A stretch of 64,000 nt of DNA from positions 89,185-153,184 of the forward strand of contig JBAXSC010000002.1 of the NCBI GenBank assembly GCA_037130925.1, in the 5' to 3' direction. The number at the start of each line of letters is the position of its first letter. Position 1 is the first letter of the stretch. The notes beneath the pieces were generated by a model. That model saw only the letters and a list, made by a program, of their open reading frames with translations. It was not told where the DNA came from and searched no databases. The DNA comes from Candidatus Nomurabacteria bacterium. GTDB lineage: Bacteria; Patescibacteriota; Minisyncoccia; Phycocordibacterales; UBA5272. Both the position numbers and the translations under genes were made by a program. Below are positions 1 through 64,000 of the stretch, in pieces.

Positions 1-685
1 AATCATTAGGAACTTGAAACCATTTTGTACCACCATTATCATAGCCAAGCCACAACTTATCTTCTTTTAAGAATCTAAAAAAATCTTTAGTAGTAATTGC
101 ATTTTGATCGCCAAGAATTATAAATTTTTTATTGTGTTCTATCAATTGAGCTACATATTCTCGAAATAATGAAAACGGTGGATTAGTTACCACTATGTCA
201 GCCTGTTTTAAAAGTTCTATACTTTCATCACTTCTAAAATCTCCATCACCCTCCATCGGTGACCATTCATTATTTTTGTTGGCTTTGAGCTGTTCAGCAA
301 TATCACGTAAATCGAATGCGCCATCTCCATCAAGATCATTAACTTCATTAATAATAAATTTATTAGCATTATTTTTTGGGCGACCTTTTAAAGGAGTGAG
401 TGTCTTATCATCACCAAATAATCCGAGCTGAGTATTAGCAATAGGAGACGGCTTATAACTTGTGGCAATAAGTCTTTTTAAACCAAGTGCATTAAAATTA
501 TTTGCAAAGTATTTAAAGAAATTACTTTCAAAAGGATCGTCACAATTACAATACACCACCTTATCACGAAATTGCTCTTTGTAATGTTTTAGTTCTTTTT
601 CAATATCAATGAGCTGAGTATAAAACTCATCTTTTTTGGCTTTATTAGCTTTATGTAAATTATTATTTAGTGATTGTTGAGACAT
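1..685 (-). CDS. DNA adenine methyltransferase, EcoRI-methylase-like family (C-terminus cut by window edge)
   Basis: Reverse-strand ORF running off the left edge, so absent from the ORF track. Hand translation from the ATG at 683-685 gives MSQQSLNNNLHKANKAKKDEFYTQLIDIEKEL...ADIVVTNPPFSLFREYVAQL. It carries the NPPF catalytic tetrapeptide of N6-adenine MTases. Confidence 0.7.
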   Translation of the reverse strand, partial: MSQQSLNNNLHKANKAKKDEFYTQLIDIEKELKHYKEQFRDKVVYCNCDDPFESNFFKYFANNFNALGLKRLIATSYKPSPIANTQLGLFGDDKTLTPLKGRPKNNANKFIINEVNDLDGDGAFDLRDIAEQLKANKNNEWSPMEGDGDFRSDESIELLKQADIVVTNPPFSLFREYVAQLIEHNKKFIILGDQNAITTKDFFRFLKEDKLWLGYDNGGTKWFQVPND

Positions 686-785
686 GATATATACCCATTA
701 GATAACTTAATTTTATCACATTTTCAGCTTTTAAAAAATACAAAACACTTAATAAAAAAATCGGTTAAAGATCTTTTTTAGAAAT

Positions 786-1523
786 TTATTTAATATTATC
801 TCTGAAATAAGATGATCTATAACTTAGAACGTAATCAGGTGGCAAAACATTCTTATTGCCTTGCTGGAAAAACCAAAAACCTCCAAAATAATCTCTAATA
901 AGAGCACGTAAATAAAATCCATCAACTTGAAAACTTTCTCTTTTTTGACATGGAGTATTTTGATAATCCATAAACGACATTAGAGTATTATTATCATTCG
1001 GTCTAGTTATTCCATCGATACATTTTCCACCAAGATTTTCTGTTAATTCCAGATGAAATATTTCTTGATTTGTAATCAAATCTGTTATTGTATCTTCTTT
1101 ATCATCTGTCTTATTATCAGCATTCTCGCCAACAATATCACTCTCATATAATAGAAAACATCTTTTTTTATTATAGTCATAAACATAACTATAATCATTA
1201 TCGGAACTATGTTTATTTGAAAAAATATTCCAAGCATTCAAACAATCATTACCGCTAACATCTCCTTGTGATAAACCATCATAAAGTTTTTTGTTATAGT
1301 CTTCAACTGACGTTATTGAATTATCATTGCCCGATAATGCAATTTCATTTTGTTTATTTAATGTAGTTGTGGATATATTATTAGACTGATTAATGGAGTC
1401 TGAATTATAAGTAGTAGTATTACTATTTCCTTTCATTATTAAAAAAGTTCCAAAGATAATAGCCAAAACAAGAACCGCTAAAATTTGTAAATTAGTATTT
1501 TTTTTAATATCTTTTAATTTCAT
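786..1523 (-). CDS. hypothetical membrane-anchored/secreted protein
   Basis: 245-aa ORF with an N-terminal hydrophobic helix (LQILAVLVLAIIFGTFLIM) followed by an Asn/Ser-rich, Cys-containing domain. No family recognised. Confidence 0.6.
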   Translation of the reverse strand: MKLKDIKKNTNLQILAVLVLAIIFGTFLIMKGNSNTTTYNSDSINQSNNISTTTLNKQNEIALSGNDNSITSVEDYNKKLYDGLSQGDVSGNDCLNAWNIFSNKHSSDNDYSYVYDYNKKRCFLLYESDIVGENADNKTDDKEDTITDLITNQEIFHLELTENLGGKCIDGITRPNDNNTLMSFMDYQNTPCQKRESFQVDGFYLRALIRDYFGGFWFFQQGNKNVLPPDYVLSYRSSYFRDNIK

Positions 1524-1550
1524 AAATTTATTTTATTTATATAAAAAACA

Positions 1551-1685
1551 AAATAGGCACCCCATAAGGTGCTCACAAACCGATGGAATATCCACCGATA
1601 TGCTTCCCTATAGGATGCCTATTCAGTGCACATCGGCGGAAATACCTTAAAAAGATTATTCCTGTAATATTCGGTTTGTGAGCAT
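1551..1685. ncRNA. candidate structured element R, copy 1 (long bipartite hairpin plus loop-to-flank pairing); RNA versus DNA hairpin undecided
   Basis: Helix A 1570-1583/1671-1684 is 14 bp perfect. Helix B 1592-1603/1628-1639 is 12 bp with two A.C mismatches on the plus strand, which would be G.U on the minus strand. AATAGGCA 1552-1559 pairs with TGCCTATT 1616-1623 in the apical loop. A small hairpin lies at 1557-1572. Locally GC-rich, with the same architecture as 35392-35530. Confidence 0.45.
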
Positions 1686-1749
1686 GTTTATAATACCATA
1701 AAACTATAAAAAGTGATAAAATAACCTTATTATTACGATTAAAATTAAT

Positions 1750-2760
1750 ATGACAGAAGAGAATGAAAATAAAAAAGAAATAATAATAAATTTTAAAAAT
1801 TATCAAATAGATAAATTAAAAAATAATGAAAAAATATTTTTATTAAAAGTTCTTTTTTCTTATTATCAGGAAATTTTAATTACATATCGTGGTGATGGAT
1901 TATTTTATATCCCTTCCGGATTTGATGATTTAAATCATTACTTTAAGTTATTAAGAAAGAAAATTATTGAAATAATAGAAAGCGATGAAACATTTAATGA
2001 GATAAAAAATAATGATAATAAATACTCAATAATAAGTGAAATAGAAAATATATACGACACACAAGATTTTTTTTCTGTATGGGAAGAACATACATATCCT
2101 GCAATAATTTATATTAAAAATATTATTGACAATAAAGATTTATTTGAAAATAGTTTAAATTCTTATACTATTGATAAAAATGTTACAAAACTATTAGATA
2201 AAATCTCAAAAGAATTAGATGATGTAAAAGAAGTTTTTAAAGAAATAGATAAAGATTTTAGAAAAAAACTTTCTTTTCTAGAAACTCATTCTAAAGAAAA
2301 ACAAAAAGAAGAAAAAGAAACCACAATAAAACACGAACACTCTCATAAATTTGAAAATAGTATTCAAGAAAAACCACTAGATATTAATATAATAAAAGAA
2401 ACTATATTAAAAAATAAAAAAACACAAGAACCAAATGATTACCAAAAAATAAAAAAGATAGATAGAAATTTTAACGGTCTTGCTTATTGGACAGATGGTA
2501 GTATTACTTTTAATAATAAAGAATTAATATTGAGAGCTCAATTAAGAGATTTACTTAGATTATTTATAAGTAGTCCCAACAAAATAATGACATATGATGA
2601 TATAAAAGATACAATAATAAGAGCTGAGGATAGAGAGAGAACTAAAAACACAACTATTTCAAAATATATAAATGAATTAAAAGAAGAATTAAAAAAATAT
2701 ACAACGGATATTGTAATTAAAAATGAAAAAGAGACTGGATATAGAATAACTAAAACATAA
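1750..2760 (+). CDS. DNA-binding protein with C-terminal OmpR/PhoB-type winged helix
   Basis: 336-aa ORF. The C-terminal ~95 aa fit the trans_reg_C pattern (KELILRAQLRDLLRLFISSPNKIMTYDDI...ISKYINELKEELKK...ETGYRI). The N-terminal part has no recognised family. Confidence 0.6.
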   Translation: MTEENENKKEIIINFKNYQIDKLKNNEKIFLLKVLFSYYQEILITYRGDGLFYIPSGFDDLNHYFKLLRKKIIEIIESDETFNEIKNNDNKYSIISEIENIYDTQDFFSVWEEHTYPAIIYIKNIIDNKDLFENSLNSYTIDKNVTKLLDKISKELDDVKEVFKEIDKDFRKKLSFLETHSKEKQKEEKETTIKHEHSHKFENSIQEKPLDINIIKETILKNKKTQEPNDYQKIKKIDRNFNGLAYWTDGSITFNNKELILRAQLRDLLRLFISSPNKIMTYDDIKDTIIRAEDRERTKNTTISKYINELKEELKKYTTDIVIKNEKETGYRITKT

Positions 2761-2792
2761 TTCATATTCATAAATGAAATATGAATGAAATA

Positions 2793-2821
2793 AGTACGAG
2801 ATTATATTCTCGTACTTTTTT
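2793..2821 (+). terminator. intrinsic terminator
   Basis: AGTACGAGA-TTATAT-TCTCGTACT (9-bp stem) followed by TTTTT. Confidence 0.75.
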
Positions 2822-2847
2822 ATTAACCCAAAAGTACTTTAATTAAT

Positions 2848-3108
2848 ATGCAAATTAACAATAAATATAAAGATGCAAAATATATACACTACGTAACGGA
2901 TCTTGGTCTCGCTATAGCATTATTATGTCTAGATCATGAACTTATAACTTTAGAAAAAAAGGATTCTAAAAAATCAATTTTTCTATTCAGGAAAAGAGAA
3001 GATACAGAAAAAATAGAAAATAAATATTTCTCAAATAAATTAGAAGTAAAGGCGCGAGACTTCTGGGATCACTCTAGAGCTTTAAAAAGCAAACTCTATT
3101 CTGCTTAA
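2848..3108 (+). CDS. small hypothetical protein (resembles DUF5659-type phage/plasmid proteins)
   Basis: 86-aa ORF. The pattern YVTDLGLAIALLCLDHELITLEKKDSKKSIFLFRK is recalled from DUF5659-like proteins; assignment tentative. Confidence 0.5.
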   Translation: MQINNKYKDAKYIHYVTDLGLAIALLCLDHELITLEKKDSKKSIFLFRKREDTEKIENKYFSNKLEVKARDFWDHSRALKSKLYSA

Positions 3109-3110
3109 TT

Positions 3111-3311
3111 ATGGTTTTACCAGATGAGAAAGTAATCGAATTCCAAGACTTATACAAAAGTAATTTTGGAATTGAAATAAATAAAGAAGAAGCTTATGAA
3201 AAAGGAATTAAGCTTTTTAATCTTTTATCTCTCATCTATAAACCAATCTCTGAAAAAGAGAAAAAAGAAATCAACGAAAAAAGATTTCAAACTATTAAAA
3301 ATAAAAAATAA
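3111..3311 (+). CDS. small hypothetical protein conserved between the two tRNA-integrated elements
   Basis: 66-aa ORF. EFQDLYKSNFGIEINKEEAYEKGIKLFNLLSLIYK aligns by eye with ELKKILKTNCGITSDLTDEEVNNLGLFFLVSVAEYLK of ORF 36459-36638. Confidence 0.5.
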   Translation: MVLPDEKVIEFQDLYKSNFGIEINKEEAYEKGIKLFNLLSLIYKPISEKEKKEINEKRFQTIKNKK

Positions 3312-3321
3312 AATAATTAAT

Positions 3322-4638
3322 ATGAAAATAGAAAATACAAATTCTCAGTTTGAGCCAATAACTCCAGAAAGCCTCTCGGAGATATTGGATCTTACTATTA
3401 AAAATGATAATGAAAACAAAATTGTAACATTTTTATGTCAGCTTTCAGCATATACAGAAGATGCTCAATTCAATGTTTCTTTTAATAGCCCATCAAGTAC
3501 AGGAAAATCATATATCGCTTTAGAGGTATCACGACTCTTCCCAAATGAGGATGTTATCAAACTCGGTAATTGTTCAAAAACAGCCTTTTTCCACGAACAA
3601 GGAAGCTATAACAAAGAGACAAATGAAATCACTGTAGACCTATCTAGAAAGATACTAATATTCACAGATAGTCCTCATACAGGATTACTAGAAGGATTAC
3701 GTTCATTTCTTTCTCACGATGAAAAGATAATGTACTCCAAGATTACGGATAAGAATCAGAAAGGAGGAAATCGTACCAAAACAATCGCATTAAAGGGTTA
3801 TCCTTCTGTCATCTTCTGTACAGCAGGATTAAGAATGGATGCTCAAGAACAGACTAGATTCATTTTATTATCTCCTGAAGTAAATCAAGAAAAAATCCAT
3901 GCTGGTATATCAAACACTATTCGTAAAGAATCTGATAATGAAAAGTATAAAGAATGGCTTGATAATGACCAAAAGCGAAAAATGTTAAAGCTTCGTATAC
4001 AAGCAATCAGACAGGAACATATTGACGATATCAAGATATCAAATCAAGATAAAATCTTTAAGCGATTTTTTCAACGAGACAGAAAACTACAACCTCGTCA
4101 TCAACGTGATATTAAGAGATTACTTTCACTTGTAAAATCTTTCGCTTTACTAAATCTTTGGTGGAGAGAAAGAGATGGTTCAACTATAACAGCAAACGAT
4201 GAAGACATAGAACAAGCATTTAAACTTTGGGAGAAAATCTCAATAAGTCAAGAATTAAATTTACCTCCCTTCATTTATGATATCTATACACAGATAATTA
4301 TTCCAGCTTACAATGAGAAAAATGAATTTAAATCTCAAGTATTAAATGAAACACTTAAGAACGGTATTACTCGCCAAGAAATTCTTGATAAACATTTTAA
4401 AATCTTTGGACGTACATTGGATAATCAACAATTAAGACAACAAATTATTCCTGTACTAGAAACATCTGGATTGATTTATCAAGAACAAGACCAAACTGAT
4501 AAACGAAAGATATTAATATTCCCCTCTATGTTTTTTACTACGGAATCAGTGGAAAACAATAGTGATGATGAGTGTGGGGTAAATGAAAATTCTGAAGAAA
4601 ATTATAATGATAATAATTTTCAAAGACAGAACTCCTAA
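3322..4638 (+). CDS. P-loop NTPase, putative replication/helicase-type protein of the element
   Basis: Start moved to the internal ATG (MKIENTNSQ...) because the track ORF start at 3196 overlaps the upstream gene. Walker A-like SPSSTGKSY, Walker B-like ILIFTD, and a C-terminal acidic tail. Confidence 0.55.
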   Translation: MKIENTNSQFEPITPESLSEILDLTIKNDNENKIVTFLCQLSAYTEDAQFNVSFNSPSSTGKSYIALEVSRLFPNEDVIKLGNCSKTAFFHEQGSYNKETNEITVDLSRKILIFTDSPHTGLLEGLRSFLSHDEKIMYSKITDKNQKGGNRTKTIALKGYPSVIFCTAGLRMDAQEQTRFILLSPEVNQEKIHAGISNTIRKESDNEKYKEWLDNDQKRKMLKLRIQAIRQEHIDDIKISNQDKIFKRFFQRDRKLQPRHQRDIKRLLSLVKSFALLNLWWRERDGSTITANDEDIEQAFKLWEKISISQELNLPPFIYDIYTQIIIPAYNEKNEFKSQVLNETLKNGITRQEILDKHFKIFGRTLDNQQLRQQIIPVLETSGLIYQEQDQTDKRKILIFPSMFFTTESVENNSDDECGVNENSEENYNDNNFQRQNS

Positions 4639-4659
4639 TGATTTAGTAAAAACAAAGAT

Positions 4660-5250
4660 ATGATTACAAAAATAAAAACAACAAATGAGTATTTAAAACT
4701 GCCTATCAATTTAATAATAAAACAAAGTAAAGGTAAGAAAAATTATTCTGGCATAGCCAGTTTCACTTTTTCAAATAATAACGACCAAGCCAGATTGGCT
4801 TATTATGTTAACCTTGAAACTTTAAAATTAAGACTTATGTATAGTTATAACAATGACTATGAAGAAAAAATTAACTTAGATTATATAATAAATCTTACTA
4901 AGACAAATTGTAATTATGGTGGTTATAGATACTGGTATATATGTCCTCTGATTATAAATGAAAAGCCTTGTGAAAGAAGAGTTGGAATCATTTATGCTGG
5001 GAAATACTTTGGTTGTAGACATTGTTATAAACTAAAATATGAAAGCCAATCAAACTCAAATTATAGAAAAAATGGATTATATTACTCCTTTTTTAAATTA
5101 AGAGAGATAGATGAGATAGGAGAAAAAATTAACAAACTAAAAAGGTGGGGATATAAAGGAAAACCTAATAAGAAATATCAAAAATTATTAAACAAAATAG
5201 ATACAAATAGTAAGGTTATTGTCAATAATGCCATTAAAATAAGAGACTAA
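4660..5250 (+). CDS. zinc-ribbon hypothetical protein
   Basis: 196-aa ORF with a four-Cys motif: CNYGGYRYWYICP...CERRVGIIYAGKYFGCRHCYKLKYESQ. Confidence 0.55.
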   Translation: MITKIKTTNEYLKLPINLIIKQSKGKKNYSGIASFTFSNNNDQARLAYYVNLETLKLRLMYSYNNDYEEKINLDYIINLTKTNCNYGGYRYWYICPLIINEKPCERRVGIIYAGKYFGCRHCYKLKYESQSNSNYRKNGLYYSFFKLREIDEIGEKINKLKRWGYKGKPNKKYQKLLNKIDTNSKVIVNNAIKIRD

Positions 5251-5260
5251 TAATGGTATA

Positions 5261-5367
5261 ATAGATATGCAACACATAATTATTCAATCTGTCCTAAAAA
5301 AGAGGTAGTGATTCATTATGTGTTGCAACAGATTGAATTTCATTACCTCTTTTTTGGGATCTATACT
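5261..5367 (+). promoter_or_regulatory. interleaved inverted repeats / terminator-like hairpin in the LSR 5' leader
   Basis: A 5269-5280 pairs with A' 5315-5326. B 5282-5292 pairs with B' 5328-5338. C 5293-5307 pairs with C' 5344-5358. The order is A-B-C-A'-B'-C'. C' ends in a T6 run 27 nt before the LSR ATG. Confidence 0.5.
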
Positions 5368-5384
5368 TAAAATTAAATAAAAAT

Positions 5385-7004
5385 ATGAATGAAAAAAAAT
5401 TAAAGTATTTTCTCTATGCAAGAAAATCAAGTGAGTCAGAAGATAGGCAAGTACAATCTATTGAAGATCAAATTAAAGAATTAAAAGTAAAAGCATTGAT
5501 GTTAGGAATAACTATAAAAGAAATATTACAAGAAGAAAAATCTGCTAAGAAACCAGATAATCGTCCAATATTTTCGGATATGTTAAAACGAATAAAACAA
5601 GGAGAAGCGGATGGAATATTATGTTGGTCTTTAAATAGACTATCAAGAAATCCTGTAGACAGTGGAGCATTGAGTTGGATGTTGCAACAAAATATTCTTA
5701 AATGTATTCAAACCATGGATAGACCATATCTACCAGATGATAATGTTCTCCTGTTCAATGTAGAAACTGGAATGGCTAATCAATTTATAATTGATTTAAA
5801 AAAAGTTTGTATGCGTGGAATGGAAGGAAAAGCTGATAGAGGTTGGTTACCATCTAGAGCCCCTATTGGATATTTAAACGAGAAAGATAAAATTGAAGGA
5901 ACAAATCTTATAGTGGAAGATCCTGAAAGATTTAATCTTGTAAGAAAAATGTGGGATCTAATGCTCACAGGAAATTATGTAGTTCCTCAAATATATAAGA
6001 TTGTAAATGAAGAATGGGGATTTAGAACTAAAAGAACAAAAAGAGGCGGTGATGTGCCGATTCCCCTTTCTGTACTCTATATAATGTTTACAAATTTATT
6101 CTATGCTGGAAGATTTATGTGGAACGGAAAAGAATATCAGGGAAAACATAAAGCAATGGTAACTTTAGAAGAATTTGATAGAGTGCAAGAAATCTTGGAG
6201 AAGAAAGGAAAACCCAGATCTAAAACTCATGAATTTTCTTATACCTGTTTGATAAGATGTGAAGTTTGTGGATCTTTCTATACTGCTATAGAAAAAACTA
6301 AGTTTGTAAAAAAGGAAGATAAAAATAAAACATACACATATTATGGATGCATAAAAAATAAAGAAATAAAGTGTAATCAAGAAACTTTAAAATTAGAAAA
6401 TTTAGAAGATCAGATTAAATTAGAATTTGAAAAATATACCATACACCCAAAATTTTTAGAATGGGCTAAAGATATTCTAAATAAGAATAACGATAAAGAA
6501 ATAGAAGACAGAACTAAAATCTACGAGACCCAACATAAAGACTTGGTAAAAACCCAAACTGAACTAGATAACTTGGTTAGAATGAGATATAAAGGGCAAG
6601 TAGAAGATGAATTCTACACACAGGAAAGTAACCACTTAAAAGGCAAAATAACCCGCTTACAAGAGAATTTGAGACATACAGAGACACGAGCTGAGCAATG
6701 GATAGAACTGACAGAAAAGACCTTTAAATTCGCACTTTATGCTAGAAAATGGTTTGACGAAGGAGATATACATACTAGAAAAGAGATATTCTCAGCTCTT
6801 GGTCAGAACTTTACTATAAAGGATAAAAAACTCTATATAAATCAAAACGAATGGCTAATTCCAATAGAAAAAGCCTATCCTGAATTAAAAGCAAGATTTG
6901 AGTCGTTAGAACTAAATAAAAGCCAAGATATACAAAGCTATTATGTTGAATTAGACAAGCTAATTCTCGATTGGTGTGCCTATCCGGATTTGAACCGGAA
7001 CTGA
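5385..7004 (+). CDS. large serine recombinase (integrase)
   Basis: N-terminal resolvase domain (YARKSSESEDRQVQSIEDQ, LNRLSRNPVDSG), recombinase domain, Zn-ribbon (CEVCGS...YYGC) and C-terminal coiled-coil. The 3' end overlaps tRNA-His. Confidence 0.9.
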   Translation: MNEKKLKYFLYARKSSESEDRQVQSIEDQIKELKVKALMLGITIKEILQEEKSAKKPDNRPIFSDMLKRIKQGEADGILCWSLNRLSRNPVDSGALSWMLQQNILKCIQTMDRPYLPDDNVLLFNVETGMANQFIIDLKKVCMRGMEGKADRGWLPSRAPIGYLNEKDKIEGTNLIVEDPERFNLVRKMWDLMLTGNYVVPQIYKIVNEEWGFRTKRTKRGGDVPIPLSVLYIMFTNLFYAGRFMWNGKEYQGKHKAMVTLEEFDRVQEILEKKGKPRSKTHEFSYTCLIRCEVCGSFYTAIEKTKFVKKEDKNKTYTYYGCIKNKEIKCNQETLKLENLEDQIKLEFEKYTIHPKFLEWAKDILNKNNDKEIEDRTKIYETQHKDLVKTQTELDNLVRMRYKGQVEDEFYTQESNHLKGKITRLQENLRHTETRAEQWIELTEKTFKFALYARKWFDEGDIHTRKEIFSALGQNFTIKDKKLYINQNEWLIPIEKAYPELKARFESLELNKSQDIQSYYVELDKLILDWCAYPDLNRN

Positions 7005-7047
7005 GGGTTCCACAAACCCTAGTGCTAACCATTACACTATAGGCACC
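6972..7047 (-). tRNA. tRNA-His (anticodon GTG) with encoded G-1, A73 and CCA
   Basis: Reverse complement folds as G-1, GTGCCTA, D arm GTGT/GCAC, anticodon arm AGGGT-TTGTGGA-ACCCT, T arm TCCGG-TTCAAAT-CCGGA, then TAGGCAC-A-CCA. Confidence 0.9.
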
Positions 7048-7081
7048 ATACTTTTACGAAAACATTCAACATATTTTCGTG

Positions 7082-7163
7082 TGCCCGAGACTGGAGTTGA
7101 ACCAGCATGGGTTGCCCCGCTACCACCTCAAGGTAGTGCGTCTACCAATTTCGCCACCCGGGC
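7082..7163 (-). tRNA. tRNA-Leu (anticodon GAG)
   Basis: Reverse complement is GCCCGGG...CTACC-TTGAGGT-GGTAG, a long variable arm, T arm GCTGG-TTCAACT-CCAGT, then CTCGGGC-A. No CCA encoded. Confidence 0.9.
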
Positions 7164-7352
7164 AAAATAAGTGTAAAGTTTTTAATTATTTGTTTGCAAT
7201 ATAGCAACAAATAAAAATACATTACACCCCAAAAGAGACAGACTCATATAAGATTTTAATACTTATAGAATAGTGAAATATTTATCACTATATCTCTTCC
7301 GGACCTATATAATATCAAAAATTTTACTTTTTATCAATTAGTGTTTTAAAAA

Positions 7353-7880
7353 TTATTTTAAAACTTTTTTTAAAATATATCTTGAAAAGATGGTTATAAT
7401 TAGCGCTATAAAAACTACGACATACAAAGCAGCATAAGGATTAGAAACATTCTGTCTTACTTTTATATTTATATACCAAGATATACACCACCAGATAACA
7501 TCACCAATAAGAACTAAAGTTAAAACTTTTTTAAATTTTATATTGAGCCATGAAGCCAAAAAAGAATCTAAATAAGGAGTGTTTATTATGCCGATAAGAA
7601 TTAAAGAAAAAAATTCACCCTTTTTGCCAATAAAATTTTCTAATTTACTCGCAATAGTTTTGGATTTTATAATTATCTTTTTATGACTAAATCTTTTTTG
7701 TAAATATTTTCCAAGAAAATATGCAACTGTAATATCTAAAACTGATAATAAAACAAATAAAATATTTATTAAAAATAAATTTAAATGATTTTCTCTGATA
7801 AAAAATATTCCAGTATCTGTAGAAACTGGTTCTTGAATTATCAAGATAGGAATTATAAAAGCTAGATATTTTAGAGACAT
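7353..7880 (-). CDS. integral membrane protein (family not recognised)
   Basis: 175-aa ORF with about 5 hydrophobic segments. Confidence 0.55.
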   Translation of the reverse strand: MSLKYLAFIIPILIIQEPVSTDTGIFFIRENHLNLFLINILFVLLSVLDITVAYFLGKYLQKRFSHKKIIIKSKTIASKLENFIGKKGEFFSLILIGIINTPYLDSFLASWLNIKFKKVLTLVLIGDVIWWCISWYINIKVRQNVSNPYAALYVVVFIALIITIFSRYILKKVLK

Positions 7881-7922
7881 AGTTTTTATTTATAATAACA
7901 ACAATTTTAAATTAAACAAAAT

Positions 7923-7948
7923 AAAAACTCCATTTAAATGGAGTTTTT
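7923..7948 (-). terminator. intrinsic terminator downstream of rplS
   Basis: AAAAACTCCAT-TTAA-ATGGAGTTTTT, a perfect hairpin with A/T runs. Confidence 0.75.
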
Positions 7949-7955
7949 ATTTTTA

Positions 7956-8381
7956 TTATTCTGTTCCTTCTTCTACAGCTTCATCTTTTAATTCTGCTGT
8001 TGTGACACCATCTTTCTTTACGAATTTTGTATCAGCTTTTAGTTTTCTTCTTATATCTCTAACAGCTTTCTCACGAACATAATAAAGTTTACTTCTCTTT
8101 GTCTTTGCATGTCTGACAATTTCTATTTTGTCGATATTTCCAGAATATAGAGGGTAGATCTTTTCTACTCCTACACCACTCGCAACTTTTCTTACTGTGA
8201 ATGTAGCAGAGATATCTGTACCATGCTTACGAGCAAGTACTAGACCTTCGAAAGCCTGAAGACGAATCTTTCCGTCTTTATCTTTCAATTTGTTCCAAAC
8301 TCTCACAGTGTCTCCACTAGCGAATTCGAGACCTTTTCTCTCTTCCATATCAACCTTTGCTAATTTAATATTTGTTTTCAT
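7956..8381 (-). CDS. rplS: 50S ribosomal protein L19
   Basis: GDTVRVWNKLKDKDGKIRLQAFEGLVLARKHG...FTVRKVASGVGVEKIYPLYSGNIDKIEIV is the typical L19 core. Confidence 0.95.
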   Translation of the reverse strand: MKTNIKLAKVDMEERKGLEFASGDTVRVWNKLKDKDGKIRLQAFEGLVLARKHGTDISATFTVRKVASGVGVEKIYPLYSGNIDKIEIVRHAKTKRSKLYYVREKAVRDIRRKLKADTKFVKKDGVTTAELKDEAVEEGTE

Positions 8382-8530
8382 ATTTGTATTTTATAAGAAG
8401 CTTTTACAAAATTTAATTAATTTCAATTTTGTGAGAAACTACCGCATCAAAATATTTACATTTTGAGAATTTATAAAGCGATCTATACCCAGCTTTTTAT
8501 CTTAAATATTTCCTATTTAATTTATAGATA

Positions 8531-9343
8531 TTAACACGAATAACCAAGTTCTGCAAGGACTTTCTTCATATCTAAATGTTCTTTTGCTGTAAAAATTTTA
8601 TTTACTGCAGACTTGTCATCTTCCACTATTTTAATAGCTAAAGAATAAGCATGCAGCATTGGGCGAGATAATTTAGTTTTAAATTCATTTTGTAAATTCA
8701 CTCTTTCTAATTCTCCTACACCATAAAGATCATCACCGAGTATTGGATGACGAATTGATTTTAAGTGAACTCTAATCTGATGAGTTCTTCCCGTCTCTGG
8801 ATAACATTCAACAAAAGTAAAAGGTCTTCCTGATTCTGTTTTTAATCTTGCGAGAACTTTAAAGCGAGTCACAGCATCTCTTTCTTTTCCTCTCACATCC
8901 CCTTTTCCATCATTTGTAAAAACATCTTTTGTATTCTTTTTACGAAAATCACTTCTACTTCTAGAAATTGGAGAATCAATAATTCCTGTATCATTTTTAA
9001 TATGACCAACTACGATAGCATGATAAATTTTCTTCGTTATATGATTTTGAAATTGTTTTTTCAAAAAAGTAAAAGTTTCTTTATTTAAAGCTAGTACCAT
9101 CACACCTGTTGTACCAGTATCTAGTCTATGAACTATCCCTTCCCTATCTTCATCTCCGACATCTTTTAAGATTGTCTGCCAATTTTTCTTTTTAAATTTA
9201 GATTTAGCAAAATCTCTCAGCCATTCGACTAGAGTATATTCATCTTTTCTTCCATCTGGATGTGTCATAATACCAGCAGGCTTGTCTATTACTACTTGAT
9301 TGTCATTTTCGAAAATGATCTTGATTTTAGGTGATTTTGTCAT
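8531..9343 (-). CDS. RluA-family pseudouridine synthase
   Basis: Catalytic motif HRLDTGTTGVMVLA and C-terminal HQIRVH motif. Confidence 0.9.
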   Translation of the reverse strand: MTKSPKIKIIFENDNQVVIDKPAGIMTHPDGRKDEYTLVEWLRDFAKSKFKKKNWQTILKDVGDEDREGIVHRLDTGTTGVMVLALNKETFTFLKKQFQNHITKKIYHAIVVGHIKNDTGIIDSPISRSRSDFRKKNTKDVFTNDGKGDVRGKERDAVTRFKVLARLKTESGRPFTFVECYPETGRTHQIRVHLKSIRHPILGDDLYGVGELERVNLQNEFKTKLSRPMLHAYSLAIKIVEDDKSAVNKIFTAKEHLDMKKVLAELGYSC

Positions 9344-9409
9344 AAATGTGGTATTTTCGATTTGCGAAAAAATTAATTTTAGGGTATTATATCATAATAA
9401 AAAATTAAT

Positions 9410-9482
9410 GGGAGATTAGCTCAGTTGGTAGAGCAACTCGTTTACACCGAGAAGGTCAGAGGTTCGAGTCCTCTATCTCCCA
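9410..9482 (+). tRNA. tRNA-Val (anticodon TAC)
   Basis: GGGAGAT-TA-GCTC-AGTTGGTA-GAGC...TTTACAC loop, T arm AGAGG-TTCGAGT-CCTCT, then ATCTCCC-A. No CCA. Confidence 0.9.
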
Positions 9483-9486
9483 CAAA

Positions 9487-9912
9487 ATGAAACTTATAAT
9501 CAAAAAGATAGATAAGTTAGCAAAAGGATTACTTAATCACGCAACTACTGGTGATGCAGGATTAGATATTTGTTCAAATGAAGATGTAGTTTTAATTCAA
9601 AATATTCCAACAAAAATTGGGACAGGTGTCGCAGTCGAACTCCCTATCGATAAAGTCGGATTAATTTGGGACAAATCATCAATCGGATCAAAAGGAATAA
9701 AAACTTTAGGAGGAGTTATTGATTCTGGATATAGAGGAGAAATTTTTGTGACATTAATAAATTTAACTTCAGAAAATATTAAAATAGACAAAGGCCAAAA
9801 GATAGCAAACTTCATAATTCAAGATTATACTAATGTAGAAGAATTAATTGAGACTGAAGAAATTTCAGATTCAGAAAGAGGTGCTGGAGGATTCGGCTCA
9901 ACTGGAAAATAA
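9487..9912 (+). CDS. dut: dUTP diphosphatase
   Basis: Motifs GDAGLDI, GVIDSGYRGEI and RGAGGFGSTG. Confidence 0.95.
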   Translation: MKLIIKKIDKLAKGLLNHATTGDAGLDICSNEDVVLIQNIPTKIGTGVAVELPIDKVGLIWDKSSIGSKGIKTLGGVIDSGYRGEIFVTLINLTSENIKIDKGQKIANFIIQDYTNVEELIETEEISDSERGAGGFGSTGK

Positions 9913-9959
9913 AATACTTTATTTTTCTGTCAAAATCTGTTATATTTATAAAACTCAAT

Positions 9960-10031
9960 GATCTCATAGTTCAATGGATAGAACGAGAGCCTTCTAAGCT
10001 CTAGATGATGGTCCGATTCCATCTGAGATCA
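9960..10031 (+). tRNA. tRNA-Arg (anticodon TCT)
   Basis: GATCTCA-TA-GTTC...anticodon arm AGAGC-CTTCTAA-GCTCT, T arm GATGG-TCCGATT-CCATC, then TGAGATC-A. The T-loop is atypical (TCC instead of TTC). Confidence 0.8.
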
Positions 10032-10039
10032 CAACAAAA

Positions 10040-10921
10040 ATGAAAAGAGGTATTATCGTATACAATCAAAGTTTTAAAGATAAGAACTGGAATGAAGGAG
10101 TAGAATGGTATAAAAATGCTGCTAAAAAATTCAATATTGATCTACAGGTTTACACAAATACTGAGATTATTTTTTTACTTTCAGATAAAATTAAATGTTT
10201 AAATCTTAAAAAAGATTTTAACTTTGTAATTTTTTTAGATAAAGATATAAGATTAGCTAGACTTTTGGAATTAAATAATTTCAAAGTTTTTAATTCTAGT
10301 AAAGCTATAGAAATATGCGATGATAAAACCTTAACTCAAATAGTACTTTCTGAAAATAATATACCTACACCAAAAACAATAATTTCTCCTAAATTTTTCT
10401 TCGAGCCACTAGATACAAGTTTAATATTTTTAAAAGAAGTATCGAAAATTCTATCTTTTCCTTTAGTGTTAAAAGAAGGTTTTGGATCTTATGGAGAGCA
10501 GGTGTATTTAATAAAAAATATAAAAGAACTCACAGAGATGACGAAAAAGATTTGGAGCAAACCTCTTTTATTTCAAGAGTTTATAAAGGAAAGCAAAGGT
10601 AGAGATATAAGAATGTATGTAGTAGGAGGAAAATTTGTTGGAGCATGTCTAAGAACAAATAAGAAAGATTTTAGAGCTAACACAGAATTAGGTGGCGATA
10701 TGGAATTGTATATACCAACTAAAAAAGAAATTGATATTGCTGAAAAATCTGTAAAAAGTATAGGTTTAGATTTTGCTGGAGTTGATATTTTGTTTGGTAA
10801 AAATGGCCCACTTATTTGTGAAGTAAATAGTAATTCTTATGCTAAAAAATTTTATGAAATTACAAAAATAGATGTGGGAGAAAAAATATTTGAACATATA
10901 AATAATATGATTTACAAATAA
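10040..10921 (+). CDS. ATP-grasp ligase, RimK-like
   Basis: 293-aa ORF with ATP-grasp pattern (DDKTLTQIVL...PTPKT...PLVLKEGFGSYGEQVYLI...RDIRMYVVGGKFVGA...GVDILF...ICEVNSN). Confidence 0.75.
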   Translation: MKRGIIVYNQSFKDKNWNEGVEWYKNAAKKFNIDLQVYTNTEIIFLLSDKIKCLNLKKDFNFVIFLDKDIRLARLLELNNFKVFNSSKAIEICDDKTLTQIVLSENNIPTPKTIISPKFFFEPLDTSLIFLKEVSKILSFPLVLKEGFGSYGEQVYLIKNIKELTEMTKKIWSKPLLFQEFIKESKGRDIRMYVVGGKFVGACLRTNKKDFRANTELGGDMELYIPTKKEIDIAEKSVKSIGLDFAGVDILFGKNGPLICEVNSNSYAKKFYEITKIDVGEKIFEHINNMIYK

Positions 10922-10987
10922 TTATCACCATTCTCGAGTGTGCTCTAAAAAGGCACAATTCCCGTAAGGACCACAAAATTGTTTTAA

Positions 10988-11503
10988 TTATAAATCCTCC
11001 CATTTTAAAAGTTTTGCTTCTATCCATTTTTCTGGCTGTAATTCTTCCATTTTGATATTTAGTTTTCTATTTTCAAAAACTCTCAACAATACCTTTTTAT
11101 CGCCTTCCCTAAAATTCTCATTATTTACCAATATGAAATTTTTATCTATCCATTCAAGGTTATTATCCTCCGAAACTAAATCGTCCCTATAAGAAGTATT
11201 AAAGTGTAAAGATTCAGACAAGTTTAATTTAAAAGCCTCTATTTCTATATTTACATTGTATCCATCTTTTTTTATATTAGAAAATATTTTACCAAAATCT
11301 ACCACCTTAAATGAATCATTATAATTATTAGAAAAAATATCTTTGAGTTTTTGTTTTATACTTTTTTGTATATCTTCATTTTCCATATGTAAATTAAACA
11401 CATCAAAAGTATTAATATTTTGATGAATATTTTTTCTTAATAAAATCTTTTCTCCCGATACTATATAAAGTAAATAAACTTTTTTATTAATATTTTGAAT
11501 CAT
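10988..11503 (-). CDS. hypothetical protein
   Basis: 171-aa ORF; no motif recognised. Confidence 0.5.
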   Translation of the reverse strand: MIQNINKKVYLLYIVSGEKILLRKNIHQNINTFDVFNLHMENEDIQKSIKQKLKDIFSNNYNDSFKVVDFGKIFSNIKKDGYNVNIEIEAFKLNLSESLHFNTSYRDDLVSEDNNLEWIDKNFILVNNENFREGDKKVLLRVFENRKLNIKMEELQPEKWIEAKLLKWEDL

Positions 11504-11575
11504 ATATATATTATAACAATATAAATATATAAAAAATAAATTTAATAAGTTTTTTATATTTGATATAATCTATAA

Positions 11576-12205
11576 ATGAAAATAAAAAAGCCTATATTTA
11601 ATGAAGATTTTTTACAGAAGAAAACTGTAACAATAGATTCTACAATAACTATAGAAAAAGCTAATATAGAAGGACTACTGTTAGATAATTTAAAAATAAA
11701 AGAACTAAAAATTGAACAGTGTCTGATTAGTGAATTAAGTCTGTCATCTTCAATATTAAAAGAATTCAGTGTTACAGATTCAGTTTTAGAAAAGGCAAAT
11801 TTTTCTGGCATAGAATCGGATGAAAATTATATTGAAAGATCTGAATTTATAAAATCAAGATTTCAAGGAACGCAATTCGTAAATTCTATAATTAAAGATG
11901 TCTTATTTGATAAATCAAAATGTATTTCCTTGTCTTTAAGATTTGCTAAAATAGAAAATGTAATTTTTAAAGATTGCGATCTTTCAGACTCTGATTTTTT
12001 AGGATCAATATTAAAAAATGCATTTTTTATAAATTGTAATTTAACAAATTCTCAATTTTCTAAAACCAAATTAAATAATGTCTTTTTATCGAGTTCTAAT
12101 ATAGAAAATATAAAAATAGATAAAAATGTTTTTGAAAATGTAACTGTTGATACCAGTCAGGCTTTATATTTATCTTCTTTATTTGGATTAAAAATAGAAG
12201 ATTAA
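11576..12205 (+). CDS. pentapeptide-repeat protein
   Basis: Runs of A(D/N)LxX-type pentapeptides (ANFSGIESDE..., CDLSDSDFLGSILKNAFFINCNLTNSQFSKTKLNNVFL). Confidence 0.75.
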   Translation: MKIKKPIFNEDFLQKKTVTIDSTITIEKANIEGLLLDNLKIKELKIEQCLISELSLSSSILKEFSVTDSVLEKANFSGIESDENYIERSEFIKSRFQGTQFVNSIIKDVLFDKSKCISLSLRFAKIENVIFKDCDLSDSDFLGSILKNAFFINCNLTNSQFSKTKLNNVFLSSSNIENIKIDKNVFENVTVDTSQALYLSSLFGLKIED

Positions 12206-12265
12206 AATTAATTAAAAATATTTAATACTTATAAGGGTATTTATATGTGATATTATTTACACATA

Positions 12266-13441
12266 ATGAACAAACATATTATTTTATATTTTTTTGTAAT
12301 AATAATCATCGTACTAGATGTTTTTGTTTTTTATAAAGTACAAAAAGATAAAACTGAAGATATTGCACACTCATCTCAAATTATTCCACTCCAAAATAGC
12401 ATAAATACAAATGTAAATGCTATTTCAGAAGATGATTCTATTTCTAAAATCCCGCTTCAACAAAAAGTTGGACAAATGCTCATTGTAGGATTTCATGATA
12501 CTTCTGTTTCAACAACCTCTATTATTATTAAAACAATAAATGATTTAAATCTTGGTGGATTGATACTGTTTGATCATAATATAGAAAATCCTACACAACT
12601 AAAAAAATTAATTTATAATATCAAACAATTTACCAACAGTCATTTATTTATAAGTGTAGATCTGGAAGGTGGGGAAATAAATAGACTAAAAAGTAAAAAT
12701 GGCTTTATGGATTTTCCAAGTGCTCAATCTTTAGGGACAATTGGAGATCTTGCTGAAATACAAAATGACGGTATTAACATAGGTACTGAGCTTTCAAATT
12801 ATGGATTCAATATGAATTTTGCCCCTGTTGTTGATATAAATATAAATCCAAGTAATCCAATTATTGGAAAACTCGGAAGATCATTTTCAAGCGATCCTCA
12901 ACAGGTAATAACAGAAGCAAAAACATTCATAGATGGATTACACAGCAAAAATATTATAAGTGTTATAAAACATTTTCCTGGACATGGAAGCTCTGTTAGT
13001 GATAGCCACCTAGGTTTTGTTGATATTACAAAAACATACCAACAAAAAGAATTACTACCTTTTCAAAAATTAGAAAATGATACAGATGCAATAATGGTTG
13101 CCCATGTAACAAATAAAAATATTGATCCAAATTATCCCGCATCACTTTCGCCACTTTTTATTCAAAATATTTTACGAAATCAATTAAGCTATAATGGTGT
13201 AATTATTTCAGATGATATGGAAATGGGAGTAATTTCAAAAAATTACACATTAGAAAAAGCAATAATATTAGCAATCAACTCTGGAAATGACATACTAATT
13301 TTTTCAAATAATAATGACCAAATGCCATATAAAGTAAATAAAATTATCCTTGATGCAATAAATAACGGTGAAATATCAATAGATACAATAAATATTGCCT
13401 ACAAAAGAATTCAAAAACTCAAAACTAACTATAATTTATAA
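12266..13441 (+). CDS. glycoside hydrolase family 3 (beta-N-acetylhexosaminidase, NagZ-like), membrane-anchored
   Basis: N-terminal TM helix; motifs ISVDLEGG, NFAPVVDI and KHFPGHG. Confidence 0.85.
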   Translation: MNKHIILYFFVIIIIVLDVFVFYKVQKDKTEDIAHSSQIIPLQNSINTNVNAISEDDSISKIPLQQKVGQMLIVGFHDTSVSTTSIIIKTINDLNLGGLILFDHNIENPTQLKKLIYNIKQFTNSHLFISVDLEGGEINRLKSKNGFMDFPSAQSLGTIGDLAEIQNDGINIGTELSNYGFNMNFAPVVDININPSNPIIGKLGRSFSSDPQQVITEAKTFIDGLHSKNIISVIKHFPGHGSSVSDSHLGFVDITKTYQQKELLPFQKLENDTDAIMVAHVTNKNIDPNYPASLSPLFIQNILRNQLSYNGVIISDDMEMGVISKNYTLEKAIILAINSGNDILIFSNNNDQMPYKVNKIILDAINNGEISIDTINIAYKRIQKLKTNYNL

Positions 13442-13445
13442 AAAA

Positions 13446-14006
13446 TTAAAACAATCCCCCTTTTAGCTCTTTTCTTATTTTTAAATAATCAGGGACAGTG
13501 ACAGCGACTAAATCCCAAAATCTTTGCGAATGATTAAATTCTTTTAAATGGCAAATTTCGTGTACGATAATATAATCAGAAATATGCTCTGGCAATAATG
13601 CTATTTTGTAATTAAAATTTAAATTTCCTTTTCTAGAACAGCTCCCCCATCTTGTCTTTTGATTTTTAACTGTAATATTTTTAAATTTAAAATTATATAT
13701 TTTATTAAAATGTTCCATTCTGTCTTTTGCTATTTGGAGAGCTTTTTCTTTATTTTCTAAATATTCTTTTTTTGAATTTGTGATAGTTGATACTGTTTTA
13801 TTGTTTTTAAAATATTCTGATTTTTCAAAAATCCATTTTGCTTTTTCTATTAAAAATTTTTCGATCATTTCTAGACTTGCTCTTTTTGGTTTTGTGACTA
13901 TCACCTCACCTTCACGATTAATAGTGACAAGAACCCTTTTCGTTCTAACACTTTCTTTTAAAGAAAATTCTAAATCCTTATCATTAATTTTAATAATTTT
14001 ATTCAT
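13446..14006 (-). CDS. YgjP-like (DUF45/M48-type) metallopeptidase
   Basis: TRWGSCS motif and HEICHL zinc motif. Confidence 0.8.
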   Translation of the reverse strand: MNKIIKINDKDLEFSLKESVRTKRVLVTINREGEVIVTKPKRASLEMIEKFLIEKAKWIFEKSEYFKNNKTVSTITNSKKEYLENKEKALQIAKDRMEHFNKIYNFKFKNITVKNQKTRWGSCSRKGNLNFNYKIALLPEHISDYIIVHEICHLKEFNHSQRFWDLVAVTVPDYLKIRKELKGGLF

Positions 14007-14027
14007 ATAAAAATTTTTAAAAAAGTA

Positions 14028-14738
14028 TTAAACTTTTATGACCTTCATTTTATTTGGAGAGCATTTGATCTCTAAAATATCTCCTGTGTTTAGCTCCCAA
14101 TTTTCAATTTGATTATCAGCAAAAATATCAGCGATACCACGAGTGATTTTGATTTTTATAACCCTTTCTTTTTTTAAGACAATATGACTCACTTGCTCTA
14201 TCGCATTATTAAAAGCGAGACCGATCTGATCATCGCTCTCAAAATAGCTTCTTGTGATCGATTTATAGTATCCTGTTGAGCCTATTTGTGTCGATACGAG
14301 TATTCCGTCACCAATAATATCTTGCTCTTGAATTAAAACATCATCTAAGAAAACTTTCATACGAATAGCCATAAATGGATCATGATTATGAATAAGTACA
14401 TCAGCCATAGCCTCCATCTTTTTATCTTTATGAATTATTTCTAATTTTGTCTTTTCTTTAATTGTATATTTACCTTTTACCACAAGATCTAAAATCTTGT
14501 CATTTGGCTCTTTGTGAGCAAGTTTTCCAATATAACTATTTTTTAAATAAAGCTTTGGAATATTTGGATATAAAAATTCTGATTTAAAAAAAGTTCCATC
14601 CCCTCCAAATGAGACGACAATGTCTGGATCTTTTTTAACTATCTCTATATCTTTTTTATGTTTAGAAAATAATAATTTTGCTTTTTCTGCTGAGTCACTG
14701 ACTATCAAAACTTTCAATTTGGGTTTTATTACTTTCAT
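14028..14738 (-). CDS. nadK: NAD kinase
   Basis: GGDGT motif (VVSFGGDGTFF) and STQIGSTGYYKS. Confidence 0.85.
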   Translation of the reverse strand: MKVIKPKLKVLIVSDSAEKAKLLFSKHKKDIEIVKKDPDIVVSFGGDGTFFKSEFLYPNIPKLYLKNSYIGKLAHKEPNDKILDLVVKGKYTIKEKTKLEIIHKDKKMEAMADVLIHNHDPFMAIRMKVFLDDVLIQEQDIIGDGILVSTQIGSTGYYKSITRSYFESDDQIGLAFNNAIEQVSHIVLKKERVIKIKITRGIADIFADNQIENWELNTGDILEIKCSPNKMKVIKV

Positions 14739-14752
14739 ATTTTTATTTAATA

Positions 14753-15079
14753 TTAATACTGAACTTCTCTTTTCAGCCTGTCTTCTAATTTTCTACCAAA
14801 CATCCTGCGTGCTTTATCAGGACCACAAACAATTATTTTCTTTTCTTTATTTTCATCTGATTGAATAATATGTGTGATATCATACAAAATTTCATCTATC
14901 ACTTCTGTACTTTTTTCTTCTATATCTTTTGCGCCAAAAGGCAAAACTGTGTCATTAAAAATAACACAGTCATCATGAATACAGATATGATTTACACCAA
15001 TTAATTTTTTCTCATTCAAAAAACCAGTAGTTGGTATGTAATTTGCATCTTTAAATCTTTTTTTAAAAATATCAGACAT
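14753..15079 (-). CDS. hypothetical protein
   Basis: 108-aa ORF co-directional with nadK, 14 nt upstream of it. Confidence 0.5.
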   Translation of the reverse strand: MSDIFKKRFKDANYIPTTGFLNEKKLIGVNHICIHDDCVIFNDTVLPFGAKDIEEKSTEVIDEILYDITHIIQSDENKEKKIIVCGPDKARRMFGRKLEDRLKREVQY

Positions 15080-15106
15080 AATATATATTAAATATATTTT
15101 AACACG

Positions 15107-15685
15107 CTATCTAAAAAAGAAATAATAGAAAAGAAAAAAGATAACTACAAATGTAATAACAGAAGTCCAAATACTCTCCATTAAAGCTTCTTTCATTTTT
15201 ACGCCGTATTTATGAGTAAAAAATGAGACTAAGACAAATTTTATACCTCTTCCGAGTATAGCTGTAGCTATAAATAAAGGAAGATTGATAGCAAAGACCC
15301 CAGAGGCTATAGCGGTGATTTTAAAAGGAATAGGAGTCATTGCAGCTATTAACAATATAAAAAATTGATTACTGTGTAGATTGGCACCAAAATTATCAAA
15401 TTCACCCTGTAAATGATAAAAATTCACCATTGGCTGACCAATATATTTAAATAAATAAAATCCAATAGCATAGCCAAGCATTCCACCTATAACAGATCCG
15501 AGAGTTGCTATCCAAACTGTCTTTTGCCAGGTATATTTTACTTTATGAGCAAGCATGAAGAGAATTAAAAAATATGCAGGAAATGGAGAGAAAGAAGATT
15601 CAGCAAAAGAAACCCAAAAAAGTGTCCTGAGTGCATTTTTATGATTTGCTACATTTTCAGCCCATTTTAAAAATTTTTCTTTCAT
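15107..15685 (-). CDS. DedA/YqaA-family membrane protein
   Basis: FAESSFSPFPAYFLILFML-type DedA signature and multiple TM segments. Confidence 0.7.
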   Translation of the reverse strand: MKEKFLKWAENVANHKNALRTLFWVSFAESSFSPFPAYFLILFMLAHKVKYTWQKTVWIATLGSVIGGMLGYAIGFYLFKYIGQPMVNFYHLQGEFDNFGANLHSNQFFILLIAAMTPIPFKITAIASGVFAINLPLFIATAILGRGIKFVLVSFFTHKYGVKMKEALMESIWTSVITFVVIFFLFYYFFFR

Positions 15686-15771
15686 AGTTTTTTAAATTTA
15701 AACCCATTCAAATACTCAGCCTTGCTTCGTATTTTTCCCTCCCTTAAATTTAAGGGAGGGGCAGGGAGGGT

Positions 15772-16092
15772 TTATCTCATTTGTGATCCATTATTTACAG
15801 GAACGGTTGGAGAAAGTAAAGCAAGAAATTCTTCGCCTGTTGCGAGTATCATCGCTTCAGAATCAAATCCCATCATTTTTCTTGGAGCGAGGTTTGTAAT
15901 AAAAGCAAATTGCTTTTCAAATAAATCTTCTTTATTAAAAAATTTCTTTATACCAGAAAGAACCTGTCTTGGTCTCTCTTCTCCAAAATCAACAGATAAT
16001 TTTAGTAATTTATCACTACCTTCCACTTCTTCAATATTTAAAATTCTTCCGACTTTTATTTCCACTTTCTGTAAATCTTCAATAGTTATCAT
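15772..16092 (-). CDS. tRNA-binding domain protein (CsaA/EMAP-like)
   Basis: LQKVEIKVGRILNIEEVEGSDKLLKLSVDFGEE...FITNLAPRKMMGFDSEAMILA. Confidence 0.85.
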   Translation of the reverse strand: MITIEDLQKVEIKVGRILNIEEVEGSDKLLKLSVDFGEERPRQVLSGIKKFFNKEDLFEKQFAFITNLAPRKMMGFDSEAMILATGEEFLALLSPTVPVNNGSQMR

Positions 16093-16530
16093 AATTATTA
16101 ATACTTTATTATTTAAGGATTATATCATTTATATTTTTAAAAAAGAAAAACCCACACAAGCAGTCGTTTGGTGGGCTATCCTGAAGATACGAGATCCGTT
16201 TTCTCGCCTTCGGCAGTTTGTTGGTTGGAAAGAAATATATTTAAATCGACTGCTAAAACTTGCCTTATGCATATATGGCTTAATTTTATCCATATAGCAC
16301 TCAAAGGGGTTTTGTATTTATTAAAAAATATATTTTTCCCTAAAATTCCTACATCGAAATTTTTAACAATCAAAAACTTATTACTTATTTTGCTATTAGC
16401 TCTTAAGTTATTAGTTCCTAATGTTTTAAAAGAAATCGTTATAAGAATGATCAAAAGAACTCTTATCAAAACCATACGAAATGATTTAGAAAGATAATTT
16501 ATCACATTATAAATAATAATGCAAATATAT

Positions 16531-16572
16531 TTTTAAAATAAAAAGTCTGCCAAAACCTGGTTCTGGCAGACT
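16531..16572 (-). terminator. intrinsic terminator
   Basis: AGTCTGCCA/TGGCAGACT 9-bp stem (16544-16572) followed on the minus strand by TTTTATTTT. Confidence 0.65.
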
Positions 16573-16578
16573 TCCATT

Positions 16579-16851
16579 TTAGGAAATTAGAGATACGTGA
16601 GCCATAATCACGCCTCTAAATTGTACAGGTCGTATTATAAAATATTTTTTATAATATTTAAAATCAACAAGCAAAAGAAAAACTTTAAACTCTTTAATTT
16701 TCTTTAAATAATCTAAATATTCAGCTGATTTTTTAACAGTTGAATTTCTTCTGTGCCTAATTTCTATGAAAAAAATATTTCTATTTTTATTATTAACGAC
16801 TGTTCCAAATCCTAAAAATAAAAACAACAAAATAATGCATAATTCAAACAT
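16579..16851 (-). CDS. hypothetical small protein
   Basis: 90-aa ORF ending just upstream of the terminator hairpin; hydrophobic N-terminus. Confidence 0.35.
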   Translation of the reverse strand: MFELCIILLFLFLGFGTVVNNKNRNIFFIEIRHRRNSTVKKSAEYLDYLKKIKEFKVFLLLVDFKYYKKYFIIRPVQFRGVIMAHVSLIS

Positions 16852-16908
16852 AGCAAATATTTTTTACTGAAAAGAGAATAACATCTTCAGGATATGATTG
16901 CAAATATA

Positions 16909-17298
16909 CTATTTTCTATTTTCTTTATCTAAAAATCTCTGTAAAATAATTGCTGCAGCAGAGTCATCAGCATCTCGCCTGTCATCATATCGTCTAGCTT
17001 CAACAGTACTAAACCATTCTTTTTCAAATACAATTTTCGCTTTAGATTTTTCTTCTAAAATTTTTACAAAAGATTTTGCTTCTTCTAAAATTTTATTTTC
17101 AACACCTTTTTGATTTAAACTTTCTCCTACAACTATTGTTGAAATATTATTTTCTGATACTATTTTTAAAAATTCTTCTAGGGAATTTTCTTTATTTTTA
17201 TTTAAAATAATTTTAAAAGGAAAAGCAAACATTCCCATTTCATCAGAAATAGCGACACCTATTTTTTTTGATCCATAATCGAGAGCTAAATATTTCAT
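16909..17298 (-). CDS. ruvX: YqgF/RuvX-family putative Holliday junction resolvase / pre-16S rRNA nuclease
   Basis: MKYLALDYGSKKIGVAISD N-terminal signature. Confidence 0.9.
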   Translation of the reverse strand: MKYLALDYGSKKIGVAISDEMGMFAFPFKIILNKNKENSLEEFLKIVSENNISTIVVGESLNQKGVENKILEEAKSFVKILEEKSKAKIVFEKEWFSTVEARRYDDRRDADDSAAAIILQRFLDKENRK

Positions 17299-17300
17299 AA

Positions 17301-18605
17301 TTAATTTTTATTTTTTAATTCTAAAAGACTTTCTCTTGCAATGTCTCTATCATCACTTTTTATTTTCTGACCTTTCCAGCTCATTGTATTTAGAGATCCC
17401 CTTGTAGCAAGCAAAACAACATCTCCAGATTTTGCTAAAGAAATAGCTTTTTTAATTGCTTCATTTCTATTTATAATTATAAAAAGATTTTCATTATATT
17501 TTTTACCTTGCTTTTCTGCTTCATCTCCGATCTTTTTTGCAAGAATCATCTCATCATCAAAATAAGGATCAGAATTCGTAACTATTACAAGATCTGCTTT
17601 TTTACCTACAACTTCACCCATATCATAAAGCCTTTGCTCATCTCTTCCTCCACCATCACCACCGAGAACTATTATTATTTTTTTATCTTCGTTCTTTTTT
17701 AAATTTTTAGCAGAATCAAGAAGATTATTCATACTTAATTTCTCATGAGCATAATCAACTACGACCTTAAAATCTTGTCCTTCATTAATTATTTCCATTC
17801 TTCCTGGGATTAAATTTAATTCTAATAGCCCAGCTTTTATTTGTTCTTCTTTTAACTTATATTTTTTAGCTAATAAAATAGCAGGTAAAGCATTATAAAT
17901 ATTAAATTTACCATTTATATTCAATTTATAATTTTCATTTTCAAAATCAAAAGAGATACCAGATTCATCTTCTGTAATATTAGAAACCTGATTTAAACTA
18001 AAATTTATTTTTTCTATACCATTTGCCATATCTGAAAAATAATTAGAATTTTCATCGTCTGTATTTATAATAGCCAATTTTAATTTATTCCAAATATTTT
18101 TTCTAAAAATTCTCATCTTAGTCTCTCTATATTTTGCAAAAGATCCTCCGTGTGAAGCAAGATGCTCTGGAGATAAATTTGTAAAAATAGCCACATCTAA
18201 AAATAATCCTAAATGTCTCCACTGCTTTATTCCTTCACTTGTCACTTCAAGTACAACATTTTTACATCCAGCATTTTTCATTTCTCTCAGATATTTCTGT
18301 ATGATAAATCTCCCTGGCATGCTCATGTGATATTTATTCGGAAAGCTTTTATCTCCTATTTTTATATTTGCAGTAGAAATCAATCCTGTTTTACTTTTAC
18401 CATTATTCAAAACAGAATGAATAAAATTCACAGCAGAGGTTTTCCCTTTTGTTCCTGTCACCCCTATTACATTCATCCCCTTTGCTGGAAAGCGATAAAT
18501 AATAACTCCGGCAATAGCTAAAAGAAAATGATAAATTGGCTGACCAAGCTTATAAATTTTTCTAGGGATTAATTTTTCTACGAATCTTAGGATTTTTTCA
18601 ATCAT
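17301..18605 (-). CDS. Mur ligase family protein (MurE-like)
   Basis: P-loop GVTGTKGKTS and the DYAHE motif typical of MurE-type ligases. Confidence 0.8.
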   Translation of the reverse strand: MIEKILRFVEKLIPRKIYKLGQPIYHFLLAIAGVIIYRFPAKGMNVIGVTGTKGKTSAVNFIHSVLNNGKSKTGLISTANIKIGDKSFPNKYHMSMPGRFIIQKYLREMKNAGCKNVVLEVTSEGIKQWRHLGLFLDVAIFTNLSPEHLASHGGSFAKYRETKMRIFRKNIWNKLKLAIINTDDENSNYFSDMANGIEKINFSLNQVSNITEDESGISFDFENENYKLNINGKFNIYNALPAILLAKKYKLKEEQIKAGLLELNLIPGRMEIINEGQDFKVVVDYAHEKLSMNNLLDSAKNLKKNEDKKIIIVLGGDGGGRDEQRLYDMGEVVGKKADLVIVTNSDPYFDDEMILAKKIGDEAEKQGKKYNENLFIIINRNEAIKKAISLAKSGDVVLLATRGSLNTMSWKGQKIKSDDRDIARESLLELKNKN

Positions 18606-18728
18606 ATATTTAATAGACTCATTTTATCATGTTAAAACTTTTCCACAAATGTTAAGATTTGGATTTGCATTTTTTATCCAATTTTATATAATACTAGAGT
18701 AAACTTAAATACCAGAGAAGTTTACGTA

Positions 18729-18763
18729 AGCTAAAAACCCCCGATTTTCGGGGGTTTTTAGCT
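18729..18763 (-). terminator. intrinsic terminator (bidirectional shape)
   Basis: AGCTAAAAACCCCCGA-TTT-TCGGGGGTTTTTAGCT, 16-bp perfect stem. Confidence 0.8.
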
Positions 18764-18792
18764 GGTTAAATTTCAGTACTTTAATCTAAAGT

Positions 18793-19701
18793 TTATTTAA
18801 ATAAACTCATAAAAAAATCTAAGTCATTACCAAGTAAATATCTGCGTAAATTATATATATCTGTAGTTGTACTTTCTTTTTCTGGTAAGACGCCAACAGC
18901 TCCAGAATACCCCAAATCTTTTATTATTTTTCTAACTCTTCCATCATTAGCACCATAAGGATAAGCAAAAACATTTTCTACAGAAGAAGTCCCCACAATA
19001 CTAATTAATTTTTCCTCATTAAGATTTACTTCTTTTTTAATTAATTCATCACCATACTCAGGAAGATAAACATGGTGCAAAGTATGATTTGCTATCTTCA
19101 TACCATTATTCGCTAAAGTTTTTATTTCTTCTGAAGTTAAACAAATTGGATATTTATCTACACAATAAGAATAAATAAAAAATGTCCCACTAAAATTATT
19201 TTTTTTTAATACCGGCAAAGCTTCATTGTATTGAGAAACATATCCGTCATCAAATGTAATGATAAAAGATTTTTCTGGAATTCCTTTTAAATTTCCAGAA
19301 TTAAAATCATCTACATATTCAGAAAAAGGAACAGAATGATAACCATTAGAATGTAAATAACTCATCTCTTTATCAAAAGTTTCTGGAGAAGTTATAAAAA
19401 GTTTCGCTTTTTGACTATCAGTATTTTTAATTTTACGAATTTGGTGATAACCAAGTATTATTATTTTATTTTTACTATTGTCTATAATTTGATTTTGTTC
19501 ATACAGATCACCCAACTCATTCGCATTCATTATTTTTTCAAAACCATCAAACTCTTCATCTGAAGAAACAGGATTTGATCTTTTTATAATTGCATGAGTC
19601 AAAAAATAAGAAATAAAAAAGGTAATAATAAAAAATAAAATTATTAATAAATAATGATAAAACCGAAAAGGTTTATCTTGGTGATTTTTCATCTCTAACA
19701 T
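18793..19701 (-). CDS. polysaccharide deacetylase (NodB/CE4 family), membrane-anchored
   Basis: N-terminal TM helix; NodB motif ITFDDGYVSQY and the downstream HTLHH motif. Confidence 0.85.
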   Translation of the reverse strand: MLEMKNHQDKPFRFYHYLLIILFFIITFFISYFLTHAIIKRSNPVSSDEEFDGFEKIMNANELGDLYEQNQIIDNSKNKIIILGYHQIRKIKNTDSQKAKLFITSPETFDKEMSYLHSNGYHSVPFSEYVDDFNSGNLKGIPEKSFIITFDDGYVSQYNEALPVLKKNNFSGTFFIYSYCVDKYPICLTSEEIKTLANNGMKIANHTLHHVYLPEYGDELIKKEVNLNEEKLISIVGTSSVENVFAYPYGANDGRVRKIIKDLGYSGAVGVLPEKESTTTDIYNLRRYLLGNDLDFFMSLFK

Positions 19702-19736
19702 AATATTAAAAGGTATTATAAATTATAAATAGATAA

Positions 19737-19772
19737 AAACAAAGCCTCTAATAAATATTAGAGGCTTTGTTT
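19737..19772 (-). terminator. intrinsic terminator
   Basis: AAACAAAGCCTCTAATA-AA-TATTAGAGGCTTTGTTT, 17-bp stem. Confidence 0.75.
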
Positions 19773-19786
19773 AATTAATCTAATAA

Positions 19787-20236
19787 TTATTTAGTCGGCT
19801 GTAAGGTCTTGCCTTGTGGAGCAAAATTTTGACCAGTAAAAACTTGTATTGAGTCTGCAGAAACAGACCCGTCTGTATTTGATTTACCGCGAATCATAAC
19901 ATTATCACCAGAAGCCAGAGAAGAAATATCTGTCATTACAGATTTAGAAACTGTAGTAGAAGCTGATAATAAAACTATTTTTGAAGAACCGTCTTGGTTT
20001 TTAATAACTATAGTATTTTTGTCTAAAGAATCTACAACACCACGAAGATTTCCACCAAAATTACCGCCCTTACCTTGTCCTCTCATCATTCCAGTACCAT
20101 TTCCTGCAAAATTATTTTGACCAGGTACATTATTAGTATTAACACTCCATCTACCTAAAAAGAAAGAAACTATTATTAATACAATAACAATCAAGGAAAT
20201 TGTTTGTGTGTTTTTTTCTTTAAAATTAATTAACAT
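19787..20236 (-). CDS. secreted hypothetical protein, last gene of the efflux operon
   Basis: 149-aa ORF with a signal/TM segment and a Gly-rich linker (GQGKGGNFGGNLRG). Confidence 0.55.
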   Translation of the reverse strand: MLINFKEKNTQTISLIVIVLIIVSFFLGRWSVNTNNVPGQNNFAGNGTGMMRGQGKGGNFGGNLRGVVDSLDKNTIVIKNQDGSSKIVLLSASTTVSKSVMTDISSLASGDNVMIRGKSNTDGSVSADSIQVFTGQNFAPQGKTLQPTK

Positions 20237-20305
20237 ATTTTTATTTATTTTTTATATATAAATTATAATACAGTCAGAAATATTTTTTATTACAAAAATT
20301 TATTA

Positions 20306-21538
20306 TTATTCATATCTAAGAGCGTCTATAGGATTAAGCTTTGCGGCTCTTCTGGCTGGATAATATCCAAAAACTATTCCAATAAATGAAGATACACCAA
20401 AAGCTAATAATACAGAAGACAAAGAAACAGAAGCTGTTATTATACCTGTCGCTGTCACTATATAAGATACCAATAAACCTAATAAGATACCAATTATTCC
20501 ACCTAAAACAGTTAGCACTATAGACTCTATTAAAAATTGAGTTGAAATATCATTAGCCTTTGCACCAATCGCTTTACGGAGACCTATCTCACGAGTTCTC
20601 TCTGTGACGGTAGTAAGCATCATATTCATAATACCTATACCTCCCACAAGAAGAGAAATTCCAGCAATAGCGGCAAGAAGATAGGTTAATGTTGTAGTCA
20701 TACTTGATGCAGAAGCAAGAATATCACTTTGATTCATTGTAGAAAAATCTGCAGTAGCCCCATCTTTTATTTTATGTCTCTCAGTTAATAAAGAAGTTAT
20801 GTCATTTTGTACCTGAGTAGCAGAGTCAGCACTTGCAGCAGAAACAGATATTGAAGATAGATATTGATTTCCGGAAAAATATTTTTGAGCAGTAGTAATA
20901 GGAATTAAAATATTACTATCAGAGGATCCAAATCCAGATCCACCTTTTGATTTTGTCACTCCTATTATTTTAAATTGGGCCGATTTTATTTTTATACTCA
21001 TACCTATAACATCACTACTCGTAGCTTGATCTCCAAAAAGAGTTGTCACAAGACTTGGCCCGATCACAGCGACTTTAGCGGCAGAAGAAATATCAGAATC
21101 AGAAACTTGATTACCGACATCAATTACAGAATTTCTAATTTGAAAATAATTTGTAGTCACACCATTTATTGAAACATTCGCATTGTTTGATTTATAAACG
21201 ACCTGAGCTCTTGAATCGACTTCCCCCGCAGCTCCTGAAATATTTGAAATTTGAGTCTGTATTACTGTAAGATCTTCCATAGTTAAAGATTTAGCATCAC
21301 CAGCAGCTCCACGAGGACCGGCTCCATAACTCCTTGTTGCGCCAGGCTGTACAAAAATAAGATTAGATCCTATTGCTTGAATTGAAGATTGAATAGACTG
21401 TGAAGTACCGTTACCAATCGCCATAAGAGCAATCACAGATCCAATACCAATAACTATACCGAGCATAGTTAAAAAAGTTCTGGCTTTATTTGTTAATAAA
21501 GAAATAAATGTCTCTTCTATAATATCTTTGTAATGCAT
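20306..21538 (-). CDS. ABC transporter permease, MacB/FtsX-like
   Basis: N-terminal TM helix, a large periplasmic domain, then three C-terminal TM helices (REIGLRKAIGAKANDI, RAAKLNPIDALRYE). Confidence 0.9.
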   Translation of the reverse strand: MHYKDIIEETFISLLTNKARTFLTMLGIVIGIGSVIALMAIGNGTSQSIQSSIQAIGSNLIFVQPGATRSYGAGPRGAAGDAKSLTMEDLTVIQTQISNISGAAGEVDSRAQVVYKSNNANVSINGVTTNYFQIRNSVIDVGNQVSDSDISSAAKVAVIGPSLVTTLFGDQATSSDVIGMSIKIKSAQFKIIGVTKSKGGSGFGSSDSNILIPITTAQKYFSGNQYLSSISVSAASADSATQVQNDITSLLTERHKIKDGATADFSTMNQSDILASASSMTTTLTYLLAAIAGISLLVGGIGIMNMMLTTVTERTREIGLRKAIGAKANDISTQFLIESIVLTVLGGIIGILLGLLVSYIVTATGIITASVSLSSVLLAFGVSSFIGIVFGYYPARRAAKLNPIDALRYE

Positions 21539-21541
21539 AAA

Positions 21542-22234
21542 TTATTTTTTATTAGTTTTTCTATCTTCTACAATATTTCCATCACGTATCATAACTATTC
21601 TATCTGCATGCTCTGCAACATCTAATTCATGGGTAATTAATACAATAGTATTTTTATTTTCTCTATTTAATTTTCTAAAAGTATCTAAAACTATCTCCCC
21701 TGTTTTTGTATCAAGGTTTCCTGTTGGCTCATCAGCTAAGATGAGTGACGGATTATTTACTAAAGCTCTCGCAATAGCAACACGCTGAATTTGTCCTCCA
21801 GACAACTGATTAGAAAGATGAAAAAAATGTGTCTTATCAAATCCGGCAGATATCAAAGCTTTTTCTGCTAGTGCTTTTCTTTTCTCTTCATCTACTTGTG
21901 CATAAATTAAAGGAAGATAAACATTTCTTAAAACTGTAGTACGAGGAAGAAGATTAAATGATTGAAATACAAAACCAATTTTATCTCTACGAATATCCGC
22001 AAGTTCGTCATCGTTTAATTTTGAAACATCTTTTCCGTCTAAAAAATATTCACCCGATGTGGCCTTATCTAGACATCCTAAAATATGCATCAAAGTTGAT
22101 TTACCAGATCCGGACGGACCCATAATAGCAATAAACTCCCCATCTTCAATTTTAAATGAAATACCTTTTAACGCCGTGTAAGGATCATCAGATTTTTCAT
22201 TATAAATTTTAGTAATGTTTTTTATTTCAATCAT
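21542..22234 (-). CDS. ABC transporter ATP-binding protein (MacB/LolD type)
   Basis: Walker A GPSGSGKST, signature LSGGQIQR, Walker B ILADEPT. Confidence 0.95.
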   Translation of the reverse strand: MIEIKNITKIYNEKSDDPYTALKGISFKIEDGEFIAIMGPSGSGKSTLMHILGCLDKATSGEYFLDGKDVSKLNDDELADIRRDKIGFVFQSFNLLPRTTVLRNVYLPLIYAQVDEEKRKALAEKALISAGFDKTHFFHLSNQLSGGQIQRVAIARALVNNPSLILADEPTGNLDTKTGEIVLDTFRKLNRENKNTIVLITHELDVAEHADRIVMIRDGNIVEDRKTNKK

Positions 22235-22241
22235 AAAAATA

Positions 22242-24026
22242 TTATCTTCCTAATCCTGGTATACCACTAGCGCCAACGAATCCCCCACCACGAGAAGAAG
22301 AAACTGATGAGGAGGTTGTCTTTAAAACAGCAACACCAGCAGAATTTGTTTTTGTTACCACAGCATCTCCTTCATTTATACCAGAAGTTATTTCTGTATA
22401 CTGATCACCGACTATTCCTGTTGTAACTAATTTTTTAGTCGGAAGAATACTTGATGTATATCCTGATCCGTTTGTTATTAAAGAAGAAGTAGAATCAAAA
22501 GTTTCTACATATGTTTGTGAGGTACTACTTTTTACAGCAGAACTTGGTACAGAAATAACATCACTAGCTATATCGGTCATAATATTTGCAGTCACACTCA
22601 TCTGTGATTTCACTTGATCATTTGGATCGTCGAAAGTAATTTTTACATTATAAGAAACAACCCCAGAAGATACTGTACCTGACTGGTTTATTTCTGAAAC
22701 AGTACCCACAAGAGACAGAGAGTCTATTGCATCAAAAGTAAGAGTTGCTTTTTGTCCTAATTTTATTTTTGAAATATCATTTTCAGAAACAGATAGATTT
22801 GCAAATTTTCCTTTAGTTATAATATTTGCAATAGTTACCCCGCTAGCATCTTGACCCACAGTTCCAGAAACAGAAGATACTACTCCGTCTATCGGAGAAG
22901 TAATAAAATAATTATTATAATTATTTAAAGCGACTTGATAATTTAGTTGCGCTTGCTGATAAGCAATCTGCGCAGATTGCAAATCTAATCCAGAAACACC
23001 ATTTTGTAAATCTGACAAATTTGATTGTTGTTGTAAAATTGTTGCATTTAAACTATCAATATTATTTTTAGCGGAAGATAAGGTAGACAAATCTGTATCA
23101 ATAGTATTTTTATATGTATTTAGATTATTTAAATAAGTATTAGTTTTAGAATTTACTGTAATATTATATTTATTAAATAAATCCTGATAATACTGAATTA
23201 GATTTATAATGCTTTTAAGCGCATCACTTAATTCTGTAGATACAACAATAGTCTTTTGTATACTTTTATAAATCTCATCAGAATTAGAAGAATGAGAAAG
23301 AGATTGATAATTTGAAAATGCTATATCATAATCATTTTTTATAGAATTATATTTTGCAATAGCATCATTTGCATATGATATACCTTTTACTGGAAGAGTA
23401 TACGAACTTTCTACTGAATGGGTATTATCACTGTAATAATAAACATCATATTGGTTAGAGCTTAAATCTGACAAATATAAAGAATCATGTAAAGGTGAAA
23501 TTATAGATGAAGAGTCTGAATATGCTTTAGAGATATTATTAAAACCATCATCATAAGCTTTTAATAAAGAACTATTAGAATTATTTAAATTATTTTGTGC
23601 AGTTAAGACAGAAGTTGTAGCAGCAGGAGAAGTTGCTTTAGCGTAAGATACTTTAGCACTTTCGTAAGAAAGTTTTGCTTGTTGTAATGTTGTATAAGCA
23701 GTATCACTATTAACAGTGGCGATAAGCTGTCCAGCTTTAACACTGTCTCCGGATTTAACTTTAACAGAAGTTATCTGTCCTGAGACCTGACTTTTTATAT
23801 CAACACTACCATTCACAGATACCTGGCCTGATTCAGACAAATAAGAAACGACAGTCTGTTTACTGGCAGTATCTATATTATAGATAGTCACAGTTGTTGC
23901 TGTGCCAGAAAAAAATAATTTATATATTATATATATTAATATTACTAATATAAGTCCTGATAATATTTTTCTAGTTTTGACAAAATTCACCGCACTCCCA
24001 TAAAAAGCCTTTACAGATTCTTTCAT
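22242..24026 (-). CDS. HlyD/MacA-type periplasmic adaptor with an expanded coiled-coil
   Basis: Lipoyl-like motif GQITSVKVKSGDSVKAGQLIATV, a long Ser/Asn/Gln-rich helical hairpin region, and a C-terminal beta-barrel region. Confidence 0.8.
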   Translation of the reverse strand: MKESVKAFYGSAVNFVKTRKILSGLILVILIYIIYKLFFSGTATTVTIYNIDTASKQTVVSYLSESGQVSVNGSVDIKSQVSGQITSVKVKSGDSVKAGQLIATVNSDTAYTTLQQAKLSYESAKVSYAKATSPAATTSVLTAQNNLNNSNSSLLKAYDDGFNNISKAYSDSSSIISPLHDSLYLSDLSSNQYDVYYYSDNTHSVESSYTLPVKGISYANDAIAKYNSIKNDYDIAFSNYQSLSHSSNSDEIYKSIQKTIVVSTELSDALKSIINLIQYYQDLFNKYNITVNSKTNTYLNNLNTYKNTIDTDLSTLSSAKNNIDSLNATILQQQSNLSDLQNGVSGLDLQSAQIAYQQAQLNYQVALNNYNNYFITSPIDGVVSSVSGTVGQDASGVTIANIITKGKFANLSVSENDISKIKLGQKATLTFDAIDSLSLVGTVSEINQSGTVSSGVVSYNVKITFDDPNDQVKSQMSVTANIMTDIASDVISVPSSAVKSSTSQTYVETFDSTSSLITNGSGYTSSILPTKKLVTTGIVGDQYTEITSGINEGDAVVTKTNSAGVAVLKTTSSSVSSSRGGGFVGASGIPGLGR

Positions 24027-24097
24027 ATTTTTATTTGGTAATTATTAATTTAGTAGTTTTATAACCCTTATTACAAATTAATAATAGCATTATTACA

Positions 24098-24676
24098 CTA
24101 TCTAATACCCTGATTCATTATTTGATTCACAAATGGAGGAATATTATGGTTATTATCATCACCGTCTATTCTTTTTAATAAATCTGGCCCGCGATAATAT
24201 CTATGGACATTTTGTAAAAATGGAACTTCACCCCTTTCTCCAAATCTTGCCATTTTATAACCCTGATCTAAAAATACATGTATATTCAAAATAGTAACTA
24301 TTACTACGAACAGTAAGAACAAAACTACATACAAAACATTTTTTCTATAAACAAAAGAATAATCTTTTACTAATTTATACAGTGAAAATAAAAATATAGA
24401 TACTAAAAATAGTAATAGTAAAGGTACAGTTCTCATTATTTCTAAAAACATTTTAAAAATAGAAGGATTTATATTGACAGCATCAAAAGCTATCTTGTGT
24501 TCATGGAAAATTAATAAAATAAAATTACCTATATAAATAGTTGCTAAAAGCAAAATAAAAACAAAAGAAATTATTAAAATACCTTTAAAAACAAAATGCC
24601 ATTTTGGTTTCATTTTTATTTTCTTATCTTTTATTTTATCTTCTATATTTTTTATAAAATTTTCTTTATTTTGCAT
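24098..24676 (-). CDS. membrane protein, putative anti-sigma factor
   Basis: 192-aa ORF with about 4 TM segments, 11 nt downstream of the ECF sigma gene. Function inferred from position only. Confidence 0.4.
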   Translation of the reverse strand: MQNKENFIKNIEDKIKDKKIKMKPKWHFVFKGILIISFVFILLLATIYIGNFILLIFHEHKIAFDAVNINPSIFKMFLEIMRTVPLLLLFLVSIFLFSLYKLVKDYSFVYRKNVLYVVLFLLFVVIVTILNIHVFLDQGYKMARFGERGEVPFLQNVHRYYRGPDLLKRIDGDDNNHNIPPFVNQIMNQGIR

Positions 24677-24687
24677 ATCTTTGTTTT

Positions 24688-25281
24688 CTAACTTTTTAAT
24701 TCTTCTAAACCTCTTTCTTTTAATATCTTTTTAATTTGTTCTTTTCCTCTTTGTATTCTTACACCTACTAGAGATATTGGTATTTTTAAAACATCTGAAA
24801 TATCTTTGTAAGACATATCTTCGTAAAAATAAAGAACTATTATTTCTTTATATTTTTTATCAAGATCATTTAAAATTTGATCTAAATAATTTTTGATTAA
24901 TTCTCTTTCTGCCTCATTCTCACTATCTTCTTTTGCTTTTGGATGAACAAAAGTCAAAGTCTCACTAAAAATATCAAAACTAAAAGGACGAGAAGAATTC
25001 TTTTTTAAAAGATTAATCGCCTCATTATGAGCAATACGATATATCCAAGGAGAAAATCTCTGATCTGTATCGAAACTCCGAATATTAACAAAACATTTTA
25101 TAAAAATATCTTGCAATATATCCTCTATGTCTTCCGGACTAGATAAAAATTTACGAAGATATCTATCTATCTTTTCACTATAACGAGATATTAAAACCTC
25201 ATATATAGCAATATTACCCTTTTGTACAAGCAGAGCTATTTCCTCATCATTTAAATCTTTTTCCTGGTCAAAAGTATTCAT
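24688..25281 (-). CDS. ECF-type RNA polymerase sigma-70 family factor
   Basis: Region 2 (FSPWIYRIAHNEAINLL) and region 4 HTH (MSYKDISDVLKIPISLVGVRIQRGKE). Confidence 0.9.
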   Translation of the reverse strand: MNTFDQEKDLNDEEIALLVQKGNIAIYEVLISRYSEKIDRYLRKFLSSPEDIEDILQDIFIKCFVNIRSFDTDQRFSPWIYRIAHNEAINLLKKNSSRPFSFDIFSETLTFVHPKAKEDSENEAERELIKNYLDQILNDLDKKYKEIIVLYFYEDMSYKDISDVLKIPISLVGVRIQRGKEQIKKILKERGLEELKS

Positions 25282-25432
25282 AAAAATTAATAAAGTCTGT
25301 GTAGGCTTTTGACCTTCAGTATATAATACAAAAAGAATTTGTAAAAATTACAAAGACTTCCTAAACTTAACTAAAAAGACAATCTTCTTAAGATAGTATT
25401 ATTTTTCATATGTGATAAAATGTGGCAAATAT

Positions 25433-26722
25433 ATGAATATTAGTCTAATAATACCGGCACACAACGAAGAACTATACATAAAAGAATGTATAGAATCTGT
25501 AATAAAAAATTCTAATAATAAATTTTTAGAAATAATAGTTATAGACAATGCAAGCAATGATAATACTGCCTTAATTGCTTCAGAATTTAAAAATATAAAA
25601 GTAATTCGAGAAGAAAACAAAGGGTTAACCCATGCCAGAGAAAGAGGACTTAAAGAAGCTAAAGGAGATTATCTTGCCTATATTGATGCTGATTGCATAC
25701 TTCCTATTGGATGGATAGAAAAAGTAGAAAAAATTTTTTTAAAAGAAAAAAATATTGTATCTTTAAGTGGCCCATATAGATATCACGACGCTTCAAAGAT
25801 TGATAAGATTATTATGGAAATTTTTTGGTGGACAACAGCTCCTGTCTCATATTTTTTTGTTGGGTATATGATCTTAGGAGGTAACTTTGTTGCAAGAAAA
25901 AGTACACTTATAGAAATTGGAGGATTTGACACTTCTATAAAATTTTATGGTGAAGACACTAATATTGCGAGAAGATTGAGTAAAAAAGGAAAAACAAAGT
26001 GGTCTATGTCATTTTTTATTCACACATCATTAAGAAGAATTAAAAAAGAAGGATTACTGAAGACAAATTTAAGATATGCAATGAATTTTTTATGGGAAGT
26101 TGTCTTTAAAAAACCATTCACAAAAGAATATCAAGATATAAGAATGGAAAAAAGAGAAATAAAAGATATAAACCCAAAAACAAAAGCAATACTAGTAACT
26201 CTATTTTTCTTTCTTATTGGATTTTTCGAAATAATACACAACATAAATTATACTTACATAATTCCGATTTCTATTTTTTATTTAACATTAACCTTAAATA
26301 CTTTTTTTTCTATAAAATTATTCTCAGAAGTAATCCCTTCAGAAAATAAACTTCAAATAATAATCGATCTAATTCTTGTATTGGTTTATATCATAACCGC
26401 AATCTCCATGCACAATGTGCTATATTTCACTTTCTCATTAATCTTCTTATTTATAACAGCCACAATAAAATATGCCCTTTATTTAAATAAAAGTCATCAT
26501 CTAAAATTATTTAAAAGAAAAATATTAATAGATATAAGTGGAATTTTAGCTTGCACGTTAGCTCTTCTTGGTATTATTTCTGGCTATCAAACTGCTAGTA
26601 TATGGATTCTTTCTATTATATTCTTTTTAATAAACATTATTCTTCTTATCATAAAACCAATGTACAGATTAGATAACGAACAAGATTTTAATAATTTTAT
26701 TAACGAACTTCTTCCCAAATAG
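25433..26722 (+). CDS. family 2 glycosyltransferase fused to a C-terminal multi-TM domain
   Basis: Start set at MNISLIIPAHNEE. Motifs DNASNDNT and the DADC DxD-type motif. The C-terminal half is hydrophobic. Confidence 0.85.
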   Translation: MNISLIIPAHNEELYIKECIESVIKNSNNKFLEIIVIDNASNDNTALIASEFKNIKVIREENKGLTHARERGLKEAKGDYLAYIDADCILPIGWIEKVEKIFLKEKNIVSLSGPYRYHDASKIDKIIMEIFWWTTAPVSYFFVGYMILGGNFVARKSTLIEIGGFDTSIKFYGEDTNIARRLSKKGKTKWSMSFFIHTSLRRIKKEGLLKTNLRYAMNFLWEVVFKKPFTKEYQDIRMEKREIKDINPKTKAILVTLFFFLIGFFEIIHNINYTYIIPISIFYLTLTLNTFFSIKLFSEVIPSENKLQIIIDLILVLVYIITAISMHNVLYFTFSLIFLFITATIKYALYLNKSHHLKLFKRKILIDISGILACTLALLGIISGYQTASIWILSIIFFLINIILLIIKPMYRLDNEQDFNNFINELLPK

Positions 26723-27425
26723 CACTTTTTGTACGGCCATAATGTTTATAGTAGAAAACATTAACAATCCAAATAGAAACCAGTTTAAACCACCCAATTT
26801 TATGAAATCTTCTTCCAGAATGATAAACTGTTAAATTCCAAAAAAAAGTTGTTTTACCAATTTTGGTTAATCTTTCAAAGAGATCGAGATCTTCACAAGA
26901 AACTAAAGATTCATTAAATCCTCCAATAGCATCGAAACTAGCTTTACGCACAAACATAATCTCACCAGAAGCGCTACCTGTTTTTATAATATTATTATCA
27001 AAATAATGTATTAAATCTATAAATAAAAATGACATTATCTTGTCAGAAAAAGTTGCGTTTTCAGGAGAAATTTTAATCCTTGTAGTAGCCCCTACTAAAT
27101 ATTTATCTTTATCAAAATAATTTATTAAGGCCTTTAAAAAATGTGTCTGATCTTTCATTCTTACATCAGCATCAAGAAATAAAAGAAATTCTCCTTCAGC
27201 TAAAGAAGCGCCTAAATTTCTAGCACTAGATATTGTTTGCCTAATCTCTTTGTTATATATAATAATTTTACTAGTGTAATCTTTAGCTAACACAACTGTC
27301 TTATCAGAACTTTTACCATCCGAAATGATGATTTCATAATTAATATCTTTAATTTGTTTTAAACTATCCAGAGTATTGTTTATGGTTTTTTCTTCATTTA
27401 AAGTTGGCATTATTATTGAAATCAT
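26700..27425 (-). CDS. family 2 glycosyltransferase
   Basis: MISIIMPTLNEE, SDGKSSDKT and LFLDADV motifs. Confidence 0.85.
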   Translation of the reverse strand: MISIIMPTLNEEKTINNTLDSLKQIKDINYEIIISDGKSSDKTVVLAKDYTSKIIIYNKEIRQTISSARNLGASLAEGEFLLFLDADVRMKDQTHFLKALINYFDKDKYLVGATTRIKISPENATFSDKIMSFLFIDLIHYFDNNIIKTGSASGEIMFVRKASFDAIGGFNESLVSCEDLDLFERLTKIGKTTFFWNLTVYHSGRRFHKIGWFKLVSIWIVNVFYYKHYGRTKSAIWEEVR

Positions 27426-27429
27426 ACTT

Positions 27430-28023
27430 TTAAATTTTATTTTTTTTGTAATACTTTTGAATAAAATAGATAACTAATACTACTATTAAAATACTAAAAA
27501 GATATAAAATTTTATCGTAAATATTATTAACTTTACTGAAAGTGTCAGCAAAAGTGAAACCAATAAAAAGTAACATTCCTGACCATATAAACTGGGCTAT
27601 CATATTTATGATGATATATTTAGAAAATGGAATCTTAACTGTACCAGCAGTAAACAAAACCAAAACAGCAATACCGAAACCGTTAGTTATTTTAGATATA
27701 AATAATACTAAATATTTACGTTTATGAAAAAGACTTTTAACTTTTTCATACTGTTTTTCTGTCACATTAAATCTTTTTTGAATTTTTACAAAAGCCTTAT
27801 CTCCATATTTATATCCAAGTCTATATAAAATAGTATCGCCTATAAGATCACCAATCATTACGGAAGCATATACAAGATATAAATCTAAAAAACCGAATTT
27901 TAAAAAAACACCTAAAATCATAGAAAGAAAAGGCCCTTCTAATAAGGCTAAAACAATAATTAAAATGTAGAAAATATAATTATGCTGTAAATATAAATTC
28001 AATAAAAAAAGATGATTCTGCAT
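27430..28023 (-). CDS. DedA-family membrane protein
   Basis: 197-aa multi-TM ORF with a DedA-like pattern (GDLIGDTILYRLGYKYG). Confidence 0.7.
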   Translation of the reverse strand: MQNHLFLLNLYLQHNYIFYILIIVLALLEGPFLSMILGVFLKFGFLDLYLVYASVMIGDLIGDTILYRLGYKYGDKAFVKIQKRFNVTEKQYEKVKSLFHKRKYLVLFISKITNGFGIAVLVLFTAGTVKIPFSKYIIINMIAQFIWSGMLLFIGFTFADTFSKVNNIYDKILYLFSILIVVLVIYFIQKYYKKNKI

Positions 28024-28031
28024 AAATATTT

Positions 28032-28685
28032 TTACTCAAAAAGAAGAACATACTCTTTATGGAAATATTTTTTAGCAAATTCAAAAATACCAAAAACAAT
28101 AAAATATGCAGAAAAGACATCTATAGAATAGTGAAGATGCCCTAAAATCACAACCCCTGCCATCAAAAAAGAAAATAATAAAAAGAAATATCTTAAATAT
28201 TTTTTATACCAAAAAATAAGAGTTAAAAGAAAAGCGTAACCAACATGTCCAGAAAAGAATAAATCGGTACCAGAAGAAAGAGTAAAAACAACATTTTTAA
28301 TATGATGTTCATACTGAATATATTGATAGTATTCTATATTTGGAGGAGCTAAATGTGTAAGTATTAAAAAAAAGCCTCTAACAGCAAAAAACAATCCTGT
28401 AGAAATTAAAACAAAAGGTATTCTTTTTGGATCAAGTAATGATAAAACTACCGCAACAACACCCATAAAAGCCATACCACCAAAAAATAATAAAGCCACA
28501 TTTACAATTGGAAGATTATCAAGAAAAATATCCTGAGCAATTGTGCCTTGATATGTCTGAGTGTACGCATAAGCATAATATGCCACTACCAAACCAAAAA
28601 TAAAGAGTAAGACACCTATAAACATGTCAAAAAGTATTTTTTTATCAGTAAAAGTTTCTCTATAATTTGTAAATATTTTATCCAT
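28032..28685 (-). CDS. PAP2-superfamily membrane protein
   Basis: Motifs FFSGHVGYAF and HYSIDV in a multi-TM protein. Confidence 0.65.
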   Translation of the reverse strand: MDKIFTNYRETFTDKKILFDMFIGVLLFIFGLVVAYYAYAYTQTYQGTIAQDIFLDNLPIVNVALLFFGGMAFMGVVAVVLSLLDPKRIPFVLISTGLFFAVRGFFLILTHLAPPNIEYYQYIQYEHHIKNVVFTLSSGTDLFFSGHVGYAFLLTLIFWYKKYLRYFFLLFSFLMAGVVILGHLHYSIDVFSAYFIVFGIFEFAKKYFHKEYVLLFE

Positions 28686-28807
28686 AGTTTTTAAATTTAA
28701 TAGAATAAATTATACTACAGATGTAAAAATAAATTAAATAATACACTTTTCTATTAAAATCATTATTGGAAGTACTGAATAACAATACTTCCTAAATAAT
28801 TTTAAAA

Positions 28808-29014
28808 TTATTTTTTTCCAAATTTTCCTAAACTAAATAATACATAAATAGCACTTAGACCAACAAGAACATAAACTATTTTTGTTAAAACTGAAGTTAG
28901 GCCAAAAATAGCAGTAACCAGATTAAAATCAAACAAACCAACTAATAACCAGTTTAATCCTCCAACAATGACTAATATCATTGCTACCCAGTCTAAAGTA
29001 GTTAAGTTTTTCAT
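28808..29014 (-). CDS. DUF378-family small membrane protein
   Basis: LDWVAMILVIVGGLNWLLVGLFDFNLV signature. Confidence 0.75.
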   Translation of the reverse strand: MKNLTTLDWVAMILVIVGGLNWLLVGLFDFNLVTAIFGLTSVLTKIVYVLVGLSAIYVLFSLGKFGKK

Positions 29015-29094
29015 ATTATTTTTATTTAATTTTTTAATTATAACTTTATTTATATTTAATAAAGCTATATATATTTTACCACTAAATAACTATT

Positions 29095-29132
29095 AAAAAA
29101 GAAAAACGTCATAATTGACGTTTTTCTTTTTT
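29095..29132 (-). terminator. intrinsic terminator, probably the original tRNA-Ser terminator now separated from it by the inserted element
   Basis: AAAAAAGAAAAACGTCA-TAAT-TGACGTTTTTCTTTTTT. It lies 2 nt from the TGCGGAA repeat at 29135-29141. Confidence 0.65.
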
Positions 29133-29207
29133 AATGCGGAATACACTAAACAAAGTTCGACAAGTGATTTTAGATAAAAAATCCTAAATAAGATATTTCA
29201 CAAGATC

Positions 29208-30206
29208 TTAAATAATTTTATCCTGTTTATTTCTAACCATTCTCCAAACAGTGCCAGATATATGATTACCATTTATAGATATAGGTATATATTTTGCACC
29301 ACCTTTATCTAAAATCTTTTTTCTCATTCTCCACGCATCATTTGAATCAAGACCAGAAATACTCATAGCCATCAAATATGGCATTTCATCTTTATCCCAA
29401 ACCTTTTCTCTAAGTCTCCAAGACAAAAGAGAGTTAACCCCTGTTAAACTTCTTAAAAGATGATTTGTATCTACTCCCAGCTTTAATAATTTATCTCTCA
29501 TTTCCCAAGCTTTTTCAGAATCTATACCAGCAAGACTATCCATCACAGTTTCAGGATCTATTTTTAATAATTTATTTCTAAATGACCAAGCAAAATCAGA
29601 ATCAATTCCTATAAGAGATTCTGGAAAAGATGAACCTTTCATTAAATTTTCATAGTAAGTTTTTCTTAATAAATCATCCCCCTTATTATCTAAACCAATC
29701 AAACTATAATCAGGAAAAGAAAGTCCATTTTTGTCTATTAAATACATGTCTCTATATCTCCAAGCTTCAGATGAATTGACTCCACACAAACCTTGAAAAA
29801 AAGGAATATTTACTGACCACTTTTCTTGTTTATGTTTATTAACTAAATCATCTACAAGCTTCTGTCTAAAATTCCAAGACCTATCTGAATCAACGCCCGC
29901 TAATCCTTTCAAGATTTTCTCAGGCATAACAATACCTTTATCGCCTATACTACTTTTTTCAAGTAAAAATTCTCTGATCTTCCAAGAATCTTCTGAGTCT
30001 AGAAATACTAAAGACTCTGCTATATGTTCCAAATTATATTTAGTAATATCAACAATAAAAGGTAATTCTTTTGTATCGGTTTTACCGAAAGGATACTCTG
30101 TTATTTCTAACATCATTTTACTGATCCTTTCTTCAGATATAAAACTTATCTTCTCAATCTCTCCCCTTTCTTCTTTTTTAAAACCATTAAAATTAAATAG
30201 CTCCAT
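29208..30206 (-). CDS. alpha-helical tandem-repeat protein (7 or more copies of a ~36-40 aa G-x-D/N-S-x2-[AS]-W-x-x-R unit)
   Basis: Repeats DSEDSWKIREFLL, DSDRSWNFRQKLV, NSSEAWRYRDMYL, DSDFAWSFRNKLL, DSEKAWEMRDKLL, NSLLSWRLREKVW and DSNDAWRMRKKIL. Confidence 0.65.
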   Translation of the reverse strand: MELFNFNGFKKEERGEIEKISFISEERISKMMLEITEYPFGKTDTKELPFIVDITKYNLEHIAESLVFLDSEDSWKIREFLLEKSSIGDKGIVMPEKILKGLAGVDSDRSWNFRQKLVDDLVNKHKQEKWSVNIPFFQGLCGVNSSEAWRYRDMYLIDKNGLSFPDYSLIGLDNKGDDLLRKTYYENLMKGSSFPESLIGIDSDFAWSFRNKLLKIDPETVMDSLAGIDSEKAWEMRDKLLKLGVDTNHLLRSLTGVNSLLSWRLREKVWDKDEMPYLMAMSISGLDSNDAWRMRKKILDKGGAKYIPISINGNHISGTVWRMVRNKQDKII

Positions 30207-30278
30207 ATTTTTTTATTTAGGTATTTTATTATAAGACTCTCTTACAAGAATATATTAACATAAGTATGGTTATAAAGC

Positions 30279-33092
30279 TTATTTATTATCTATCAAATAA
30301 ACTTCTATATTATTTAATCTGGTGTTTTTAATATCAATATATGAAGATTTATACATTTCAAATATAACCTTACTTCTTATATCCCCATCAGACATATTAT
30401 TATGTCTCTTTATAGTTTCCATCTGTTCATCAGCTATCTCAGAAGTATTAGTTAAAGACATCATTAAAGAATAAGTTTTATTAATAATTGAAGTAATACC
30501 TTGACCATCTTTTTTAATAGGATCAAAATCAGTCAAACAAACATCTTCATTGTTTAAAAAAATAACACTATCCTTATGATCTTTTTGATCAGAAAAAGGA
30601 TGTATACTGAATACTTTCATCTTATTTTTTATAACCCCCTGTAACCATTTTTGTTTTTCTTCTTTATTTAATTGCCAAGCCGGTTTAAAGTCAATATCTT
30701 GTTTTGTAAAATCTTCTAAATGAAGATAATTTTTTGTCCAAATTACTGCAAAATCATAGTCTGAAGACTTTGCTTTTAATAAAGGAACGACATCTTTAAT
30801 ATCAATAGTTTTTATTTCTTTTTTATTGTTTAATATACTGGTAAGAATTTCATTATTTTCAGACATAGCCAAATCAGACCCAAATCGCTCATCGTCCTGC
30901 TTAGAAAAGTGAAAATTTGTATTTTTTATAAATCTTTCTTTAAAAAAGAAAGTATTATAACCTTTCGCTTTATTATTCTTAACGTTATCTTTATCGAAAT
31001 CTTTTTTAGAAATTTTATTCATAATAGAAGATTCTTTATAACCATTAATATTTCCTTCAAAAAAAGAATCTATCTTAGATTTTTCTAATTCTTGTTTTAT
31101 TAAATTATCTTTTACAGATTTATCATAATTTTTCTTTATAGTTACTTGTAGCCTTTTTATATTAGTAATAATTCCAATATCAATATCTGAATCATTTAAA
31201 ACATACTTATTGATTAAAGGATTCTTTAAATTTTCGTTATTAGCTAAATATTCATCTAATATTTCTGTATCTTCCAAATCTCTTACAGTTATAATATTAT
31301 CTTTTATTCTTATATATAAAATCTGAATTAATAAATACACAATATCTGTTTCTGTTGTTACAAAACCAGACCTTACACCTAAATAACCATTATTATCATA
31401 CCAAGATACGTTATCCCAGTTTAACGTATTATTATCGGATAGTTTTTTAGTTCTTATTGCCAATTCTAATAATTCATTTAATTCTACAGGAAAATAAAAG
31501 AGTGAGGAATTTAAAATCATATCAAAAATAATATCTTTGATTTCAAAATCTTCTATATTACTTATATTTTTAATATCTCTTAAAAAACAAGCTGTTAGAC
31601 CAAATAATACAGCAGTCTTATCTTTATATAATTCATTATCAATTTCAGTATTATAATAATCTTTTTTATATATTGAATTAAATATATTTATCACACCAGT
31701 AAAAGACATAACATCTTTACTTTTATAACTAAATATTAAAGAGTCATTTAATTTATTTAAGATATAAAAAGCTGAATCTTTATAAATATTTTTATTTATA
31801 TCTCTAGTTTTATTTAAATTTGATTTAATTAGATATTCAGAAATTTCATAAATCCAACGACAAAAACTATCCTGATAATCCTTTTTTGTTTTTTTATCTA
31901 TTAAATCAGAAGATAAATAAAATGAATAAAATAAACAATTAGAAAAAAAATATATTTTTTGTTTAGATAACTGATTAAAAGATTCATATAAATATCTAAG
32001 CACAAAAGAATTGACTGATTTAATTGTTTTAAAATCTTCACTTTTATTTACAGCTTCTTGTAATGGTATTATAAAAATCTCATTTATATGATCTAAAAGA
32101 GTACTACTGACATCTTTATCTCCTATAGCTAAATTCATGTAAGACTCCACTCTATTAAGTTCAAATTTAATTAAAGTATAATTCTCTTCTTTAATATAAA
32201 TAAATAATAATTTTAAAGCATCGATTAACTCTTTATCAAGATAATCTAAAAATACTTCTTGGGATTCTGTTATTGTAATAAACTTACCTAAATCAAAATT
32301 AGTACTTAAAACTTCTTTTCTTATTCCAAATACAATTTCTCCTTTTTTAATTTTATACCCAAGACTAATACCAATAGGCAAATAATAAAGTTTACTTTCT
32401 TTTAATATATTTTTTATCTTAAAATCATCCTGTACACTGGCATTAGTATAATCAGTAACGACCTTCTTTTCGAGATAATTTAAATTTATATTTTCTATAT
32501 AGCCATCTTTATTACTAACATATAATGTATAATCATCTTTTTGGTCTGAATCAATTATCCATCTATAAATATCACCTCTTTTAATAATCTTTTCTTCCAA
32601 ATCCTTATTTCTTTTTTCTTGTATTTTGAAATCAGAAATTTTTTTAGAAATTAATTTTAGTTTATATTCTTTAACCAGCTCATCAGCTTTAATATTAGTA
32701 GAATTAAAATTTCCTATTATATTAAATATATCTTTAGTTTTTTTAATTAAATAAAAAAGTATTAAAAGATTAAAAGCATAATAAAAAGGTAAATTTATAA
32801 AAGAAAACAAAAAACCTGTGATAGCATGAACTATAAAATCTTTAATCTTAGTTTTATCTCCTAATGCCTCTCTCTTTTCATCATTTTTCTCATTATATAC
32901 ATAAAAAATTATACCTATAACTATAGCAAAAATTACAGAATACACCCCGACAATACTACTATTTATACAAAATAAAGAATAGCATTCTGGATTATTGCCA
33001 AATAGAAACTTCAAAACAAATACAAAAAATGATAATAAGATTGGAAATATTCCTTTAAATATGAAATTTATAAACAAAATAATATTGTACAT
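30279..33092 (-). CDS. large membrane-anchored protein of unknown function
   Basis: 937-aa ORF with about 4 N-terminal TM helices and a ~800-aa soluble region. No catalytic motif recognised and no P-loop. Confidence 0.6.
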   Translation of the reverse strand: MYNIILFINFIFKGIFPILLSFFVFVLKFLFGNNPECYSLFCINSSIVGVYSVIFAIVIGIIFYVYNEKNDEKREALGDKTKIKDFIVHAITGFLFSFINLPFYYAFNLLILFYLIKKTKDIFNIIGNFNSTNIKADELVKEYKLKLISKKISDFKIQEKRNKDLEEKIIKRGDIYRWIIDSDQKDDYTLYVSNKDGYIENINLNYLEKKVVTDYTNASVQDDFKIKNILKESKLYYLPIGISLGYKIKKGEIVFGIRKEVLSTNFDLGKFITITESQEVFLDYLDKELIDALKLLFIYIKEENYTLIKFELNRVESYMNLAIGDKDVSSTLLDHINEIFIIPLQEAVNKSEDFKTIKSVNSFVLRYLYESFNQLSKQKIYFFSNCLFYSFYLSSDLIDKKTKKDYQDSFCRWIYEISEYLIKSNLNKTRDINKNIYKDSAFYILNKLNDSLIFSYKSKDVMSFTGVINIFNSIYKKDYYNTEIDNELYKDKTAVLFGLTACFLRDIKNISNIEDFEIKDIIFDMILNSSLFYFPVELNELLELAIRTKKLSDNNTLNWDNVSWYDNNGYLGVRSGFVTTETDIVYLLIQILYIRIKDNIITVRDLEDTEILDEYLANNENLKNPLINKYVLNDSDIDIGIITNIKRLQVTIKKNYDKSVKDNLIKQELEKSKIDSFFEGNINGYKESSIMNKISKKDFDKDNVKNNKAKGYNTFFFKERFIKNTNFHFSKQDDERFGSDLAMSENNEILTSILNNKKEIKTIDIKDVVPLLKAKSSDYDFAVIWTKNYLHLEDFTKQDIDFKPAWQLNKEEKQKWLQGVIKNKMKVFSIHPFSDQKDHKDSVIFLNNEDVCLTDFDPIKKDGQGITSIINKTYSLMMSLTNTSEIADEQMETIKRHNNMSDGDIRSKVIFEMYKSSYIDIKNTRLNNIEVYLIDNK

Positions 33093-33194
33093 ATAATATA
33101 AAATAATACTACAAAACTATTTTTAATGAAAATGCTATAATAGCATTAACATTATAGTAAGCCATAATGTCTAACCTGAAAAAGATTATTGATT

Positions 33195-33689
33195 ATGGCT
33201 AACACAATCTCAAAACAGAATAAAGAAAAAATGACACCAAAAGAAAAAGGTAAATTTGGTGTTTTAGGTGGTAGACCAAGTAAACTAACGGAAGAACTAA
33301 TAAGAAAAGCAGAAATGATAGAAAATGCTTGGACTGTGGATTATTATAAGAATGACTATCTTAAAAAAGAGAAGCGTATGCCTGGTAAAGCTAGGATATG
33401 TTTTGAATTAGGAATAAATGATCATTTAATATCCAGATGGGAAAAAGATCTTAGAAAAGGAGGAACGCAGAATAAAGAAGAAGAGCTGTTAGAAAGGTTT
33501 CGTGCAGTAATTACGAGAATAGAGCAATTACAACATATCTTTTGTATTGATCGTGGTATGACAATGAGAGGATCTGATAAAACAACTACATTAGTATTGA
33601 TGACTCATCATGGATATAAAACCAAAATAGACAACAATCAAAAAATTGAAGGAATAGAAAACTTAAGCGATATATTAAAAGATGATTAA
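33195..33689 (+). CDS. terminase small-subunit-like HTH protein
   Basis: Start set at MANTISKQ. GRPSKLTEELIRKA...ICFELGINDHLISRWEKDL resembles phage TerS N-terminal HTH domains; assignment tentative. Confidence 0.45.
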   Translation: MANTISKQNKEKMTPKEKGKFGVLGGRPSKLTEELIRKAEMIENAWTVDYYKNDYLKKEKRMPGKARICFELGINDHLISRWEKDLRKGGTQNKEEELLERFRAVITRIEQLQHIFCIDRGMTMRGSDKTTTLVLMTHHGYKTKIDNNQKIEGIENLSDILKDD

Positions 33690-33767
33690 TTCTTTTTCAT
33701 TCCTAAAAGCTTTTTCTTTAATTCTATTATTTTTTTCATTTGCTCTAGATTTTCTATTTTCATATTT

Positions 33768-33971
33768 TTATTTAAATAACTTTTTAATTACAGAAGAAAA
33801 AGAAATGGTAGTTTTGTTATAAATCTTATTATAAAGATATTTTTTAGGGTTAGTTATTACACCAAATCCCTTTGATGCTTTTAATCCTAAATTATGGCGA
33901 AAGTATCTTTTAGGAGAGGTTCTTGCTGAGATCATTTTCTTTAGTGATGGTTTTCGTATTCCAAATTTCAT
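33768..33971 (-). CDS. small basic hypothetical protein
   Basis: 67-aa ORF, Lys/Arg-rich (GIRKPSLKKMISARTSPKRYFRHNLGLK...NPKKYLYNKIY). Confidence 0.45.
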   Translation of the reverse strand: MKFGIRKPSLKKMISARTSPKRYFRHNLGLKASKGFGVITNPKKYLYNKIYNKTTISFSSVIKKLFK

Positions 33972-34077
33972 ATTACTAAATTATATCATTATAATTTATT
34001 TTATCTTCTTACTTTTTTCAATAATAATCAATAATTTTTTCATTGATTTTCTTAACTGTATAAGTTGTAGTATTTTA

Positions 34078-34242
34078 TTATCTTTTTCCATACAAATCAT
34101 ATATATGGCCAATAAAAATTAAAAACCAAATTACCCAAAATATAAAAATAGAATATTTTATTATTTTTTGAGATCTTGTAGGCGGGTTCTTTTTTTCATA
34201 TTCTTCTTTTGCTTTCATCTCTTCTTCGAATGGATTATACAT
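34078..34242 (-). CDS. small membrane protein (below ORF-track threshold)
   Basis: Hand translation gives MYNPFEEEMKAKEEYEKKNPPTRSQKIIKYSIFIFWVIWFLIFIGHIYDLYGKR (54 aa, one TM helix). Confidence 0.3.
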   Translation of the reverse strand: MYNPFEEEMKAKEEYEKKNPPTRSQKIIKYSIFIFWVIWFLIFIGHIYDLYGKR

Positions 34243-34353
34243 ATTTTTATTTGTTTTGTTTCTCTTTTAGTATTTCCTTTTGTCTTCTTTTTAATTCTAC
34301 TAATTTTGTTAGATGGTGTATTAAACTTTTTCCCATAATTTTATTAAAGAATA

Positions 34354-34860
34354 TTAGTTATTTAAATAAGACTTTACAAGATTATTAAATTCTATTGGGG
34401 TTTTACAATCTTTTTCCTCCACTTTGCAAGATGTATATTCTGGATATTTGCCATCATACGTTATTTGTCCAATTTCCTTATAAGAAGTAGCATTATATAG
34501 ATATGCATACTTACTTCCATTTACAATATTATCAAATCTATCTGACACATCAGCTGATTCTAATTCAAAATATATATAACAATTATTACTTTTTATATCA
34601 AAATTAGTTACTATATTTGTTTCTTTATCTGTATTGTCCTCTCCTTTTTGTGACTCATTATATTTAATAAATTTAGTTCCTTGTTCAGAACATTTCTGTT
34701 GTAGTTCAAATATTTCTTTTTTGCTTAGTTTATCTTGTGAATATATCAACAAAAATAAAAGGAACGAAATTATTAACCCTAAAACTATATAACTAATAAT
34801 ATTCCAATTTTTGTATTTAAAAATACGATGTACCAATTTCATAGTTTTTAATATAACCAA
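34354..34860 (-). CDS. membrane-anchored hypothetical protein
   Basis: 168-aa ORF with one TM helix. It overlaps the upstream gene by 13 nt, so the two are probably an operon. Confidence 0.5.
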   Translation of the reverse strand: MVILKTMKLVHRIFKYKNWNIISYIVLGLIISFLLFLLIYSQDKLSKKEIFELQQKCSEQGTKFIKYNESQKGEDNTDKETNIVTNFDIKSNNCYIYFELESADVSDRFDNIVNGSKYAYLYNATSYKEIGQITYDGKYPEYTSCKVEEKDCKTPIEFNNLVKSYLNN

Positions 34861-35336
34861 TTACTTACACCGCCATGACGAGAACATGACCCTCTATGAT
34901 TTTGACTAAAGCTATATGTCCCATCTTTACATTTAGCGGTAGCTCCAGCAGGAATACCGTTTGAAGAATATGAAGGGCTTTTTATAGAGTTGCCACTTAC
35001 ATTTGTATAAGTATTTGTATTAGAAAGTGTTGTAGTCCATTCTGGATGAGAAGAGATTATTGTTTCAGCACTAGCTCTTGTTGTTGCTCCAAAATATCCA
35101 TTTGCAGGTAATATTCCTTGTTGCTGTTGAAATTGTATTAAAGCATTTTGAGTAAGAGCGCCAAAAGTTGAAGTTATTTGGTAATTAAATAGTCCTTCAT
35201 CTTTAAGAAATTGCTGTAATGAAGCTACCTCTGTTGTTGTCATTCCATAACTTAAATTGTGATTAAAAGTTGAGGCAAAACTTTGTGAAGAAAATAAAAA
35301 CAATATTGAAGCGAAAAATATAAAAAGTCTTTTCAT
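34848..35336 (-). CDS. secreted protein with peptidoglycan-binding domain and DUF3761-like C-terminus
   Basis: Signal peptide; PG_binding_1-like VASLQQFLKDEGLF...ALIQFQQQQGILPANGYFG; C-terminal KCKDGTYSFSQNHRGSCSRHGGVSNW. Confidence 0.65.
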   Translation of the reverse strand: MKRLFIFFASILFLFSSQSFASTFNHNLSYGMTTTEVASLQQFLKDEGLFNYQITSTFGALTQNALIQFQQQQGILPANGYFGATTRASAETIISSHPEWTTTLSNTNTYTNVSGNSIKSPSYSSNGIPAGATAKCKDGTYSFSQNHRGSCSRHGGVSNWLY

Positions 35337-35391
35337 AATTTGTATAAATTAAATTATTATTAAGACTGAAGTATCTATAATATAAAAACCC

Positions 35392-35530
35392 AAAATAGGC
35401 ACTCCAGTGAGTGCAGACAAATCAATAACTTTCGTTATCAATGTGTTTCTCACACGGAATGCCTATTTTAGGCACATTGATAACGAAAAGCTTTTGATCG
35501 CTCTTTGATTTTTGTATTGATTTGTCTGCA
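35392..35530. ncRNA. candidate structured element R, copy 2
   Basis: Helix A 35412-35427/35515-35530 is 16 bp perfect. Helix B 35430-35445/35473-35488 is 16 bp perfect. AAAATAGGCA 35392-35401 pairs with TGCCTATTTT 35460-35469 in the apical loop. A hairpin GCACTC-CAGT-GAGTGC lies at 35399-35414. Confidence 0.5.
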
Positions 35531-35575
35531 AATATAGAATATCACAAAAATAAAGAAAGTGGTAAAATATACTAT

Positions 35576-36328
35576 ATGAAAAAAGCTACAACGAAGAATG
35601 TAAAATCTATTATTAAAGACTTTGGAGATAACAAAGAAGATTATAAAGATCTACTTAAAAAGATAATAAACTCAACAAATAGACTTGGCGGAATAGAAAA
35701 AACAAATGATTTAATATATAAAAAAGACGATATTATACATAACACTATACTAAAAAATATAGACTACATTTTCAATAAAAATAATTTAAAGTTTTATATT
35801 TTGAAAAAAGATATAAAAAATGAAATAAATAGAAAAATAGAAGAAATTGGTATGGTTAATTACTATGAAAAAATTAGCGATTACAATTTTGAAGAAAAAG
35901 TATATTTTAATAAGGATAATTTAAAAGATGTAATTTATGCTATAGAAAATATAGATGAAATATTTACTAACAAAAAAAGAATTTATAATCCTATAAAGAT
36001 AAAAAGACTTGGAAGGACAATAGAAGAAAACGGATTTTATGGAAAAAATGGTCTATTAGAAAAAATAACACCTATGCAATATAAAATTATAATATTATTA
36101 CATTGTAATTTTGAAACAAAATTAAAAGGAGAAACTATTGGAAGACAATTAGAAACTTCATCAAAAAGTATTGAGACAAGAATTTTAGAAATAAACAAGT
36201 CTTTTGTTAAGGCGTGTTTCCCAAAGATAGATAAAAAACTATACTTTTTAGAAAAGAACTTAATATTAGGGACGAATGCAAAAGGATATAAACTTAATGA
36301 AAAATACACAATGCCACCAGATAAATAA
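35576..36328 (+). CDS. DNA-binding protein with C-terminal OmpR/PhoB-type winged helix
   Basis: Start moved to the ATG at 35576, because the track ORF uses a TTG inside the structured element. C-terminal ITPMQYKIIILLH...IETRILEINKSF...AKGYKL fits the winged-helix pattern. Confidence 0.55.
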   Translation: MKKATTKNVKSIIKDFGDNKEDYKDLLKKIINSTNRLGGIEKTNDLIYKKDDIIHNTILKNIDYIFNKNNLKFYILKKDIKNEINRKIEEIGMVNYYEKISDYNFEEKVYFNKDNLKDVIYAIENIDEIFTNKKRIYNPIKIKRLGRTIEENGFYGKNGLLEKITPMQYKIIILLHCNFETKLKGETIGRQLETSSKSIETRILEINKSFVKACFPKIDKKLYFLEKNLILGTNAKGYKLNEKYTMPPDK

Positions 36329-36413
36329 AATTTTAAATAATGAAGAATAAAAAATGATCAAAAATAATGAAATAACTATTATAAAATAACTATTTATTAA
36401 TATTCATCTATAA

Positions 36414-36440
36414 AATGCCACGAATCTCGTGGCATTTATT
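36414..36440 (+). terminator. intrinsic terminator
   Basis: AATGCCACGA-ATC-TCGTGGCATT followed by a T-rich tract. Confidence 0.7.
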
Positions 36441-36458
36441 CATTTTAGAATATTCTTA

Positions 36459-36638
36459 ATGAATCTTTCCACCACAGCTACAACAGAATTAAAGAAGATA
36501 CTAAAAACCAATTGTGGTATTACTTCAGATCTAACAGATGAAGAAGTAAATAATCTTGGTTTATTTTTTCTGGTCTCAGTTGCAGAATATTTAAAAAGGA
36601 AAGTTTCTAAAGAATTAAATACAATTAATTCAAAATAA
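36459..36638 (+). CDS. small hypothetical protein, homologue of ORF 3111-3311
   Basis: 59-aa ORF starting at MNLSTTATTELKK; similar by eye to the 66-aa protein of the tRNA-His element. Confidence 0.45.
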   Translation: MNLSTTATTELKKILKTNCGITSDLTDEEVNNLGLFFLVSVAEYLKRKVSKELNTINSK

Positions 36639-36642
36639 AAAT

Positions 36643-36855
36643 ATGTCATCAATTAAATCAGATTTTCTAAAACATAAATCTAAACATAAAAATCTTTCAG
36701 ATCTTTTAAATTTTACAAACGTGATCAAAAGTAAAAAATATCCACTAATTAAATTAATAAGAAATTTTAATGAATTGGTTGATAAAAATGAATACGATAA
36801 CAAAGATAGCGAAATGCTATATCGAGACTTTTTAAGAATGACAAATCTTCCCTAA
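36643..36855 (+). CDS. small hypothetical protein
   Basis: 70-aa ORF 4 nt after the previous gene. Confidence 0.4.
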   Translation: MSSIKSDFLKHKSKHKNLSDLLNFTNVIKSKKYPLIKLIRNFNELVDKNEYDNKDSEMLYRDFLRMTNLP

Positions 36856-36899
36856 AAAGACATTGAAAAATAAAGACTTGAAAAAATAGAATTGTTCTA

Positions 36900-37320
36900 T
36901 AACGAGAGAAAAAGTAAAAGATGAGGATTTATACAATATTGTTATTTCTGACGTGCTTATAACAAAAATAAGCATTTCAGAGTTAAGAATAAAATTAACT
37001 CCTGAGAGATAAGGTCGGCGGATTCACAAACCCCTCTCAGAAGCCAGCTAAGTTGTGAAATTGGGTCACCTCATCCTGAAAAAGATAAACCCATCGTCTA
37101 TATCCTTTATCTTAAATCATTTTGGGGATATAGAGATTACAGGAAAGGCTCTTGCGGAGATAAAGTTAGGTGAAAACCACAAACCTTTTAGAAGAGACCT
37201 TTCTTAGAGTGAAATGTAAAAGATACCGAGAGAAAACGGAATAATATCTTTGGATAGAAGCCAGATTAAATACGGCTATTGGTATTCCTATCTTAAAAAA
37301 ATAATTAATAAAAAAAACAA
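36900..37320 (+). other. ORF-free, locally GC-rich, hairpin-dense segment (candidate large ncRNA or decayed genes)
   Basis: No plus-strand ORF of 60 aa or more between 36855 and 37491. Helices include 36920-36926/37069-37075, 36954-36960/36968-36974, 37002-37008/37034-37040, 37023-37029/37053-37059, 37082-37089/37106-37113 and 37097-37105/37126-37134. Confidence 0.35.
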
Positions 37321-37326
37321 AAACAA

Positions 37327-37463
37327 AGTGTGATAAAATAACACTGCTACAACGGAGGTAAAAAACCTGTAAAAACATAAATATTAAAAATGTTTTTGTA
37401 GATAAAAATGAGATAATAACATTACTTCGTTGTAGCAAACATTTAAGTTATTATCTCATTTTT
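37327..37463 (+). promoter_or_regulatory. LSR 5' leader with terminator-like hairpin and crossing complementary segment
   Basis: X 37346-37354 pairs with X' 37428-37436 (9 bp). Y 37367-37378 pairs with Y' 37390-37401 (12 bp, two G.U on the plus strand). Z 37404-37420 pairs with Z' 37447-37463 (17 bp). X' lies in the Z loop, and Z' ends in T5 27 nt before the ATG. Confidence 0.5.
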
Positions 37464-37490
37464 GTTTATAATTAAAACACAAATAAATAT

Positions 37491-39176
37491 ATGGCTACAT
37501 ATAATCAAAAAAATTATAAAACTCTAAAATTAACAAACTACTGCAGAAAATCTTCAGAAGGAGAAGATAGGCAGGTATTATCTCTCAATAGTCAAAAAGA
37601 TGAAGGAGAAAATATTAGATCATATTTTGAATTACCAAAATTTATAAGTTCTTATTCAGAAGCAAAATCAGCAAAACTTCCATATAAAAGAAACGAGTTT
37701 TCTCAAATGATAAAAGATATAAAATCTGGGAAAATAGATAGCATTGTTTGCTGGAAATTAGACCGTCTAGCGAGAAATATGGTTGAAGGTGGAGAAATTA
37801 TAGACCTATTAAGTTCAGGTGTCTTAAAAGCTATTTTTACAAAAGATAAGGTATGGCTTCCAACTGATAATGTTATCTTAATGGCAGTAGAATTTAGTCA
37901 AGGAACACAATACAGTATAGACCTATCTGAAAATGTAAAAAGAGGTCAACGAAATAAAGCTAAAGAAGGAACACCTACAGGTCTCGCCTCTCTAGGTTTT
38001 TTAAATAGCAAACAAGGAGACAAAGGTACTCGATGGTGGTATGTAAATGAAGAGAGTTTTAATAAAGTCAAAAAGTTATTTGAAGCATTTTTAGGAGGAA
38101 ACTATTCTGTCCGTAAATTACATAAATATGCAATTGAAGAATTGCATTTAACTACCCCTTTAAGAAAAAAACTTGGAGGTAAATCTATATCTGTTGCAAA
38201 TATTTATCATATACTCAAAAATCCTGTGTATGCTGGATTCTTTTATGTACAAGGTAAAAGATATGAGTTAACTAAAGAACTTCCAAGAATGATCACGGAA
38301 AAAGAATATGAAAAAATACAACAAATGATAAGTAATAATAGAAAACCAAAAAATTCTAAACATAAAGCAGATTATGCAGGATTTCTATTTGATGAAAAAA
38401 ATAAGATTATGTCTCAAGATATAAAATTTCAAATTGTCTGCGATTGTAAATTTAAATATGCTTTTAGAAACAAAAACAATTGTCCTAATTGCGGAAAAAA
38501 TGTAACTGATCTTGATAATCCAAAACATTTTATTCAGTCTTATTATTACAATAATAGAAAAAAGAAAGCCAGATTAAAGTATAAGTCTATTAAACAAGAA
38601 ACAATAGATAATTATCTATTGAATTTTATAAATGATAATTTGGATCTTCCTTTAGAAGTTTTAGAATGGTCTAAAAAATATATAAAAGAACTTAAAGATA
38701 AAGAAGTACAAGAAAACTTAGATAAAGTAAAAGATAAAGAAAAAAGACAAATTGAATATAATAAAAAGAAATTAAGAATAAGAGACATGTATAGAGATCT
38801 TCTTATTAATGAAGATGAATTTAAACAAGACAATGAAAGATTAGATACTGAATATAAAGATCTCTATCAAAACATAAAATCAATTGACTGGATGAAAGAA
38901 TTAAATAGTATCATGGATTTAACTTTTACTATAAAAGATAATATAGAACATGGAGACTACGAGACAAAAAGAATAATGTTAACAAGATTAAGTTCGAACT
39001 TAATTTGGAATGATGAAATACTCAATATTATCAACACTAATGAGATAGAGGAGCTTATAAAAGGATTAAAGATCGCAAAACCTATTATTTCAGGGTTCGG
39101 CAATCAAAAAGCCCTTGTAGAACAAGAGCTTAATGATAGAAACAGTGAATTATGTATTACTTTGCGGAAGTGGTGA
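37491..39176 (+). CDS. large serine recombinase (integrase)
   Basis: Resolvase domain (CRKSSEGEDRQVLSLNSQ, LDRLARNMVEGG), recombinase domain, Zn-ribbon (CDCKF...CPNCG) and coiled-coil. The last 12 nt overlap tRNA-Ser. Confidence 0.9.
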   Translation: MATYNQKNYKTLKLTNYCRKSSEGEDRQVLSLNSQKDEGENIRSYFELPKFISSYSEAKSAKLPYKRNEFSQMIKDIKSGKIDSIVCWKLDRLARNMVEGGEIIDLLSSGVLKAIFTKDKVWLPTDNVILMAVEFSQGTQYSIDLSENVKRGQRNKAKEGTPTGLASLGFLNSKQGDKGTRWWYVNEESFNKVKKLFEAFLGGNYSVRKLHKYAIEELHLTTPLRKKLGGKSISVANIYHILKNPVYAGFFYVQGKRYELTKELPRMITEKEYEKIQQMISNNRKPKNSKHKADYAGFLFDEKNKIMSQDIKFQIVCDCKFKYAFRNKNNCPNCGKNVTDLDNPKHFIQSYYYNNRKKKARLKYKSIKQETIDNYLLNFINDNLDLPLEVLEWSKKYIKELKDKEVQENLDKVKDKEKRQIEYNKKKLRIRDMYRDLLINEDEFKQDNERLDTEYKDLYQNIKSIDWMKELNSIMDLTFTIKDNIEHGDYETKRIMLTRLSSNLIWNDEILNIINTNEIEELIKGLKIAKPIISGFGNQKALVEQELNDRNSELCITLRKW

Positions 39177-39249
39177 GATTCGAACTCACGATGAGTTTCC
39201 CCATGCCGGTTTTCAAGACCGGTGCCTTCAACCACTCGGCCACACTTCC
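39165..39249 (-). tRNA. tRNA-Ser (anticodon TGA)
   Basis: Reverse complement is GGAAGTG-TG-GCC...anticodon arm CCGGT-CTTGAAA-ACCGG, a long variable arm, T arm GTGAG-TTCGAAT-CTCAC, then CACTTCC-G. No CCA. Confidence 0.9.
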
Positions 39250-39322
39250 ATATTTAATTGTCTTAAAATAATAGCATAAAAATCTTTTTTTTAAAAGTTT
39301 TTAAAATTATCTTAAAACAATA

Positions 39323-40390
39323 TTATTCTTCAAATTTCTCTAAATAAGTAGTCAATTGTCTATTAACTTTTATAAAAGTAGCTCTTTTTGAAAACTCTTT
39401 TAATCTTCTGGCTCCAATATATGTACCAGTACTTCTGAGAGACCCAAATAAATCCTGTAAAAATACTTCCATTTTTCCTTTATAAGGCATTAATACATAT
39501 CTCCCCTCACTCGCTCTATGACTTTCTTTTTTTCCATAAAATTCTTCAAGAGCTTTATTTGAAGAAGATCCAAAATATTCTTTAAACTTTTTTCCATTTT
39601 TTTCTACAACTTCTCCAGCACTTTCATCAAATCCAGAAAATAAAGATCCGCACATATTAAAGTCTGCTCCACCACAAAATGCCTTAGCAATACAAGATGG
39701 ATACTGTTGACCACCGTCAGCAATGACTAATCCAGACTTTCCTTCTCCACTAGAAAGTCCGTGTGCAGCATCAGAACATTCTATAACAGCCGAAAGTTGA
39801 GGATATCCGACACCTGTCATTTTTCTTGTTGTACAAACAGATCCAGGTCCAATACCTACTTTTACAATATCTGCTCCAGCTAAAATAATTTCTTCTGTCA
39901 TTTCATTTGTCACAACATTACCAGCAATAATAATATGATCCTTACACATCTCTCTTATAATTCTTATTGTTTCAACAAACCTATTTAAATATCCATTTGG
40001 TACGTCAATACAAATAAATGAAAAATATTTATCTGCACCTCTTTCAATTATTTTTTTTAATTTCTCAATATCTTCATCTCTTATACCAAGAGTATAAATT
40101 ATATAATCAGGATTATTAAAATTTTTTAATTTTTCTTCAAGCTCATCTATCTCATAATATTTATGAAGAGCTGTAAGCATTTTATGTTTTGATAAAGCTT
40201 CTGCCATTTCAAAAGTTCCACTTGTTGCCATATTTGCAGCCATGATCGGTATACCTGTCCAAGTTTTTGGAGAATGGTAAAATTTAAAAGACCTTTCAAG
40301 ATCTACTTCTTTACGACTTATAATAGTACTTCTCTTTGGTCTAAGTAACACATCTGCATAATCTAATTTAATTTCTTCGTCTATTCTCAT
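39323..40390 (-). CDS. guaC: GMP reductase
   Basis: Close match by eye along its length to GuaC: [22 protein letters not shown]..., [31 protein letters not shown]. Start set at MRIDEE. Confidence 0.93.
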
Positions 40391-40449
40391 ACCAAGAAAG
40401 TATAACATGTGTATTAATAAAAATAATATGTTAATATTTGTTAATAATT

Positions 40450-40917
40450 ATGAAAATAGTAATCTTGGACAATGTGCGTAGTGCATTAAATATTGGAGCA
40501 ATTTTCCGTACAAGTAGCGGAATTGGAGTAGATAAAATCTATATTTGTGGAATATCTCCCACCCCTTTTGATAAAAGAGGCTTAAAAAGAAAAGACTTTA
40601 TAAAAACAGCTCTCGGATCTGAGGATGAAATAGAATGGGAATATAAAGAAAACATTTTAGAACTAATTACAGAATTGAAAGAAAATAATTTTGAGATAAT
40701 AGGACTAGAGCAAAATGAAAAAAGTGTAGATTATAAAAATCTAAAAATAAATAATAAAAATATTGCAGTAGTCGTAGGAAGTGAGACTGACGGAATACAA
40801 GAAGACGTTTTAAATCTTTGTGATCAAATTACAGAAATACCAATGCTTGGATTAAAAGAGTCTCTCAATGTCACAATTGCCTATGCTATTTTAGCTTATC
40901 GAATTTGGGATAAATAA
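40450..40917 (+). CDS. SpoU/TrmH-family RNA 2'-O-methyltransferase
   Basis: Motifs NIGAIFRTS, VVGSETDGI and IPMLGLKESLNVTIAYAI. Confidence 0.85.
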   Translation: MKIVILDNVRSALNIGAIFRTSSGIGVDKIYICGISPTPFDKRGLKRKDFIKTALGSEDEIEWEYKENILELITELKENNFEIIGLEQNEKSVDYKNLKINNKNIAVVVGSETDGIQEDVLNLCDQITEIPMLGLKESLNVTIAYAILAYRIWDK

Positions 40918-40971
40918 TTTTATAAAAAATAAAAACCAGTCAAATCTATAAGACTTAACTGGCTTCAAAAA

Positions 40972-41604
40972 TCAAACCAATTCTTTTGTAAAGTTTATCA
41001 ACATTAAAATAGAATAAAAAAATTCTTTGATCACTCCAGGTTTTTCTTCTTTCTTAAAACAATAATCAATAACTATCGGATCAAGAAAAAGATTTTCTAG
41101 AAGCAAATTTTCTGACAACCATTTTTTAAGATTATTCTTGTTTTCCAAAGAAACAATAACTCCCTTAGACCAGTTATCTCCATTTGGTATTAAAGAAAAC
41201 AACTCTCCAGCAATACCTCTTCTATAATCTCTTCCTAAATGATTACTTAAATCATCATAAAAAAGAAAAGAAATAAGAATATTTAAATAAATAATTTTAT
41301 TTAAATTAAAAGATGGAATAATTTTTAGCAATCTAAAAAGAGAAGAATCTTCTTTAATGTTTTTAAAATTATAATCAAAAGCAATATATTTACCAGAAAG
41401 AAGCATATAAGGATAAGACCCTTTTGAATTAAGAACATATTGAAATGTTCTATGTTCTAAAGAAAGATTTTCGGATTGAAATCTAAATTTTTCTTTTTCT
41501 TTTTTAATGTCTTCCAATACTGGATTTGAGCTTGAAGATTTAAATTCTTCAATTAAAATATCAATAAATATTTTATTGATTACTAAATAATTTTTCTTTT
41601 GCAT
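40972..41604 (-). CDS. hypothetical protein
   Basis: 210-aa ORF; no motif recognised. Confidence 0.5.
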   Translation of the reverse strand: MQKKNYLVINKIFIDILIEEFKSSSSNPVLEDIKKEKEKFRFQSENLSLEHRTFQYVLNSKGSYPYMLLSGKYIAFDYNFKNIKEDSSLFRLLKIIPSFNLNKIIYLNILISFLFYDDLSNHLGRDYRRGIAGELFSLIPNGDNWSKGVIVSLENKNNLKKWLSENLLLENLFLDPIVIDYCFKKEEKPGVIKEFFYSILMLINFTKELV

Positions 41605-41753
41605 TTATAAAAGATTTTATACCTAGGCGAAATAGGCGTGAATTAAAAGTGCAAATTCAATTCTTCGCTCCAAATTAAATTTATATTAAAATACCACATT
41701 CAAAACAAAATGTAAATTGATAATTTAAATCAATAAATAATAACTTTATAATG

Positions 41754-41825
41754 TGCTCTCGCGTGGAATCGAACCACGATCGCAGGTACCGCAAACCTGC
41801 ATTCTATCCGTTGAACTACGAGAGC
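41754..41825 (-). tRNA. tRNA-Arg (anticodon GCG)
   Basis: Reverse complement is GCTCTCG-TA-GTTC...anticodon arm CAGGT-TTGCGGT-ACCTG, T arm CGTGG-TTCGATT-CCACG, then CGAGAGC-A. No CCA. Confidence 0.85.
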
Positions 41826-41865
41826 TAAATTCCCTCCAAAAAATTAAGGAGGGATTTAGTGGAAA

Positions 41866-42132
41866 CTATTTTTCTAACTTTGCTATAGCTTTTGCAAGTC
41901 TAGACTTCTTTCTGTTTGCTGTACCTTTTTTGATAACCCCTCTTTTTGCAGCCTTATCAAGTGCGGCGAAAGTTTTAGGAAGATTTCCCACTGCCTCTTT
42001 CTTGTTTTTTGCAACAATAAGAGAGCGAGTTACTTTAACTTCCTCTTTCATTACCTTTTTTCTTTTATCGTTTACAACTTTTCTTTTTTCTGCTGAACGA
42101 AAAGCTCTTTTTGCTGTTTTAGTTACTGCCAT
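41866..42132 (-). CDS. rpsT: 30S ribosomal protein S20
   Basis: MAVTKTAKRAFRSAEKRKVVNDKRK...LDKAAKRGVIKKGTANRKKSRLAKAI. Confidence 0.93.
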   Translation of the reverse strand: MAVTKTAKRAFRSAEKRKVVNDKRKKVMKEEVKVTRSLIVAKNKKEAVGNLPKTFAALDKAAKRGVIKKGTANRKKSRLAKAIAKLEK

Positions 42133-42191
42133 ATATATTTATAATTGTTTGTTTTAATATTAAATGATTTTATATATAATACTACATTTTT

Positions 42192-42221
42192 GAAAAAAAA
42201 TAAAGCCAGCATATAGCTGGC
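42192..42221 (-). terminator. intrinsic terminator downstream of the gmk-like gene
   Basis: GCCAGC-TATAT-GCTGGC on the minus strand followed by TTTATTTTTTTT. Confidence 0.7.
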
Positions 42222-42248
42222 CAAATTTCGCAAAAGAACTTAAAAGTC

Positions 42249-42887
42249 TTAAAAGAAAAGTTTCTCAAACAATTCTATTGTAGAAGGAAGACTGTTTTCG
42301 ACATTTTCAATTTTTGTAAAAATTTCTGGATGTTGAATAACTGCCTTATATTCTCCAATAGCTGTTTCTGTTCTAGTTAAAAGATCCTTTTCAGAAAAAG
42401 AATCTTTTCTTTTTTCAAAAGACTTTTTAATTTGTTCAAAGATTTTTTGCCTGTCTCTGGATTCGTCAAAATCATCTGGAGAAATGTTTCTCCATAAAAA
42501 AACAGGAAGAATCTGAACATCTTTTAAATGTTTTTCTCCTTCATCTCTTTTATCGATCAGGCGCATAGCACCTTTTACATCGATATCCAAAACCAAATCC
42601 CTTCCCAATTTTTTTGCTGCCTGAAAAAAAATTAATGGTGTTCCATAGTACTCATCATTAACTAATTCATTTTCAAGAAAAAAATCTTGATCAGCCATAA
42701 CACGAAATAGTTCAGGATCCACCTTTACATATTTCTTAGCAGAATCTAAGTCACTATGTCTTGGAGGTCTAGTACATATTGAAGGTGGACAGATAAATCT
42801 ATCACCAGCAAGACCAAGAAGACCACCAATCACAGAAGATTTCCCCGCACCATATATTCCGGTGATAGGAATAATTTTTGTACACAT
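42249..42887 (-). CDS. guanylate kinase-like P-loop protein
   Basis: P-loop GIYGAGKSS, then CTRPPR and EYYGTP resembling the Gmk TTRxPR / YGT motifs. Divergent. Confidence 0.6.
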   Translation of the reverse strand: MCTKIIPITGIYGAGKSSVIGGLLGLAGDRFICPPSICTRPPRHSDLDSAKKYVKVDPELFRVMADQDFFLENELVNDEYYGTPLIFFQAAKKLGRDLVLDIDVKGAMRLIDKRDEGEKHLKDVQILPVFLWRNISPDDFDESRDRQKIFEQIKKSFEKRKDSFSEKDLLTRTETAIGEYKAVIQHPEIFTKIENVENSLPSTIELFEKLFF

Positions 42888-43076
42888 CTTATACAGTTTA
42901 ATTGTTTAAAAGAAATTGTTTATTTTTAACCGAATACATACTACCACATAATATTAATTTACTCAATACTTTCAAAAAGTCAATTTTCGTCAAGATTTTA
43001 AATATAAATAAATAGTATATAATTAAGAAATAGTGAGATATTAATATTATTAAAATTTAAATAATAAAAACTTTTT

Positions 43077-43658
43077 ATGAAAAATAAATTAACAAAATTT
43101 GGTATTGGAGCAGTAGCAACAATAGCAATAATCAGTGGAGCAATCTTTGCTTCAGCACAAAATACACCAGCAGCTACACAAGCAGCACCTGAAGCTGTAA
43201 ATGCACAACAAATTGATTCTCCTGTTTATAATGGAAATGGATTTGGAATGATGAATAAAGATGGAAACGGAAATTGGTCAATGAGAAATACTTTTGGAGA
43301 CGCAAAAGGAAATTCTGACGTTCGTGATTTTAGTCAATTAAAGAGCTTCTTACCAGCTATCGCTCTTGGATTTTTAGGAGCAGGGATTATATTATCAATT
43401 ATCGCCCTATTATTCTTAGCTTTCTGGATTTGGATGTTGGTACATGCGATTAAAAGCGATATCGAATACAAGCCAGTTTGGATTTTAGTTTTAGGATTAA
43501 TGGGAATCTTAGGAGCAATAATCTACTATTTTGCAGTTAAGAGAGAATATGATTCTTGGGTAGAAGGAGACTGTGACTGTGAAGACTGCTCTTGTGAAGT
43601 CACAGAAGAAAAATGTGGAACATGTGGAAACGAAGTTTGTATTTGTGAAATTAAATAA
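43077..43658 (+). CDS. secreted/membrane protein with PLD-N-terminal-like TM pair and Cys-rich acidic tail
   Basis: Signal peptide; WIWMLVHAIKSD...ILGAIIYYF (PLDc_N-like); C-terminal CDCEDCSCEVTEEKCGTCGNEVCICE. Confidence 0.55.
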   Translation: MKNKLTKFGIGAVATIAIISGAIFASAQNTPAATQAAPEAVNAQQIDSPVYNGNGFGMMNKDGNGNWSMRNTFGDAKGNSDVRDFSQLKSFLPAIALGFLGAGIILSIIALLFLAFWIWMLVHAIKSDIEYKPVWILVLGLMGILGAIIYYFAVKREYDSWVEGDCDCEDCSCEVTEEKCGTCGNEVCICEIK

Positions 43659-43679
43659 TTTAAATATTTAATTCAAAAT

Positions 43680-43707
43680 AAAAACCATCAGATATATGAT
43701 GGTTTTT
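43680..43707. terminator. bidirectional intrinsic terminator between convergent genes
   Basis: AAAAACCATCA-GATATA-TGATGGTTTTT. Confidence 0.75.
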
Positions 43708-43721
43708 ATTTTTATGTCTTT

Positions 43722-44729
43722 TTAATAATTCACGCTATCAATTATATTAAAACACTGATATCCAGATTTATGAGCTCTCCAATAATAAGAAGAGTCACTT
43801 TGCCCCATCTTGTCTGAAGACGTGTGAAATGTCATACAAATATTGTATGAAAAATTTGAAGAGGATGTATTATTTATCAGATTTCCAGGATTATAAACAT
43901 AATATTCACCTGTCTCTTTATCCATAAGACTTTGTCTGTCAACATTTACCATGTCTTGTAGAGAGCCAGGTAAAGCTTTATTTTGCCTTACAGAATACTC
44001 GATATTACTTTTAATATTATTAATATCTTGTAATTTTTGAGAATCTAACTTTTGATTACGAATTTCAGTTGGAGTTCCAAACACATTAACACTCCAAATA
44101 ATTCCTGAAACTACCAACACAAGACTCAATAAAGAAATAATACGAGGTATATAAGTCTCTTTTGCATAATCTCTTTTAAGAGAATAATAAAAATAGAAAA
44201 ATAAAATAACAGACATTAAAACTATAACTACAGCTTTTAATAAGAAACTATTTGTGGTTGAACCTAGAAGCCAATTATAAATAGTACAAATAAGAGTCGC
44301 TATTATACTAACAACAGAAGATACCAATAATGTATAAATTACAGCTTTTCTGATTGGTAAATCTATTTTAAGCGGATTCTTTTTTAATTCTTTTGAAATT
44401 AAAAATGCAAAAACTAAAAATAATGGGAATACTATTACAAGTGTAGCGATCATCATCGCCTGTTCACTAGGCATTCCACTATCATATCCATAATAATTAT
44501 AACCAAAAAGATCTGGATAAATCCTATCAATAGTATCAAATAACATTATTAAAAATGTACTAATTGACAAAGTTAGCATTATAAACATTCCAAAATGAAA
44601 TAAAACGTCCTTTCCTGTGGAAATATTTTCCAGCTCTGGTTTTGATTTAATATTCTTTTTTACAATTAACAAAACAACTAAACCTAGTATCACATACCAA
44701 AAAAACGACAAAAATGAATAAATATACAT
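43722..44729 (-). CDS. multi-pass membrane protein with C-terminal extracytoplasmic domain
   Basis: 335-aa ORF with about 6 TM segments followed by a soluble Cys-containing tail. Confidence 0.55.
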   Translation of the reverse strand: MYIYSFLSFFWYVILGLVVLLIVKKNIKSKPELENISTGKDVLFHFGMFIMLTLSISTFLIMLFDTIDRIYPDLFGYNYYGYDSGMPSEQAMMIATLVIVFPLFLVFAFLISKELKKNPLKIDLPIRKAVIYTLLVSSVVSIIATLICTIYNWLLGSTTNSFLLKAVVIVLMSVILFFYFYYSLKRDYAKETYIPRIISLLSLVLVVSGIIWSVNVFGTPTEIRNQKLDSQKLQDINNIKSNIEYSVRQNKALPGSLQDMVNVDRQSLMDKETGEYYVYNPGNLINNTSSSNFSYNICMTFHTSSDKMGQSDSSYYWRAHKSGYQCFNIIDSVNY

Positions 44730-44811
44730 AATTTTATTATTAACGAATAATATAGATATTATAGCCTATTTTTAAATAAGTCAAAAAATGCTAAAATTAC
44801 TAATAAATAAT

Positions 44812-45417
44812 ATGATTAGCTTTTTAACTGGAAATATAAGAAATATAAACGAGAAATATCTAACAGTCTTAACATCTTCTGGTGTTGGATATAAAGTGTT
44901 CACCCCTCTCAGCACATTACTTTCTGTAGAAGAAAATCAAAAAGTAGAAATGATGATACATACCTCAGTCAAAGACGACACGATTGATCTTTTTGGTTTT
45001 ATTAAAAAAGAAGAATTAGAAATGTTTGAAAAACTTATCACTGTCTCTGGAGTTGGGCCAAGGTCTGCTCTAACAATGTTATCTGTCTCAAGTATACAAA
45101 ATATTGCTATCGCTGTAGAAAATGGAGATGCAAATTTACTTTCTGGAATACCAGGAGTAGGAAGAAAAAGTTGTGAAAAAATAATTATCGAGTTAAAAGG
45201 AAAACTCTCTTCATTTATCAAAACAGGTAAAGAGGTTAATTTAAAAGACAGAAATATCACAGAAGAAAATGATGCTCGCCTCGCCCTTATTTCACTTGGC
45301 TACAATGAAAAAGATATTAATGTTGCAGTAAATCAAACAAAAGAAAAACTTGATGGAAAATTTGAAAACATGAAAGCAAATGAAATAATAAAAGAAGTTT
45401 TAAAATATTTAAGATAA
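44812..45417 (+). CDS. ruvA: Holliday junction branch migration protein RuvA
   Basis: MISFLTGNI...GVGYKVF...LITVSGVGPRSALTMLS...IPGVGRKSCEKII (HhH motifs). Start set at the internal ATG. Confidence 0.9.
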   Translation: MISFLTGNIRNINEKYLTVLTSSGVGYKVFTPLSTLLSVEENQKVEMMIHTSVKDDTIDLFGFIKKEELEMFEKLITVSGVGPRSALTMLSVSSIQNIAIAVENGDANLLSGIPGVGRKSCEKIIIELKGKLSSFIKTGKEVNLKDRNITEENDARLALISLGYNEKDINVAVNQTKEKLDGKFENMKANEIIKEVLKYLR

Positions 45418-45423
45418 ATAAAT

Positions 45424-46323
45424 ATGCCAGAATTGCCAGAAGTAGAATCTCTAAGACTAGGACTAGAAAGAAAAATAATCGGAAGTAAAATAATAGATTG
45501 TGAAATATTAAAACCAAAAATAATTTCCGGAAATAGCACAAAAAGAAAAGCTTCACAAAAAATATCAAATTCTTTTTTGGAAAATATTAGAAATAGAAAA
45601 ATAAAATCCATAAAAAGAATAGCTAAAAATTTAATTTTAGAATTGGACAATTCTAGTGTTTTAATTGTTCATTTAAAAATGACAGGACAATTAGTTTTTG
45701 TTGGAAATAAAAAAGAAAAAGTTTTAGGCGGGCATCCTATCACAGAAAGCTATATTAATTCACTCCCAAATAAGCACACATGTCTCATTTTTAATCTTGA
45801 TAATGGAAATCTTTTTTATAATGATGTCAGAATGTTCGGATATGTACTTTATTATAAAAATATAGATGAGGCAGTAATGTCAGGACATTTTAAAAAAATA
45901 GGACTCGAGCCTTTTGATAAAAATTTTACTCTCGACTATTTTAAAAAAGAATTAAAAAATAAAAATAGAAATTTAAAAAGCGTTTTACTTGATCAGTCTA
46001 TAGTGAATGGCTGTGGAAATATTTATACAGACGAGATTTGTTTTGCTTCAAAAGTTTTACCGATGAGAAATTGTAAAAGCATTACAGAAAAAGAAGCAGA
46101 ATTACTACATAAAAATATAAAGAGAATTTTAGCTCTGGCCATAGAACATGGAGGATCTTCAATATCAGATTATCTTTTAGCGGACGGAAGCAGAGGAAAT
46201 TATGCGAGACTACATAAAGTTTATGGAAAAGCAGGAGAGAAATGCCTTGTCTGTAAAACTATTTTGAAGAAAGAAATTATTTCTGGACGAAGTACTGTCT
46301 TTTGTCCAAACTGTCAAAAATAA
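45424..46323 (+). CDS. mutM: formamidopyrimidine-DNA glycosylase
   Basis: MPELPEVE N-terminus, H2TH region, and C-terminal zinc finger CLVCKT...CPNCQ. Confidence 0.93.
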   Translation: MPELPEVESLRLGLERKIIGSKIIDCEILKPKIISGNSTKRKASQKISNSFLENIRNRKIKSIKRIAKNLILELDNSSVLIVHLKMTGQLVFVGNKKEKVLGGHPITESYINSLPNKHTCLIFNLDNGNLFYNDVRMFGYVLYYKNIDEAVMSGHFKKIGLEPFDKNFTLDYFKKELKNKNRNLKSVLLDQSIVNGCGNIYTDEICFASKVLPMRNCKSITEKEAELLHKNIKRILALAIEHGGSSISDYLLADGSRGNYARLHKVYGKAGEKCLVCKTILKKEIISGRSTVFCPNCQK

Positions 46324-46330
46324 TTTTAAA

Positions 46331-46609
46331 TTAATTTTGAACTTTAATAGTATTAGTATCTGGACTATTACTAAAACTTTTTTTATTTAGACTGTCTTGT
46401 GTCGTAGCATCAATTTGCTTACCGGTATTTATTGGCAATATTTCCTGAGCACCAGTTTGTAAATCAATATTTGAACTATTAATACTACCAGTATCATAAT
46501 CATACTTAACATATGGCTTTATATTTTCTGTCCTTTGTGGACCACCAGTAAAATACCAAACAAGCCATATTACCCAAAATCCGGCGAATATTTTCAAAAA
46601 AGTTTTCAT
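46331..46609 (-). CDS. small membrane-anchored hypothetical protein
   Basis: 92-aa ORF with an N-terminal TM helix. Confidence 0.45.
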   Translation of the reverse strand: MKTFLKIFAGFWVIWLVWYFTGGPQRTENIKPYVKYDYDTGSINSSNIDLQTGAQEILPINTGKQIDATTQDSLNKKSFSNSPDTNTIKVQN

Positions 46610-46691
46610 AACAGGTTATTTATAAAAAATTATAACATGAGATAAAATATAAAATCTATTAAAATAGACATATGTTATAATTTTAATAATT

Positions 46692-48560
46692 ATGGAAGGA
46701 AGTATTTTTTATAAAAAACAAGATAGTAAAGAAAACTTTACAAAAAAAGAACCTTTAACAAAGGCTTTTTCAGAAGGAAAATTATCTGACGCAAATCTCC
46801 CCTACGAAATTAAAACTGACCCAAAACTAATTAAAGAGTGTAAAGAAAGAAAAGAATCAATAAAAAAACTAAATTCTGTTTATCTAAAAATACCCATTCT
46901 AACTAACATAGAAGATGCTCTTGAAAAGAATCTAATACAAACAGAAGAAATAGAAGATTTTTATAAATCTATAATTAATCTAATTGAAAAAGATAAAGAT
47001 AGTAAAAGATTATTGTTATATTTTCCGTTAGAATTAATACCAGAAATGAAGAATGAAAAGCTAAAATTTTTTAGTGAGTTTTATAAAAATAATTGGAAAG
47101 ATTTATTAAAAGAAATAGATTTAAGAGAAGATTTTAACATTGGAGATGTACCAGAAAAAGAAATAAGAGTCGGTGGCTTAGCAAAAATATCAAAAGCTGC
47201 ACATCTTATACCTTTTTTAATAGAAAAAAATATAATAAATAAAAATGATGTTTTTAATATTTTAGAAAACGGGAATGAAAAAGTATTAATAGAAAGCACA
47301 TTAGACACATTAAGAATCTTAGCAGAAAAAAAATATTTAAATATCGAAGATATAAAAAGACTAGAAAATTCTAAAAATGTAGATATCAGAAATACAGCAA
47401 AAATGATACAGCATGATCAAACAGCAACAGTAAAAGATAATAATATAGAAAATGTTCATGAAAAACTAAACATTAGAGAGTTTTTTAATTCTATGAACAG
47501 AGAACTAAACATAAATGAAGAAGGTATGTTCTTAACAGATAAGCTTCCTGAAAATAGAAAAAAATGGCTAACAGGGATAGAGAAAGAGAAAATAATTAAA
47601 AAATATTCTGAAATATTATATATAAAAATTAGTAAAGAAGAATATGAAATAAATACCATAACTGAAGATAAAAATTTGAATACTGAAAATATTCAAGCTT
47701 TTATAAAAACTATAGAGACATTAATAATAGAAAATTCAAATAATGAAAACTATTGGCAATCTTTAAATAAACTTAAAAAAAGAGATGATGTGAATATTAA
47801 AAATTCTGTTTTAAATACTTTAAATAGATTAAACTCTATAAATATTACTAATGAAAATTATTTCTCTAAAAGAGAGTTAGATAAAGACAAAAAAGAAACA
47901 GAAAAAAGTGTTGAAAATAAAATAAAAAATATATTATCAAAAATTGAAAAAGATCCCCTATTGGGAAAAATAATATATCCTTTAGGCATATTACAAGGAT
48001 CCCATATTAAAGGCTACGGAAAAGAAAATTCCGATATAGATCTCGGAGTCTTCATAAAAGAAAATGTAAATTTTGAAAAACATAATGATATAAAAAATGC
48101 ATTTAGTAATATTTTAAAAGAATCAAATATCAAAGGATCAATAATGGAATTTTGGCTAAAAAAAGAAAATAATTATCTTTGGATTCAAGATTTTGATAAT
48201 CCTGATCATACATTAGGAGACAGTCTTTTAACAGCACCTATTACAGGATCTTGGTATGGAGATGAAAAATCTATAAGTTTTTTACAAAAAGAATTAATAC
48301 CAAAATATTTATATTCTGAAAATAAACATATTTTTGGATTTAATGCTAGAAAAATTTGGTTAAAAGATATAGAACATAATTTAATTCAATATAGACTAAT
48401 GCATAAAGGATACAAAGAAAACAGTCTGGAGCAAGGTGGTATTAATTCAAAATATAAAGAAGAAATAGATGGAGAAAGTATGTTTTATGATTCTGGATTT
48501 AGAAGATCTGCTACAAAAATATATTTAGAAAAAGTATTTCTGCCACAATTAAAAAAGTAA
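46692..48560 (+). CDS. large helical protein with C-terminal Pol-beta-superfamily nucleotidyltransferase domain
   Basis: 622-aa ORF. The NTase signature GSHIKGYGKENSDIDLGVFI (G-S...D-x-D) is in the last third. The N-terminal ~400 aa are Lys/Glu/Asn-rich and helical. Confidence 0.6.
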   Translation: MEGSIFYKKQDSKENFTKKEPLTKAFSEGKLSDANLPYEIKTDPKLIKECKERKESIKKLNSVYLKIPILTNIEDALEKNLIQTEEIEDFYKSIINLIEKDKDSKRLLLYFPLELIPEMKNEKLKFFSEFYKNNWKDLLKEIDLREDFNIGDVPEKEIRVGGLAKISKAAHLIPFLIEKNIINKNDVFNILENGNEKVLIESTLDTLRILAEKKYLNIEDIKRLENSKNVDIRNTAKMIQHDQTATVKDNNIENVHEKLNIREFFNSMNRELNINEEGMFLTDKLPENRKKWLTGIEKEKIIKKYSEILYIKISKEEYEINTITEDKNLNTENIQAFIKTIETLIIENSNNENYWQSLNKLKKRDDVNIKNSVLNTLNRLNSINITNENYFSKRELDKDKKETEKSVENKIKNILSKIEKDPLLGKIIYPLGILQGSHIKGYGKENSDIDLGVFIKENVNFEKHNDIKNAFSNILKESNIKGSIMEFWLKKENNYLWIQDFDNPDHTLGDSLLTAPITGSWYGDEKSISFLQKELIPKYLYSENKHIFGFNARKIWLKDIEHNLIQYRLMHKGYKENSLEQGGINSKYKEEIDGESMFYDSGFRRSATKIYLEKVFLPQLKK

Positions 48561-48591
48561 ATAAAATAAAAAAGAACGTAGAGAACGAACA

Positions 48592-49692
48592 TTAAATCTT
48601 ACCACCGCCAAGTGAACCTTTTATTCCAGAACTCAATTTATCCCAAGGAATTTGACTTCCAAGCATATAAAGAGAACTAAAATATTGTTGCTCTTCTTCA
48701 CCAACACTCACGTCTTTTATCTTAATAACACCAAGAACAAATCTGGTGATATTAGTTTCTAAACGTGCATATGTTGCTGGTACATCAGCAGATAACATTT
48801 TTAACATTTGATCACGATTCGCAACTCCCATAAGAGCAGGAATTTTTGGATTTTCCAAAGATTCTTTTATCTTTGAAGCTTCGTAAGCAAGAGCTGCAGA
48901 AATTTGAACCCCAACCCCAGAGAAAACTTTATTAATACTGTTATTTAACGCATCAGCTTCGTCACGAAGCGCTCCAGTTTCAGGAGGAGCCATCATGCCG
49001 GGCATTTTACCACCACCGTTCATCATCATAGCCATTGCGCTCATCATCATAGCAGGATTAGCAGCTCCCTGTTGCCATGTTTCAGCCCAATTTTTTAATT
49101 GGCTATAAAAATCTGTTATTGCCGGCCAAAGATTAGAGTTGATTTTTCCTAAGAAAGCTTTCTTTCTAGCTTCGGAAACAAAATTACCATCCATACCATC
49201 AATTGCATCAAATATTTCAGCATAACTACGTTTTGTAAGTTGCTTACGTATTTTGAAAAATTCTGTAGGCACAGGATCCTCGTTAGTATCAGCATAATCT
49301 TCGATCTTTTTAGCCAACTTTTCAGGTACAGAATATAATCCTACCTGACTGGCTAAAGCAGCACGAATTGCAGCAATAACTGTTGACTCATCAACCTTCA
49401 TTACACCGCCAGCGCAAAGAGCTTTTAACCAAGATTCATCATTTGGTACCTTTGGTAAAATATTATCATCAACAGTATACATTGTAGCCGTTGGTGTCTC
49501 TTGGGCTTTAGGAGCAAATGTTGCCACAATTTTTTTTGCAGTAACTAATCCGCACTTGGTGTGAGTTACAATGTCATTTGCAGTAAAATACTGCATATCT
49601 TCATTTTCTTCTCCGCCCTGTGCTTCTAAAATTTTAATTTGGTCTTCTGTAAGACCTAAGCCAACTAATTGGCTTCTTAAATCATCTTTCAT
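48592..49692 (-). CDS. hypothetical protein with central Met/Gly-rich segment (operon gene 4)
   Basis: 366-aa ORF with the low-complexity stretch AANPAMMMSAMAMMMNGGGKMPGMMAPPE. No family recognised. Confidence 0.65.
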   Translation of the reverse strand: MKDDLRSQLVGLGLTEDQIKILEAQGGEENEDMQYFTANDIVTHTKCGLVTAKKIVATFAPKAQETPTATMYTVDDNILPKVPNDESWLKALCAGGVMKVDESTVIAAIRAALASQVGLYSVPEKLAKKIEDYADTNEDPVPTEFFKIRKQLTKRSYAEIFDAIDGMDGNFVSEARKKAFLGKINSNLWPAITDFYSQLKNWAETWQQGAANPAMMMSAMAMMMNGGGKMPGMMAPPETGALRDEADALNNSINKVFSGVGVQISAALAYEASKIKESLENPKIPALMGVANRDQMLKMLSADVPATYARLETNITRFVLGVIKIKDVSVGEEEQQYFSSLYMLGSQIPWDKLSSGIKGSLGGGKI

Positions 49693-49723
49693 GTTTGAAA
49701 AATTTAATTGTTTGAAAAAAAAT

Positions 49724-51112
49724 TTAAATTAATATTTTTTGGTCTTCCGTAGGACCTAGTCCTAGCATACGAATTGGTACACCGAGTTTTTCATTTAGAT
49801 TCGTTTTACATAAATTTACAAAATCCTCTGTCGAAGATTTTTGATCTACATAAAACTCTTCAATGTTTGGTATACATTCGTACAAGCTTTTAGTTAGTTG
49901 AGATTGATGATAAATTTTATCTGACTCATTTATAAAATCCTTCACTAAAATATCCCCCTTTTCAGAAAAATAATTTAGATCAAAATTATTATAACTATGA
50001 CAAATTGGCCATTTTTTTAATTTAACCATTGAGTCAAACCAAGTCAAACAAATTCCATCAAACATTTCAGCTCCACCAGCAACATTAATTGCATAACGCA
50101 ACATAACTGTATCAAGAGCGCCAACTCTAACCTTGCCGCGATAGCGATCAGGATTTTCGAGTTCGGCCTTGCCCTTAAATAGAGAATTTGCCATTAATTC
50201 ATTTTCTGTTACAAACGGACCTGCGCCGTGCTTTATTTGATGAGCACGAGTTACCCCAAGTTTTACAACTTTACCATCATAATCATTTTCTTTGAGTAAA
50301 CTCCAAGAGGTTATTTCTGGTAAGGTTCTTAATCTAGAAGTGTGCGGATTGAATCCGTGAATATAATCAGTAAGAATACCATGTGAGCTTTCCATTACAA
50401 CATTACCTTCACGACTTAAAATGTTTTTCTTTAAATAGTTTTGATCTACAATATTTAGCTGTTTAGCCAAACTTTTAAATTGATCAACTATCCAATTAAA
50501 ATATTCATCATCGTAAAAATGCTGTATCTCTAAATTTGCAGATTCCAAATCTTTTGGTAAAAAATCTTTTTTAAACAATTCAATTTCAGAAACTTTTTGG
50601 TCTCTTACTTTTTTAAGTTTATCAATGAAATCACTTTTAAGATCTGAAAGATGGAAAGCTAAATCTGGGTGAATTTTAGAATCTATAAAAGCTTCCCCTA
50701 CTCCGACACCCACAATATTTCGTGGATTATCTTTACGTGCAAGCTCTTTTATCCTAGAAGCACGACCATGAAAAGGTGTAGTAATTAAAGCATTTTCATC
50801 TGCAATAATTAATGAAAACGGATTTGAAATTCCTTTTTCATACTGCAAAATATTTACTTCATTTAAAATACCAATCGGACTTACAACAAAATTTTTAGAA
50901 ATAAAAGTTTTTATTCCTTCAAATGTTCCGCATCCAAATTGACCAAAATTAAATTTTTCACCTTTTGATGTCCATACTCCGTGAGATCCTTGTGCTCCAC
51001 CAACTTTGATCACAGTGTGAGGGTTTTGTGTGGTGCATATTTTATGCACCACACTTCCTTTCCCTCCATCACCACCACCTAAGTCGGTGACAGTGTAGAT
51101 TTTCTTTTTCAT
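49724..51112 (-). CDS. divergent adenylosuccinate synthetase-like enzyme (operon gene 3)
   Basis: Collinear PurA-like motifs: GGGDGGKGS (PurA GDEGKGK), GGAQGSHG (GGHNAGH), ESSHGILTDYIHGFNPHTS ([20 protein letters not shown]), HGAGPFVTE (GAGPFPTE) and LGLGPTEDQ (STGPDR). Confidence 0.7.
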   Translation of the reverse strand: MKKKIYTVTDLGGGDGGKGSVVHKICTTQNPHTVIKVGGAQGSHGVWTSKGEKFNFGQFGCGTFEGIKTFISKNFVVSPIGILNEVNILQYEKGISNPFSLIIADENALITTPFHGRASRIKELARKDNPRNIVGVGVGEAFIDSKIHPDLAFHLSDLKSDFIDKLKKVRDQKVSEIELFKKDFLPKDLESANLEIQHFYDDEYFNWIVDQFKSLAKQLNIVDQNYLKKNILSREGNVVMESSHGILTDYIHGFNPHTSRLRTLPEITSWSLLKENDYDGKVVKLGVTRAHQIKHGAGPFVTENELMANSLFKGKAELENPDRYRGKVRVGALDTVMLRYAINVAGGAEMFDGICLTWFDSMVKLKKWPICHSYNNFDLNYFSEKGDILVKDFINESDKIYHQSQLTKSLYECIPNIEEFYVDQKSSTEDFVNLCKTNLNEKLGVPIRMLGLGPTEDQKILI

Positions 51113-51123
51113 AAAGATTAAGT

Positions 51124-52230
51124 TTACATCCAGGTATGTTGTTTAGGTTTCTCCGGCTTATGATTTTCCATGTCTGTTATTTCTAACGGCCACAAATCAT
51201 GTTTATTAGCAAAGATAGACCCTTTTTTTGGAATTTTTGAGAAATTCTCAAACTGGGTTTGTGCCCCAACAGGAATATTTGCAACAGCTCGCTGAATTTT
51301 AATTGCTTCAGCCTTATTAAGACCTACACTTTTCAAATATTCAGTAACGTCATTTAAACCAAATACCCCTTCTGTTAAGCCAATCAATGTAGATTGAACA
51401 TAAGGCAAATTCTCTGTAGAATCAATTACTACAACATTTTCAGGTCCGTAAAATTTAGACCAATAAGACTCTGGACTTTCAACCAAAATTGCAAATGCGT
51501 GTGCTTGTTTTTGTAGAGCTTTTACAATATCTTTTGTGTCAGGTAAATTTTTTTCATCAAATGAAATCTGACAATTTTCTTTTACCTTTTCAAAAACTTC
51601 TTCACTGAAAACTCTCACCAAATTTCTTTTATCAACCCTTCCATGGCTTTTAGCATCAGTCACCATAAAGTGATAATACTTAAGACCGTATCTACTAATA
51701 AAAGCATCTGTTAAATAAGCTGCCCCGAATAATCCATATTCAGGATCTTCATCAGAATCTCCACCTTCACGTTCAGGGACCATAAGAGTAAGTTGTTCAG
51801 CGATCTTTTTATCCATTTCTGCTTGAGTTCTCGCTAAAACAAAATTATCTTGTACGTCTCCAAAAATCGCATTCATAACCTGAGGATCATAATTCCCAAG
51901 AACAGGATACTTTCCTTCAGTTAATAATGAATAAAATTTCGGCAAACTATCAAACATAAGTTTGACATTGCCACCCATAGATCCAGTAGTATCCCCAAGT
52001 GTTTCTGTTAACATTGGCATCCCATTTGGGAGCTTAAATGTTTCACCTAAATACCTTGGTAAAGATCTACGAATAAGATCATAGCCAGCAGGATCCACCA
52101 AGGGGTGGAGTTTACCAGTATCTCTAATTGTTTGCCTACCTGCATGCGAAGTGTCACCACCAGCATCTTTTACTTTTTGATTTACTTCGTCATAAGTCTC
52201 TTGAGTAAATCCTCCTTTTCTGTCGCTCAT
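51124..52230 (-). CDS. von Willebrand factor A (vWA) domain protein (operon gene 2)
   Basis: MIDAS-type motif LGDTTGSMGG (DxSxS-like), followed by an alpha/beta-like region. Confidence 0.65.
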   Translation of the reverse strand: MSDRKGGFTQETYDEVNQKVKDAGGDTSHAGRQTIRDTGKLHPLVDPAGYDLIRRSLPRYLGETFKLPNGMPMLTETLGDTTGSMGGNVKLMFDSLPKFYSLLTEGKYPVLGNYDPQVMNAIFGDVQDNFVLARTQAEMDKKIAEQLTLMVPEREGGDSDEDPEYGLFGAAYLTDAFISRYGLKYYHFMVTDAKSHGRVDKRNLVRVFSEEVFEKVKENCQISFDEKNLPDTKDIVKALQKQAHAFAILVESPESYWSKFYGPENVVVIDSTENLPYVQSTLIGLTEGVFGLNDVTEYLKSVGLNKAEAIKIQRAVANIPVGAQTQFENFSKIPKKGSIFANKHDLWPLEITDMENHKPEKPKQHTWM

Positions 52231-52278
52231 TTTGAATGAATTTAATTTGTTTAAAAATGTTTTTTTAGTTTTTCAAAG

Positions 52279-53142
52279 TTAAATAGGAACTGTTGAATAA
52301 GGATGATATTTTCTTCCCCAGATTTCTCTAACAACTTCATAAAAGTAGTGATGAGCATCATACACACTTTCAAAGTCATTTATTAAAAGCGTCTTTAAAA
52401 GTTCACGATACTTCTCACCTTCACCTTCAAGTTGTTCGTGGTCTGGAATAGAACCGTCTTCCGGATTTCCTCCTAAGATTAGGATTACGCTTTTTACAGC
52501 ATTTTTTAGTTCATTCACGACAAGATCTTTTTCTACTTGCTCAGGATGAAGTAATACTTTTGACCAATCAAAAATTGATACTAAGTGGAATTCTTTGACA
52601 ATGAAAATGTTTTCAGCATCAAGATTTCCAACTGTACATTTTAATCGATCATGAGCAAAAGCTATAATTTTTAGCAATTTTCCAAGGATCCAAACACTTG
52701 TCTTTGGATCAACTCTCATCTTATCTATTTCCACTATTAAATTAATAGGGACTATTTCAGATAAGACAGGACTGATTTCCAAACCAAGAATTAAAATTCT
52801 TTTATCATCTTGCTCATTAGAGACAAAATTATCAATAAGCTTTGGAAAGCCCATTTGATAATTAAGTTTTGTTTCAGATCCAGAATGATTAATCATATAC
52901 TCGTCTTCTACCCGTTTAGCCTCTTCAGTTAATTCACTGAGTATGTAAGCCTCACGATCTAAAAGAGCATTCAATGATTTATCGATAACGATTTTAAGTA
53001 TTAAAGACTGTTCAGGATATTTATCCGAAACAACTCCATAATAATTAAATTTATCATTACCTCCTAACCTTTCCATAATCTTGTAACTCGTACCATCACG
53101 TGCCGTGACAGTAATTTTCTTTTCTGTTTTAAATGTACTCAT
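52279..53142 (-). CDS. protein-kinase-like fold protein, possibly catalytically degenerate (operon gene 1)
   Basis: Beta3-Lys-like LILKIV, alphaC-Glu-like DREAYILSEL, catalytic-loop-like AHDRLKCTVGNLDAENIFI, and DFG-like SIFDWS. Assignment by motif spacing only. Confidence 0.45.
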   Translation of the reverse strand: MSTFKTEKKITVTARDGTSYKIMERLGGNDKFNYYGVVSDKYPEQSLILKIVIDKSLNALLDREAYILSELTEEAKRVEDEYMINHSGSETKLNYQMGFPKLIDNFVSNEQDDKRILILGLEISPVLSEIVPINLIVEIDKMRVDPKTSVWILGKLLKIIAFAHDRLKCTVGNLDAENIFIVKEFHLVSIFDWSKVLLHPEQVEKDLVVNELKNAVKSVILILGGNPEDGSIPDHEQLEGEGEKYRELLKTLLINDFESVYDAHHYFYEVVREIWGRKYHPYSTVPI

Positions 53143-53214
53143 TTACTTATATTTTATGTTAACAATATATTTTTACTAGAAAATAGTTTCCTAGTCCTGC
53201 TAGGAGACTACCAC

Positions 53215-53243
53215 ATATAAAAGAAAAAGTAAATACTTGTCAA
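53215..53243 (-). promoter_or_regulatory. putative sigma-70 promoter of the four-gene operon
   Basis: Minus strand reads TTGACA (53243-53238), a 17-nt spacer, then TTATAT (53220-53215). A leader hairpin TCCTAG-CAGGA-CTAGGA lies downstream. Confidence 0.5.
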
Positions 53244-53356
53244 TAATATTTATATTTACAAAGAACGCACTGTTTTTAATCAAAACTTATATCTTTTGAT
53301 TATGCGTATAATATACACTAAGTAAATTTAAAATACAAATAGTTTATCCACAAGTA

Positions 53357-54007
53357 CTATCCTAAAATATTCAATGTCTCGATATTCTTTGTTTTAAATT
53401 TATACAATGAAGCAGGTCTCATTCTCCCCTCTTTTCTCTTATCTTTTGTTTCTTCTAAAATATTCAAAGAATCTATTTTTTTTCTAAAATTTCTTTTATC
53501 AATTTCCTTGCCTAAAATTATTTCATAAACTTTTTGTAATTCTGAAAAAGTAAAATTATTAGAAAATAATTTTTTTATTATAGTTGTATATTCAATTTTA
53601 GTTTTTAATCTTTCTAGGCCTGTTTTTAGTATTAAACTATGATCATAAGCAAGTTTTTTTATTTTTCCTATAGGTATAAAGCCTTCTTCACTCAATCCAG
53701 AATAGAGACCTAGAAAAGCACAAGATACTACTCTCCCTCTTTTATCTCTCTTAATATCTGAAAAAGTGTACAATTGTTCTGTATAAATTTTGTCCATCTT
53801 CAATAATCCTTTTTGAACTATTATTCTTTTAAGAGTATCCTCTGCAGACTCATCCAGTCTTACCAGTCCGCCAGGCAAACATTTTAACCCTTGATAAAGA
53901 GAGTCTTTATTGACGTCTGTAAGAAATACACAAAGTTCATTATTTATAATTTTAAGCAAACATAAATCTATAGCAATGAGAGCAAATGGGAGTTTTTCTT
54001 CTTTCAT
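53357..54007 (-). CDS. NrtR-like regulator (Nudix domain plus C-terminal winged helix)
   Basis: Nudix box region LPGGLVRLDESAEDTLKRII. The C-terminal FTFSELQKVYEIILGKEIDKRNFRKKI...RPASLYKF matches the NrtR wHTH pattern. Confidence 0.75.
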   Translation of the reverse strand: MKEEKLPFALIAIDLCLLKIINNELCVFLTDVNKDSLYQGLKCLPGGLVRLDESAEDTLKRIIVQKGLLKMDKIYTEQLYTFSDIKRDKRGRVVSCAFLGLYSGLSEEGFIPIGKIKKLAYDHSLILKTGLERLKTKIEYTTIIKKLFSNNFTFSELQKVYEIILGKEIDKRNFRKKIDSLNILEETKDKRKEGRMRPASLYKFKTKNIETLNILG

Positions 54008-54209
54008 AAGTTATATATAATATAAATATAGCACAAAAAGCAAGTTTATAAACTAATAGTATTTAAAAATTCAATGTCACGACGTGGTGCCCCCATTCGT
54101 GATAGGAAAGTATCGTTTCCTTGTGGGGTAAGGTTTGTTTATATATTTACTATTATAACCTATCAACCCCTCTCGTGATAGTATTATTTGTCTAAAAAGT
54201 GACAAATAT

Positions 54210-54247
54210 TACTTTTTAATTGATAAATAGTTACAGTTAAGTGTAAC
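54210..54247. promoter_or_regulatory. perfect 16-bp inverted repeat (operator or terminator candidate)
   Basis: TTGATAAATAGTTACA-GTTAAG-TGTAACTATTTATCAA, located between the protease stop and the nrtR-like start. Confidence 0.45.
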
Positions 54248-54286
54248 TATTTATCAAGAATACGAAAGAGAAACCTTTTTGTAAGA

Positions 54287-55027
54287 TTAATGACTTTCTT
54301 CATCCACAGCCTCCTTTACTACTTCATTTTGCGCTTTTCTTCTAGCCTCGTCCATTGATTGAAGATTTTCTAATCTTTGTTTATATACTGTGACAGATCT
54401 AATCATAGATAATCCAGGAAGAGAATCACCTGTAGACTTGTTAGGAAAATAATTTGATATAACTCCACATATTTTTAATTCAGAACTATTTTTATCAATG
54501 AAAAAAGCTGGGGCGCCACTCACACCATTTATAGCAACACCATCTACTAAGTAAGAATCCATATTCTGCAAATGACAACTTATATACCCAGCAAAGAAAC
54601 ATAAAGAATTTGCTTCTATTACAGGAAAACCTGTCCATCCTATTTCTGTACCGACATCAATAATTTGGTCTATATCTATTAGTTTTGGTATATCTTTCTC
54701 TTCTATATCGAAGGGATTATTTGTATCGTCTTTGAAAAGTATAAACGCAAGATCTCTTTGTTTATCAACTTCTATAACTCTAATAGTAGGATCGCTAATT
54801 AAAAATCTTTCTTTACTTGAAATATGTTGAGATATTTTTATTGGTTCGTTCCATTCATATGCATGAGCAATTACATGATAAGCAGTAGCGATACCACATA
54901 AATTTTGATCATTTTTAAATATTAAAAAGCCTGTACCGTATCCAGTTGGGGTAGATATTTTAAAAATAGAAGGATTTATACTCAATATTCCAGTTTGCCA
55001 ATTATTTTGATTTTCTTTGTTTTCCAT
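54287..55027 (-). CDS. trypsin-like (S1/Trypsin_2-type) serine protease
   Basis: Candidate triad: His in ATAYHVIAHA, Asp in QRDLAFILF, Ser in NGVSGAPAF. Confidence 0.7.
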   Translation of the reverse strand: MENKENQNNWQTGILSINPSIFKISTPTGYGTGFLIFKNDQNLCGIATAYHVIAHAYEWNEPIKISQHISSKERFLISDPTIRVIEVDKQRDLAFILFKDDTNNPFDIEEKDIPKLIDIDQIIDVGTEIGWTGFPVIEANSLCFFAGYISCHLQNMDSYLVDGVAINGVSGAPAFFIDKNSSELKICGVISNYFPNKSTGDSLPGLSMIRSVTVYKQRLENLQSMDEARRKAQNEVVKEAVDEESH

Positions 55028-55032
55028 ACATT

Positions 55033-55647
55033 TTAATTTAAAATAGGTTTTTTTATAACATCAACCACTGTTCCATTTATACTAAAATCATCATCTTCAT
55101 GTATATAAATAGGATTGAATACTTTTGTAGAATTAGGCATTAAAACAATTCTATGATTAGAGTTTCTTTCATCCACAAATCTTTTAATAGTTGCCTTGTT
55201 TTCGACAATAGCTAAAACAACATTTCCTGTTTTCGGGTCTGTATGAGTATTATCAATTATTACGAAATCTCCATTTTCTATTTTTTTACCAAAGATTTCC
55301 ATATTATTCATAGAATCACCCTCTGCTTTTATTGCAAATAAATTCTTATAATCTTTTTGGTGTAAAAGTTTTTTAGATATAGTAACAAAACCTTGAAAAT
55401 TCTGTTCAGCAAATATAGAAGCATCTCCACAATCAGCAACACCAATAACGGGTAATCTTACAAAATCATCACTCTTCATAGTTTTGTAAATATTAAATCC
55501 CTTTTTTACCAACTGTTCAATATGATGTTTTATTTTTTGAGGAGAACTAATCTTTTCTCCTATCTTATCACCTATCTCCCTCAACGTTAATTTTTCTAAA
55601 TTCTCTTTTTTTGATAATTCTAAAATTTTCTTTTGTATTTCATGCAT
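55033..55647 (-). CDS. LexA-family repressor (wHTH plus S24 peptidase)
   Basis: N-terminal LTLREIGDKIG...IKHHIEQLVKKGF; S24 domain AIKAEGDSMNN...GDFVIIDN...ATIKRF (Ser/Lys dyad); 204 aa. Confidence 0.8.
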   Translation of the reverse strand: MHEIQKKILELSKKENLEKLTLREIGDKIGEKISSPQKIKHHIEQLVKKGFNIYKTMKSDDFVRLPVIGVADCGDASIFAEQNFQGFVTISKKLLHQKDYKNLFAIKAEGDSMNNMEIFGKKIENGDFVIIDNTHTDPKTGNVVLAIVENKATIKRFVDERNSNHRIVLMPNSTKVFNPIYIHEDDDFSINGTVVDVIKKPILN

Positions 55648-55711
55648 ATTTTTATATCTATATTAATTTTATCAATTTTAAGTTTTTAGTCAAGTATTTT
55701 TGTGGATAAGT

Positions 55712-55765
55712 CTTAACAAACTTAACAACTTAATTCTTGACAAGCAAATTTGATTTTGCTAAAAT
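55712..55765 (+). promoter_or_regulatory. putative promoter with tandem operator-like repeats, divergent from the LexA-like gene
   Basis: CTTAACAA at 55712-55719 and 55721-55728, then CTTAATTC at 55729-55736. TTGACA (55737-55742), 17-nt spacer, TAAAAT (55760-55765). Confidence 0.5.
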
Positions 55766-55841
55766 TAATATAATGTTTGGGTGCTCCCTATCAGGAAACA
55801 CGGTCAACAAACAGATTATTAATAAAATTTATTTTAAAACT

Positions 55842-55964
55842 ATGCAAAAGAAGCATGATTGGAATAAAGAACAACCACATAAGGCTAGCGACGGAACAAT
55901 TGCAAGCAGAAAATATGCTGAAAATAATCCTAACAAAGTTGAATGGGTAAAAGTTAAAAAATAA
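55842..55964 (+). CDS. small hypothetical protein
   Basis: 40-aa reading frame from the ATG at 55842 (MQKKHDWNKEQPHKASDG...). The track ORF start at 55737 is the promoter -35 TTG. Confidence 0.3.
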   Translation: MQKKHDWNKEQPHKASDGTIASRKYAENNPNKVEWVKVKK

Positions 55965-55968
55965 ATGT

Positions 55969-56385
55969 ATGGAAACAATTGAAATACCAATGATTCATGA
56001 AGCGATACACACTCCTAAAAAAGGAGATATTATACTTGAATTAACGGATATTCAATATCATACAAATATAACTCCAACTACTAATATAGTTAAAAAAATT
56101 AGGAAAGCAATTTTTAAAAATCAAAAAGACAGAATATATTCGCCTATTGATAAATTGTTTCAACCTATTATAGCTGTAAAAGAAGATGGGGTTATGAAAT
56201 ATTCGGTACCTTTTATTGATCAAGAACAAATATCTATTTTACTTAAAAAATTCCATTCTGAGGGTAAGAGAGTGTTTATTAAAAAGACAAACAATATACA
56301 AGTCTTACCAGGAAAAGATACTATTGAATTTATAAATAGTATTAAAGGAAAAAGAATATTAAGAAAATTTGATAAAGATCAATAA
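55969..56385 (+). CDS. hypothetical protein
   Basis: 138-aa ORF; no motif recognised. Confidence 0.5.
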   Translation: METIEIPMIHEAIHTPKKGDIILELTDIQYHTNITPTTNIVKKIRKAIFKNQKDRIYSPIDKLFQPIIAVKEDGVMKYSVPFIDQEQISILLKKFHSEGKRVFIKKTNNIQVLPGKDTIEFINSIKGKRILRKFDKDQ

Positions 56386-56432
56386 GATCAAAATACGCAG
56401 TAAAAAGTGAGTAGTGTAGGATCGTAAAAGAT

Positions 56433-56504
56433 AATGCCTATTCCACGTAAGAAATAATGGAACATTGGACCTCTGTTATTTCGTGTGTGGAATAGGCATT
56501 TTTC
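56433..56504 (+). terminator. long hairpin / intrinsic terminator
   Basis: AATGCCTATTCCAC (56433-56446) pairs with GTGGAATAGGCATT (56487-56500), with an inner GAAATAA/TTATTTC helix, then TTTT. Confidence 0.6.
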
Positions 56505-56547
56505 TATTTCATACATTTTATTAAAAATAAAATTTATAAAAAAAATT

Positions 56548-57846
56548 ATGAAAAATAAAATTGTTTGGACTACAGTCCAAAGAAAAGTAAAAGACTTAAT
56601 AGCAACGGAAATAAATCCGAGAAAAATTTCAGACAAACAAATGTCTGATCTTAAAAAGAGTTTAAAACGTTTTAATTTAGCAGAAATACCAGCTATCAAT
56701 TTAGACGGAAAAATATTAGCCGGTCATCAAAGAATAAAAGCGTTAATTCTTCTAAAAAGAGAGAATGAAATAATAGATATTCGCGTGCCTAATAGATTAC
56801 TAGACGAAAAAGAAGCAAAACAGTATCTACTCTCCTCTAATTCCATTAGAGGAGATTGGGATTTTGAATTATTATCACAAAATTTCGAAAAAGATTTTCT
56901 TTTAGACATTGGTTTTGATTCTTTAGATCTTGCAAAGATTTTTGAAAATAAAAATAGTCTTAAAAATGAAAGTTTTTCAGTCGAAAAGGAACTGCAGAAT
57001 ATTAAAATTCCTAAAGTTAAGACTGGTGACCATATAATTTTAGGAAGACATCATCTTATTTGTGGAGATTCCACAAATCCATCCATAATAAAAAAGTTAA
57101 TGGGTAAGGAGAAAACTGCTCTAGTAATCCAAGACCCACCTTTTAACATATCCCTTAATTACAACAAAGGAGTTGGAGGGAAAAAATCAAATAAAAATTA
57201 TGGAGGGGAAATAAATGATAGTTTGTCAGATAAAGATTATAAATCATTTATTAAAAGTATGATTAGTAATGCATTATTGGTTTCCAGCAAAGATTGTCAC
57301 TTTGCTTATTATTGTGACGAAAGATATATATGGGTTTTACAGACTATATATAAAGAGCTTGGTATTGAAAATAGAAGAGTGTTGGTGTGGATTAAAAACA
57401 ATTCTTCACCCACACCACAAGTCGCTTTTAACAAATGTATGGAATACATAGTTTACGGAACCAAAGGATCTCCGTTTTTAGCGAATGATTATAAAAATCT
57501 AAATGAAGTTATAAATGAAGACTTAACAAATGGAAATAAATTATTAGATGATATTTCTAATCTGTTATTAATTAAAAGATTGCCAAGCAACAAAATGGAT
57601 CATCCAACAGAGAAATCCCCTCTTCTGCATCACAAAATAATAAAAAGATGCTCAAAGGTAGACGATATTATTATAGATTTAACAGCTGGATCAGGATCAT
57701 TAATGGTAGCTTGTGAACAATTAGGTCGAACTGCTTACATGATTGAAAAAACTCCCATCTTTTGTGATCTAATTATAAAAAGATACGAATCTTTCACAAA
57801 CAAGAAAGCTAAAATAATCTCTAATAAAAATTATGAAAAGAAATAA
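56548..57846 (+). CDS. ParB-like nuclease domain fused to N6/N4 DNA methyltransferase
   Basis: N-terminal ParB-type INPRKISDKQMSDLKKSLKRFNL...LAGHQR. MTase motif IV IQDPPFNI and motif I DLTAGSGS. Start set at MKNKIVW. Confidence 0.8.
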   Translation: MKNKIVWTTVQRKVKDLIATEINPRKISDKQMSDLKKSLKRFNLAEIPAINLDGKILAGHQRIKALILLKRENEIIDIRVPNRLLDEKEAKQYLLSSNSIRGDWDFELLSQNFEKDFLLDIGFDSLDLAKIFENKNSLKNESFSVEKELQNIKIPKVKTGDHIILGRHHLICGDSTNPSIIKKLMGKEKTALVIQDPPFNISLNYNKGVGGKKSNKNYGGEINDSLSDKDYKSFIKSMISNALLVSSKDCHFAYYCDERYIWVLQTIYKELGIENRRVLVWIKNNSSPTPQVAFNKCMEYIVYGTKGSPFLANDYKNLNEVINEDLTNGNKLLDDISNLLLIKRLPSNKMDHPTEKSPLLHHKIIKRCSKVDDIIIDLTAGSGSLMVACEQLGRTAYMIEKTPIFCDLIIKRYESFTNKKAKIISNKNYEKK

Positions 57847-58255
57847 AAGTAAAGATAAGGTTTTAGAAGAGTTAAAAAAAGTCCCTATAATCCAAGTAGC
57901 TTGTGAAAAAACAGGAATCTCTAGAAATACTTTTTATAGATGGAAAAAAGAAATAAAAAGTTTTTCAAAAGAAGTTGATAAGTCTATGGAAGAGGGTGTT
58001 GCATTAATGAATGATATTACCGAATCACAATTACTAAGTATGATTAAAGATAGAGACTTTAGAGCAATATCTTTTTGGCTTAGGCATAGAAATGATAATT
58101 ATAAAAATAAGATTGAAGTTACAACTAAGGAAGACTTTGAAGAACTATCACCTTCTCAGATAAATGTTGTAAAACAAGCACTTAAACTAGCCAAAATGAC
58201 TCAAATTAAAAGCATTAAAAACATAAATAAAAAATATGAATCAAATAATAAATAA
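57833..58255 (+). CDS. HTH protein, probable terminase small subunit
   Basis: N-terminal HTH IIQVACEKTGISRNTFYRWKKE. It lies immediately upstream of, and overlaps, the large terminase gene. Confidence 0.5.
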   Translation: MKRNKSKDKVLEELKKVPIIQVACEKTGISRNTFYRWKKEIKSFSKEVDKSMEEGVALMNDITESQLLSMIKDRDFRAISFWLRHRNDNYKNKIEVTTKEDFEELSPSQINVVKQALKLAKMTQIKSIKNINKKYESNNK

Positions 58256-59735
58256 AAACCTTGAAGACACAATGATTAAAGATCGTATGATTAGAATAAA
58301 TTTAACCAGAGAAAGTTTTCTTTACTTTTTCCACTTCTATTATGCTCATTATGTAAAATATGAGACAGCAGACTTTCAAAAAGAAATTATCTATAATCTT
58401 GAAAAATCAGGAACAGATAATTTATATATAGTTGCTTTTCGTGGATCTGGAAAATCTACCATGGTTACAACTGCATATCCTATTTGGTCAATTCTTGGAA
58501 AACAAGGAAAGAAATTTTGCGTTATATTCTGTCAGACTAAAGCTCAAGCGAAACAACATATGATGAATATTCGTGCAGAACTTGAAAATAACGAGGTCTT
58601 AAAAAGAGATCTTGGACCATTTCGAGAAGAAAGTGACGAGTGGGGTTCTCAGTCGCTAGTATTCAAAAAGCACGGTGCTAGAATAACTATAGCATCAAGT
58701 GATCAAAGTATTCGTGGGCTTCGCCATAATGAACATCGTCCAGATCTAATCATTTGCGATGACGTAGAAGACGTTCAGTCTACTAAAACTCGTGAGGGAC
58801 GAGATAAAACATATAACTGGCTACATGGTGAAGTTATTCCTTCTGGAGATAAAAACACAAGACTAATTATTGTAGGTAATTTATTACATGAGGATTCACT
58901 TCTAATGCGTATCAAAGAAGAAATCTCACAAGGAAGAGCAAAAGGTATTTTTAAAGAATATCCTTTGCTTGATAAAAACGAAGAATGTCTATGGCCAGGA
59001 AAATACAAAGATAAAAAAGATCTTGAAGATGAAAAATTAAAAGTCTCAAGTGAAATCTCTTGGCAACGAGAATATTTACTACGTATTATTCCAAGTGATG
59101 ATCAAGTTATCTATCCAGAGTGGATCCAATTCTACGATGATTTGCCTCATGTAGGACATAAAGCATATAGAGGAACTTATGCAGGTGTTGATCTTGCAAT
59201 ATCTTCTAATGAATGTGCTGACTCTACAGCTGTAGTTATGGCAAATATTTATGGGAGAAGAGATAAGTTGCGTATATACATTCTTCCAAATCCTATTAAT
59301 AAAAAATTAAACTTTCCTGCACAAGTCGATTTGCTGAAAGATATAAAAAATACACAAATGCCAAAATCGACAGATAAAATATTTGTTGAAAGTGTTGCTT
59401 ATCAAGAAGCTTTACCACAGATGTTAGAAATGCAAGGAATTAAAGCGGAAGCTGTTAAACCAAAAGGAGATAAGAGAACTAGACTATCTCTAACTTCTAC
59501 TGCTATAAAATCTGGAATTATTAAATTCCCTAGACATGGATGTGAAGAACTACTTCAACAGATTATAGGATTTGGAGTGGAAAAGCATGATGATCTAGCT
59601 GACGCTTTTTCACTTCTTATTAATTCAACATTAGATAAACATGCAAGAGAGGGTACTATAATCTTCGCCTTTTTAGGTATGAACGGAGAAGACGATAATA
59701 TAATTGGGTATTCAGACTATATAGATGTTGGTTAA
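58236..59735 (+). CDS. terminase large subunit
   Basis: Walker A FRGSGKST, Walker B LIICDDVED, and nuclease-domain acidic residues (AGVDLA..., EKHDDLADAF). Confidence 0.8.
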   Translation: MNQIINKNLEDTMIKDRMIRINLTRESFLYFFHFYYAHYVKYETADFQKEIIYNLEKSGTDNLYIVAFRGSGKSTMVTTAYPIWSILGKQGKKFCVIFCQTKAQAKQHMMNIRAELENNEVLKRDLGPFREESDEWGSQSLVFKKHGARITIASSDQSIRGLRHNEHRPDLIICDDVEDVQSTKTREGRDKTYNWLHGEVIPSGDKNTRLIIVGNLLHEDSLLMRIKEEISQGRAKGIFKEYPLLDKNEECLWPGKYKDKKDLEDEKLKVSSEISWQREYLLRIIPSDDQVIYPEWIQFYDDLPHVGHKAYRGTYAGVDLAISSNECADSTAVVMANIYGRRDKLRIYILPNPINKKLNFPAQVDLLKDIKNTQMPKSTDKIFVESVAYQEALPQMLEMQGIKAEAVKPKGDKRTRLSLTSTAIKSGIIKFPRHGCEELLQQIIGFGVEKHDDLADAFSLLINSTLDKHAREGTIIFAFLGMNGEDDNIIGYSDYIDVG

Positions 59736-60262
59736 TATTTTTTATAATATTCCTTACCGTCTATTTTAAGAGATACAATTTCTCCGCCTTTTCCATTTGT
59801 ATAATCTAATTTTGCATATATGCTTGATCTAAGCATTGCACCAAAACTATTTTGACTATCAACTGTTCCAAAGACAATAATATATGCTGTACCAGTTGCA
59901 CTTTCAACTTCTTCTCTTTCGCTTAAATTAAATTTAGCAGTAGACGGAGCTTTTAAAAGACCTTCGACTTGATTTTGGACAAATACTTCTGCTTCGATTT
60001 CGTGACTTTTTAAATTATTTACAACATCCATTCTTTTTTCTTCGTCAGTTTTTGGTTGAATTGTTGCTGTAGTTTCTTTTGTATTATTTACAGTTTCTGG
60101 CATTAGAGATCCTGATATTGCTAGAAATATAACGGAAAGACAAATAAAAATAACACGAATCTTTTTAAGCTCTTTTTGTTTCTTAAAAAGATTAATAAAT
60201 AGTTTTGGTTTAAAAATACCAATTACAGATATAACAAATAATATTGAAAATAATGTATACAT
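59732..60262 (-). CDS. membrane-anchored hypothetical protein
   Basis: Start set at the ATG (MYTLFSILFVISVIGIF). Two N-terminal hydrophobic segments, then a soluble domain. Confidence 0.5.
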   Translation of the reverse strand: MYTLFSILFVISVIGIFKPKLFINLFKKQKELKKIRVIFICLSVIFLAISGSLMPETVNNTKETTATIQPKTDEEKRMDVVNNLKSHEIEAEVFVQNQVEGLLKAPSTAKFNLSEREEVESATGTAYIIVFGTVDSQNSFGAMLRSSIYAKLDYTNGKGGEIVSLKIDGKEYYKKY

Positions 60263-60296
60263 AATTTGGACGGTTTTATAATTTTGATTAGGTAGC

Positions 60297-60404
60297 AAAA
60301 AACTCCTAGCCAGTTCCGGTATACCCCGTGAGGCATACCCACATCCGTTTCCAGATGTGACCGTCCAAAGTAGACTCTGACTAGGAGATCTTTACTTTGG
60401 ACGG
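60297..60404 (-). ncRNA. candidate structured RNA / leader (GC-rich multi-helix element ending in a U-run)
   Basis: Minus strand: outer helix 60379-60387/60303-60311 (9 bp with one G.U). Hairpins 60340-60345/60354-60359 and 60318-60325/60332-60339 (one G.U). 60393-60404 pairs with 60361-60372. U6 run at 60297-60302. Both mismatches are G.U only on the minus strand. Confidence 0.5.
60361..60380 (+). repeat. 20-nt repeat, copy 1 (CCGTCCAAAGTAGACTCTGA)
   Basis: 19/20 identical to 61315-61334. The core CCGTCCAAA also occurs inverted at 60265-60273 and 60396-60404. Confidence 0.85.
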
Positions 60405-60522
60405 ATATTTGAAACCATGCTTTATTGCTAAAGTTTAGGTTATTTGTAATAAATAATAGCATAATTCAAACTATTATTCTATAATTATTATATCGCAATA
60501 ATTAAAAAAGTCAGATCTATAT

Positions 60523-61251
60523 ATGCCACAAAAGAAAATAGATGAAATAACGTTAACATTTGGAACTTATATGAATCCTGGTATCTTTAATAAAGATTTT
60601 GTTAAAGGATTGAAATATCTTAAAAATTTTGATCAAAAAAGATTTAATAAATATAATAAAATATTATTAGCTATAAGTTGGTTTTCTAAAAAACTTTTAA
60701 GATACGAATTATACTTTTCTAAATTCTATAATGAAAATATATCTGATACGGAAGCATTAGAACATCATGTTAATTCTTATTTACAAGATACTGAAGCTTT
60801 AAAAAATAAATTACTTAATTATCTTGGTTCGTTAAAAAATGATCTTAAAAAGATTTATGTAAATAAAGAAGATATTGAAAAAGTTTATAAACACCTATCT
60901 TCACAAATAGAAAAATCTTTCAAGAAAGTAACACTCCTTAGTACAGAACATAGACATGGAAATTTTAGATTTTTAGATTCAGATTTAATAGAAGCTCAAA
61001 CCATGAGCATGCTTTTAGAACAAAAAAATATTCTTCCACTTTCAGCCCAAGGAATTAATTTGGTTAATGCAAGACTGGAAGAATCTCTTAAGAAATCTAA
61101 AGATAGGTGGATAAAAAATGCAAATAATAATGAATCTCAAATAATTGGAGTTGTTGAAGAAACTCTAGAAAGAACAGAAGACATGTTATACAAAGCTGTT
61201 GGAATAGAAAAAGTAATTTTTAATAACATATCTCAAAATGAAATAAATTAA
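60523..61251 (+). CDS. hypothetical helical protein
   Basis: 242-aa ORF lying between the repeat copies. No confident motif; the EHRHGNF stretch was noted but not assigned. Confidence 0.5.
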   Translation: MPQKKIDEITLTFGTYMNPGIFNKDFVKGLKYLKNFDQKRFNKYNKILLAISWFSKKLLRYELYFSKFYNENISDTEALEHHVNSYLQDTEALKNKLLNYLGSLKNDLKKIYVNKEDIEKVYKHLSSQIEKSFKKVTLLSTEHRHGNFRFLDSDLIEAQTMSMLLEQKNILPLSAQGINLVNARLEESLKKSKDRWIKNANNNESQIIGVVEETLERTEDMLYKAVGIEKVIFNNISQNEIN

Positions 61252-61314
61252 TAGTTCTGCATAGACTTAGCAAACAAATTGTTTTCTGTCATCATTAATA
61301 TATAAGAGTCTAAA

Positions 61315-61334
61315 CCGTCCAAAGTAAACTCTGA
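61315..61334 (+). repeat. 20-nt repeat, copy 2 (CCGTCCAAAGTAAACTCTGA), 11 nt upstream of the LSR3 start
   Basis: Direct repeat of 60361-60380. Its first 14 nt are a perfect inverted repeat of 60391-60404. Confidence 0.85.
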
Positions 61335-61345
61335 TATATAAACAT

Positions 61346-62647
61346 ATGAACAATCAAAGTGTGGGAAAGATAGAGAATAATATTGTATTTACAGAAGAAA
61401 AAGTTAGATATGTTTTATATGCTCGTAAATCAACTGAATCAGACGAGCAACAAGCCTTATCAATAGACTCTCAGATCAAAGAAATGACAGCCATAGCAGA
61501 ACGTCTGAATCTTAATGTTATATCTATTAAAAAAGAATCTCATTCAGCTAAAGCCTCTGGCCAAAGACCTGTATTTAAAGAATTATTAGAAGAAATAAAT
61601 AAAGGTATCTATAATGGAATACTTACTTGGGCACCTGATAGGTTATCTAGAAACGCTGGGGATCTTGGCACTGTTGTAGATCTGATGGATGAAAAGAAAT
61701 TGATTCATATTCAAACTTATGGACAGACCTTTTCTAATTCTCCTAATGAAAAGTTTCTATTAATGATTTTATGTTCTCAAGCTAAGTTAGAGAATGATAA
61801 TAAATCTATAAATGTAAAAAGAGGAATGAGAGCAGTAGTAGAAATGGGATTATTCCCAGGTAGACCCCCTACTGGATATCTACCCTCAAAAAATGTGGAT
61901 GAAAAATGTTTAGCTGTCATAGATGAACCAAGAGCAAATATTGTAAGAGAAGTTTTTGAAAAAATAGCATATCAAAATATATCAGCAAGAAAAGTTTATG
62001 ATTGGTTAATAAAAGAAAAACATTTTAAACCAATCTCTAATAAAACTTTTAGTTTAGGTAACTACTATTTAATGCTCCATAACACTTTCTATTATGGAGT
62101 TTTTGAATATCCAAAAAATGGTGGTCAATGGTATAAAGGAAAACATATACCCATAATCTCAAAAGAGGTTTTTGATTTAGCACAAAAAAATATTAAAAAT
62201 CAAACATTAAGATCTGGAAATTATGAAGATAAAGAATTTGCTTTTACAAAATTATTAACATGTTCTTATTGTGGATCTGGTATTACAGCAGATGAAAAAA
62301 TAAAGAAACAAAAGAACGGAAATATCCATAAATATATTTATTACAGATGCACTAAAGTTAGAAATAGAGATTGCGAATTTAAATCTATAAGAGAAGAAGA
62401 TTTGATTGAACAACTTAAAAATATAGTTGATACGACTGATATAAATAAAATACATATTAAAGAAAAGATATCTAATGACATCAAAAGGTATAAACTTTTT
62501 CAGGCTAAATTTTCAAATCAAAAAATTAATAATTTATTAATCAAAAATATTGATATACAAGAATATATTAAGTTTATTTTAGACAATGGGAAAATGGAAG
62601 AAAAGAGAGAGGTATTGGGATGTTTTAAAGATAAAATTAATATATAG
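61346..62647 (+). CDS. serine recombinase (short large-serine-recombinase type)
   Basis: YARKSTESDEQQALSIDSQ, PDRLSRNAGDLG, a recombinase domain, and a Zn-ribbon CSYCGS...YYRCTK. At 433 aa it lacks the long C-terminal coiled-coil of the other two. Confidence 0.88.
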   Translation: MNNQSVGKIENNIVFTEEKVRYVLYARKSTESDEQQALSIDSQIKEMTAIAERLNLNVISIKKESHSAKASGQRPVFKELLEEINKGIYNGILTWAPDRLSRNAGDLGTVVDLMDEKKLIHIQTYGQTFSNSPNEKFLLMILCSQAKLENDNKSINVKRGMRAVVEMGLFPGRPPTGYLPSKNVDEKCLAVIDEPRANIVREVFEKIAYQNISARKVYDWLIKEKHFKPISNKTFSLGNYYLMLHNTFYYGVFEYPKNGGQWYKGKHIPIISKEVFDLAQKNIKNQTLRSGNYEDKEFAFTKLLTCSYCGSGITADEKIKKQKNGNIHKYIYYRCTKVRNRDCEFKSIREEDLIEQLKNIVDTTDINKIHIKEKISNDIKRYKLFQAKFSNQKINNLLIKNIDIQEYIKFILDNGKMEEKREVLGCFKDKINI

Positions 62648-62713
62648 ATTCCACAATAAATAAACAATTTTGTACATATTAATAATATCTAATTAAAATG
62701 ATAAAATAAAAAT

Positions 62714-63364
62714 ATGAATAAGCATAATAAAAAATCAATAATAAACACAATACAAAATATTGATTGTTTAGAGGGAATAAAAAAAATTCCTGATGGAAAA
62801 GTTGATCTTATTTTTACAGACCCTCCTTATGGATTAAATAAAGCAGGTATTAAAAATGATGAAAATTTAGAAGTTTTTTATAAGATTCTGCCAGAATGTT
62901 ACCGAGTTTTAAAAGACGATGCTTTTTTTATAACTTTTTTCAGTACTAAATTTTTACCAGATGTTTTTAAAAATAACCCTTTTACATATTATTGGAATTT
63001 TGTATTGTATTGTCCAAACGGAAGAGTTTCTTCAAGTATTGGTTTTACTAAATATATGAGTTGTATTGTTTTTAAAAAAGGAAATGCAAAAATAGTTAAA
63101 AAAGGAAAAGATATTTTTGTAGACACTCCAGGTAGAATGATTGAACCTGATGAAGGTTTTATTGATCATCCAACACCAAAACCAAAAACTTTTATAAAAG
63201 ATATATTGCAAATGTTTTCAAAAGAAAATGATATTGTTTTAGATCCTTTTATTGGAAGTGGTAGTTTGGCTGTTGCTTGTAAACAAACAAAGAGAAGATA
63301 TGTAGGATTCGAAATAGATAAAAATTATTATAAATTAGCAAATACTAGATTAAAAAAATTTTAA
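62714..63364 (+). CDS. DNA methyltransferase (N6-adenine/N4-cytosine, beta-class order)
   Basis: Motif IV FTDPPYGL lies N-terminal and motif I DPFIGSGS lies C-terminal. Confidence 0.85.
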   Translation: MNKHNKKSIINTIQNIDCLEGIKKIPDGKVDLIFTDPPYGLNKAGIKNDENLEVFYKILPECYRVLKDDAFFITFFSTKFLPDVFKNNPFTYYWNFVLYCPNGRVSSSIGFTKYMSCIVFKKGNAKIVKKGKDIFVDTPGRMIEPDEGFIDHPTPKPKTFIKDILQMFSKENDIVLDPFIGSGSLAVACKQTKRRYVGFEIDKNYYKLANTRLKKF

Positions 63365-63367
63365 AGT

Positions 63368-64000
63368 ATGAAAAATAAAAAAGAAATTTTAGGTCAATTT
63401 TTTACCAAACAAGAAACTGTTAAAAAAGTTTTAGGCATACTTTTTGAATATGTTGATAATAGTAAAAAACTCTCAATCTTAGAACCGTCTTCTGGAACAG
63501 GAAATTTTATAAAAATCTTAAACGAATTAGGGTATAAAAATATAACTGGCTGTGAGATAGATCCTGAGTTAACAGATAAACCTGAAGATTTTTTTGATAT
63601 GGATTTAAATAAGAAATTCGATTTAATAGTTGGGAATCCTCCATTTACTAAATATAATCTAAAAGATAGTTATTATTATGCTTCTAAATATAAAAAATCA
63701 GAAATTTCACCAAATGAATATCTTAGTAAACAAGATATAAAAATAGATAAACATAAGATAGAAAATGTATTTATAAATAAATCTATAAAACACTTAAAAA
63801 GTGATAAGTCTTCAATAGGTTTTGTTTTACCTATATCTTTTTTTATTAAGAAGAAAAACCTAGAAACAAAAAAGAATATAGTAGAAAATTTTTCTTCTGT
63901 AATTATATATCAAGATGATAGTGTCTGGTTTGATAGAAATATACCTTGTTGTTTTGCTATTTTTACAAACAATAAAGATTTTGAAGGAAGAGTTGTTGTT
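63368..64000 (+). CDS. N6-adenine DNA methyltransferase, gamma-class (Eco57I/TaqI-like), truncated by window end
   Basis: Hand translation gives MKNKKEILGQFFTKQETVKK...ILEPSSGTGNF...LIVGNPPFTKY. Absent from the ORF track because it is open-ended. Confidence 0.8.
   Translation, partial: MKNKKEILGQFFTKQETVKKVLGILFEYVDNSKKLSILEPSSGTGNFIKILNELGYKNITGCEIDPELTDKPEDFFDMDLNKKFDLIVGNPPFTKYNLKDSYYYASKYKKSEISPNEYLSKQDIKIDKHKIENVFINKSIKHLKSDKSSIGFVLPISFFIKKKNLETKKNIVENFSSVIIYQDDSVWFDRNIPCCFAIFTNNKDFEGRVVV

Follow-up and report, generated by a model that had tools for sequence, protein, structure and literature searches.

The window (the whole 64,000-nt stretch of DNA analysed here, G+C content 22–34%) carries two copies of a sequence element that we call R, each with a large serine recombinase (LSR) gene downstream, at 5385-7004 and 37491-39176. 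The two recombinases are 29% identical; the first gene overlaps the 3' end of a tRNA-His gene and the second that of a tRNA-Ser gene. A Candidatus Nomurabacteria MAG encodes a protein with 100% identity to the recombinase of 37491-39176, whose relatives come almost all from Parcubacteria/Patescibacteria. A first-pass annotation of copy 2 had pointed to a related copy 1 elsewhere in the window, and this copy is indeed present at about 1540-1690, with the same layout. From its sequence signals, R can be identified as a gene for a structured RNA of about 145 nt that lies on the minus strand, in mobile elements of CPR/Patescibacteria. Around copy 2 we mapped the following features:

34848-35336, minus strand: gene downstream of R, encoding PG_binding_1 and DUF3761 domains, its ATG 45 nt after the U tract; the candidate regulated gene
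35382-35398, minus strand: terminator tail and U tract, CUAUUUUGGGUUUUUAU, previously described as a TATAAAAA-n-AAAATAGG flank; segment T occupies 35392-35405
35385-35530, minus strand: predicted transcript of R copy 2, about 145 nt, running from the UGC at the opening of helix A through the terminator U tract, its ends placed by the positions of the −10 box and the terminator (covariance-model match 35382-35536, minus strand, 128.5 bits)
35399-35414, minus strand: intrinsic terminator hairpin GCACUC-ACUG-GAGUGC, from the terminator scan; the 'small hairpin' of the first-pass annotation
35412-35426, minus strand: 3' strand of P1 (left arm of helix A), its last two bases also in the terminator stem
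35430-35445, minus strand: 3' strand of P2 (left arm of helix B), from the inverted repeat and the alignment
35456-35469, minus strand: segment X, the apical AAAAUAGGCAUUCC, seen on the other strand as a GGAATGCCTATT loop motif
35473-35487, minus strand: 5' strand of P2 (right arm of helix B), from the inverted repeat and the fold
35488-35503, minus strand: P1a, a variable hairpin at the three-way junction, from single-sequence folds
35515-35529, minus strand: 5' strand of P1 (right arm of helix A), from the inverted repeat and the fold
35536-35544, minus strand: extended −10 of copy 2, TGATATTCT, 6 nt upstream of the GC of helix A
35560-35568, plus strand: divergent extended −10, TGGTAAAAT, from the promoter scan, a match to the consensus only

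The corresponding features of copy 1 are these:

786-1523, minus strand: gene downstream of R, 245 aa, with no significant match in Pfam; ATG located 16 nt beyond the U tract
1540-1556, minus strand: terminator tail
1543-1684, minus strand: predicted transcript of R copy 1 (covariance-model match 1540-1690, minus strand, 133.2 bits)
1552-1563, minus strand: segment T
1557-1572, minus strand: terminator hairpin
1613-1623, minus strand: segment X
1690-1698, minus strand: extended −10 of copy 1, TGGTATTAT, with a −35 TTATCA 18 nt upstream

A covariance model built from the two window copies led to two further loci, L015 and L018, upstream of related recombinases. A pattern made from these four copies gave further copies in metagenome contigs, and contigs reached through close homologues of the recombinase added four more (L099, L102, L106 and L107). 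Altogether we collected at least 15 distinct copies in the collections searched, namely the two of the window plus 13 from CPR (Patescibacteria) MAGs and from metagenomes; their median pairwise identity is 57%, and they represent perhaps 8–10 independent lineages. Among the best 80 recombinase loci in genome contigs, R was present in L015 and L018 only, so it is not general to this recombinase clade. A strict three-block pattern derived from the window copies matched nothing in viral contigs or genome contigs; the pattern was too strict, and the GTDB representatives do not include the source genome. As far as the scans reached, R was matched neither in IMG/VR viral contigs, searched with DNA patterns, nor in GenBank phages and PLSDB plasmids, searched with blastn; two further patterns run on viral contigs returned chance matches only, which the covariance model rejected. 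Three other pattern matches (L084, L088 and L090) likewise arose by chance and are not R, a motif pair at L012 occurs without the architecture of R, and L092 retains only a 3' fragment of it.

Scanned against Rfam 15 at gathering thresholds, the whole window yielded only tRNAs and LOOT, with no family for R. When both copies of R were searched at E ≤ 10, the sole results were sub-threshold chance matches, the best scoring 21.4 bits against a gathering score of 99. By this comparison R is outside every RNA family described in Rfam 15. Full-text literature searches retrieved no description of the RNA or of the elements that carry it, and PHROGs returned nothing for ten element proteins.

The two long helices noted in copy 2 are perfect nested 16-bp inverted repeats, with arms at 35412-35427/35515-35530 and 35430-35445/35473-35488. 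The 154-nt stretch that contains them folds with z = −6.2 on the plus strand and −7.6 on the minus strand, and none of 200 dinucleotide shuffles folded as well. Our model of the fold, drawn from the 15-copy alignment, begins with P1 (the earlier helix A), a long helix that closes the structure, followed by a three-way junction with the short hairpin P1a, an arm made of P2 and P3, and then the terminator, which comes directly after P1 and has two bases in common with it. P2 (the earlier helix B) contains an asymmetric internal loop with conserved G and A residues, and P3 is an apical hairpin, CAUAGG-CAU-CCUAUG. The sequence of P1a is unrelated from copy to copy. It is also the weakest part of the structure model: the hairpin appears in 12 of 13 copies folded singly (the L081 fold has none), and it provides only two alignable pairs, 80% of which are paired.

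Covariation across the family is strong. In the 15-copy alignment (A9), which was fitted to the covariance model and so favours structure, pairing holds in 95.8% of cells, and double compensatory changes are seen at 28 of 37 pairs; no shuffle out of 500 reached the observed value on any of five measures, and partners slid by 1–3 columns pair at 36–46%. An independent MAFFT/RNAalifold run recovered the same helices. P1 is 99% paired in the family alignment, with double changes in 12 of 14 pairs, and P2 is 96% paired, with double changes in 10 of 12. At L099, P1 is effectively flipped between its arms (GCUUGUGAA.../...UUCACAAGC) and still paired. These compensatory changes confirm, at the level of sequence comparison, the suggestion of the first-pass annotation that R is a functional structure. 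That suggestion would have fallen had further copies lacked covariation or had the similarity been confined to two loci; the 13 further copies were found and they covary.

Comparison of the two window copies alone had led to the description of their stems as unrelated in sequence yet changed together. The joint change is real, whereas helix A is homologous in the two copies (GCTCACAAACCGAT and GCAGACAAATCAAT have the same base at 10 of 14 positions, the other four having changed on both arms), and homology with four two-arm changes is stronger evidence of selection on pairing than unrelated sequences would be. Co-variation in the small hairpin was also correctly noted and comes down to one covarying pair, C-G in one copy and T-A in the other. 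The blocks said to be conserved, TATAAAAA..AAAATAGGCAC, GGA(A)TGCCTATT and GCACAT, are present in both copies. They are not all single-stranded, as had been proposed: the flank AATAGGCA and the apical TGCCTATT are complementary to one another.

The strand on which R is read bears directly on what these motifs are. Promoter, terminator, the asymmetry of G·U and A·C mismatches and the fold energies agree in placing the RNA on the minus strand. A TAnnnT −10 hexamer stands exactly 6 nt upstream of the GC that opens P1 in all 15 copies, extended by TGn in 13 of them. At the other end, the terminator scan found in each of the window copies a terminator-like hairpin followed by a T run, confined to the minus strand (0.1 expected in shuffles for copy 2), and a hairpin with a U tract is present in every copy of R; the 'small hairpin' and 'TATAAAAA-n-AAAATAGGCAC' flank of the plus strand are the reverse complement of a G+C-rich hairpin and then CUAUUUUGUUUUU. 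Mismatches in the main helices, read in the sense of the RNA, comprise 28 G·U and nine A·C, and the counts are reversed on the other strand. All 13 copies folded were more stable in the minus-strand sense, by 1 to 28 kcal/mol. We treat the promoter and the RNA ends of R as predictions from these signals.

The first-pass annotation had implied the opposite orientation, in which R would be a riboswitch-like 5' leader on the plus strand for the HTH gene to its right, with TATAAAAA..AAAATAGGCAC as its 5' flank. A gene does lie to the right on the plus strand, and the plus strand folds well, as any strong inverted repeat must. Yet between R and the ATG of this gene, at 35576, lies a predicted extended −10 of its own, from which the gene would be near-leaderless, and an mRNA starting there would exclude R; R is therefore not its leader. 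Read in this direction, moreover, the 28 G·U pairs become A·C and the fold loses stability in all 13 copies folded; the other copies show no conserved plus-strand promoter on the left side of R, and at L099 and L102 the HTH-type gene does not adjoin R. We consider the plus-strand reading highly improbable. What had been taken for a 5' flank corresponds to the 3' terminator tail, and the supposed apical loop to its complement, a candidate antiterminator or pseudoknot strand.

The divergent −10 at 35560-35568 overlaps the −35 region of the R promoter; the two stand back to back, and copy 1 has the same arrangement (TGATAAAAT). On the plus side an OmpR-type winged-helix gene had been expected at both copies. 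For copy 1 this was borne out, since the gene at 1750-2760 matches Trans_reg_C (PF00486) with 27.8 bits against a cut-off of 26.2 (E = 2.7e-6). For copy 2 the gene at 35576-36328 matches no Pfam family at E ≤ 0.01, its best match being HTH_11 at E = 0.18, and the proteins of the two copies share no BLASTP similarity. An alignment of these plus-strand proteins of about 250 aa was of little use because of their divergence, and for copy 2 the winged-helix assignment therefore depends on weak matches only.

Across the family, an LSR gene is visible at 10 of the 15 R loci, and the distance from R to the recombinase is 1.6–4 kb. A tRNA gene lies at or next to the 3' end of the LSR gene, on the other strand, at all four loci scanned past the recombinase (the two window copies, L015 and L082), and the tRNAs are His, Ser, Asn and Asp. 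R showed no significant similarity to any of these four targets. The string ATAGGCAC is common to R and tRNA-His; because copy 2 adjoins tRNA-Ser, we regard this match as a coincidence, and it was rejected as a sign of a tRNA-fragment or guide-like relation. No direct repeats that could serve as element boundaries were found. The genomic context had been described as conserved between the copies, and this holds for the recombinase, whereas the genes next to R differ and at L102 the orientation is opposite: there (and at L081, by homology) R points towards the regulator–recombinase module and not away from it. At L099, R lies inside a run of co-oriented genes.

Immediately beyond the terminator the pattern is regular in position and variable in content. 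The next gene on the same strand starts 8–50 nt after the U tract in 14 of 14 copies with downstream sequence, L106 being left out of this count as it stands at the start of its contig. The genes in this place are unrelated to one another from locus to locus. They encode PG_binding_1 proteins (window copy 2 and L102), DNA methylases (L082, L089 and L107), a PLD and SNF2 helicase protein (L083), a large secreted subtilisin-like protein (L086, judged from sequence and not from a Pfam scan) and, as a further class, small membrane proteins. Homology between loci often ends exactly at the limits of the transcribed segment: L102 and L091 are 95% identical over 138 nt with unrelated flanks, L087 and L083 are 92% identical, and in L102, compared with L081, a PG_binding gene has been inserted right after the U tract.

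R could alternatively act as DNA: as an att site of the LSR, as an integron-like site for cassette insertion, as an inverted-repeat operator for the HTH protein, or as an origin of single-stranded replication or transfer. Perfect nested inverted repeats, a location in recombinase-bearing elements, CTAT/ATAG motifs recurring through the element, and the variable slot after R with its exactly placed insertion in L102 all suit such a role. The excess of G·U over A·C, however, is unexpected for a duplex protein-binding site; G·T pairs could be accommodated in a single-stranded origin, which would leave the external −10 box without an explanation. In each of the 15 copies the structure is flanked precisely by promoter and U-tract terminator, R stands in either orientation and at a distance of kilobases from the recombinase gene, at some loci there is no recombinase within 5–7 kb, and the tRNA targets do not resemble R. 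We judge a role as DNA to be improbable.

Within the RNA, the complementarity between the two conserved motifs is extensive. X (AUAGGCAUCC) can pair over 10 bp with T (GGGUGCCUAU); X spans the 5' strand of P3, its loop and the first bases of its 3' strand, and T takes in all of the terminator 3' strand together with the first part of the U tract. All ten pairs are possible in 12 copies, including copy 1, and nine in two others, giving 96.7% paired overall across the 15 copies. Controls reached the observed values in 0–3 of 500 shuffles, and slid partners pair at 31–53%. Double changes occur at three pairs, which amounts to about three independent substitution events: G-C to A-U at L018, G-C to C-G at L106, and C-G to U-A in window copy 2, L082 and L085. 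At L018 a single base change in X is compensated in both of its partners, P3 and the tail. Mismatches in the core of X:T, in the RNA sense, are three G·U and no A·C. Two copies depart from the pattern: at L107 a double change preserves P3 but has no counterpart in the tail, which leaves one U·U in X:T, and at L106 only seven of ten positions are paired in the fixed alignment. These departures, together with the small number of covariation events, weigh against X:T as a switch.

X is locally sequestered in every copy, in most by the downstream CCUAU(G); window copy 2 and L106 instead use a mimic of T that lies upstream (GCCUA and GUGCG, respectively). The mean energy of the X:T duplex is −18.1 kcal/mol (−21.6 kcal/mol in copy 2), compared with −3.7 for P3 plus −8.2 for the terminator, so the two states are comparable once a pseudoknot penalty is allowed for. 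Because X:T crosses P1 and P2, its formation would create a pseudoknot, joining the tip of the long P2–P3 arm with the tail at the foot of P1.

We tentatively propose, with slightly less than even confidence, that R is a cis-acting terminator/antiterminator leader for the gene that adjoins it downstream. In the OFF state X would be locked in the local hairpin P3, the terminator would form and an RNA of about 145 nt would be released. In the ON state X would pair with T over 10 bp, and the resulting tip-to-tail pseudoknot would remove the terminator, so that RNA polymerase could read through into the downstream gene. The conserved lengths of the helices would serve to bring arm tip and tail together, and the tip-to-tail pseudoknot thus offers a rationale for helices that keep their length while changing their sequence. 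The balance between the states may be shifted by a small molecule, by a protein of the element or the host, or by folding kinetics. In agreement with an attenuator, a terminator lies between the structured domain and an ORF on the same strand, and the conserved X:T pairing is mutually exclusive with that terminator and energetically competitive with it. A close downstream gene is found even where R is inverted relative to the recombinase, which speaks for action in cis. X would have to pair with the terminator strand that is transcribed last, and must therefore out-compete the adjacent 5' strand kinetically. The functional heterogeneity of the downstream genes, unlike classic riboswitch regulons, counts against an attenuator.

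The same cassette could belong to a free-standing RNA of the mobile element that acts in trans, whether by base-pairing regulation, by sequestering a protein or in the manner of an immunity RNA, with a terminator that merely ends the transcript and an X:T pairing that is either incidental or a pseudoknot, tertiary or protective of the 3' end. R has its own promoter at a fixed distance and its own terminator, its neighbours are heterogeneous, its homology is often limited to the transcribed segment (L102/L091 and L087/L083), as for a self-contained gene, and its promoter stands back to back with that of a divergent HTH gene, as in phage-type switches. The organization of genes in this organism is also relevant. 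An SD-like motif precedes only one of 54 long ORFs, and a −10-like hexamer lies 4–9 nt before the ATG in 25 of the 54, compared with 20% at random positions; judging by these signals, genes seem to lack SD motifs and often to be leaderless, so that the downstream gene could own a promoter and R would then be a free-standing sRNA. Against this, RNAduplex runs on the translation-start regions of seven elements revealed no consistent site and no significant z-scores. The complement of X, the most conserved segment, occurs only inside R within 12 kb at 10 loci, bar two isolated chance 8-mers (at L018 and L015), and a gene 8–50 nt beyond the U tract in every scorable copy is not required of a free-standing gene. 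A trans-acting sRNA is accordingly a serious possibility, though one we hold with distinctly less confidence than the cis-acting leader.

A more specific version of the cis-acting leader is that R constitutes a new orphan riboswitch class of CPR mobile elements. Its three-way-junction domain would sense a signal of host state, such as a metabolite or second messenger, and the pseudoknot would switch on the variable cargo slot and, in L081 and L102, possibly also the downstream regulator–recombinase module. We regard this as unlikely. Less likely, the 150-bp cassette of promoter, RNA and terminator may also mark an integron-like insertion hotspot for cargo genes.

By its predicted logic, R appears closest to riboswitch platforms in which a pseudoknot opposes a terminator and to the termination-coupled RNAs of phages and satellites. 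ZTP and fluoride riboswitches are transcriptional platforms of the pseudoknot type, in which the pseudoknot competes with the terminator and allows read-through. R resembles them in having a promoter-proximal structured domain followed by an intrinsic terminator, in the predicted long-range pairing that competes with the terminator for a shared strand, and in junction and loop nucleotides that are conserved while the stems covary. It differs in that no Rfam family matches it beyond chance even at E ≤ 10, in that the competing strand is the 3' strand of the terminator and not the 5' strand as in those platforms, and in that the downstream genes are heterogeneous mobile-element cargo in place of a metabolic regulon.

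The CI RNA of P4 and the c4 RNA of P1 and P7 are immunity RNAs that act by RNA pairing and premature termination; they are processed from longer leaders and have separate targets upstream of replication or antirepressor genes. R is likewise a small structured RNA encoded beside an integrative element's regulatory region, with a repressor-type gene adjacent or divergent, and has a conserved segment with complementarity inside the same transcription unit, linked to termination. Unlike these RNAs, its only conserved complement is its own terminator, no such Rfam family was found in the window, it resides in CPR bacteria, and a serine recombinase serves as the integrase. Among cis-acting antitermination leaders of prophages, the put RNA of HK022, which consists of two simple stem-loops, modifies RNA polymerase, and the 6S transcript of lambda pR'-tR' requires protein Q and has no conserved fold. 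Common to these and, as predicted, to R is a strong promoter, directly followed by a short, structured and terminated transcript, and downstream genes that need read-through; the three-way junction and the built-in alternative pairing with its own terminator set R apart. The Pas sRNAs of pathogenic E. coli are reported to be base-pairing sRNAs encoded by prophages and other mobile elements, acting in trans on mRNAs through known seed regions (bioRxiv 10.64898/2026.05.13.724894). R would be comparable to them as a mobile-element small RNA spread across related elements as a discrete unit, and differs in that no trans target emerged in the seven elements and 10 loci searched.

R offers a compact and concrete regulatory device that would be cheap to test, with strong covariation, a predicted promoter, a terminator and an alternative pairing, and further members of the family can be annotated with the covariance model (R2). 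To our knowledge, almost nothing is known of gene regulation or mobile elements in CPR/Patescibacteria, which live as episymbionts, have tiny genomes and are uncultured. R is specific to their integrative elements, in which it adjoins a variable cargo slot occupied by methylases, a helicase, or secreted or membrane proteins. Should R prove to act in trans as an sRNA, it would be one of few described examples in CPR bacteria of an sRNA family encoded by a mobile element. Should it respond to a ligand as a switch, it would represent a new class of riboswitch and a way to learn how these elements sense their host, and as an orphan riboswitch of the kind outlined above it would couple the expression of cargo, or excision, to host physiology.

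R, a predicted structured RNA of about 145 nt, recurs in other CPR/Patescibacteria loci (L-numbers; MAGs or metagenomes), and two pairs of these loci are alike in the transcribed R segment only. L102 3512-3664 and L091 1623-1775 are 95% identical over this segment, and L087 121-269 and L083 10380-10528 are 92% identical, with both flanks unrelated in each pair. On these alignments, it is as if the R RNA gene were exchanged between loci as a discrete cassette. The position following R also varies. L102 and L081 share 85% identity across the upstream sequence and R, as far as the U tract; in L081 a small membrane-protein gene comes next, whereas in L102 a PG_binding_1 gene (about 3660-4431) is inserted exactly after the R terminator and before that gene. 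The slot after R behaves as a point of cargo insertion.

Directly past the R terminator, two loci carry a second hairpin, UAGGCAUCC...GAUGCCUAUU in L107 (about 2395-2430, minus strand) and GGGCAU...AUGCCC in L087 (about 85-125, minus strand). In both, the hairpin repeats the motifs of X, the conserved apical segment of R, and of T, the terminator 3' strand and tail that is complementary to X, and the next gene, which encodes a methylase in L107, has its start codon (ATGCCTATT...) buried in it.

Restriction-modification and defence-type genes are recurrent beside R (L081, L082, L083, L089, L102 and L107). These are type I HsdM/HsdS with Fic, N6/N4 methylases, a type III methylase N-terminal domain and a PLD+SNF2 helicase.

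Large serine recombinase (LSR) genes and adjoining tRNA genes were located in the window and in two further loci, and the window, which is Nomurabacteria-like, holds another structured RNA.

LSR and tRNA genes, and LOOT RNA
Window 5385-7004, LSR gene of the copy 1 element; tRNA-His gene 6972-7046 on the opposite strand
Window 37491-39176, LSR gene of the copy 2 element; tRNA-Ser gene 39164-39249 on the opposite strand
L015 about 8680, LSR/tRNA-Asn junction; tRNA on the opposite strand
L082 about 11528, LSR/tRNA-Asp junction; tRNA on the opposite strand
Window 60318-60441, minus strand, full-length LOOT RNA (Rfam RF03000); bit score 76.2, gathering threshold 46.4

In all four LSR/tRNA pairs, the stop-codon end of the LSR gene either adjoins the tRNA gene at its 3' end or overlaps it there, which suggests a family of small LSR elements integrating into tRNA 3' ends. 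At the other end of the elements, a search for a displaced tRNA fragment or direct repeat found neither.

A related LSR element, L100 (identical to L101), lacks R. Where R would sit between the divergent genes, another region folds strongly (4440-4600, minus strand; z = -6.6) and has a terminal hairpin and U run; it may be an analogous RNA from another family. In L092, 4429-4514 resembles a truncated R 3' end (CUUGUCAGCACUCUGUGGAGUGCCUAUUUUG), the remaining structure being absent; this is possibly a decayed copy.

At window 35536-35568 and 1690-1722, the predicted promoters of R and of the HTH-type gene divergent from it stand back to back, the -10 box of each lying within the -35 region of the other, an arrangement that looks like a phage-type divergent switch. 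The plus-strand gene at copy 2 is predicted to be nearly leaderless, its -10 box ending 7 nt ahead of the ATG. Of the 54 ORFs in the whole window that are 150 aa or longer, only one is preceded by an SD-like motif, and 25 have a TAnnnT hexamer 4-9 nt ahead of the ATG (20% at random positions). Together, these counts suggest that SD-less or leaderless expression is widespread in this organism.

Follow-up and report, generated by a model that had tools for sequence, protein, structure and literature searches.

The C4 and CI RNAs are structured RNAs encoded by the elements that they serve, with short complementarity to at least two sites in the transcripts of these elements, one of them at a ribosome-binding region, and they control lifestyle genes. 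Both are named among the immunity RNAs in PMC5499578, C4 for phage P1/P7 and CI for satellite phage P4. The LOOT RNA motif (Rfam RF03000) was discovered by Weinberg et al. 2017 (PMC5737381), and PMC7779021 displays it with the label "metagenomic-based RNA"; among the orphan structured RNAs that came from comparative genomics it is one of the larger ones. The literature searched, including the main text of the discovery paper (PMC5737381), gives no function, genomic setting or targets for LOOT. Compared with the Rfam model and with that literature, the locus described here adds a 3′ tail pseudoknot, serine-recombinase elements of CPR bacteria as the setting, and matching sites at neighboring start codons.

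The window, i.e., the whole 64-kb stretch of DNA that was analyzed, contains a LOOT gene at positions 60318–60441 on the minus strand. It matches RF03000 over the full length of the model (model positions 1–121) at E 1.5e-12 with 76.2 bits, above the gathering score of 46.4, and a local search gave 71.9 bits for the same RNA. LOOT was the sole family found in an Rfam search of 60150–61450 at E up to 1, in which neither C4 nor CI RNA appeared. The RNA has the helices of the family as well as its conserved CCUAAAC, GCAUGG, and GAAA features, its fold z-score is −5.0, and compensatory changes are seen in P3 and P4 among the window, L243, and L246. Relatives were collected with a stricter pattern, adopted after a loose one gave about 120 matches in viral contigs with 1 real LOOT among them, and the Rfam threshold was passed by 18 of the 18 pattern-found relatives tested.

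According to the structure line of the Rfam alignment and RNAfold, the 5′ arm of the basal helix P2 is CCGUCCAAAGUA (60393–60404, minus strand), and sequence and alignment place the 3′ strand with the end of the loop, UCAGAGUCUACUUUGGACGG, at 60361–60380 (minus strand). The P2 arms vary by locus yet stay complementary in 117 of 124 LOOT loci, with 9–14 contiguous pairs. Judging from the sequence, the P2 loop (CUCCUAGUCAG, 60377–60387, minus strand) can pair with a 3′ tail beyond the Rfam model, either as a pseudoknot or as an alternative helix. This tail consists of CUGGCUAGGAG followed by U6 (60297–60313, minus strand) and is a partner of both the loop and the distal 5′ strand. Pairing between the P2 loop and its own 3′ tail has a median score of 31 across the family, compared with 17 for permuted tails.

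The 9-mer CCGTCCAAA occurs four times in the window, always inside the same 1.07 kb, where dinucleotide shuffles predict 0.19 occurrences and 0 of 100 shuffles reached four. The repeats listed in the original prediction are all present: CCGTCCAAAGTAGACTCTGA (60361–60380) recurs as CCGTCCAAAGTAAACTCTGA (61315–61334) with 19 of 20 positions identical and 11 nt before the ATG at 61346, TTTACTTTGGACGG (60391–60404) is the exact reverse complement of 61315–61328, and a short fourth copy, TTTGGACGG, lies at 60265–60273. In the repeat search the direct repeat measured 21 nt at 95% identity (60360–60380 and 61314–61334). The predicted geometry is also correct, with 910 bp between the inverted arms, an ORF (60523–61251) inside, and the recombinase outside. 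The copies at 60361–60372 and 60393–60404 are the two mutually pairing strands of P2, and the locus thus holds one hairpin and two extra copies rather than four independent sites, which makes the "perfect inverted repeat" a by-product of the hairpin and the direct repeat. Both copies outside the helix may be target sites at the starts of the genes that flank LOOT, to which we give slightly better than even confidence as part of the whole explanation developed below.

One of these genes lies downstream of LOOT (59732–60262, minus strand) and encodes a 176-aa protein with an N-terminal membrane segment when its start is taken as the ATG at 60262; the ORF list starts it at an upstream TTG, which would overlap the LOOT tail. 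PHROG matches of the protein are all of unknown function, and in 73 of 108 loci the first downstream ORF is predicted to have one or more membrane segments. A linker with a copy of the P2 5′ arm, AAAACCGUCCAAA (60265–60277, minus strand), ends 2 nt before the ATG (60262–60260) and is the proposed cis target of the P2 3′ strand. L243, L246, and L327 also carry a copy in this start region. LOOT and the downstream ATG are only about 45–70 nt apart, which leaves little room for a promoter, so the membrane-protein gene is probably co-transcribed with LOOT.

Start-region copies of this kind recur across the family, although each locus repeats an arm of its own. At least 9 nt of the own P2 5′ arm are repeated within 250 nt downstream in 23% of loci, compared with 1.2% for permuted arms, while the P2 3′ arm showed no excess in the same test across LOOT loci. 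Copies defined by an 8-nt prefix were found downstream in 25 of 110 loci, 22 of the 25 with an ATG within 14 nt, and comprise 13 distinct arm sequences; the permuted control gave 30 of 21,680 (0.14%). Their layout is AAAACC, the arm, a few nucleotides, and ATG, about 50–75 nt past the RNA, and the site overlaps about −15 to −3 and in some loci the ATG too. A longer partial copy is found in L209. Across the LOOT family, the downstream copies appear from these distributions to be selected sites. Remnants of tandem LOOT duplications were considered as their source; the copies have sharp boundaries, keep a fixed position ahead of the ATG, and come in 13 covarying versions, which makes this source unlikely in general.

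The other extra copy, ACCGTCCAAAGTAAACTCTGA (61314–61334, plus strand), is located in the leader of the recombinase gene and is the proposed trans target, with 20 of 21 positions complementary to the P2 3′ strand. In the leader alignment it sits in an insertion relative to copy-less relatives (61307–61342, plus strand), which is flanked by repeated ATATATAA, and upstream of it is a conserved recombinase promoter/leader block, TTCTGCATAGACTTAGCAAA ... TTTTCTGTCATCATTAATATATAAG (61255–61306, plus strand), that is present with or without LOOT. Insertions of 34–60 nt in this otherwise conserved leader occur in five diverged elements. The copy reads CCGTCCAAAGTGAACTCTGA in L246, CCGTCCAAAGTAGATTCTGA in L249, CCGTCCAAAGTAACTCTGA in L327 and L356, and GTCCAAAGTGGACTCTGATTAGGAG in L243, where 23 of 25 positions match the complement of the LOOT loop plus 3′ strand. 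L327 and L356 were the sole useful matches of one metagenome scan with an unspecific pattern, GTCCAAAGTNNNYTCTGA.

The leader copy is kept in five diverged relatives. Their LOOT has the same P2 sequence as that of the window or is off the contig, and the lineage in which leader copy and P2 sequence go together is the CCGTCCAAAG subclade. Identity to the recombinase of the window is no higher than 64–74% in L243, L246, and L249, and the copy is kept at 18–20 of 20 positions despite altered bases next to it in the leader, a changed cargo, and changes in other LOOT helices. Of the four types of substitution in the leader copies, three retain pairing through G-U on the mRNA strand. The insertion is absent both from LOOT-less relatives (L248, L250, L371, and L372) and from those whose LOOT has a different P2 (L218, L176, L235, L152, L210, L196, L143, and L211), and in L247, L248, L250, L371, L372, and L218 the conserved block leads straight into the ATG. 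Recombinase leaders elsewhere show no excess of complementarity to their own LOOT (median 21, controls 20). The leader site is conserved without true covariation, with all carriers sharing one P2 sequence.

The leader site of L243 stops 20 nt short of the ATG and lies beyond a typical ribosome footprint. Relatives that lack the copy have the ATG immediately after a −10-like TATATA, which suggests that their recombinase mRNA is leaderless. The window has a second TGATATATA just after the leader copy, and if transcription of the recombinase gene starts at this one, the copy would belong to the promoter DNA and be missing from the RNA.

The recombinase, here termed LSR3, is a large serine recombinase of 433 aa (61346–62647, plus strand) with Resolvase, Recombinase, and Zn_ribbon_recom domains, and a protein with 100% identity to it is listed at NCBI for a Candidatus Nomurabacteria MAG. 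The interval from LOOT to the recombinase holds ORF242 (60523–61251, plus strand), which has no family match and occupies a variable cargo slot; L246 has a different 190-aa ORF, L243 an ORF remnant only, and L327 no ORF. The left attachment site (attL), CACGACGTGGTGCCCCC (54078–54094, plus strand), is a tRNA 3′-end fragment recognized by homology (80 nt at 87.5% identity) to the left end of the element in L243, an element with a 29-bp perfect direct repeat at both ends that includes the tRNA-Lys 3′ end. The element of the window extends from 54078 to beyond the window end and is, judging from these ends, integrated at the 3′ end of tRNA-Lys in a Nomurabacteria (CPR) genome. The element is small, measuring 13.1 kb in L243, and has terS and terL; no capsid or portal genes were recognizable in the element parts seen, and restriction-modification or other defense genes directly follow the recombinase.

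Serine recombinases were found near LOOT in 55 of 124 loci, with up to 8 kb of flank examined. The 5′ end of the recombinase faces LOOT in 56 of 61 genes, and the two are arranged either divergently or with the recombinase directly upstream and co-directional. The order terL, small gene, LOOT, and LSR is syntenic in L235, L152, and L210, and L237 has the terL, small gene, and LOOT side, where no LSR was detected. LOOTs with unrelated P2 arms adjoin recombinases that are orthologous (E 1e-138 to 1e-184). Since many recombinases abut LOOT, the RNA gene was considered as an integration target like a tRNA gene, and for the present element this was rejected because LOOT is internal to it, flanked by terL and the recombinase, while the ends derive from tRNA-Lys. 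The CCGTCCAAA copies are likewise internal and not at the ends of the element. The P2 hairpin DNA was also discarded as a dyad site of the recombinase, as its arms vary among orthologous recombinases.

What the sequences establish directly is which RNA this is, where it is complementary to other sites, how these complementarities are conserved and covary, and where the true attachment site lies. We favor, as moderately probable from these sequences, an explanation in which the P2 3′ strand serves as an antisense seed for both translation-start regions and the 5′ arm masks it. This strand, UCAGAGUCUACUUUGGACGG, has three potential pairing partners, namely its own 5′ arm, the start region of the downstream gene, and the leader of the recombinase. 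Pairing of the seed with either mRNA would block the access of ribosomes, and the 20- to 25-bp duplex with the recombinase leader could also lead to cleavage as double-stranded RNA. The 5′ arm would hide the seed, and the pseudoknot between P2 loop and 3′ tail may set when the seed is exposed. The model presumes that the pairing forms in the cell and is repressive, that the conserved promoter upstream drives transcription of the recombinase leader, and that some cue opens P2.

Predicted energies were taken from the seed only and from cofolding, since RNAduplex on the whole RNA returned meaningless long-range structures. The P2 3′ strand forms a duplex of −34.7 kcal/mol with the LSR3 leader and one of −17.0 kcal/mol with the downstream translation-start region, and the minimum-energy bimolecular structure includes the seed-leader duplex. 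The net gain of leader binding is only −5.5 kcal/mol and no better than that of shuffled leaders (−5.2 ± 2.1). As the seed is buried in a stable helix and the net gain is small, an opening mechanism must be assumed. Target pairing cannot be the universal function of LOOT, because only about one-quarter of the loci have a downstream site and there is no general excess of leader complementarity.

The original prediction had offered three readings, of which antisense control is the one favored here, whereas an inversion switch found no support and protein-binding sites are disfavored. The switch would have the recombinase flip the 910-bp segment between the 14-bp arms (60391–60404 and 61315–61328) and so redirect transcription. 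The inverted repeat is real and perfect, a serine recombinase gene lies just outside it, and the two LOOT-recombinase arrangements could hint at rearrangements. However, the left arm forms the 5′ side of a conserved RNA helix, and flipping would split LOOT between the P2 strands; what lies between the arms varies, from ORF242 to another ORF or no ORF at all; and all sequences retrieved with both LOOT and the leader copy on the contig (the window, L243/L244, L246, and L327/L356) have a single orientation. With its Recombinase and zinc-ribbon domains and 433 aa, LSR3 is not a small invertase of ~190 aa, the element is bounded by tRNA-Lys-derived attachment sites, and the leader copy lacks a comparably good second half-site. 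Inversion is thus highly improbable, and the eye-catching inverted repeat is disfavored as a recombination switch. The copies could instead be DNA sites, serving as operators or accessory sites for a repressor or the recombinase at the flanking promoters and starts. This would suit the clustering of 9- to 12-bp core copies around the divergent promoter region and the imperfect palindrome AGAGTCTAAACCGTCCAAAGTAAACTCT in which the leader copy lies, all the more if the LSR3 mRNA is leaderless from the proximal TGATATATA, which would put the palindrome in the spacer/−35 region. Yet the P2 arms change wholly and stay complementary, and the downstream copy follows them in 13 versions, as base pairing explains, whereas a protein that binds the DNA would have to change its specificity in each lineage. 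Orthologous recombinases stand beside LOOTs with unrelated arms, the core has four copies in the window and is absent from the attachment site and the vicinity of the LexA-like repressor gene, and the L243 copy extends into loop sequence, as expected of an RNA complement. We consider protein-binding sites rather improbable.

A third alternative grants the leader copy no function and regards it as an inverted templated duplication of the nearby hairpin, e.g., by template switching, that was inherited in the subclade. Repeated ATATATAA borders the insertion, as a duplication or insertion event would leave it, the one P2 sequence in all carriers is compatible with a single ancestral event, and the predicted net binding energy does not exceed that of shuffled leaders. 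Against such a footprint, 18–20 of 20 positions are kept despite recombinases that share 64–74% amino-acid identity, the boundaries of the copy vary by lineage while the same seed is always covered, and the family-wide downstream copies indicate selection on sites of this type, so that we regard it as unlikely. LOOT may also act in cis only, as a riboswitch-like leader of the downstream gene, with the recombinase-leader copy mimicking the 5′ arm for another, shared factor. A 5′ arm that serves as anti-anti-start and a 3′ arm that serves as anti-start resemble a classical expression platform, co-transcription is likely across the short gap to the downstream ATG, and a conserved multi-helix core with a pseudoknot is as expected in a sensor. 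On the other hand, the leader copy fits the complement of the 3′ strand and loop (19/20 in the window, 23/25 in L243) better than the 5′ arm (14/20), and no candidate for the shared factor is known, which leaves a purely cis-acting role rather improbable.

If the antisense seed is accepted, LOOT would further be conceivable as a riboregulator of CPR mobile elements that acts conditionally. A sensor formed by its conserved multi-helix core and pseudoknot would unmask the P2 3′ strand, and this strand would silence the cargo gene in cis and, in the Nomurabacteria subclade, the integrase in trans. This broader proposal is tentative, and we hold it to be possible rather than probable. Were it true, integration, excision, or cargo expression would be coupled to a signal, and a riboswitch-like sRNA would take the role that protein repressors or C4/CI-type RNAs have in classical phages.

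New in this work is the placement of LOOT in serine-recombinase mobile elements of CPR/Patescibacteria, where neighboring start codons have sites that match one strand of its longest helix and covary with the helix, and where the integrase itself gained such a site in one lineage. As a component of serine-recombinase elements, LOOT may thereby have its first testable function hypothesis. The observations point to control of integrase and cargo at the RNA level in CPR bacteria, in which gene regulation has hardly been studied.

LOOT resembles C4 and CI in that it resides in an element with two complementary candidate targets, 2 nt and 11 nt before an ATG, but it has no sequence or structure similarity to them. 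Its seed is mostly base-paired in a long helix and not displayed in loops, and in place of an antirepressor or a replication operon it would target a cargo membrane protein and the integrase. As in riboswitch or leader platforms and start-region sRNAs, three sequences of the LOOT locus compete for one strand; unlike in riboswitch platforms, about one-quarter of the family has a downstream site and one target is on a separate, divergent transcript. The Gin/Hin/Cin/Pin switches share with this locus a serine recombinase gene beside a segment bounded by inverted repeats. Here, in contrast, the recombinase is of the large (integrase) type, an RNA gene contains one of the arms, the cargo is variable, the attachment sites are separate and derive from a tRNA, and a dyad-symmetric pair of crossover sites appears to be lacking, the second half of the leader site being weak. 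The element resembles LSR elements and prophages at tRNA genes, with the three-domain architecture of LSR3 and a left end homologous to that of L243. It differs from typical LSR elements in its small size and in having terS and terL with no recognizable capsid or portal gene in the parts seen, and many members carry a LOOT cassette beside the recombinase.

All four copies of CCGTCCAAA in the original prediction were confirmed by direct reading of the sequence. They are the only occurrences in the 64-kb window and all lie within 60265-61323; shuffled sequences held a mean of 0.19 copies and reached four in 0/100 shuffles. The long direct repeat measures 21 nt at 95% identity (60360-60380 and 61314-61334), and its second copy stops 11 nt short of the ATG of LSR3 (61346..62647, plus strand), the third large serine recombinase gene, whose 433-aa product carries Resolvase, Recombinase, and Zn_ribbon_recom domains. 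The minus strand of 60441..60318 encodes a full-length LOOT RNA (Rfam RF03000; 76.2 bits vs a gathering score of 46.4, E = 1.5e-12), a region which folds far better than its shuffles (z = -5.0). In the structure of the Rfam model, minus-strand 60393-60404 and 60361-60372 pair with each other as the base of helix P2 (CCGUCCAAAGUA with UACUUUGGACGG). The 14-bp perfect inverted repeat claimed earlier (60391-60404 and 61315-61328) is thus present but follows automatically from this hairpin and a single direct repeat of the hairpin's other strand. The papers searched give no function for LOOT and mention it only as a metagenome-derived motif.

Outside the Rfam model, LOOT continues into a 3′ tail of CUGGCUAGGAG and U6 (60313..60297, minus strand), whose sequence complements the loop and the distal 5′ strand of P2. 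Family-wide, own-tail complementarity has a median score of 31 vs 17 for permuted tails, and it exceeds the 95th control percentile in 58% of LOOT loci. The extension is conserved (consensus about CUGGCGGGGAGCUUUUUG) and pairs with those same P2 segments over up to ~19 nt in the window (60297-60313 with 60377-60387), likewise in L002, L126, L129, L130, and others (L-numbers denote related loci or contigs). Judged by sequence, these segments are predicted to form a pseudoknot or alternative helix absent from the Rfam model. Many “cross-covariations” have been reported for LOOT (PMC7657543), which the tail pairing may explain. Formation of the tail helix would leave the distal 3′ strand (AGUCUAC) unpaired and free to start target pairing.

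Antisense control of the recombinase leader by the minus-strand RNA, one of three readings originally proposed, is the best supported and is here extended by the identification of the RNA as LOOT and by a second target in cis. The short fourth copy, AAAACCGUCCAAAUUAUG on the minus strand, consists of the A-rich linker and nine bases from the start of the P2 5′ arm and stops 2 nt ahead of the ATG of the downstream membrane-protein gene. Many other LOOT loci have the same start-region layout with their own arm sequence, such as L123 (AAAAACCCACGCAAGTAATATG), L132 (TAAATCCTACCAGGGTATG), L176 (TAAAACCGCTACAGTGCTTATG), and L224 (AAAACCCGATGAAAGA, ATG included). At least 9 nt of a locus's own 5′ arm recurred within 250 nt downstream in 23% of 111 loci vs 1.2% with permuted arms, and the same test found no such excess of downstream repeats for the P2 3′ arm. 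With an 8-nt arm prefix, 25/110 loci were positive against a control rate of 30/21,680; an ATG lies within 14 nt in 22 of the 25, which represent 13 distinct arm sequences. Complementarity scores between 3′ arm and start region gave the same fraction, 19-23% lying above the 99th or 95th control percentile. Base pairing is the economical explanation, since these copies vary in concert only with the P2 3′ strand of their own locus. The downstream genes are heterogeneous, with a membrane segment in 73 of 108, and their spacing of about 50-75 nt from LOOT leaves little promoter room, so that they are probably co-transcribed with it. L209 (about 3447-3700, LOOT-oriented coordinates) carries an intact LOOT and, some 138 nt further on, a partial one whose P1, linker, and initial 8 nt of P2 5′ arm are fused directly to an ATG; this is a longer form of the copy at the start region and may indicate how such copies originate.

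At the recombinase gene, a conserved leader block (TTCTGCATAGACTTAGCAAA ... TTTTCTGTCATTAATATATA) abuts the ATG in L218, L247, L248, L250, L371, and L372. The alignment places 34-60 nt between block and ATG in the window, L246, L243, L249, and L327/L356, and this insertion contains the complement of the LOOT P2 3′ strand. The L243 copy, GTCCAAAGTGGACTCTGATTAGGAG, reaches into the loop sequence and agrees with the complement of loop and 3′ strand at 23/25 positions, which makes the 3′ half of P2, rather than its 5′ arm, the source of the leader copy or the sequence that it is selected against. Where LOOT and leader copy share a contig (the window, L243, L246, and L327/L356), P2 is identical despite divergence in P1, P3, and P4. 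LSR3 shares only 64-74% identity with the three recombinases compared, those of L243, L246, and L249, and the cargo between LOOT and recombinase is ORF242 (60523-61251, plus strand), a 190-aa ORF unrelated to it, or none. At the copy, 18-20 of 20 positions are retained, and the bases beside it differ; substitutions A12G, C15T, and C21T retain pairing as G-U on the mRNA strand, and G13A creates an A-C mismatch at the position of a 1-nt deletion in L327. In eight orthologous loci with a different LOOT P2, the recombinase leader shows neither the insertion nor excess complementarity, so the site is specific to one lineage, in which it is conserved; no case of P2 and leader changing together occurs among the loci compared.

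In the window's leader region (61282-61348), the LOOT-complementary insertion is bordered by duplicated ATATATAA. Where relatives lack this insertion, the recombinase ATG lies 0-5 nt past a conserved TCATTAATATATA block, a layout which suggests leaderless recombinase mRNAs in the six copy-less relatives.

A strict pattern search found LOOT in 4 viral and at least 119 genome contigs, nearly all Patescibacteria/CPR MAGs, and 18/18 re-tested matches exceeded the Rfam threshold. ORF clustering across LOOT loci returned only four recurrent families, namely serine recombinase, DNA methylase, terS, and terL. The recombinase family comprises 61 genes in 55 of 124 loci (at most 8 kb of sequence per locus), 56 of them with the 5′ end toward LOOT, and LSR3 orthologues (E 1e-138 to 1e-184) directly adjoin LOOT in at least 10 loci. 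The window's order of terL, small gene, LOOT, and recombinase recurs in L235, L152, and L210; L237 keeps the side from terL to LOOT, and no LSR was detected there. The close relatives L248 and L250 have terL followed directly by the recombinase without LOOT, and L371 and L372 likewise have no LOOT upstream of the recombinase; LOOT and its downstream gene therefore behave like an optional cassette. In L164, L233, L123, and L193, LOOT and the LSR3 orthologue point the same way, with the recombinase stop codon just 23-57 nt upstream of LOOT, and in most other loci the two are divergent; the cassette can therefore occupy either flank of the recombinase gene.

Up to about 54.0 kb, the window holds ordinary chromosomal genes (IMPDH, guanylate kinase, RuvA, Fpg, PurA, NrtR). 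In L243, where the recombinase shares 74% identity with LSR3, a perfect 29-bp direct repeat including the tRNA-Lys(UUU) 3′ end bounds a 13.1-kb element (end regions 1452-1586 and 14561-14655). The left end of that element and window 54078-54157 share 87.5% identity, the alignment breaking exactly after ...TGGTGCCCCC, and by this homology the window's element begins at 54078-54094 and extends beyond 64000. Its integrase is likely LSR3, and the CCGTCCAAA copies lie inside the element. The left end (54078-54200) comprises a tRNA 3′-end fragment, CACGACGTGGTGCCCCC, and a GC-richer stretch conserved with L243 that holds the inverted repeats CACGA..TCGTG, CCCCA..TGGGG, and GGAAA..TTTCC. An AT-rich palindrome with perfect 16-bp arms (TTGATAAATAGTTACA gttaag TGTAACTATTTATCAA, 54213-54263), just downstream of a trypsin-like peptidase gene, may be a terminator or operator. 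The parts covered (window 54095-64000; L243 1481-14560) encode a LexA-like repressor, a ParB-methylase, terS, and terL, with no recognisable portal, capsid, or tail genes, and the element (13.1 kb in total in L243) resembles a satellite or defective element more than a complete prophage. The window's other large serine recombinase genes, 5385-7004 and 37491-39176, end in or against the 3′ ends of opposite-strand tRNA-His (6972-7046) and tRNA-Ser (39164-39249), so all three recombinases appear to belong to tRNA-targeting elements. Directly 3′ of the recombinase lies variable defence-type cargo: a type II methylase with an Eco57I-like enzyme (window 62714-64000; L243 11378-13166), a type I restriction-modification system with AbiTii (L246 11360-19418; L247 2091-5052), a helicase with an MmeI-like enzyme (L249 1407-4369), or a UvrD-like helicase with an OLD-type ATPase (L371 3837-6326).

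These observations bear on the other two readings, both of which are disfavoured. If the recombinase inverted the 910-bp segment between the inverted arms, LOOT would be destroyed; the enzyme is of the integrase type, with tRNA attachment sites of its own; the DNA enclosed by the arms is variable cargo; and a single orientation is shared by all relatives with both LOOT and leader copy on the contig (the window, L243/L244, L246, and L327/L356). The element's own tRNA-Lys attachment site makes a second role of LSR3 as an invertase unnecessary. That site also lies at the element end and the CCGTCCAAA copies are internal, which removes the main support for regarding them as recombination sites. 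Protein-binding sites fit poorly with the family-wide covariation, which would require a DNA-binding protein to acquire new specificity in each lineage; the leader copy itself may yet be such a site, given the leaderless appearance of copy-less relatives and the TGATATATA directly following the copy in the window. Conservation of the leader copy makes a neutral footprint unlikely.

RNA pairing as the overall mechanism is, on balance, modestly probable. The seed (P2 3′ strand) forms duplexes of -34.7 kcal/mol with the leader and -17.0 kcal/mol with the downstream start region, and the leader duplex is present in the bimolecular minimum-energy fold. Because P2 must open, the net gain on leader binding is only -5.5 kcal/mol, and shuffled leaders do as well.

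The immunity RNAs of P1/P7 (C4) and P4 (CI) are structured RNAs encoded by an element on whose transcripts they have several complementary sites. The proposed LOOT module shares this organization without being a member of either family. Its seed is masked inside a helix and in that respect resembles a riboswitch expression platform. Both immunity RNAs are named in PMC5499578.

Follow-up and report, generated by a model that had tools for sequence, protein, structure and literature searches.

What is the G+C-rich, multi-helix element on the minus strand of this Candidatus Nomurabacteria contig, and does it take part in expressing the membrane-protein gene that begins shortly behind it? The window analysed, i.e. 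the whole stretch of 64,000 nucleotides (contig JBAXSC010000002.1, positions 89,185 to 153,184), has a G+C content of 27.8%, compared with 49.1% for positions 60297-60404. This agrees with a preliminary description of the locus, which had put the element at about 50% G+C in AT-rich surroundings and had read it as a structured minus-strand RNA with possible regulatory function.

Identification of the element as a LOOT RNA

An Rfam/Infernal search, one of the checks that the preliminary description had recommended, returned a minus-strand match to LOOT (RF03000) at 60318-60441 that spans model positions 1-121 of 121 and, with 76.2 bits (E = 1.5e-12), lies above the gathering score of 46.4. The element is a full-length member of this known bacterial RNA family. 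Its layout comprises P1 with the internal loop CCUAAAC/GCAUGG and a hairpin at 60441-60413, followed by the long hairpin P2 at 60404-60361, the GAAA hairpin P3 and the terminal hairpin P4. All 19 of the 19 related loci tested are Rfam LOOT matches too, and the minus-strand fold has a z-score of -6.5 against shuffles. The helices drawn earlier were thus placed in a wider frame: they stood, but the 5' domain (60441-60410) had been left out and the family had not been recognised.

LOOT RNAs are described as having two pseudoknots and are, to our knowledge, known solely from ocean metagenomes. The literature searched assigns the family no function, host or gene context, and LOOT is not discussed in the main text of its discovery paper. 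Rfam gives it the type 'Gene; sRNA', and the Rfam 14 paper lists it as 'metagenomic-based RNA', with the alignment taken from the Weinberg/Breaker ZWD (PMC7779021). The window and at least 225 related loci now place this orphan RNA in genomes of Patescibacteria (CPR), within prophage-type regions. All of these loci were retrieved by a single strict sequence pattern, and the percentages given here hold for that subset only. The pattern CCTAAAC..GCATGG..GAAA was far too loose, with 1 real LOOT in 120 matches, and a second pattern that required GTCAGAG gave 2 real LOOTs in 22 matches. Pair counts refer to 94 homologues aligned from a single-sequence covariance-model seed; a MAFFT alignment of 14 LOOTs (in its variable helices) and a seed made of the window and L244, the closest relative among the matches listed, were mis-registered and excluded from these counts.

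Covarying helices and a hypervariable P2

The covariation analysis in homologues that had been called for supports six helices. Across the 94 homologues all six covary, with 93.4% of cells paired compared with 36-43% in slid controls, and the observed covariation was reached in 0 of 500 shuffles. In the 5' domain (60413-60441, on the minus strand like every part of the RNA described here), the Rfam alignment pairs AACC (60441-60438) with GGUU (60416-60413) to form P1, which encloses the internal loop CCUAAAC/GCAUGG and the hairpin P1a (60433-60429 with 60424-60420, GCAA loop); P1 is 93% paired and has both-side changes at 2 of 4 pairs, P1a is 98% paired and has them at 4 of 5. The hairpin P3 (60340-60359, Rfam alignment), eight base pairs closed by an invariant GAAA tetraloop, is 98.1% paired, with both-side changes at 7 of 8 pairs, and P4 (60318-60339; GGUAUGCC-UCACGG-GGUAUACC), placed by the Rfam alignment and a sequence check, is 94.9% paired, with both-side changes at 5 of 8. 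The second of the two hairpins reported earlier (GGTATGCC/GGTATACC) is present; the first, given as CACATC/GATGTG, is present as well, but its true size is 8 bp (CACATCUG/CGGAUGUG) and the GAAA tetraloop closes it.

P2 joins a 5' arm, CCGUCCAAAGUA (60393-60404), to a 3' arm, UACUUUGGACGG (60361-60372), where the segments CCGTCCAAAGTA (60404-60393) and TACTTTGGACGG (60372-60361) had been correctly located. In the 94 homologues 94.6% of its cells are paired and both-side changes occur at 12 of 12 pairs. Although hypervariable, the long helix contains almost no G.U pairs: the 226 listed loci hold 165 distinct arm sequences, and G.U pairs account for 1.6% of P2 compared with 15-19% of the other helices. 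It is a perfect 12-bp inverted repeat with a 20-nt spacer, the central 20 nt being asymmetric. The local stem that the Rfam consensus draws at the apex of P2 found no support, being 65% paired in this alignment and 63% in shuffles. As an observation in its own right, the scarcity of G.U pairs in P2 is not what a constraint on the RNA only would predict.

The pseudoknot helix connects the apical loop of P2 (CUCCUAGUCAG, 60377-60387) with a 3' tail that lies outside the Rfam model and is defined by pairing and covariation (CUGGCUAGGAG, 60303-60313). The coordinates given previously for CTCCTAGTC (60387-60379), GGCTAGGAG (60311-60303) and the T6 run (60302-60297) hold, and the crossing order of the helices is real and conserved in relatives; the outer helix pairs as proposed but is longer than noted, with 11 bp (60387-60377 with 60313-60303). 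This helix, absent from the covariance model, is 85.4% paired in the 94 sequences, with both-side changes at 10 of 11 pairs; in 218 of the 218 listed loci it keeps 6 or more pairs in a row. Two of its positions are dominated by strand-specific U.G pairs, which, together with the LOOT match, bears out a structured RNA read from the minus strand; the G.U pairs of the element are indeed specific to that strand, but the helices contain three of them and not two. The conserved tail strand and the U-run extend the RNA 21 nt past the 121-position Rfam model and add to the LOOT structure a covarying pseudoknot that probably doubles as a terminator.

Terminator-like 3' end and putative promoter

Immediately 3' of the pseudoknot helix lies a U6 run (60297-60302), and the pair resembles an intrinsic terminator, i.e. 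a G+C-rich helix, here of 11 bp, followed by a U-run. The U-run after the outer helix recurs in relatives, with at least 4 T in the next 6 nt in 166 of 218 listed loci. The helix is atypical in that it encloses the 3' arm of P2, P3 and P4, and a simple terminator scan is without this site because the enclosed 'loop' far exceeds 8 nt. Judged by these features, the pseudoknot helix and U6 probably constitute a leaky intrinsic terminator. A simple terminator of an upstream gene was ruled out, there being no same-strand gene upstream.

On the 5' side an extended -10-like box, TGCTATTAT, can be read at 60453-60461, and a consensus scan offers CTGACT-16-TATAAT at 60514-60487 as an alternative promoter. 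Among the matches listed, a TATAAT-like hexamer (at least 5/6) lies no more than 55 nt upstream of LOOT in 185 of 223 loci, compared with 43 of 200 for the control region, and we infer that LOOT is transcribed from its own promoter. The -10-like box and an ACAA motif in other loci point to a presumptive start at ACAAAUAACC; ending at U6, the putative transcription unit, based on the Rfam match and the conserved tail, would measure about 150 nt (60297-60447). Between the terminator and the arm copy at the next gene, -10-like boxes show no excess (5 observed vs 3.9 expected), which favours co-transcription of LOOT and that gene.

Genomic setting in a prophage-type region

The LOOT locus belongs to the lysogeny/cargo part of a prophage-type element in a chromosome of Candidatus Nomurabacteria (CPR/Patescibacteria). 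Look-ups of three window proteins by exact sequence gave no match; homology showed the host, with 100% identity to a protein of a Candidatus Nomurabacteria MAG. Genes for a CI-like repressor, TerS, TerL and an integrase lie near LOOT in the window (Pfam, PHROG), and a phage-database DNA search with 58000-63500 returned short methylase matches only. The integrase, a large serine recombinase (Pfam Resolvase, Recombinase and Zn_ribbon_recom; PHROG 95 integrase), is encoded on the plus strand at 61346-62647 and thus divergently from LOOT. Its homologues occur near LOOT in 84 of 225 listed loci, in 62 cases upstream and divergent, and in 27 of the 45 listed loci whose upstream sequence reaches 5 kb or more. 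Among the matches listed no other neighbour is as conserved as the serine integrase, and LOOT thereby gains a conserved partner gene. Inserted between the two is, on the plus strand and mentioned as context, an orphan ORF of 242 aa (60523-61251), for which no Pfam or PHROG match and no homologue among the 225 listed loci was found; L244 is without this ORF and has an integrase-LOOT gap of 211 nt. The motif GTTGRYAAC brackets insertions between LOOT and the integrase gene.

Downstream of LOOT, the minus-strand cargo gene (59732-60262, ORF list) encodes a protein of 176 aa with an N-terminal transmembrane segment, which has no Pfam match but is similar to phage families that have no assigned function (phrog_13160, 9e-15). 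A same-strand ORF begins 40-100 nt past the LOOT core in 204 of 226 listed loci. These ORFs are hypervariable, often encode membrane proteins and form, among the matches listed, 142 unrelated clusters in 204 ORFs; their Pfam families are scattered without a common metabolic theme, and Lipoprotein_Ltp and Imm_superinfect are found among them. The preliminary description had rightly placed a membrane-protein gene downstream, but had missed the prophage and integrase context as well as a longer arm copy in the integrase 5' UTR (61314-61334).

Arm copies at the cargo start site and in the integrase 5' UTR

A copy of the P2 5' arm, ACCGUCCAAA, stands on the minus strand at 60265-60274, between an A-run on its 5' side and UU plus the ATG (60262-60260) on its 3' side. 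It contains the third CCGTCCAAA, confirmed at the reported 60273-60265; 2 nt separate it from the ATG that starts at 60262. The exact 9-mer CCGTCCAAA has 4 occurrences in 64 kb, all inside 60265-61323, and 12 matches when one mismatch is allowed (shuffle mean 4.9; 0 of 100 shuffles reach 12). The copy before the ATG is no coincidence, as about 20% of the listed loci copy their own, differing arm at this place. In 29 of 221 listed loci, compared with 2-3 in controls, the first 400 nt downstream repeat 9 nt or more of the 5' arm of that locus exactly, and at least 9 contiguous pairs, G.U allowed, join the 3' arm to the start region in 45 of 214 listed loci compared with 5 of 214 in the control. 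The own-arm arrangement at the cargo start is present in 27-45 other loci among the matches listed. The layout of A-run, copy, 0-5 nt and ATG is constant across more than 15 different arm sequences, and loci of one arm type carry different cargo genes. An SD-like motif is present in 12% of copy-bearing loci vs 27-36%. Apart from those in the window, further arm copies elsewhere in the loci were chance-level 10-mers only.

A covarying match is thus revealed between the long helix of LOOT and the start site of the hypervariable gene that follows. This covariation across more than 15 arm types supports the earlier idea of a riboregulator, in which the alternative pairing would switch expression. 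As about 80% of the relatives among the matches listed are without the copy at the initiation region (TIR), anti-TIR pairing is not the core function of the family. The differences between copy and 5' arm amount to 5 compatible and 2 incompatible transitions, too few events to separate pairing from DNA identity. In the window, the 3' arm and the TIR copy form a duplex of -16.1 kcal/mol; the P2 state is calculated at -60.4 kcal/mol and the state with the 3' arm paired to the TIR at -54.6 kcal/mol, and the native fold, favoured by about 6 kcal/mol, forms first during transcription.

The 3' arm of P2, our candidate for a switching (anti-TIR) strand, is complementary not only to the 5' arm and to 60274-60265 but also to 61314-61334. 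There, on the plus strand, the integrase 5' UTR carries ACCGTCCAAAGTAAACTCTGA, which ends 11 nt before the integrase ATG and is complementary to LOOT 60380-60360 with one mismatch; the duplex amounts to -32.9 kcal/mol. L244 has 28 contiguous LOOT-complementary pairs at the same place in its integrase UTR, and in 51 other loci such complementarity is at background level.

Proposed mechanism and alternative explanations

Comparison with at least 225 loci suggests that LOOT controls the variable gene after it. The account towards which we lean, with slightly better than even confidence, is that a compact LOOT RNA in a prophage, with its own promoter and a leaky terminator, serves as an anti-TIR/anti-anti-TIR leader for the variable cargo gene. 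Read-through transcripts would run on into the 176-aa membrane-protein gene, whose initiation region, AAAA-CCGUCCAAA-UU-AUG, carries a repeat of the P2 5' arm. Given this repeat, the 3' arm UACUUUGGACGG can pair in two ways: with the 5' arm, it would give the native LOOT fold and leave the start site open, and with the start site it would occlude it. LOOT would in this manner set the expression of the variable cargo gene. In the clade of the window the same strand is complementary to the integrase 5' UTR, and the terminated RNA may therefore also act on that mRNA in trans.

A bolder version, which we hold to be unlikely, sees in prophages of CPR bacteria a cargo-expression platform linked to the serine integrase, with LOOT as its RNA component and the hypervariable, strictly Watson-Crick P2 as a programmable 'address', or else lets P2 double as a DNA site for cargo exchange. 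If the 'address' reading were true, P2 would be matched to the cargo start region and in some clades to the integrase mRNA, and expression of cargo and integrase would be under element-specific, immunity-like control. Either reading of P2, if true, would provide a first function for an orphan RNA class and show that mobile elements of CPR bacteria use a regulatory or specificity code written in RNA.

It also seems improbable that LOOT is purely a stand-alone small RNA, trans-acting or structural, with a merely adjacent downstream gene and with copies that have no role in cis. Its own -10-like box and terminator-like 3' end would fit, as would the roughly 80% of listed loci without a TIR copy and the integrase-UTR site of the window and L244, which lies on another transcript and can be reached only in trans; the compact fold, the GAAA loop and the receptor-like internal loop suggest an RNA that works as a folded particle. 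Such an RNA would not, however, explain the fixed place upstream of a same-strand ORF (204 of 226 listed loci) or the precise placing of the copy, 0-5 nt ahead of the ATG across more than 15 arm types, and it would have its proposed seed hidden inside a 12-bp Watson-Crick helix, an unusual place for a seed that acts in trans. We are decidedly doubtful about a reading in which the RNA exists but P2 and the copies serve primarily as DNA sites, P2 as a dyad-symmetric site where the neighbouring large serine recombinase binds or recombines, and the isolated arm copies as half-sites or as scars of cargo exchange. The geometry of P2, a 12-bp inverted repeat with arms 20 bp apart, resembles that of serine-integrase attP sites, which we take to lie beside the integrase gene and to be dyad-symmetric over about 40-50 bp; a serine integrase is the most conserved neighbour (84 of 225 listed loci), and P2 is hypervariable and almost without G.U, as expected of a DNA inverted repeat; moreover, each copy is an exact block that breaks off sharply where it meets a hypervariable gene, and one arm type is found with different cargo genes. 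An attP site, however, is split in the integrated state, and P2 is unbroken in all 226 listed loci, contigs of up to 1.2 Mb included; being intact on large chromosomal contigs, it is therefore not the site that integrated these elements. In addition, a different motif, GTTGRYAAC, brackets the insertions between integrase gene and LOOT, the far ends of the cargo genes showed no corresponding half-site, and the apical 20 nt between the arms are held by an RNA pseudoknot with strand-specific U.G pairs.

A ligand-sensing riboswitch, in which a pseudoknotted aptamer would be combined with the terminator and the anti-TIR strand as expression platform, could account for the complex conserved fold with its pseudoknot and invariant loop nucleotides, and for an ORF directly preceded by both a terminator-like helix and an anti-TIR arrangement. 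We nevertheless regard it as very unlikely, since the downstream genes (142 unrelated clusters among 204 listed ORFs) form no coherent regulon, the context is a prophage cargo slot and not a metabolic operon, and the anti-TIR copy is absent from most of the listed loci. We give practically no credence to the notion that the region codes for a protein and that its helices are incidental. An ATG-initiated ORF of 79 aa does run across the element on the minus strand (60223-60462, ORF list), and the preliminary description had already called it spurious; in agreement with this, the ORF is not conserved as a protein, its sole tblastn match among those listed, in L244, being broken over two frames and the remaining matches (E above 1e-4) coinciding with the conserved RNA. 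In six helices the substitutions maintain pairing, and the match to Rfam is strong; a stop-free frame across the core is uninformative because the region is so short.

With LOOT as a leader of the cargo gene, the reading we prefer, an 'unknown sRNA' becomes a specific hypothesis that can be tested by mutation. Next to nothing is known of gene regulation and phages in CPR bacteria, which are difficult to cultivate; a regulatory RNA that is common there and can be spotted easily is therefore a useful handle.

Comparison with known systems

The element in the window shares with Rfam LOOT the P1 internal loop, the long hairpin, the GAAA-loop hairpin and the final hairpin. Beyond LOOT as found in the literature, it adjoins a serine integrase, has variable cargo downstream and resides in CPR/Patescibacteria genomes, and in a subset of loci the 3' arm matches the cargo start site. 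The 11-nt GAAA tetraloop receptor has the sequence CCUAAG...UAUGG, and the LOOT internal loop CCUAAAC...GCAUGG is presumably a receptor-like variant in which, as the sole difference, A and C replace the G.U wobble pair. With this invariant internal loop and the invariably GAAA loop of P3, LOOT resembles, from its sequence alone, a GAAA/receptor pair.

The anti-RBS platforms of riboswitches and RNA thermometers likewise combine three elements: the start region, a strand that resembles it, and a switching strand able to pair with either. LOOT differs from them in lacking a coherent regulon and in having a terminator between fold and start site, and most copy-bearing loci are without a Shine-Dalgarno sequence at the start region. 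The cargo genes are reminiscent of prophage 'moron' or superinfection-exclusion genes, which adjoin the integrase, e.g. Ltp of Streptococcus phage TP-J34. We know of no moron cassette described with a conserved 150-nt pseudoknotted leader RNA. The likeness lies in a variable membrane or lipoprotein gene beside the integrase, with a putative promoter and terminator of its own, and in the Lipoprotein_Ltp and Imm_superinfect domains among the downstream genes.

The immunity antisense RNAs of temperate phages, namely the P4 CI RNA (seqA/seqB/seqC) and the P1/P7 c4 RNA (Rfam C4), stand at the head of an operon and contain an internal segment complementary to direct repeats on its 5' and 3' sides, the 3' copy overlapping the start of the next gene; RNA and target fall into specificity types that change together. 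Neither the gathering threshold nor E <= 1 gives an Rfam C4 match in the window, the fold of LOOT is different, its 5' copy is part of the mature P2 helix, and the window additionally encodes a protein CI-like repressor. Like these RNAs, LOOT has an internal segment that is complementary to the start of the next gene and co-varies with it, in about 20% of loci among the matches listed. On the strength of this shared complementarity to the start region, and with no membership implied, LOOT may work in a manner similar to the P4 CI and c4 RNAs.

Identity and fold of the element

Comparison with Rfam assigned the minus-strand element to the LOOT family (RF03000; 60441-60318, 121/121 model positions, 76.2 bits where the gathering score is 46.4), and it therefore belongs to a family that has been catalogued before and is not a new kind of thing. 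In the literature searched, LOOT is described solely as a metagenome-derived motif (Weinberg/Breaker alignments), with function, host and gene context not given. The observation underlying the preliminary description was real and its structural reading essentially right. Both the outer helix of CTCCTAGTC (60387-60379) with GGCTAGGAG (60311-60303), followed by T6 (60302-60297), and the crossing helix of TACTTTGGACGG (60372-60361) with CCGTCCAAAGTA (60404-60393) had been placed correctly in string and coordinates, as had the additional copy of CCGTCCAAA at 60273-60265, 2 nt ahead of the ATG at 60262. The contrast of a GC-rich segment with AT-rich surroundings was likewise borne out (49% G+C vs 27.8% for the window). 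In terms of the family, the crossing helix is the long LOOT hairpin P2, while the two small hairpins enclosed by the outer helix, both found in the sequence, are the last two LOOT hairpins, P3 (GAAA loop) and P4. Three details required revision: the first of these hairpins is in fact 8 bp long with a closing GAAA, the outer helix allows extension to 11 bp (60387-60377 with 60313-60303), and a 5' domain reaching up to 60441 had been overlooked, in which helix P1 carries the invariant internal loop CCUAAAC/GCAUGG and encloses hairpin P1a. Compared with shuffled sequence, folding yielded z = -6.5 for the minus and z = -4.3 for the plus strand.

The internal loop CCUAAAC...GCAUGG (60439-60433 and 60420-60415 in the window) is invariant, and the P3 loop (60351-60348) is invariably GAAA. 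The classic 11-nt GAAA tetraloop receptor reads CCUAAG...UAUGG, from which the LOOT loop differs by an A/C replacing the G.U pair. Given this near identity and the invariable GAAA, a tertiary contact between the P3 loop and the internal loop is likely by analogy.

Related loci and their hosts

Loose search patterns failed to retrieve related loci; a pattern built on Rfam-conserved positions proved specific, yielding at least 119 matches in species-representative genomes, at least 120 in metagenomes and 4 in IMG/VR, the latter all genuine. Among the matches listed, 244 elements with 233 unique cores were collected, and all 19 of the 19 loci tested in Rfam were LOOT (60-94 bits). Every locus was selected for exact CCTAAAC, GCATGG and GTC-N7-GAAA-N7-GGGT, and all locus percentages apply to the matches listed and to that subset only. 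By their labels, about two thirds of the 119 genome matches listed are named Patescibacteria/CPR lineages (Saccharibacteria, Paceibacterota, Gottesmanbacteria, Woesebacteria and others), the remainder comprising unclassified "bacterium" MAGs, some 15 MAGs with a Gammaproteobacteria or Pseudomonadales label, one TM6 genome and a small number of contigs from archaeal or other MAGs. LOOT occurs on the archaea-binned contigs of loci L144, L148, L223, L232 and L241. Occurrences on archaeal- or Gammaproteobacteria-binned contigs could stem from mis-binning of contigs that belong to CPR or phages, or else from a wider host range. One Saccharibacteria contig (L175) carries two LOOT copies on its minus strand, 1273-1405 and 2506-2645, about 1.1 kb apart.

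A conserved pseudoknot and probable terminator

The Rfam model stops at 60318, short of the 3' strand of the pseudoknot. In 218/218 loci listed, 6 or more contiguous pairs join the P2 apical region to the tail (mode 14), compared with a mode of 6-7 when the tail was matched to the apical region of another locus, and the covarying types include, among many, CUCGUCGUCAG/CUGGCGGCGAG, CUCCUAGUCAG/CUGGCUAGGAG, GGUCUUCUG/CGGGAGACC and GGCCUCAUAAG/CUUGUGAGGCC. The helix is followed by a U-run (at least 4 T in 6 nt) in 166/218 loci listed. As an independent test, a covariance model was built from the window sequence alone, containing nested helices only and leaving the pseudoknot strands unpaired, and pairs were counted in the alignment of 94 matches. 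Paired cells amounted to 93.4% overall vs 36-43% with slid partners, and none of 500 shuffles attained the observed covariation. The unmodelled pseudoknot helix was 85.4% paired, with both-side changes at 10 of its 11 pairs. In the same 94 sequences, two pseudoknot positions are predominantly U.G, which would be A.C on the opposite strand, confirming the earlier argument from G.U pairs that the minus strand is the transcribed one. A local apical stem of P2, which would compete for the pseudoknot nucleotides, was not supported (65% paired vs 63% in shuffles). Conservation marks the outer helix as a pseudoknot and, with its terminator-like end, as a probable terminator.

The promoter-like box is conserved as well: the 55 nt preceding LOOT contain a -10-like hexamer in 185/223 loci listed vs 43/200 in a control region. 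The best candidate extended -10 box in the window is TGCTATTAT (60461-60453), followed by ACAAAUAACC, and other loci show the same TATTAT...ACAA arrangement. Together, the -10-like box and the U-run suggest a LOOT RNA of approximately 150 nt, from about 60447 to 60297.

Prophage-type neighbourhood

A 937-aa protein encoded in the window shows 100% identity to one from a Candidatus Nomurabacteria MAG in NCBI. Most of the window is chromosomal in appearance, with six scattered tRNA genes, and phage-type genes begin at around 55 kb. These comprise an S24 CI/LexA-like repressor (55033-55647, minus strand), ParB-methylase, TerS, TerL, the 176-aa membrane protein, LOOT, a large serine integrase (Resolvase + Recombinase + Zn_ribbon_recom; PHROG 95) and, as the last of those listed, a second methylase; structural genes after TerL were absent within the window. 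As the repressor lies about 5 kb from LOOT, the element in the window also has a protein repressor. Integrase homologues were found in 84/225 loci listed, 62 of them upstream of and divergent from LOOT; where 5 kb or more of sequence upstream was available, the count was 27/45 loci listed, 25 being divergent. The ParB-methylase/TerS/TerL module accompanies LOOT in 15-24 loci listed, on either side.

Between LOOT and the integrase gene, the window harbors an orphan ORF of 242 aa (60523-61251, plus strand) for which neither a Pfam or PHROG family nor, among the 225 LOOT loci listed, a homologue was found. The closest relative, L244, a Candidatus Paceibacteria MAG with an integrase 74% identical to that of the window, lacks this ORF and retains sequence similar to the ORF's 3' end and stop region, pointing to a recent gain or loss at that spot. 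Comparison of integrase-LOOT spacers (L372, L298, L009 and L234) showed the conserved motifs ATTAATGACRCAGA, GTCCAG and GTTGRYAAC..CTTCGCAAGG in short gaps (100-250 nt); gaps of 0.8-5.7 kb carry a GTTGRYAAC-like motif at either end of their insert, as a repeat of about 45 nt in L372; the inserts in L009 and L234 are the ParB-methylase/TerS(/TerL) module. By its sequence, the region between integrase gene and LOOT looks like an att-type insertion site. tRNA genes located within a few kb of LOOT (L009, 41-127; L244, 2296-2368; L236, 4651-5779; L309, 9416-9487) may mark integration sites of the element.

The integrase 5' UTR of the window further contains a target-like site, ACCGTCCAAAGTAAACTCTGA (61314-61334, plus strand), ending 11 nt ahead of the integrase ATG and complementary to the P2 apical end and 3' arm of LOOT (60380-60360) over 21 nt with one mismatch (-32.9 kcal/mol). 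L244 exhibits 28 contiguous pairs at the equivalent site, about 18 nt upstream of the integrase start. In the other 51 loci with divergent integrase, such complementarity was at background level, and no comparably long opposite-strand copy was found in the other loci searched, marking the feature as apparently clade-specific; the site could serve as a target in trans or represent a partly duplicated LOOT.

The downstream gene and the copy at its start

LOOT holds a fixed place ahead of a hypervariable ORF: in 204/226 loci listed, an ORF of 60 aa or more on the same strand starts 40-100 nt past the core. Clustering split these ORFs into 142 unrelated groups, and 130 of the 204 encode an N-terminal hydrophobic segment. 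Most are without a Pfam family, those seen including Lipoprotein_Ltp, Imm_superinfect, small zinc-ribbon and DUF membrane proteins, Trypsin_2 and PG_binding, a profile that matches a slot for prophage cargo or superinfection exclusion adjoining the integrase.

In 29/221 loci listed, 9 nt or more of the locus's own P2 5' arm recur as an exact copy within 400 nt downstream, compared with 2 in the antisense and 3 in the reversed control. The layout of the window, namely an A-run, the copy (9-13 nt), 0-5 nt and the ATG of the downstream ORF, recurs in 27 of the 29, about 46-76 nt past the core. Arm sequences differ by locus (CCGCUACAGUG, CCGUUCAGAGUA, CCCACGCAAGUA, CCACACCAAUG, CCCAUCCAAGG, CCAUACCUACA, CCGUCUAAGGC, CCCGCUAGA, CGGUUCAAC and others), and the same arm type is found with different cargo genes. 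Allowing G.U, the 3' arm forms at least 9 contiguous pairs with the downstream region in 45/214 loci listed (own-5'-arm control 5/214), and in this subset the match between 3' arm and cargo start region covaries. Differences between copy and 5' arm were few, 5 being wobble-compatible and 2 incompatible transitions. SD-like motifs are rarer in copy-bearing loci (12% vs 27-36%, loci listed). As -10-like boxes between terminator and copy showed no excess (5 observed vs 3.9 expected), co-transcription of the cargo gene with LOOT by read-through appears favoured.

Proposed mechanism and comparison with known systems

We propose that LOOT would be made as a terminated small RNA and, on read-through transcripts, be carried as a leader, in which alternative pairing of the 3' arm, either to the 5' arm or to the start region, would set cargo translation; in the clade of the window, free LOOT RNA may also pair with integrase mRNA. 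Two findings fit this mechanism poorly. A copy at the cargo start is present in only about a fifth of loci listed, and the native fold is energetically favoured: in a nested-only energy model of the window, the fold with P2 formed reached -60.4 kcal/mol vs -54.6 kcal/mol with the 3' arm on the start region (isolated duplexes, -20.3 and -16.1 kcal/mol).

The P2 helix is hypervariable (the 226 loci listed contain 165 distinct 5' arms), and its G.U content is 1.6% vs 15-19% in P1a, P3 and the pseudoknot (Fisher p about 1e-79; loci listed), a scarcity not predicted by RNA-only constraint. This pattern fits the many 'cross-covariations' reported for LOOT (PMC7657543) and keeps open a DNA-level role of P2, e.g. 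as a dyad site for the adjoining recombinase, or a concerted replacement of P2 as a whole module. Use as an integration site is at odds with the intact P2 in all chromosomal loci and with integrase-LOOT insertions being bracketed by a different motif.

Overall, the comparative analysis provides the orphan LOOT family with a host range, a genomic niche and a 3' structural extension, and supplies a testable functional hypothesis. With no Rfam C4 match and no coherent regulon among its downstream genes, LOOT stands outside both the C4-type RNAs and the riboswitches, whereas its proposed regulatory logic resembles that of the P4 CI RNA, the P1/P7 c4 RNA and riboswitch expression platforms.
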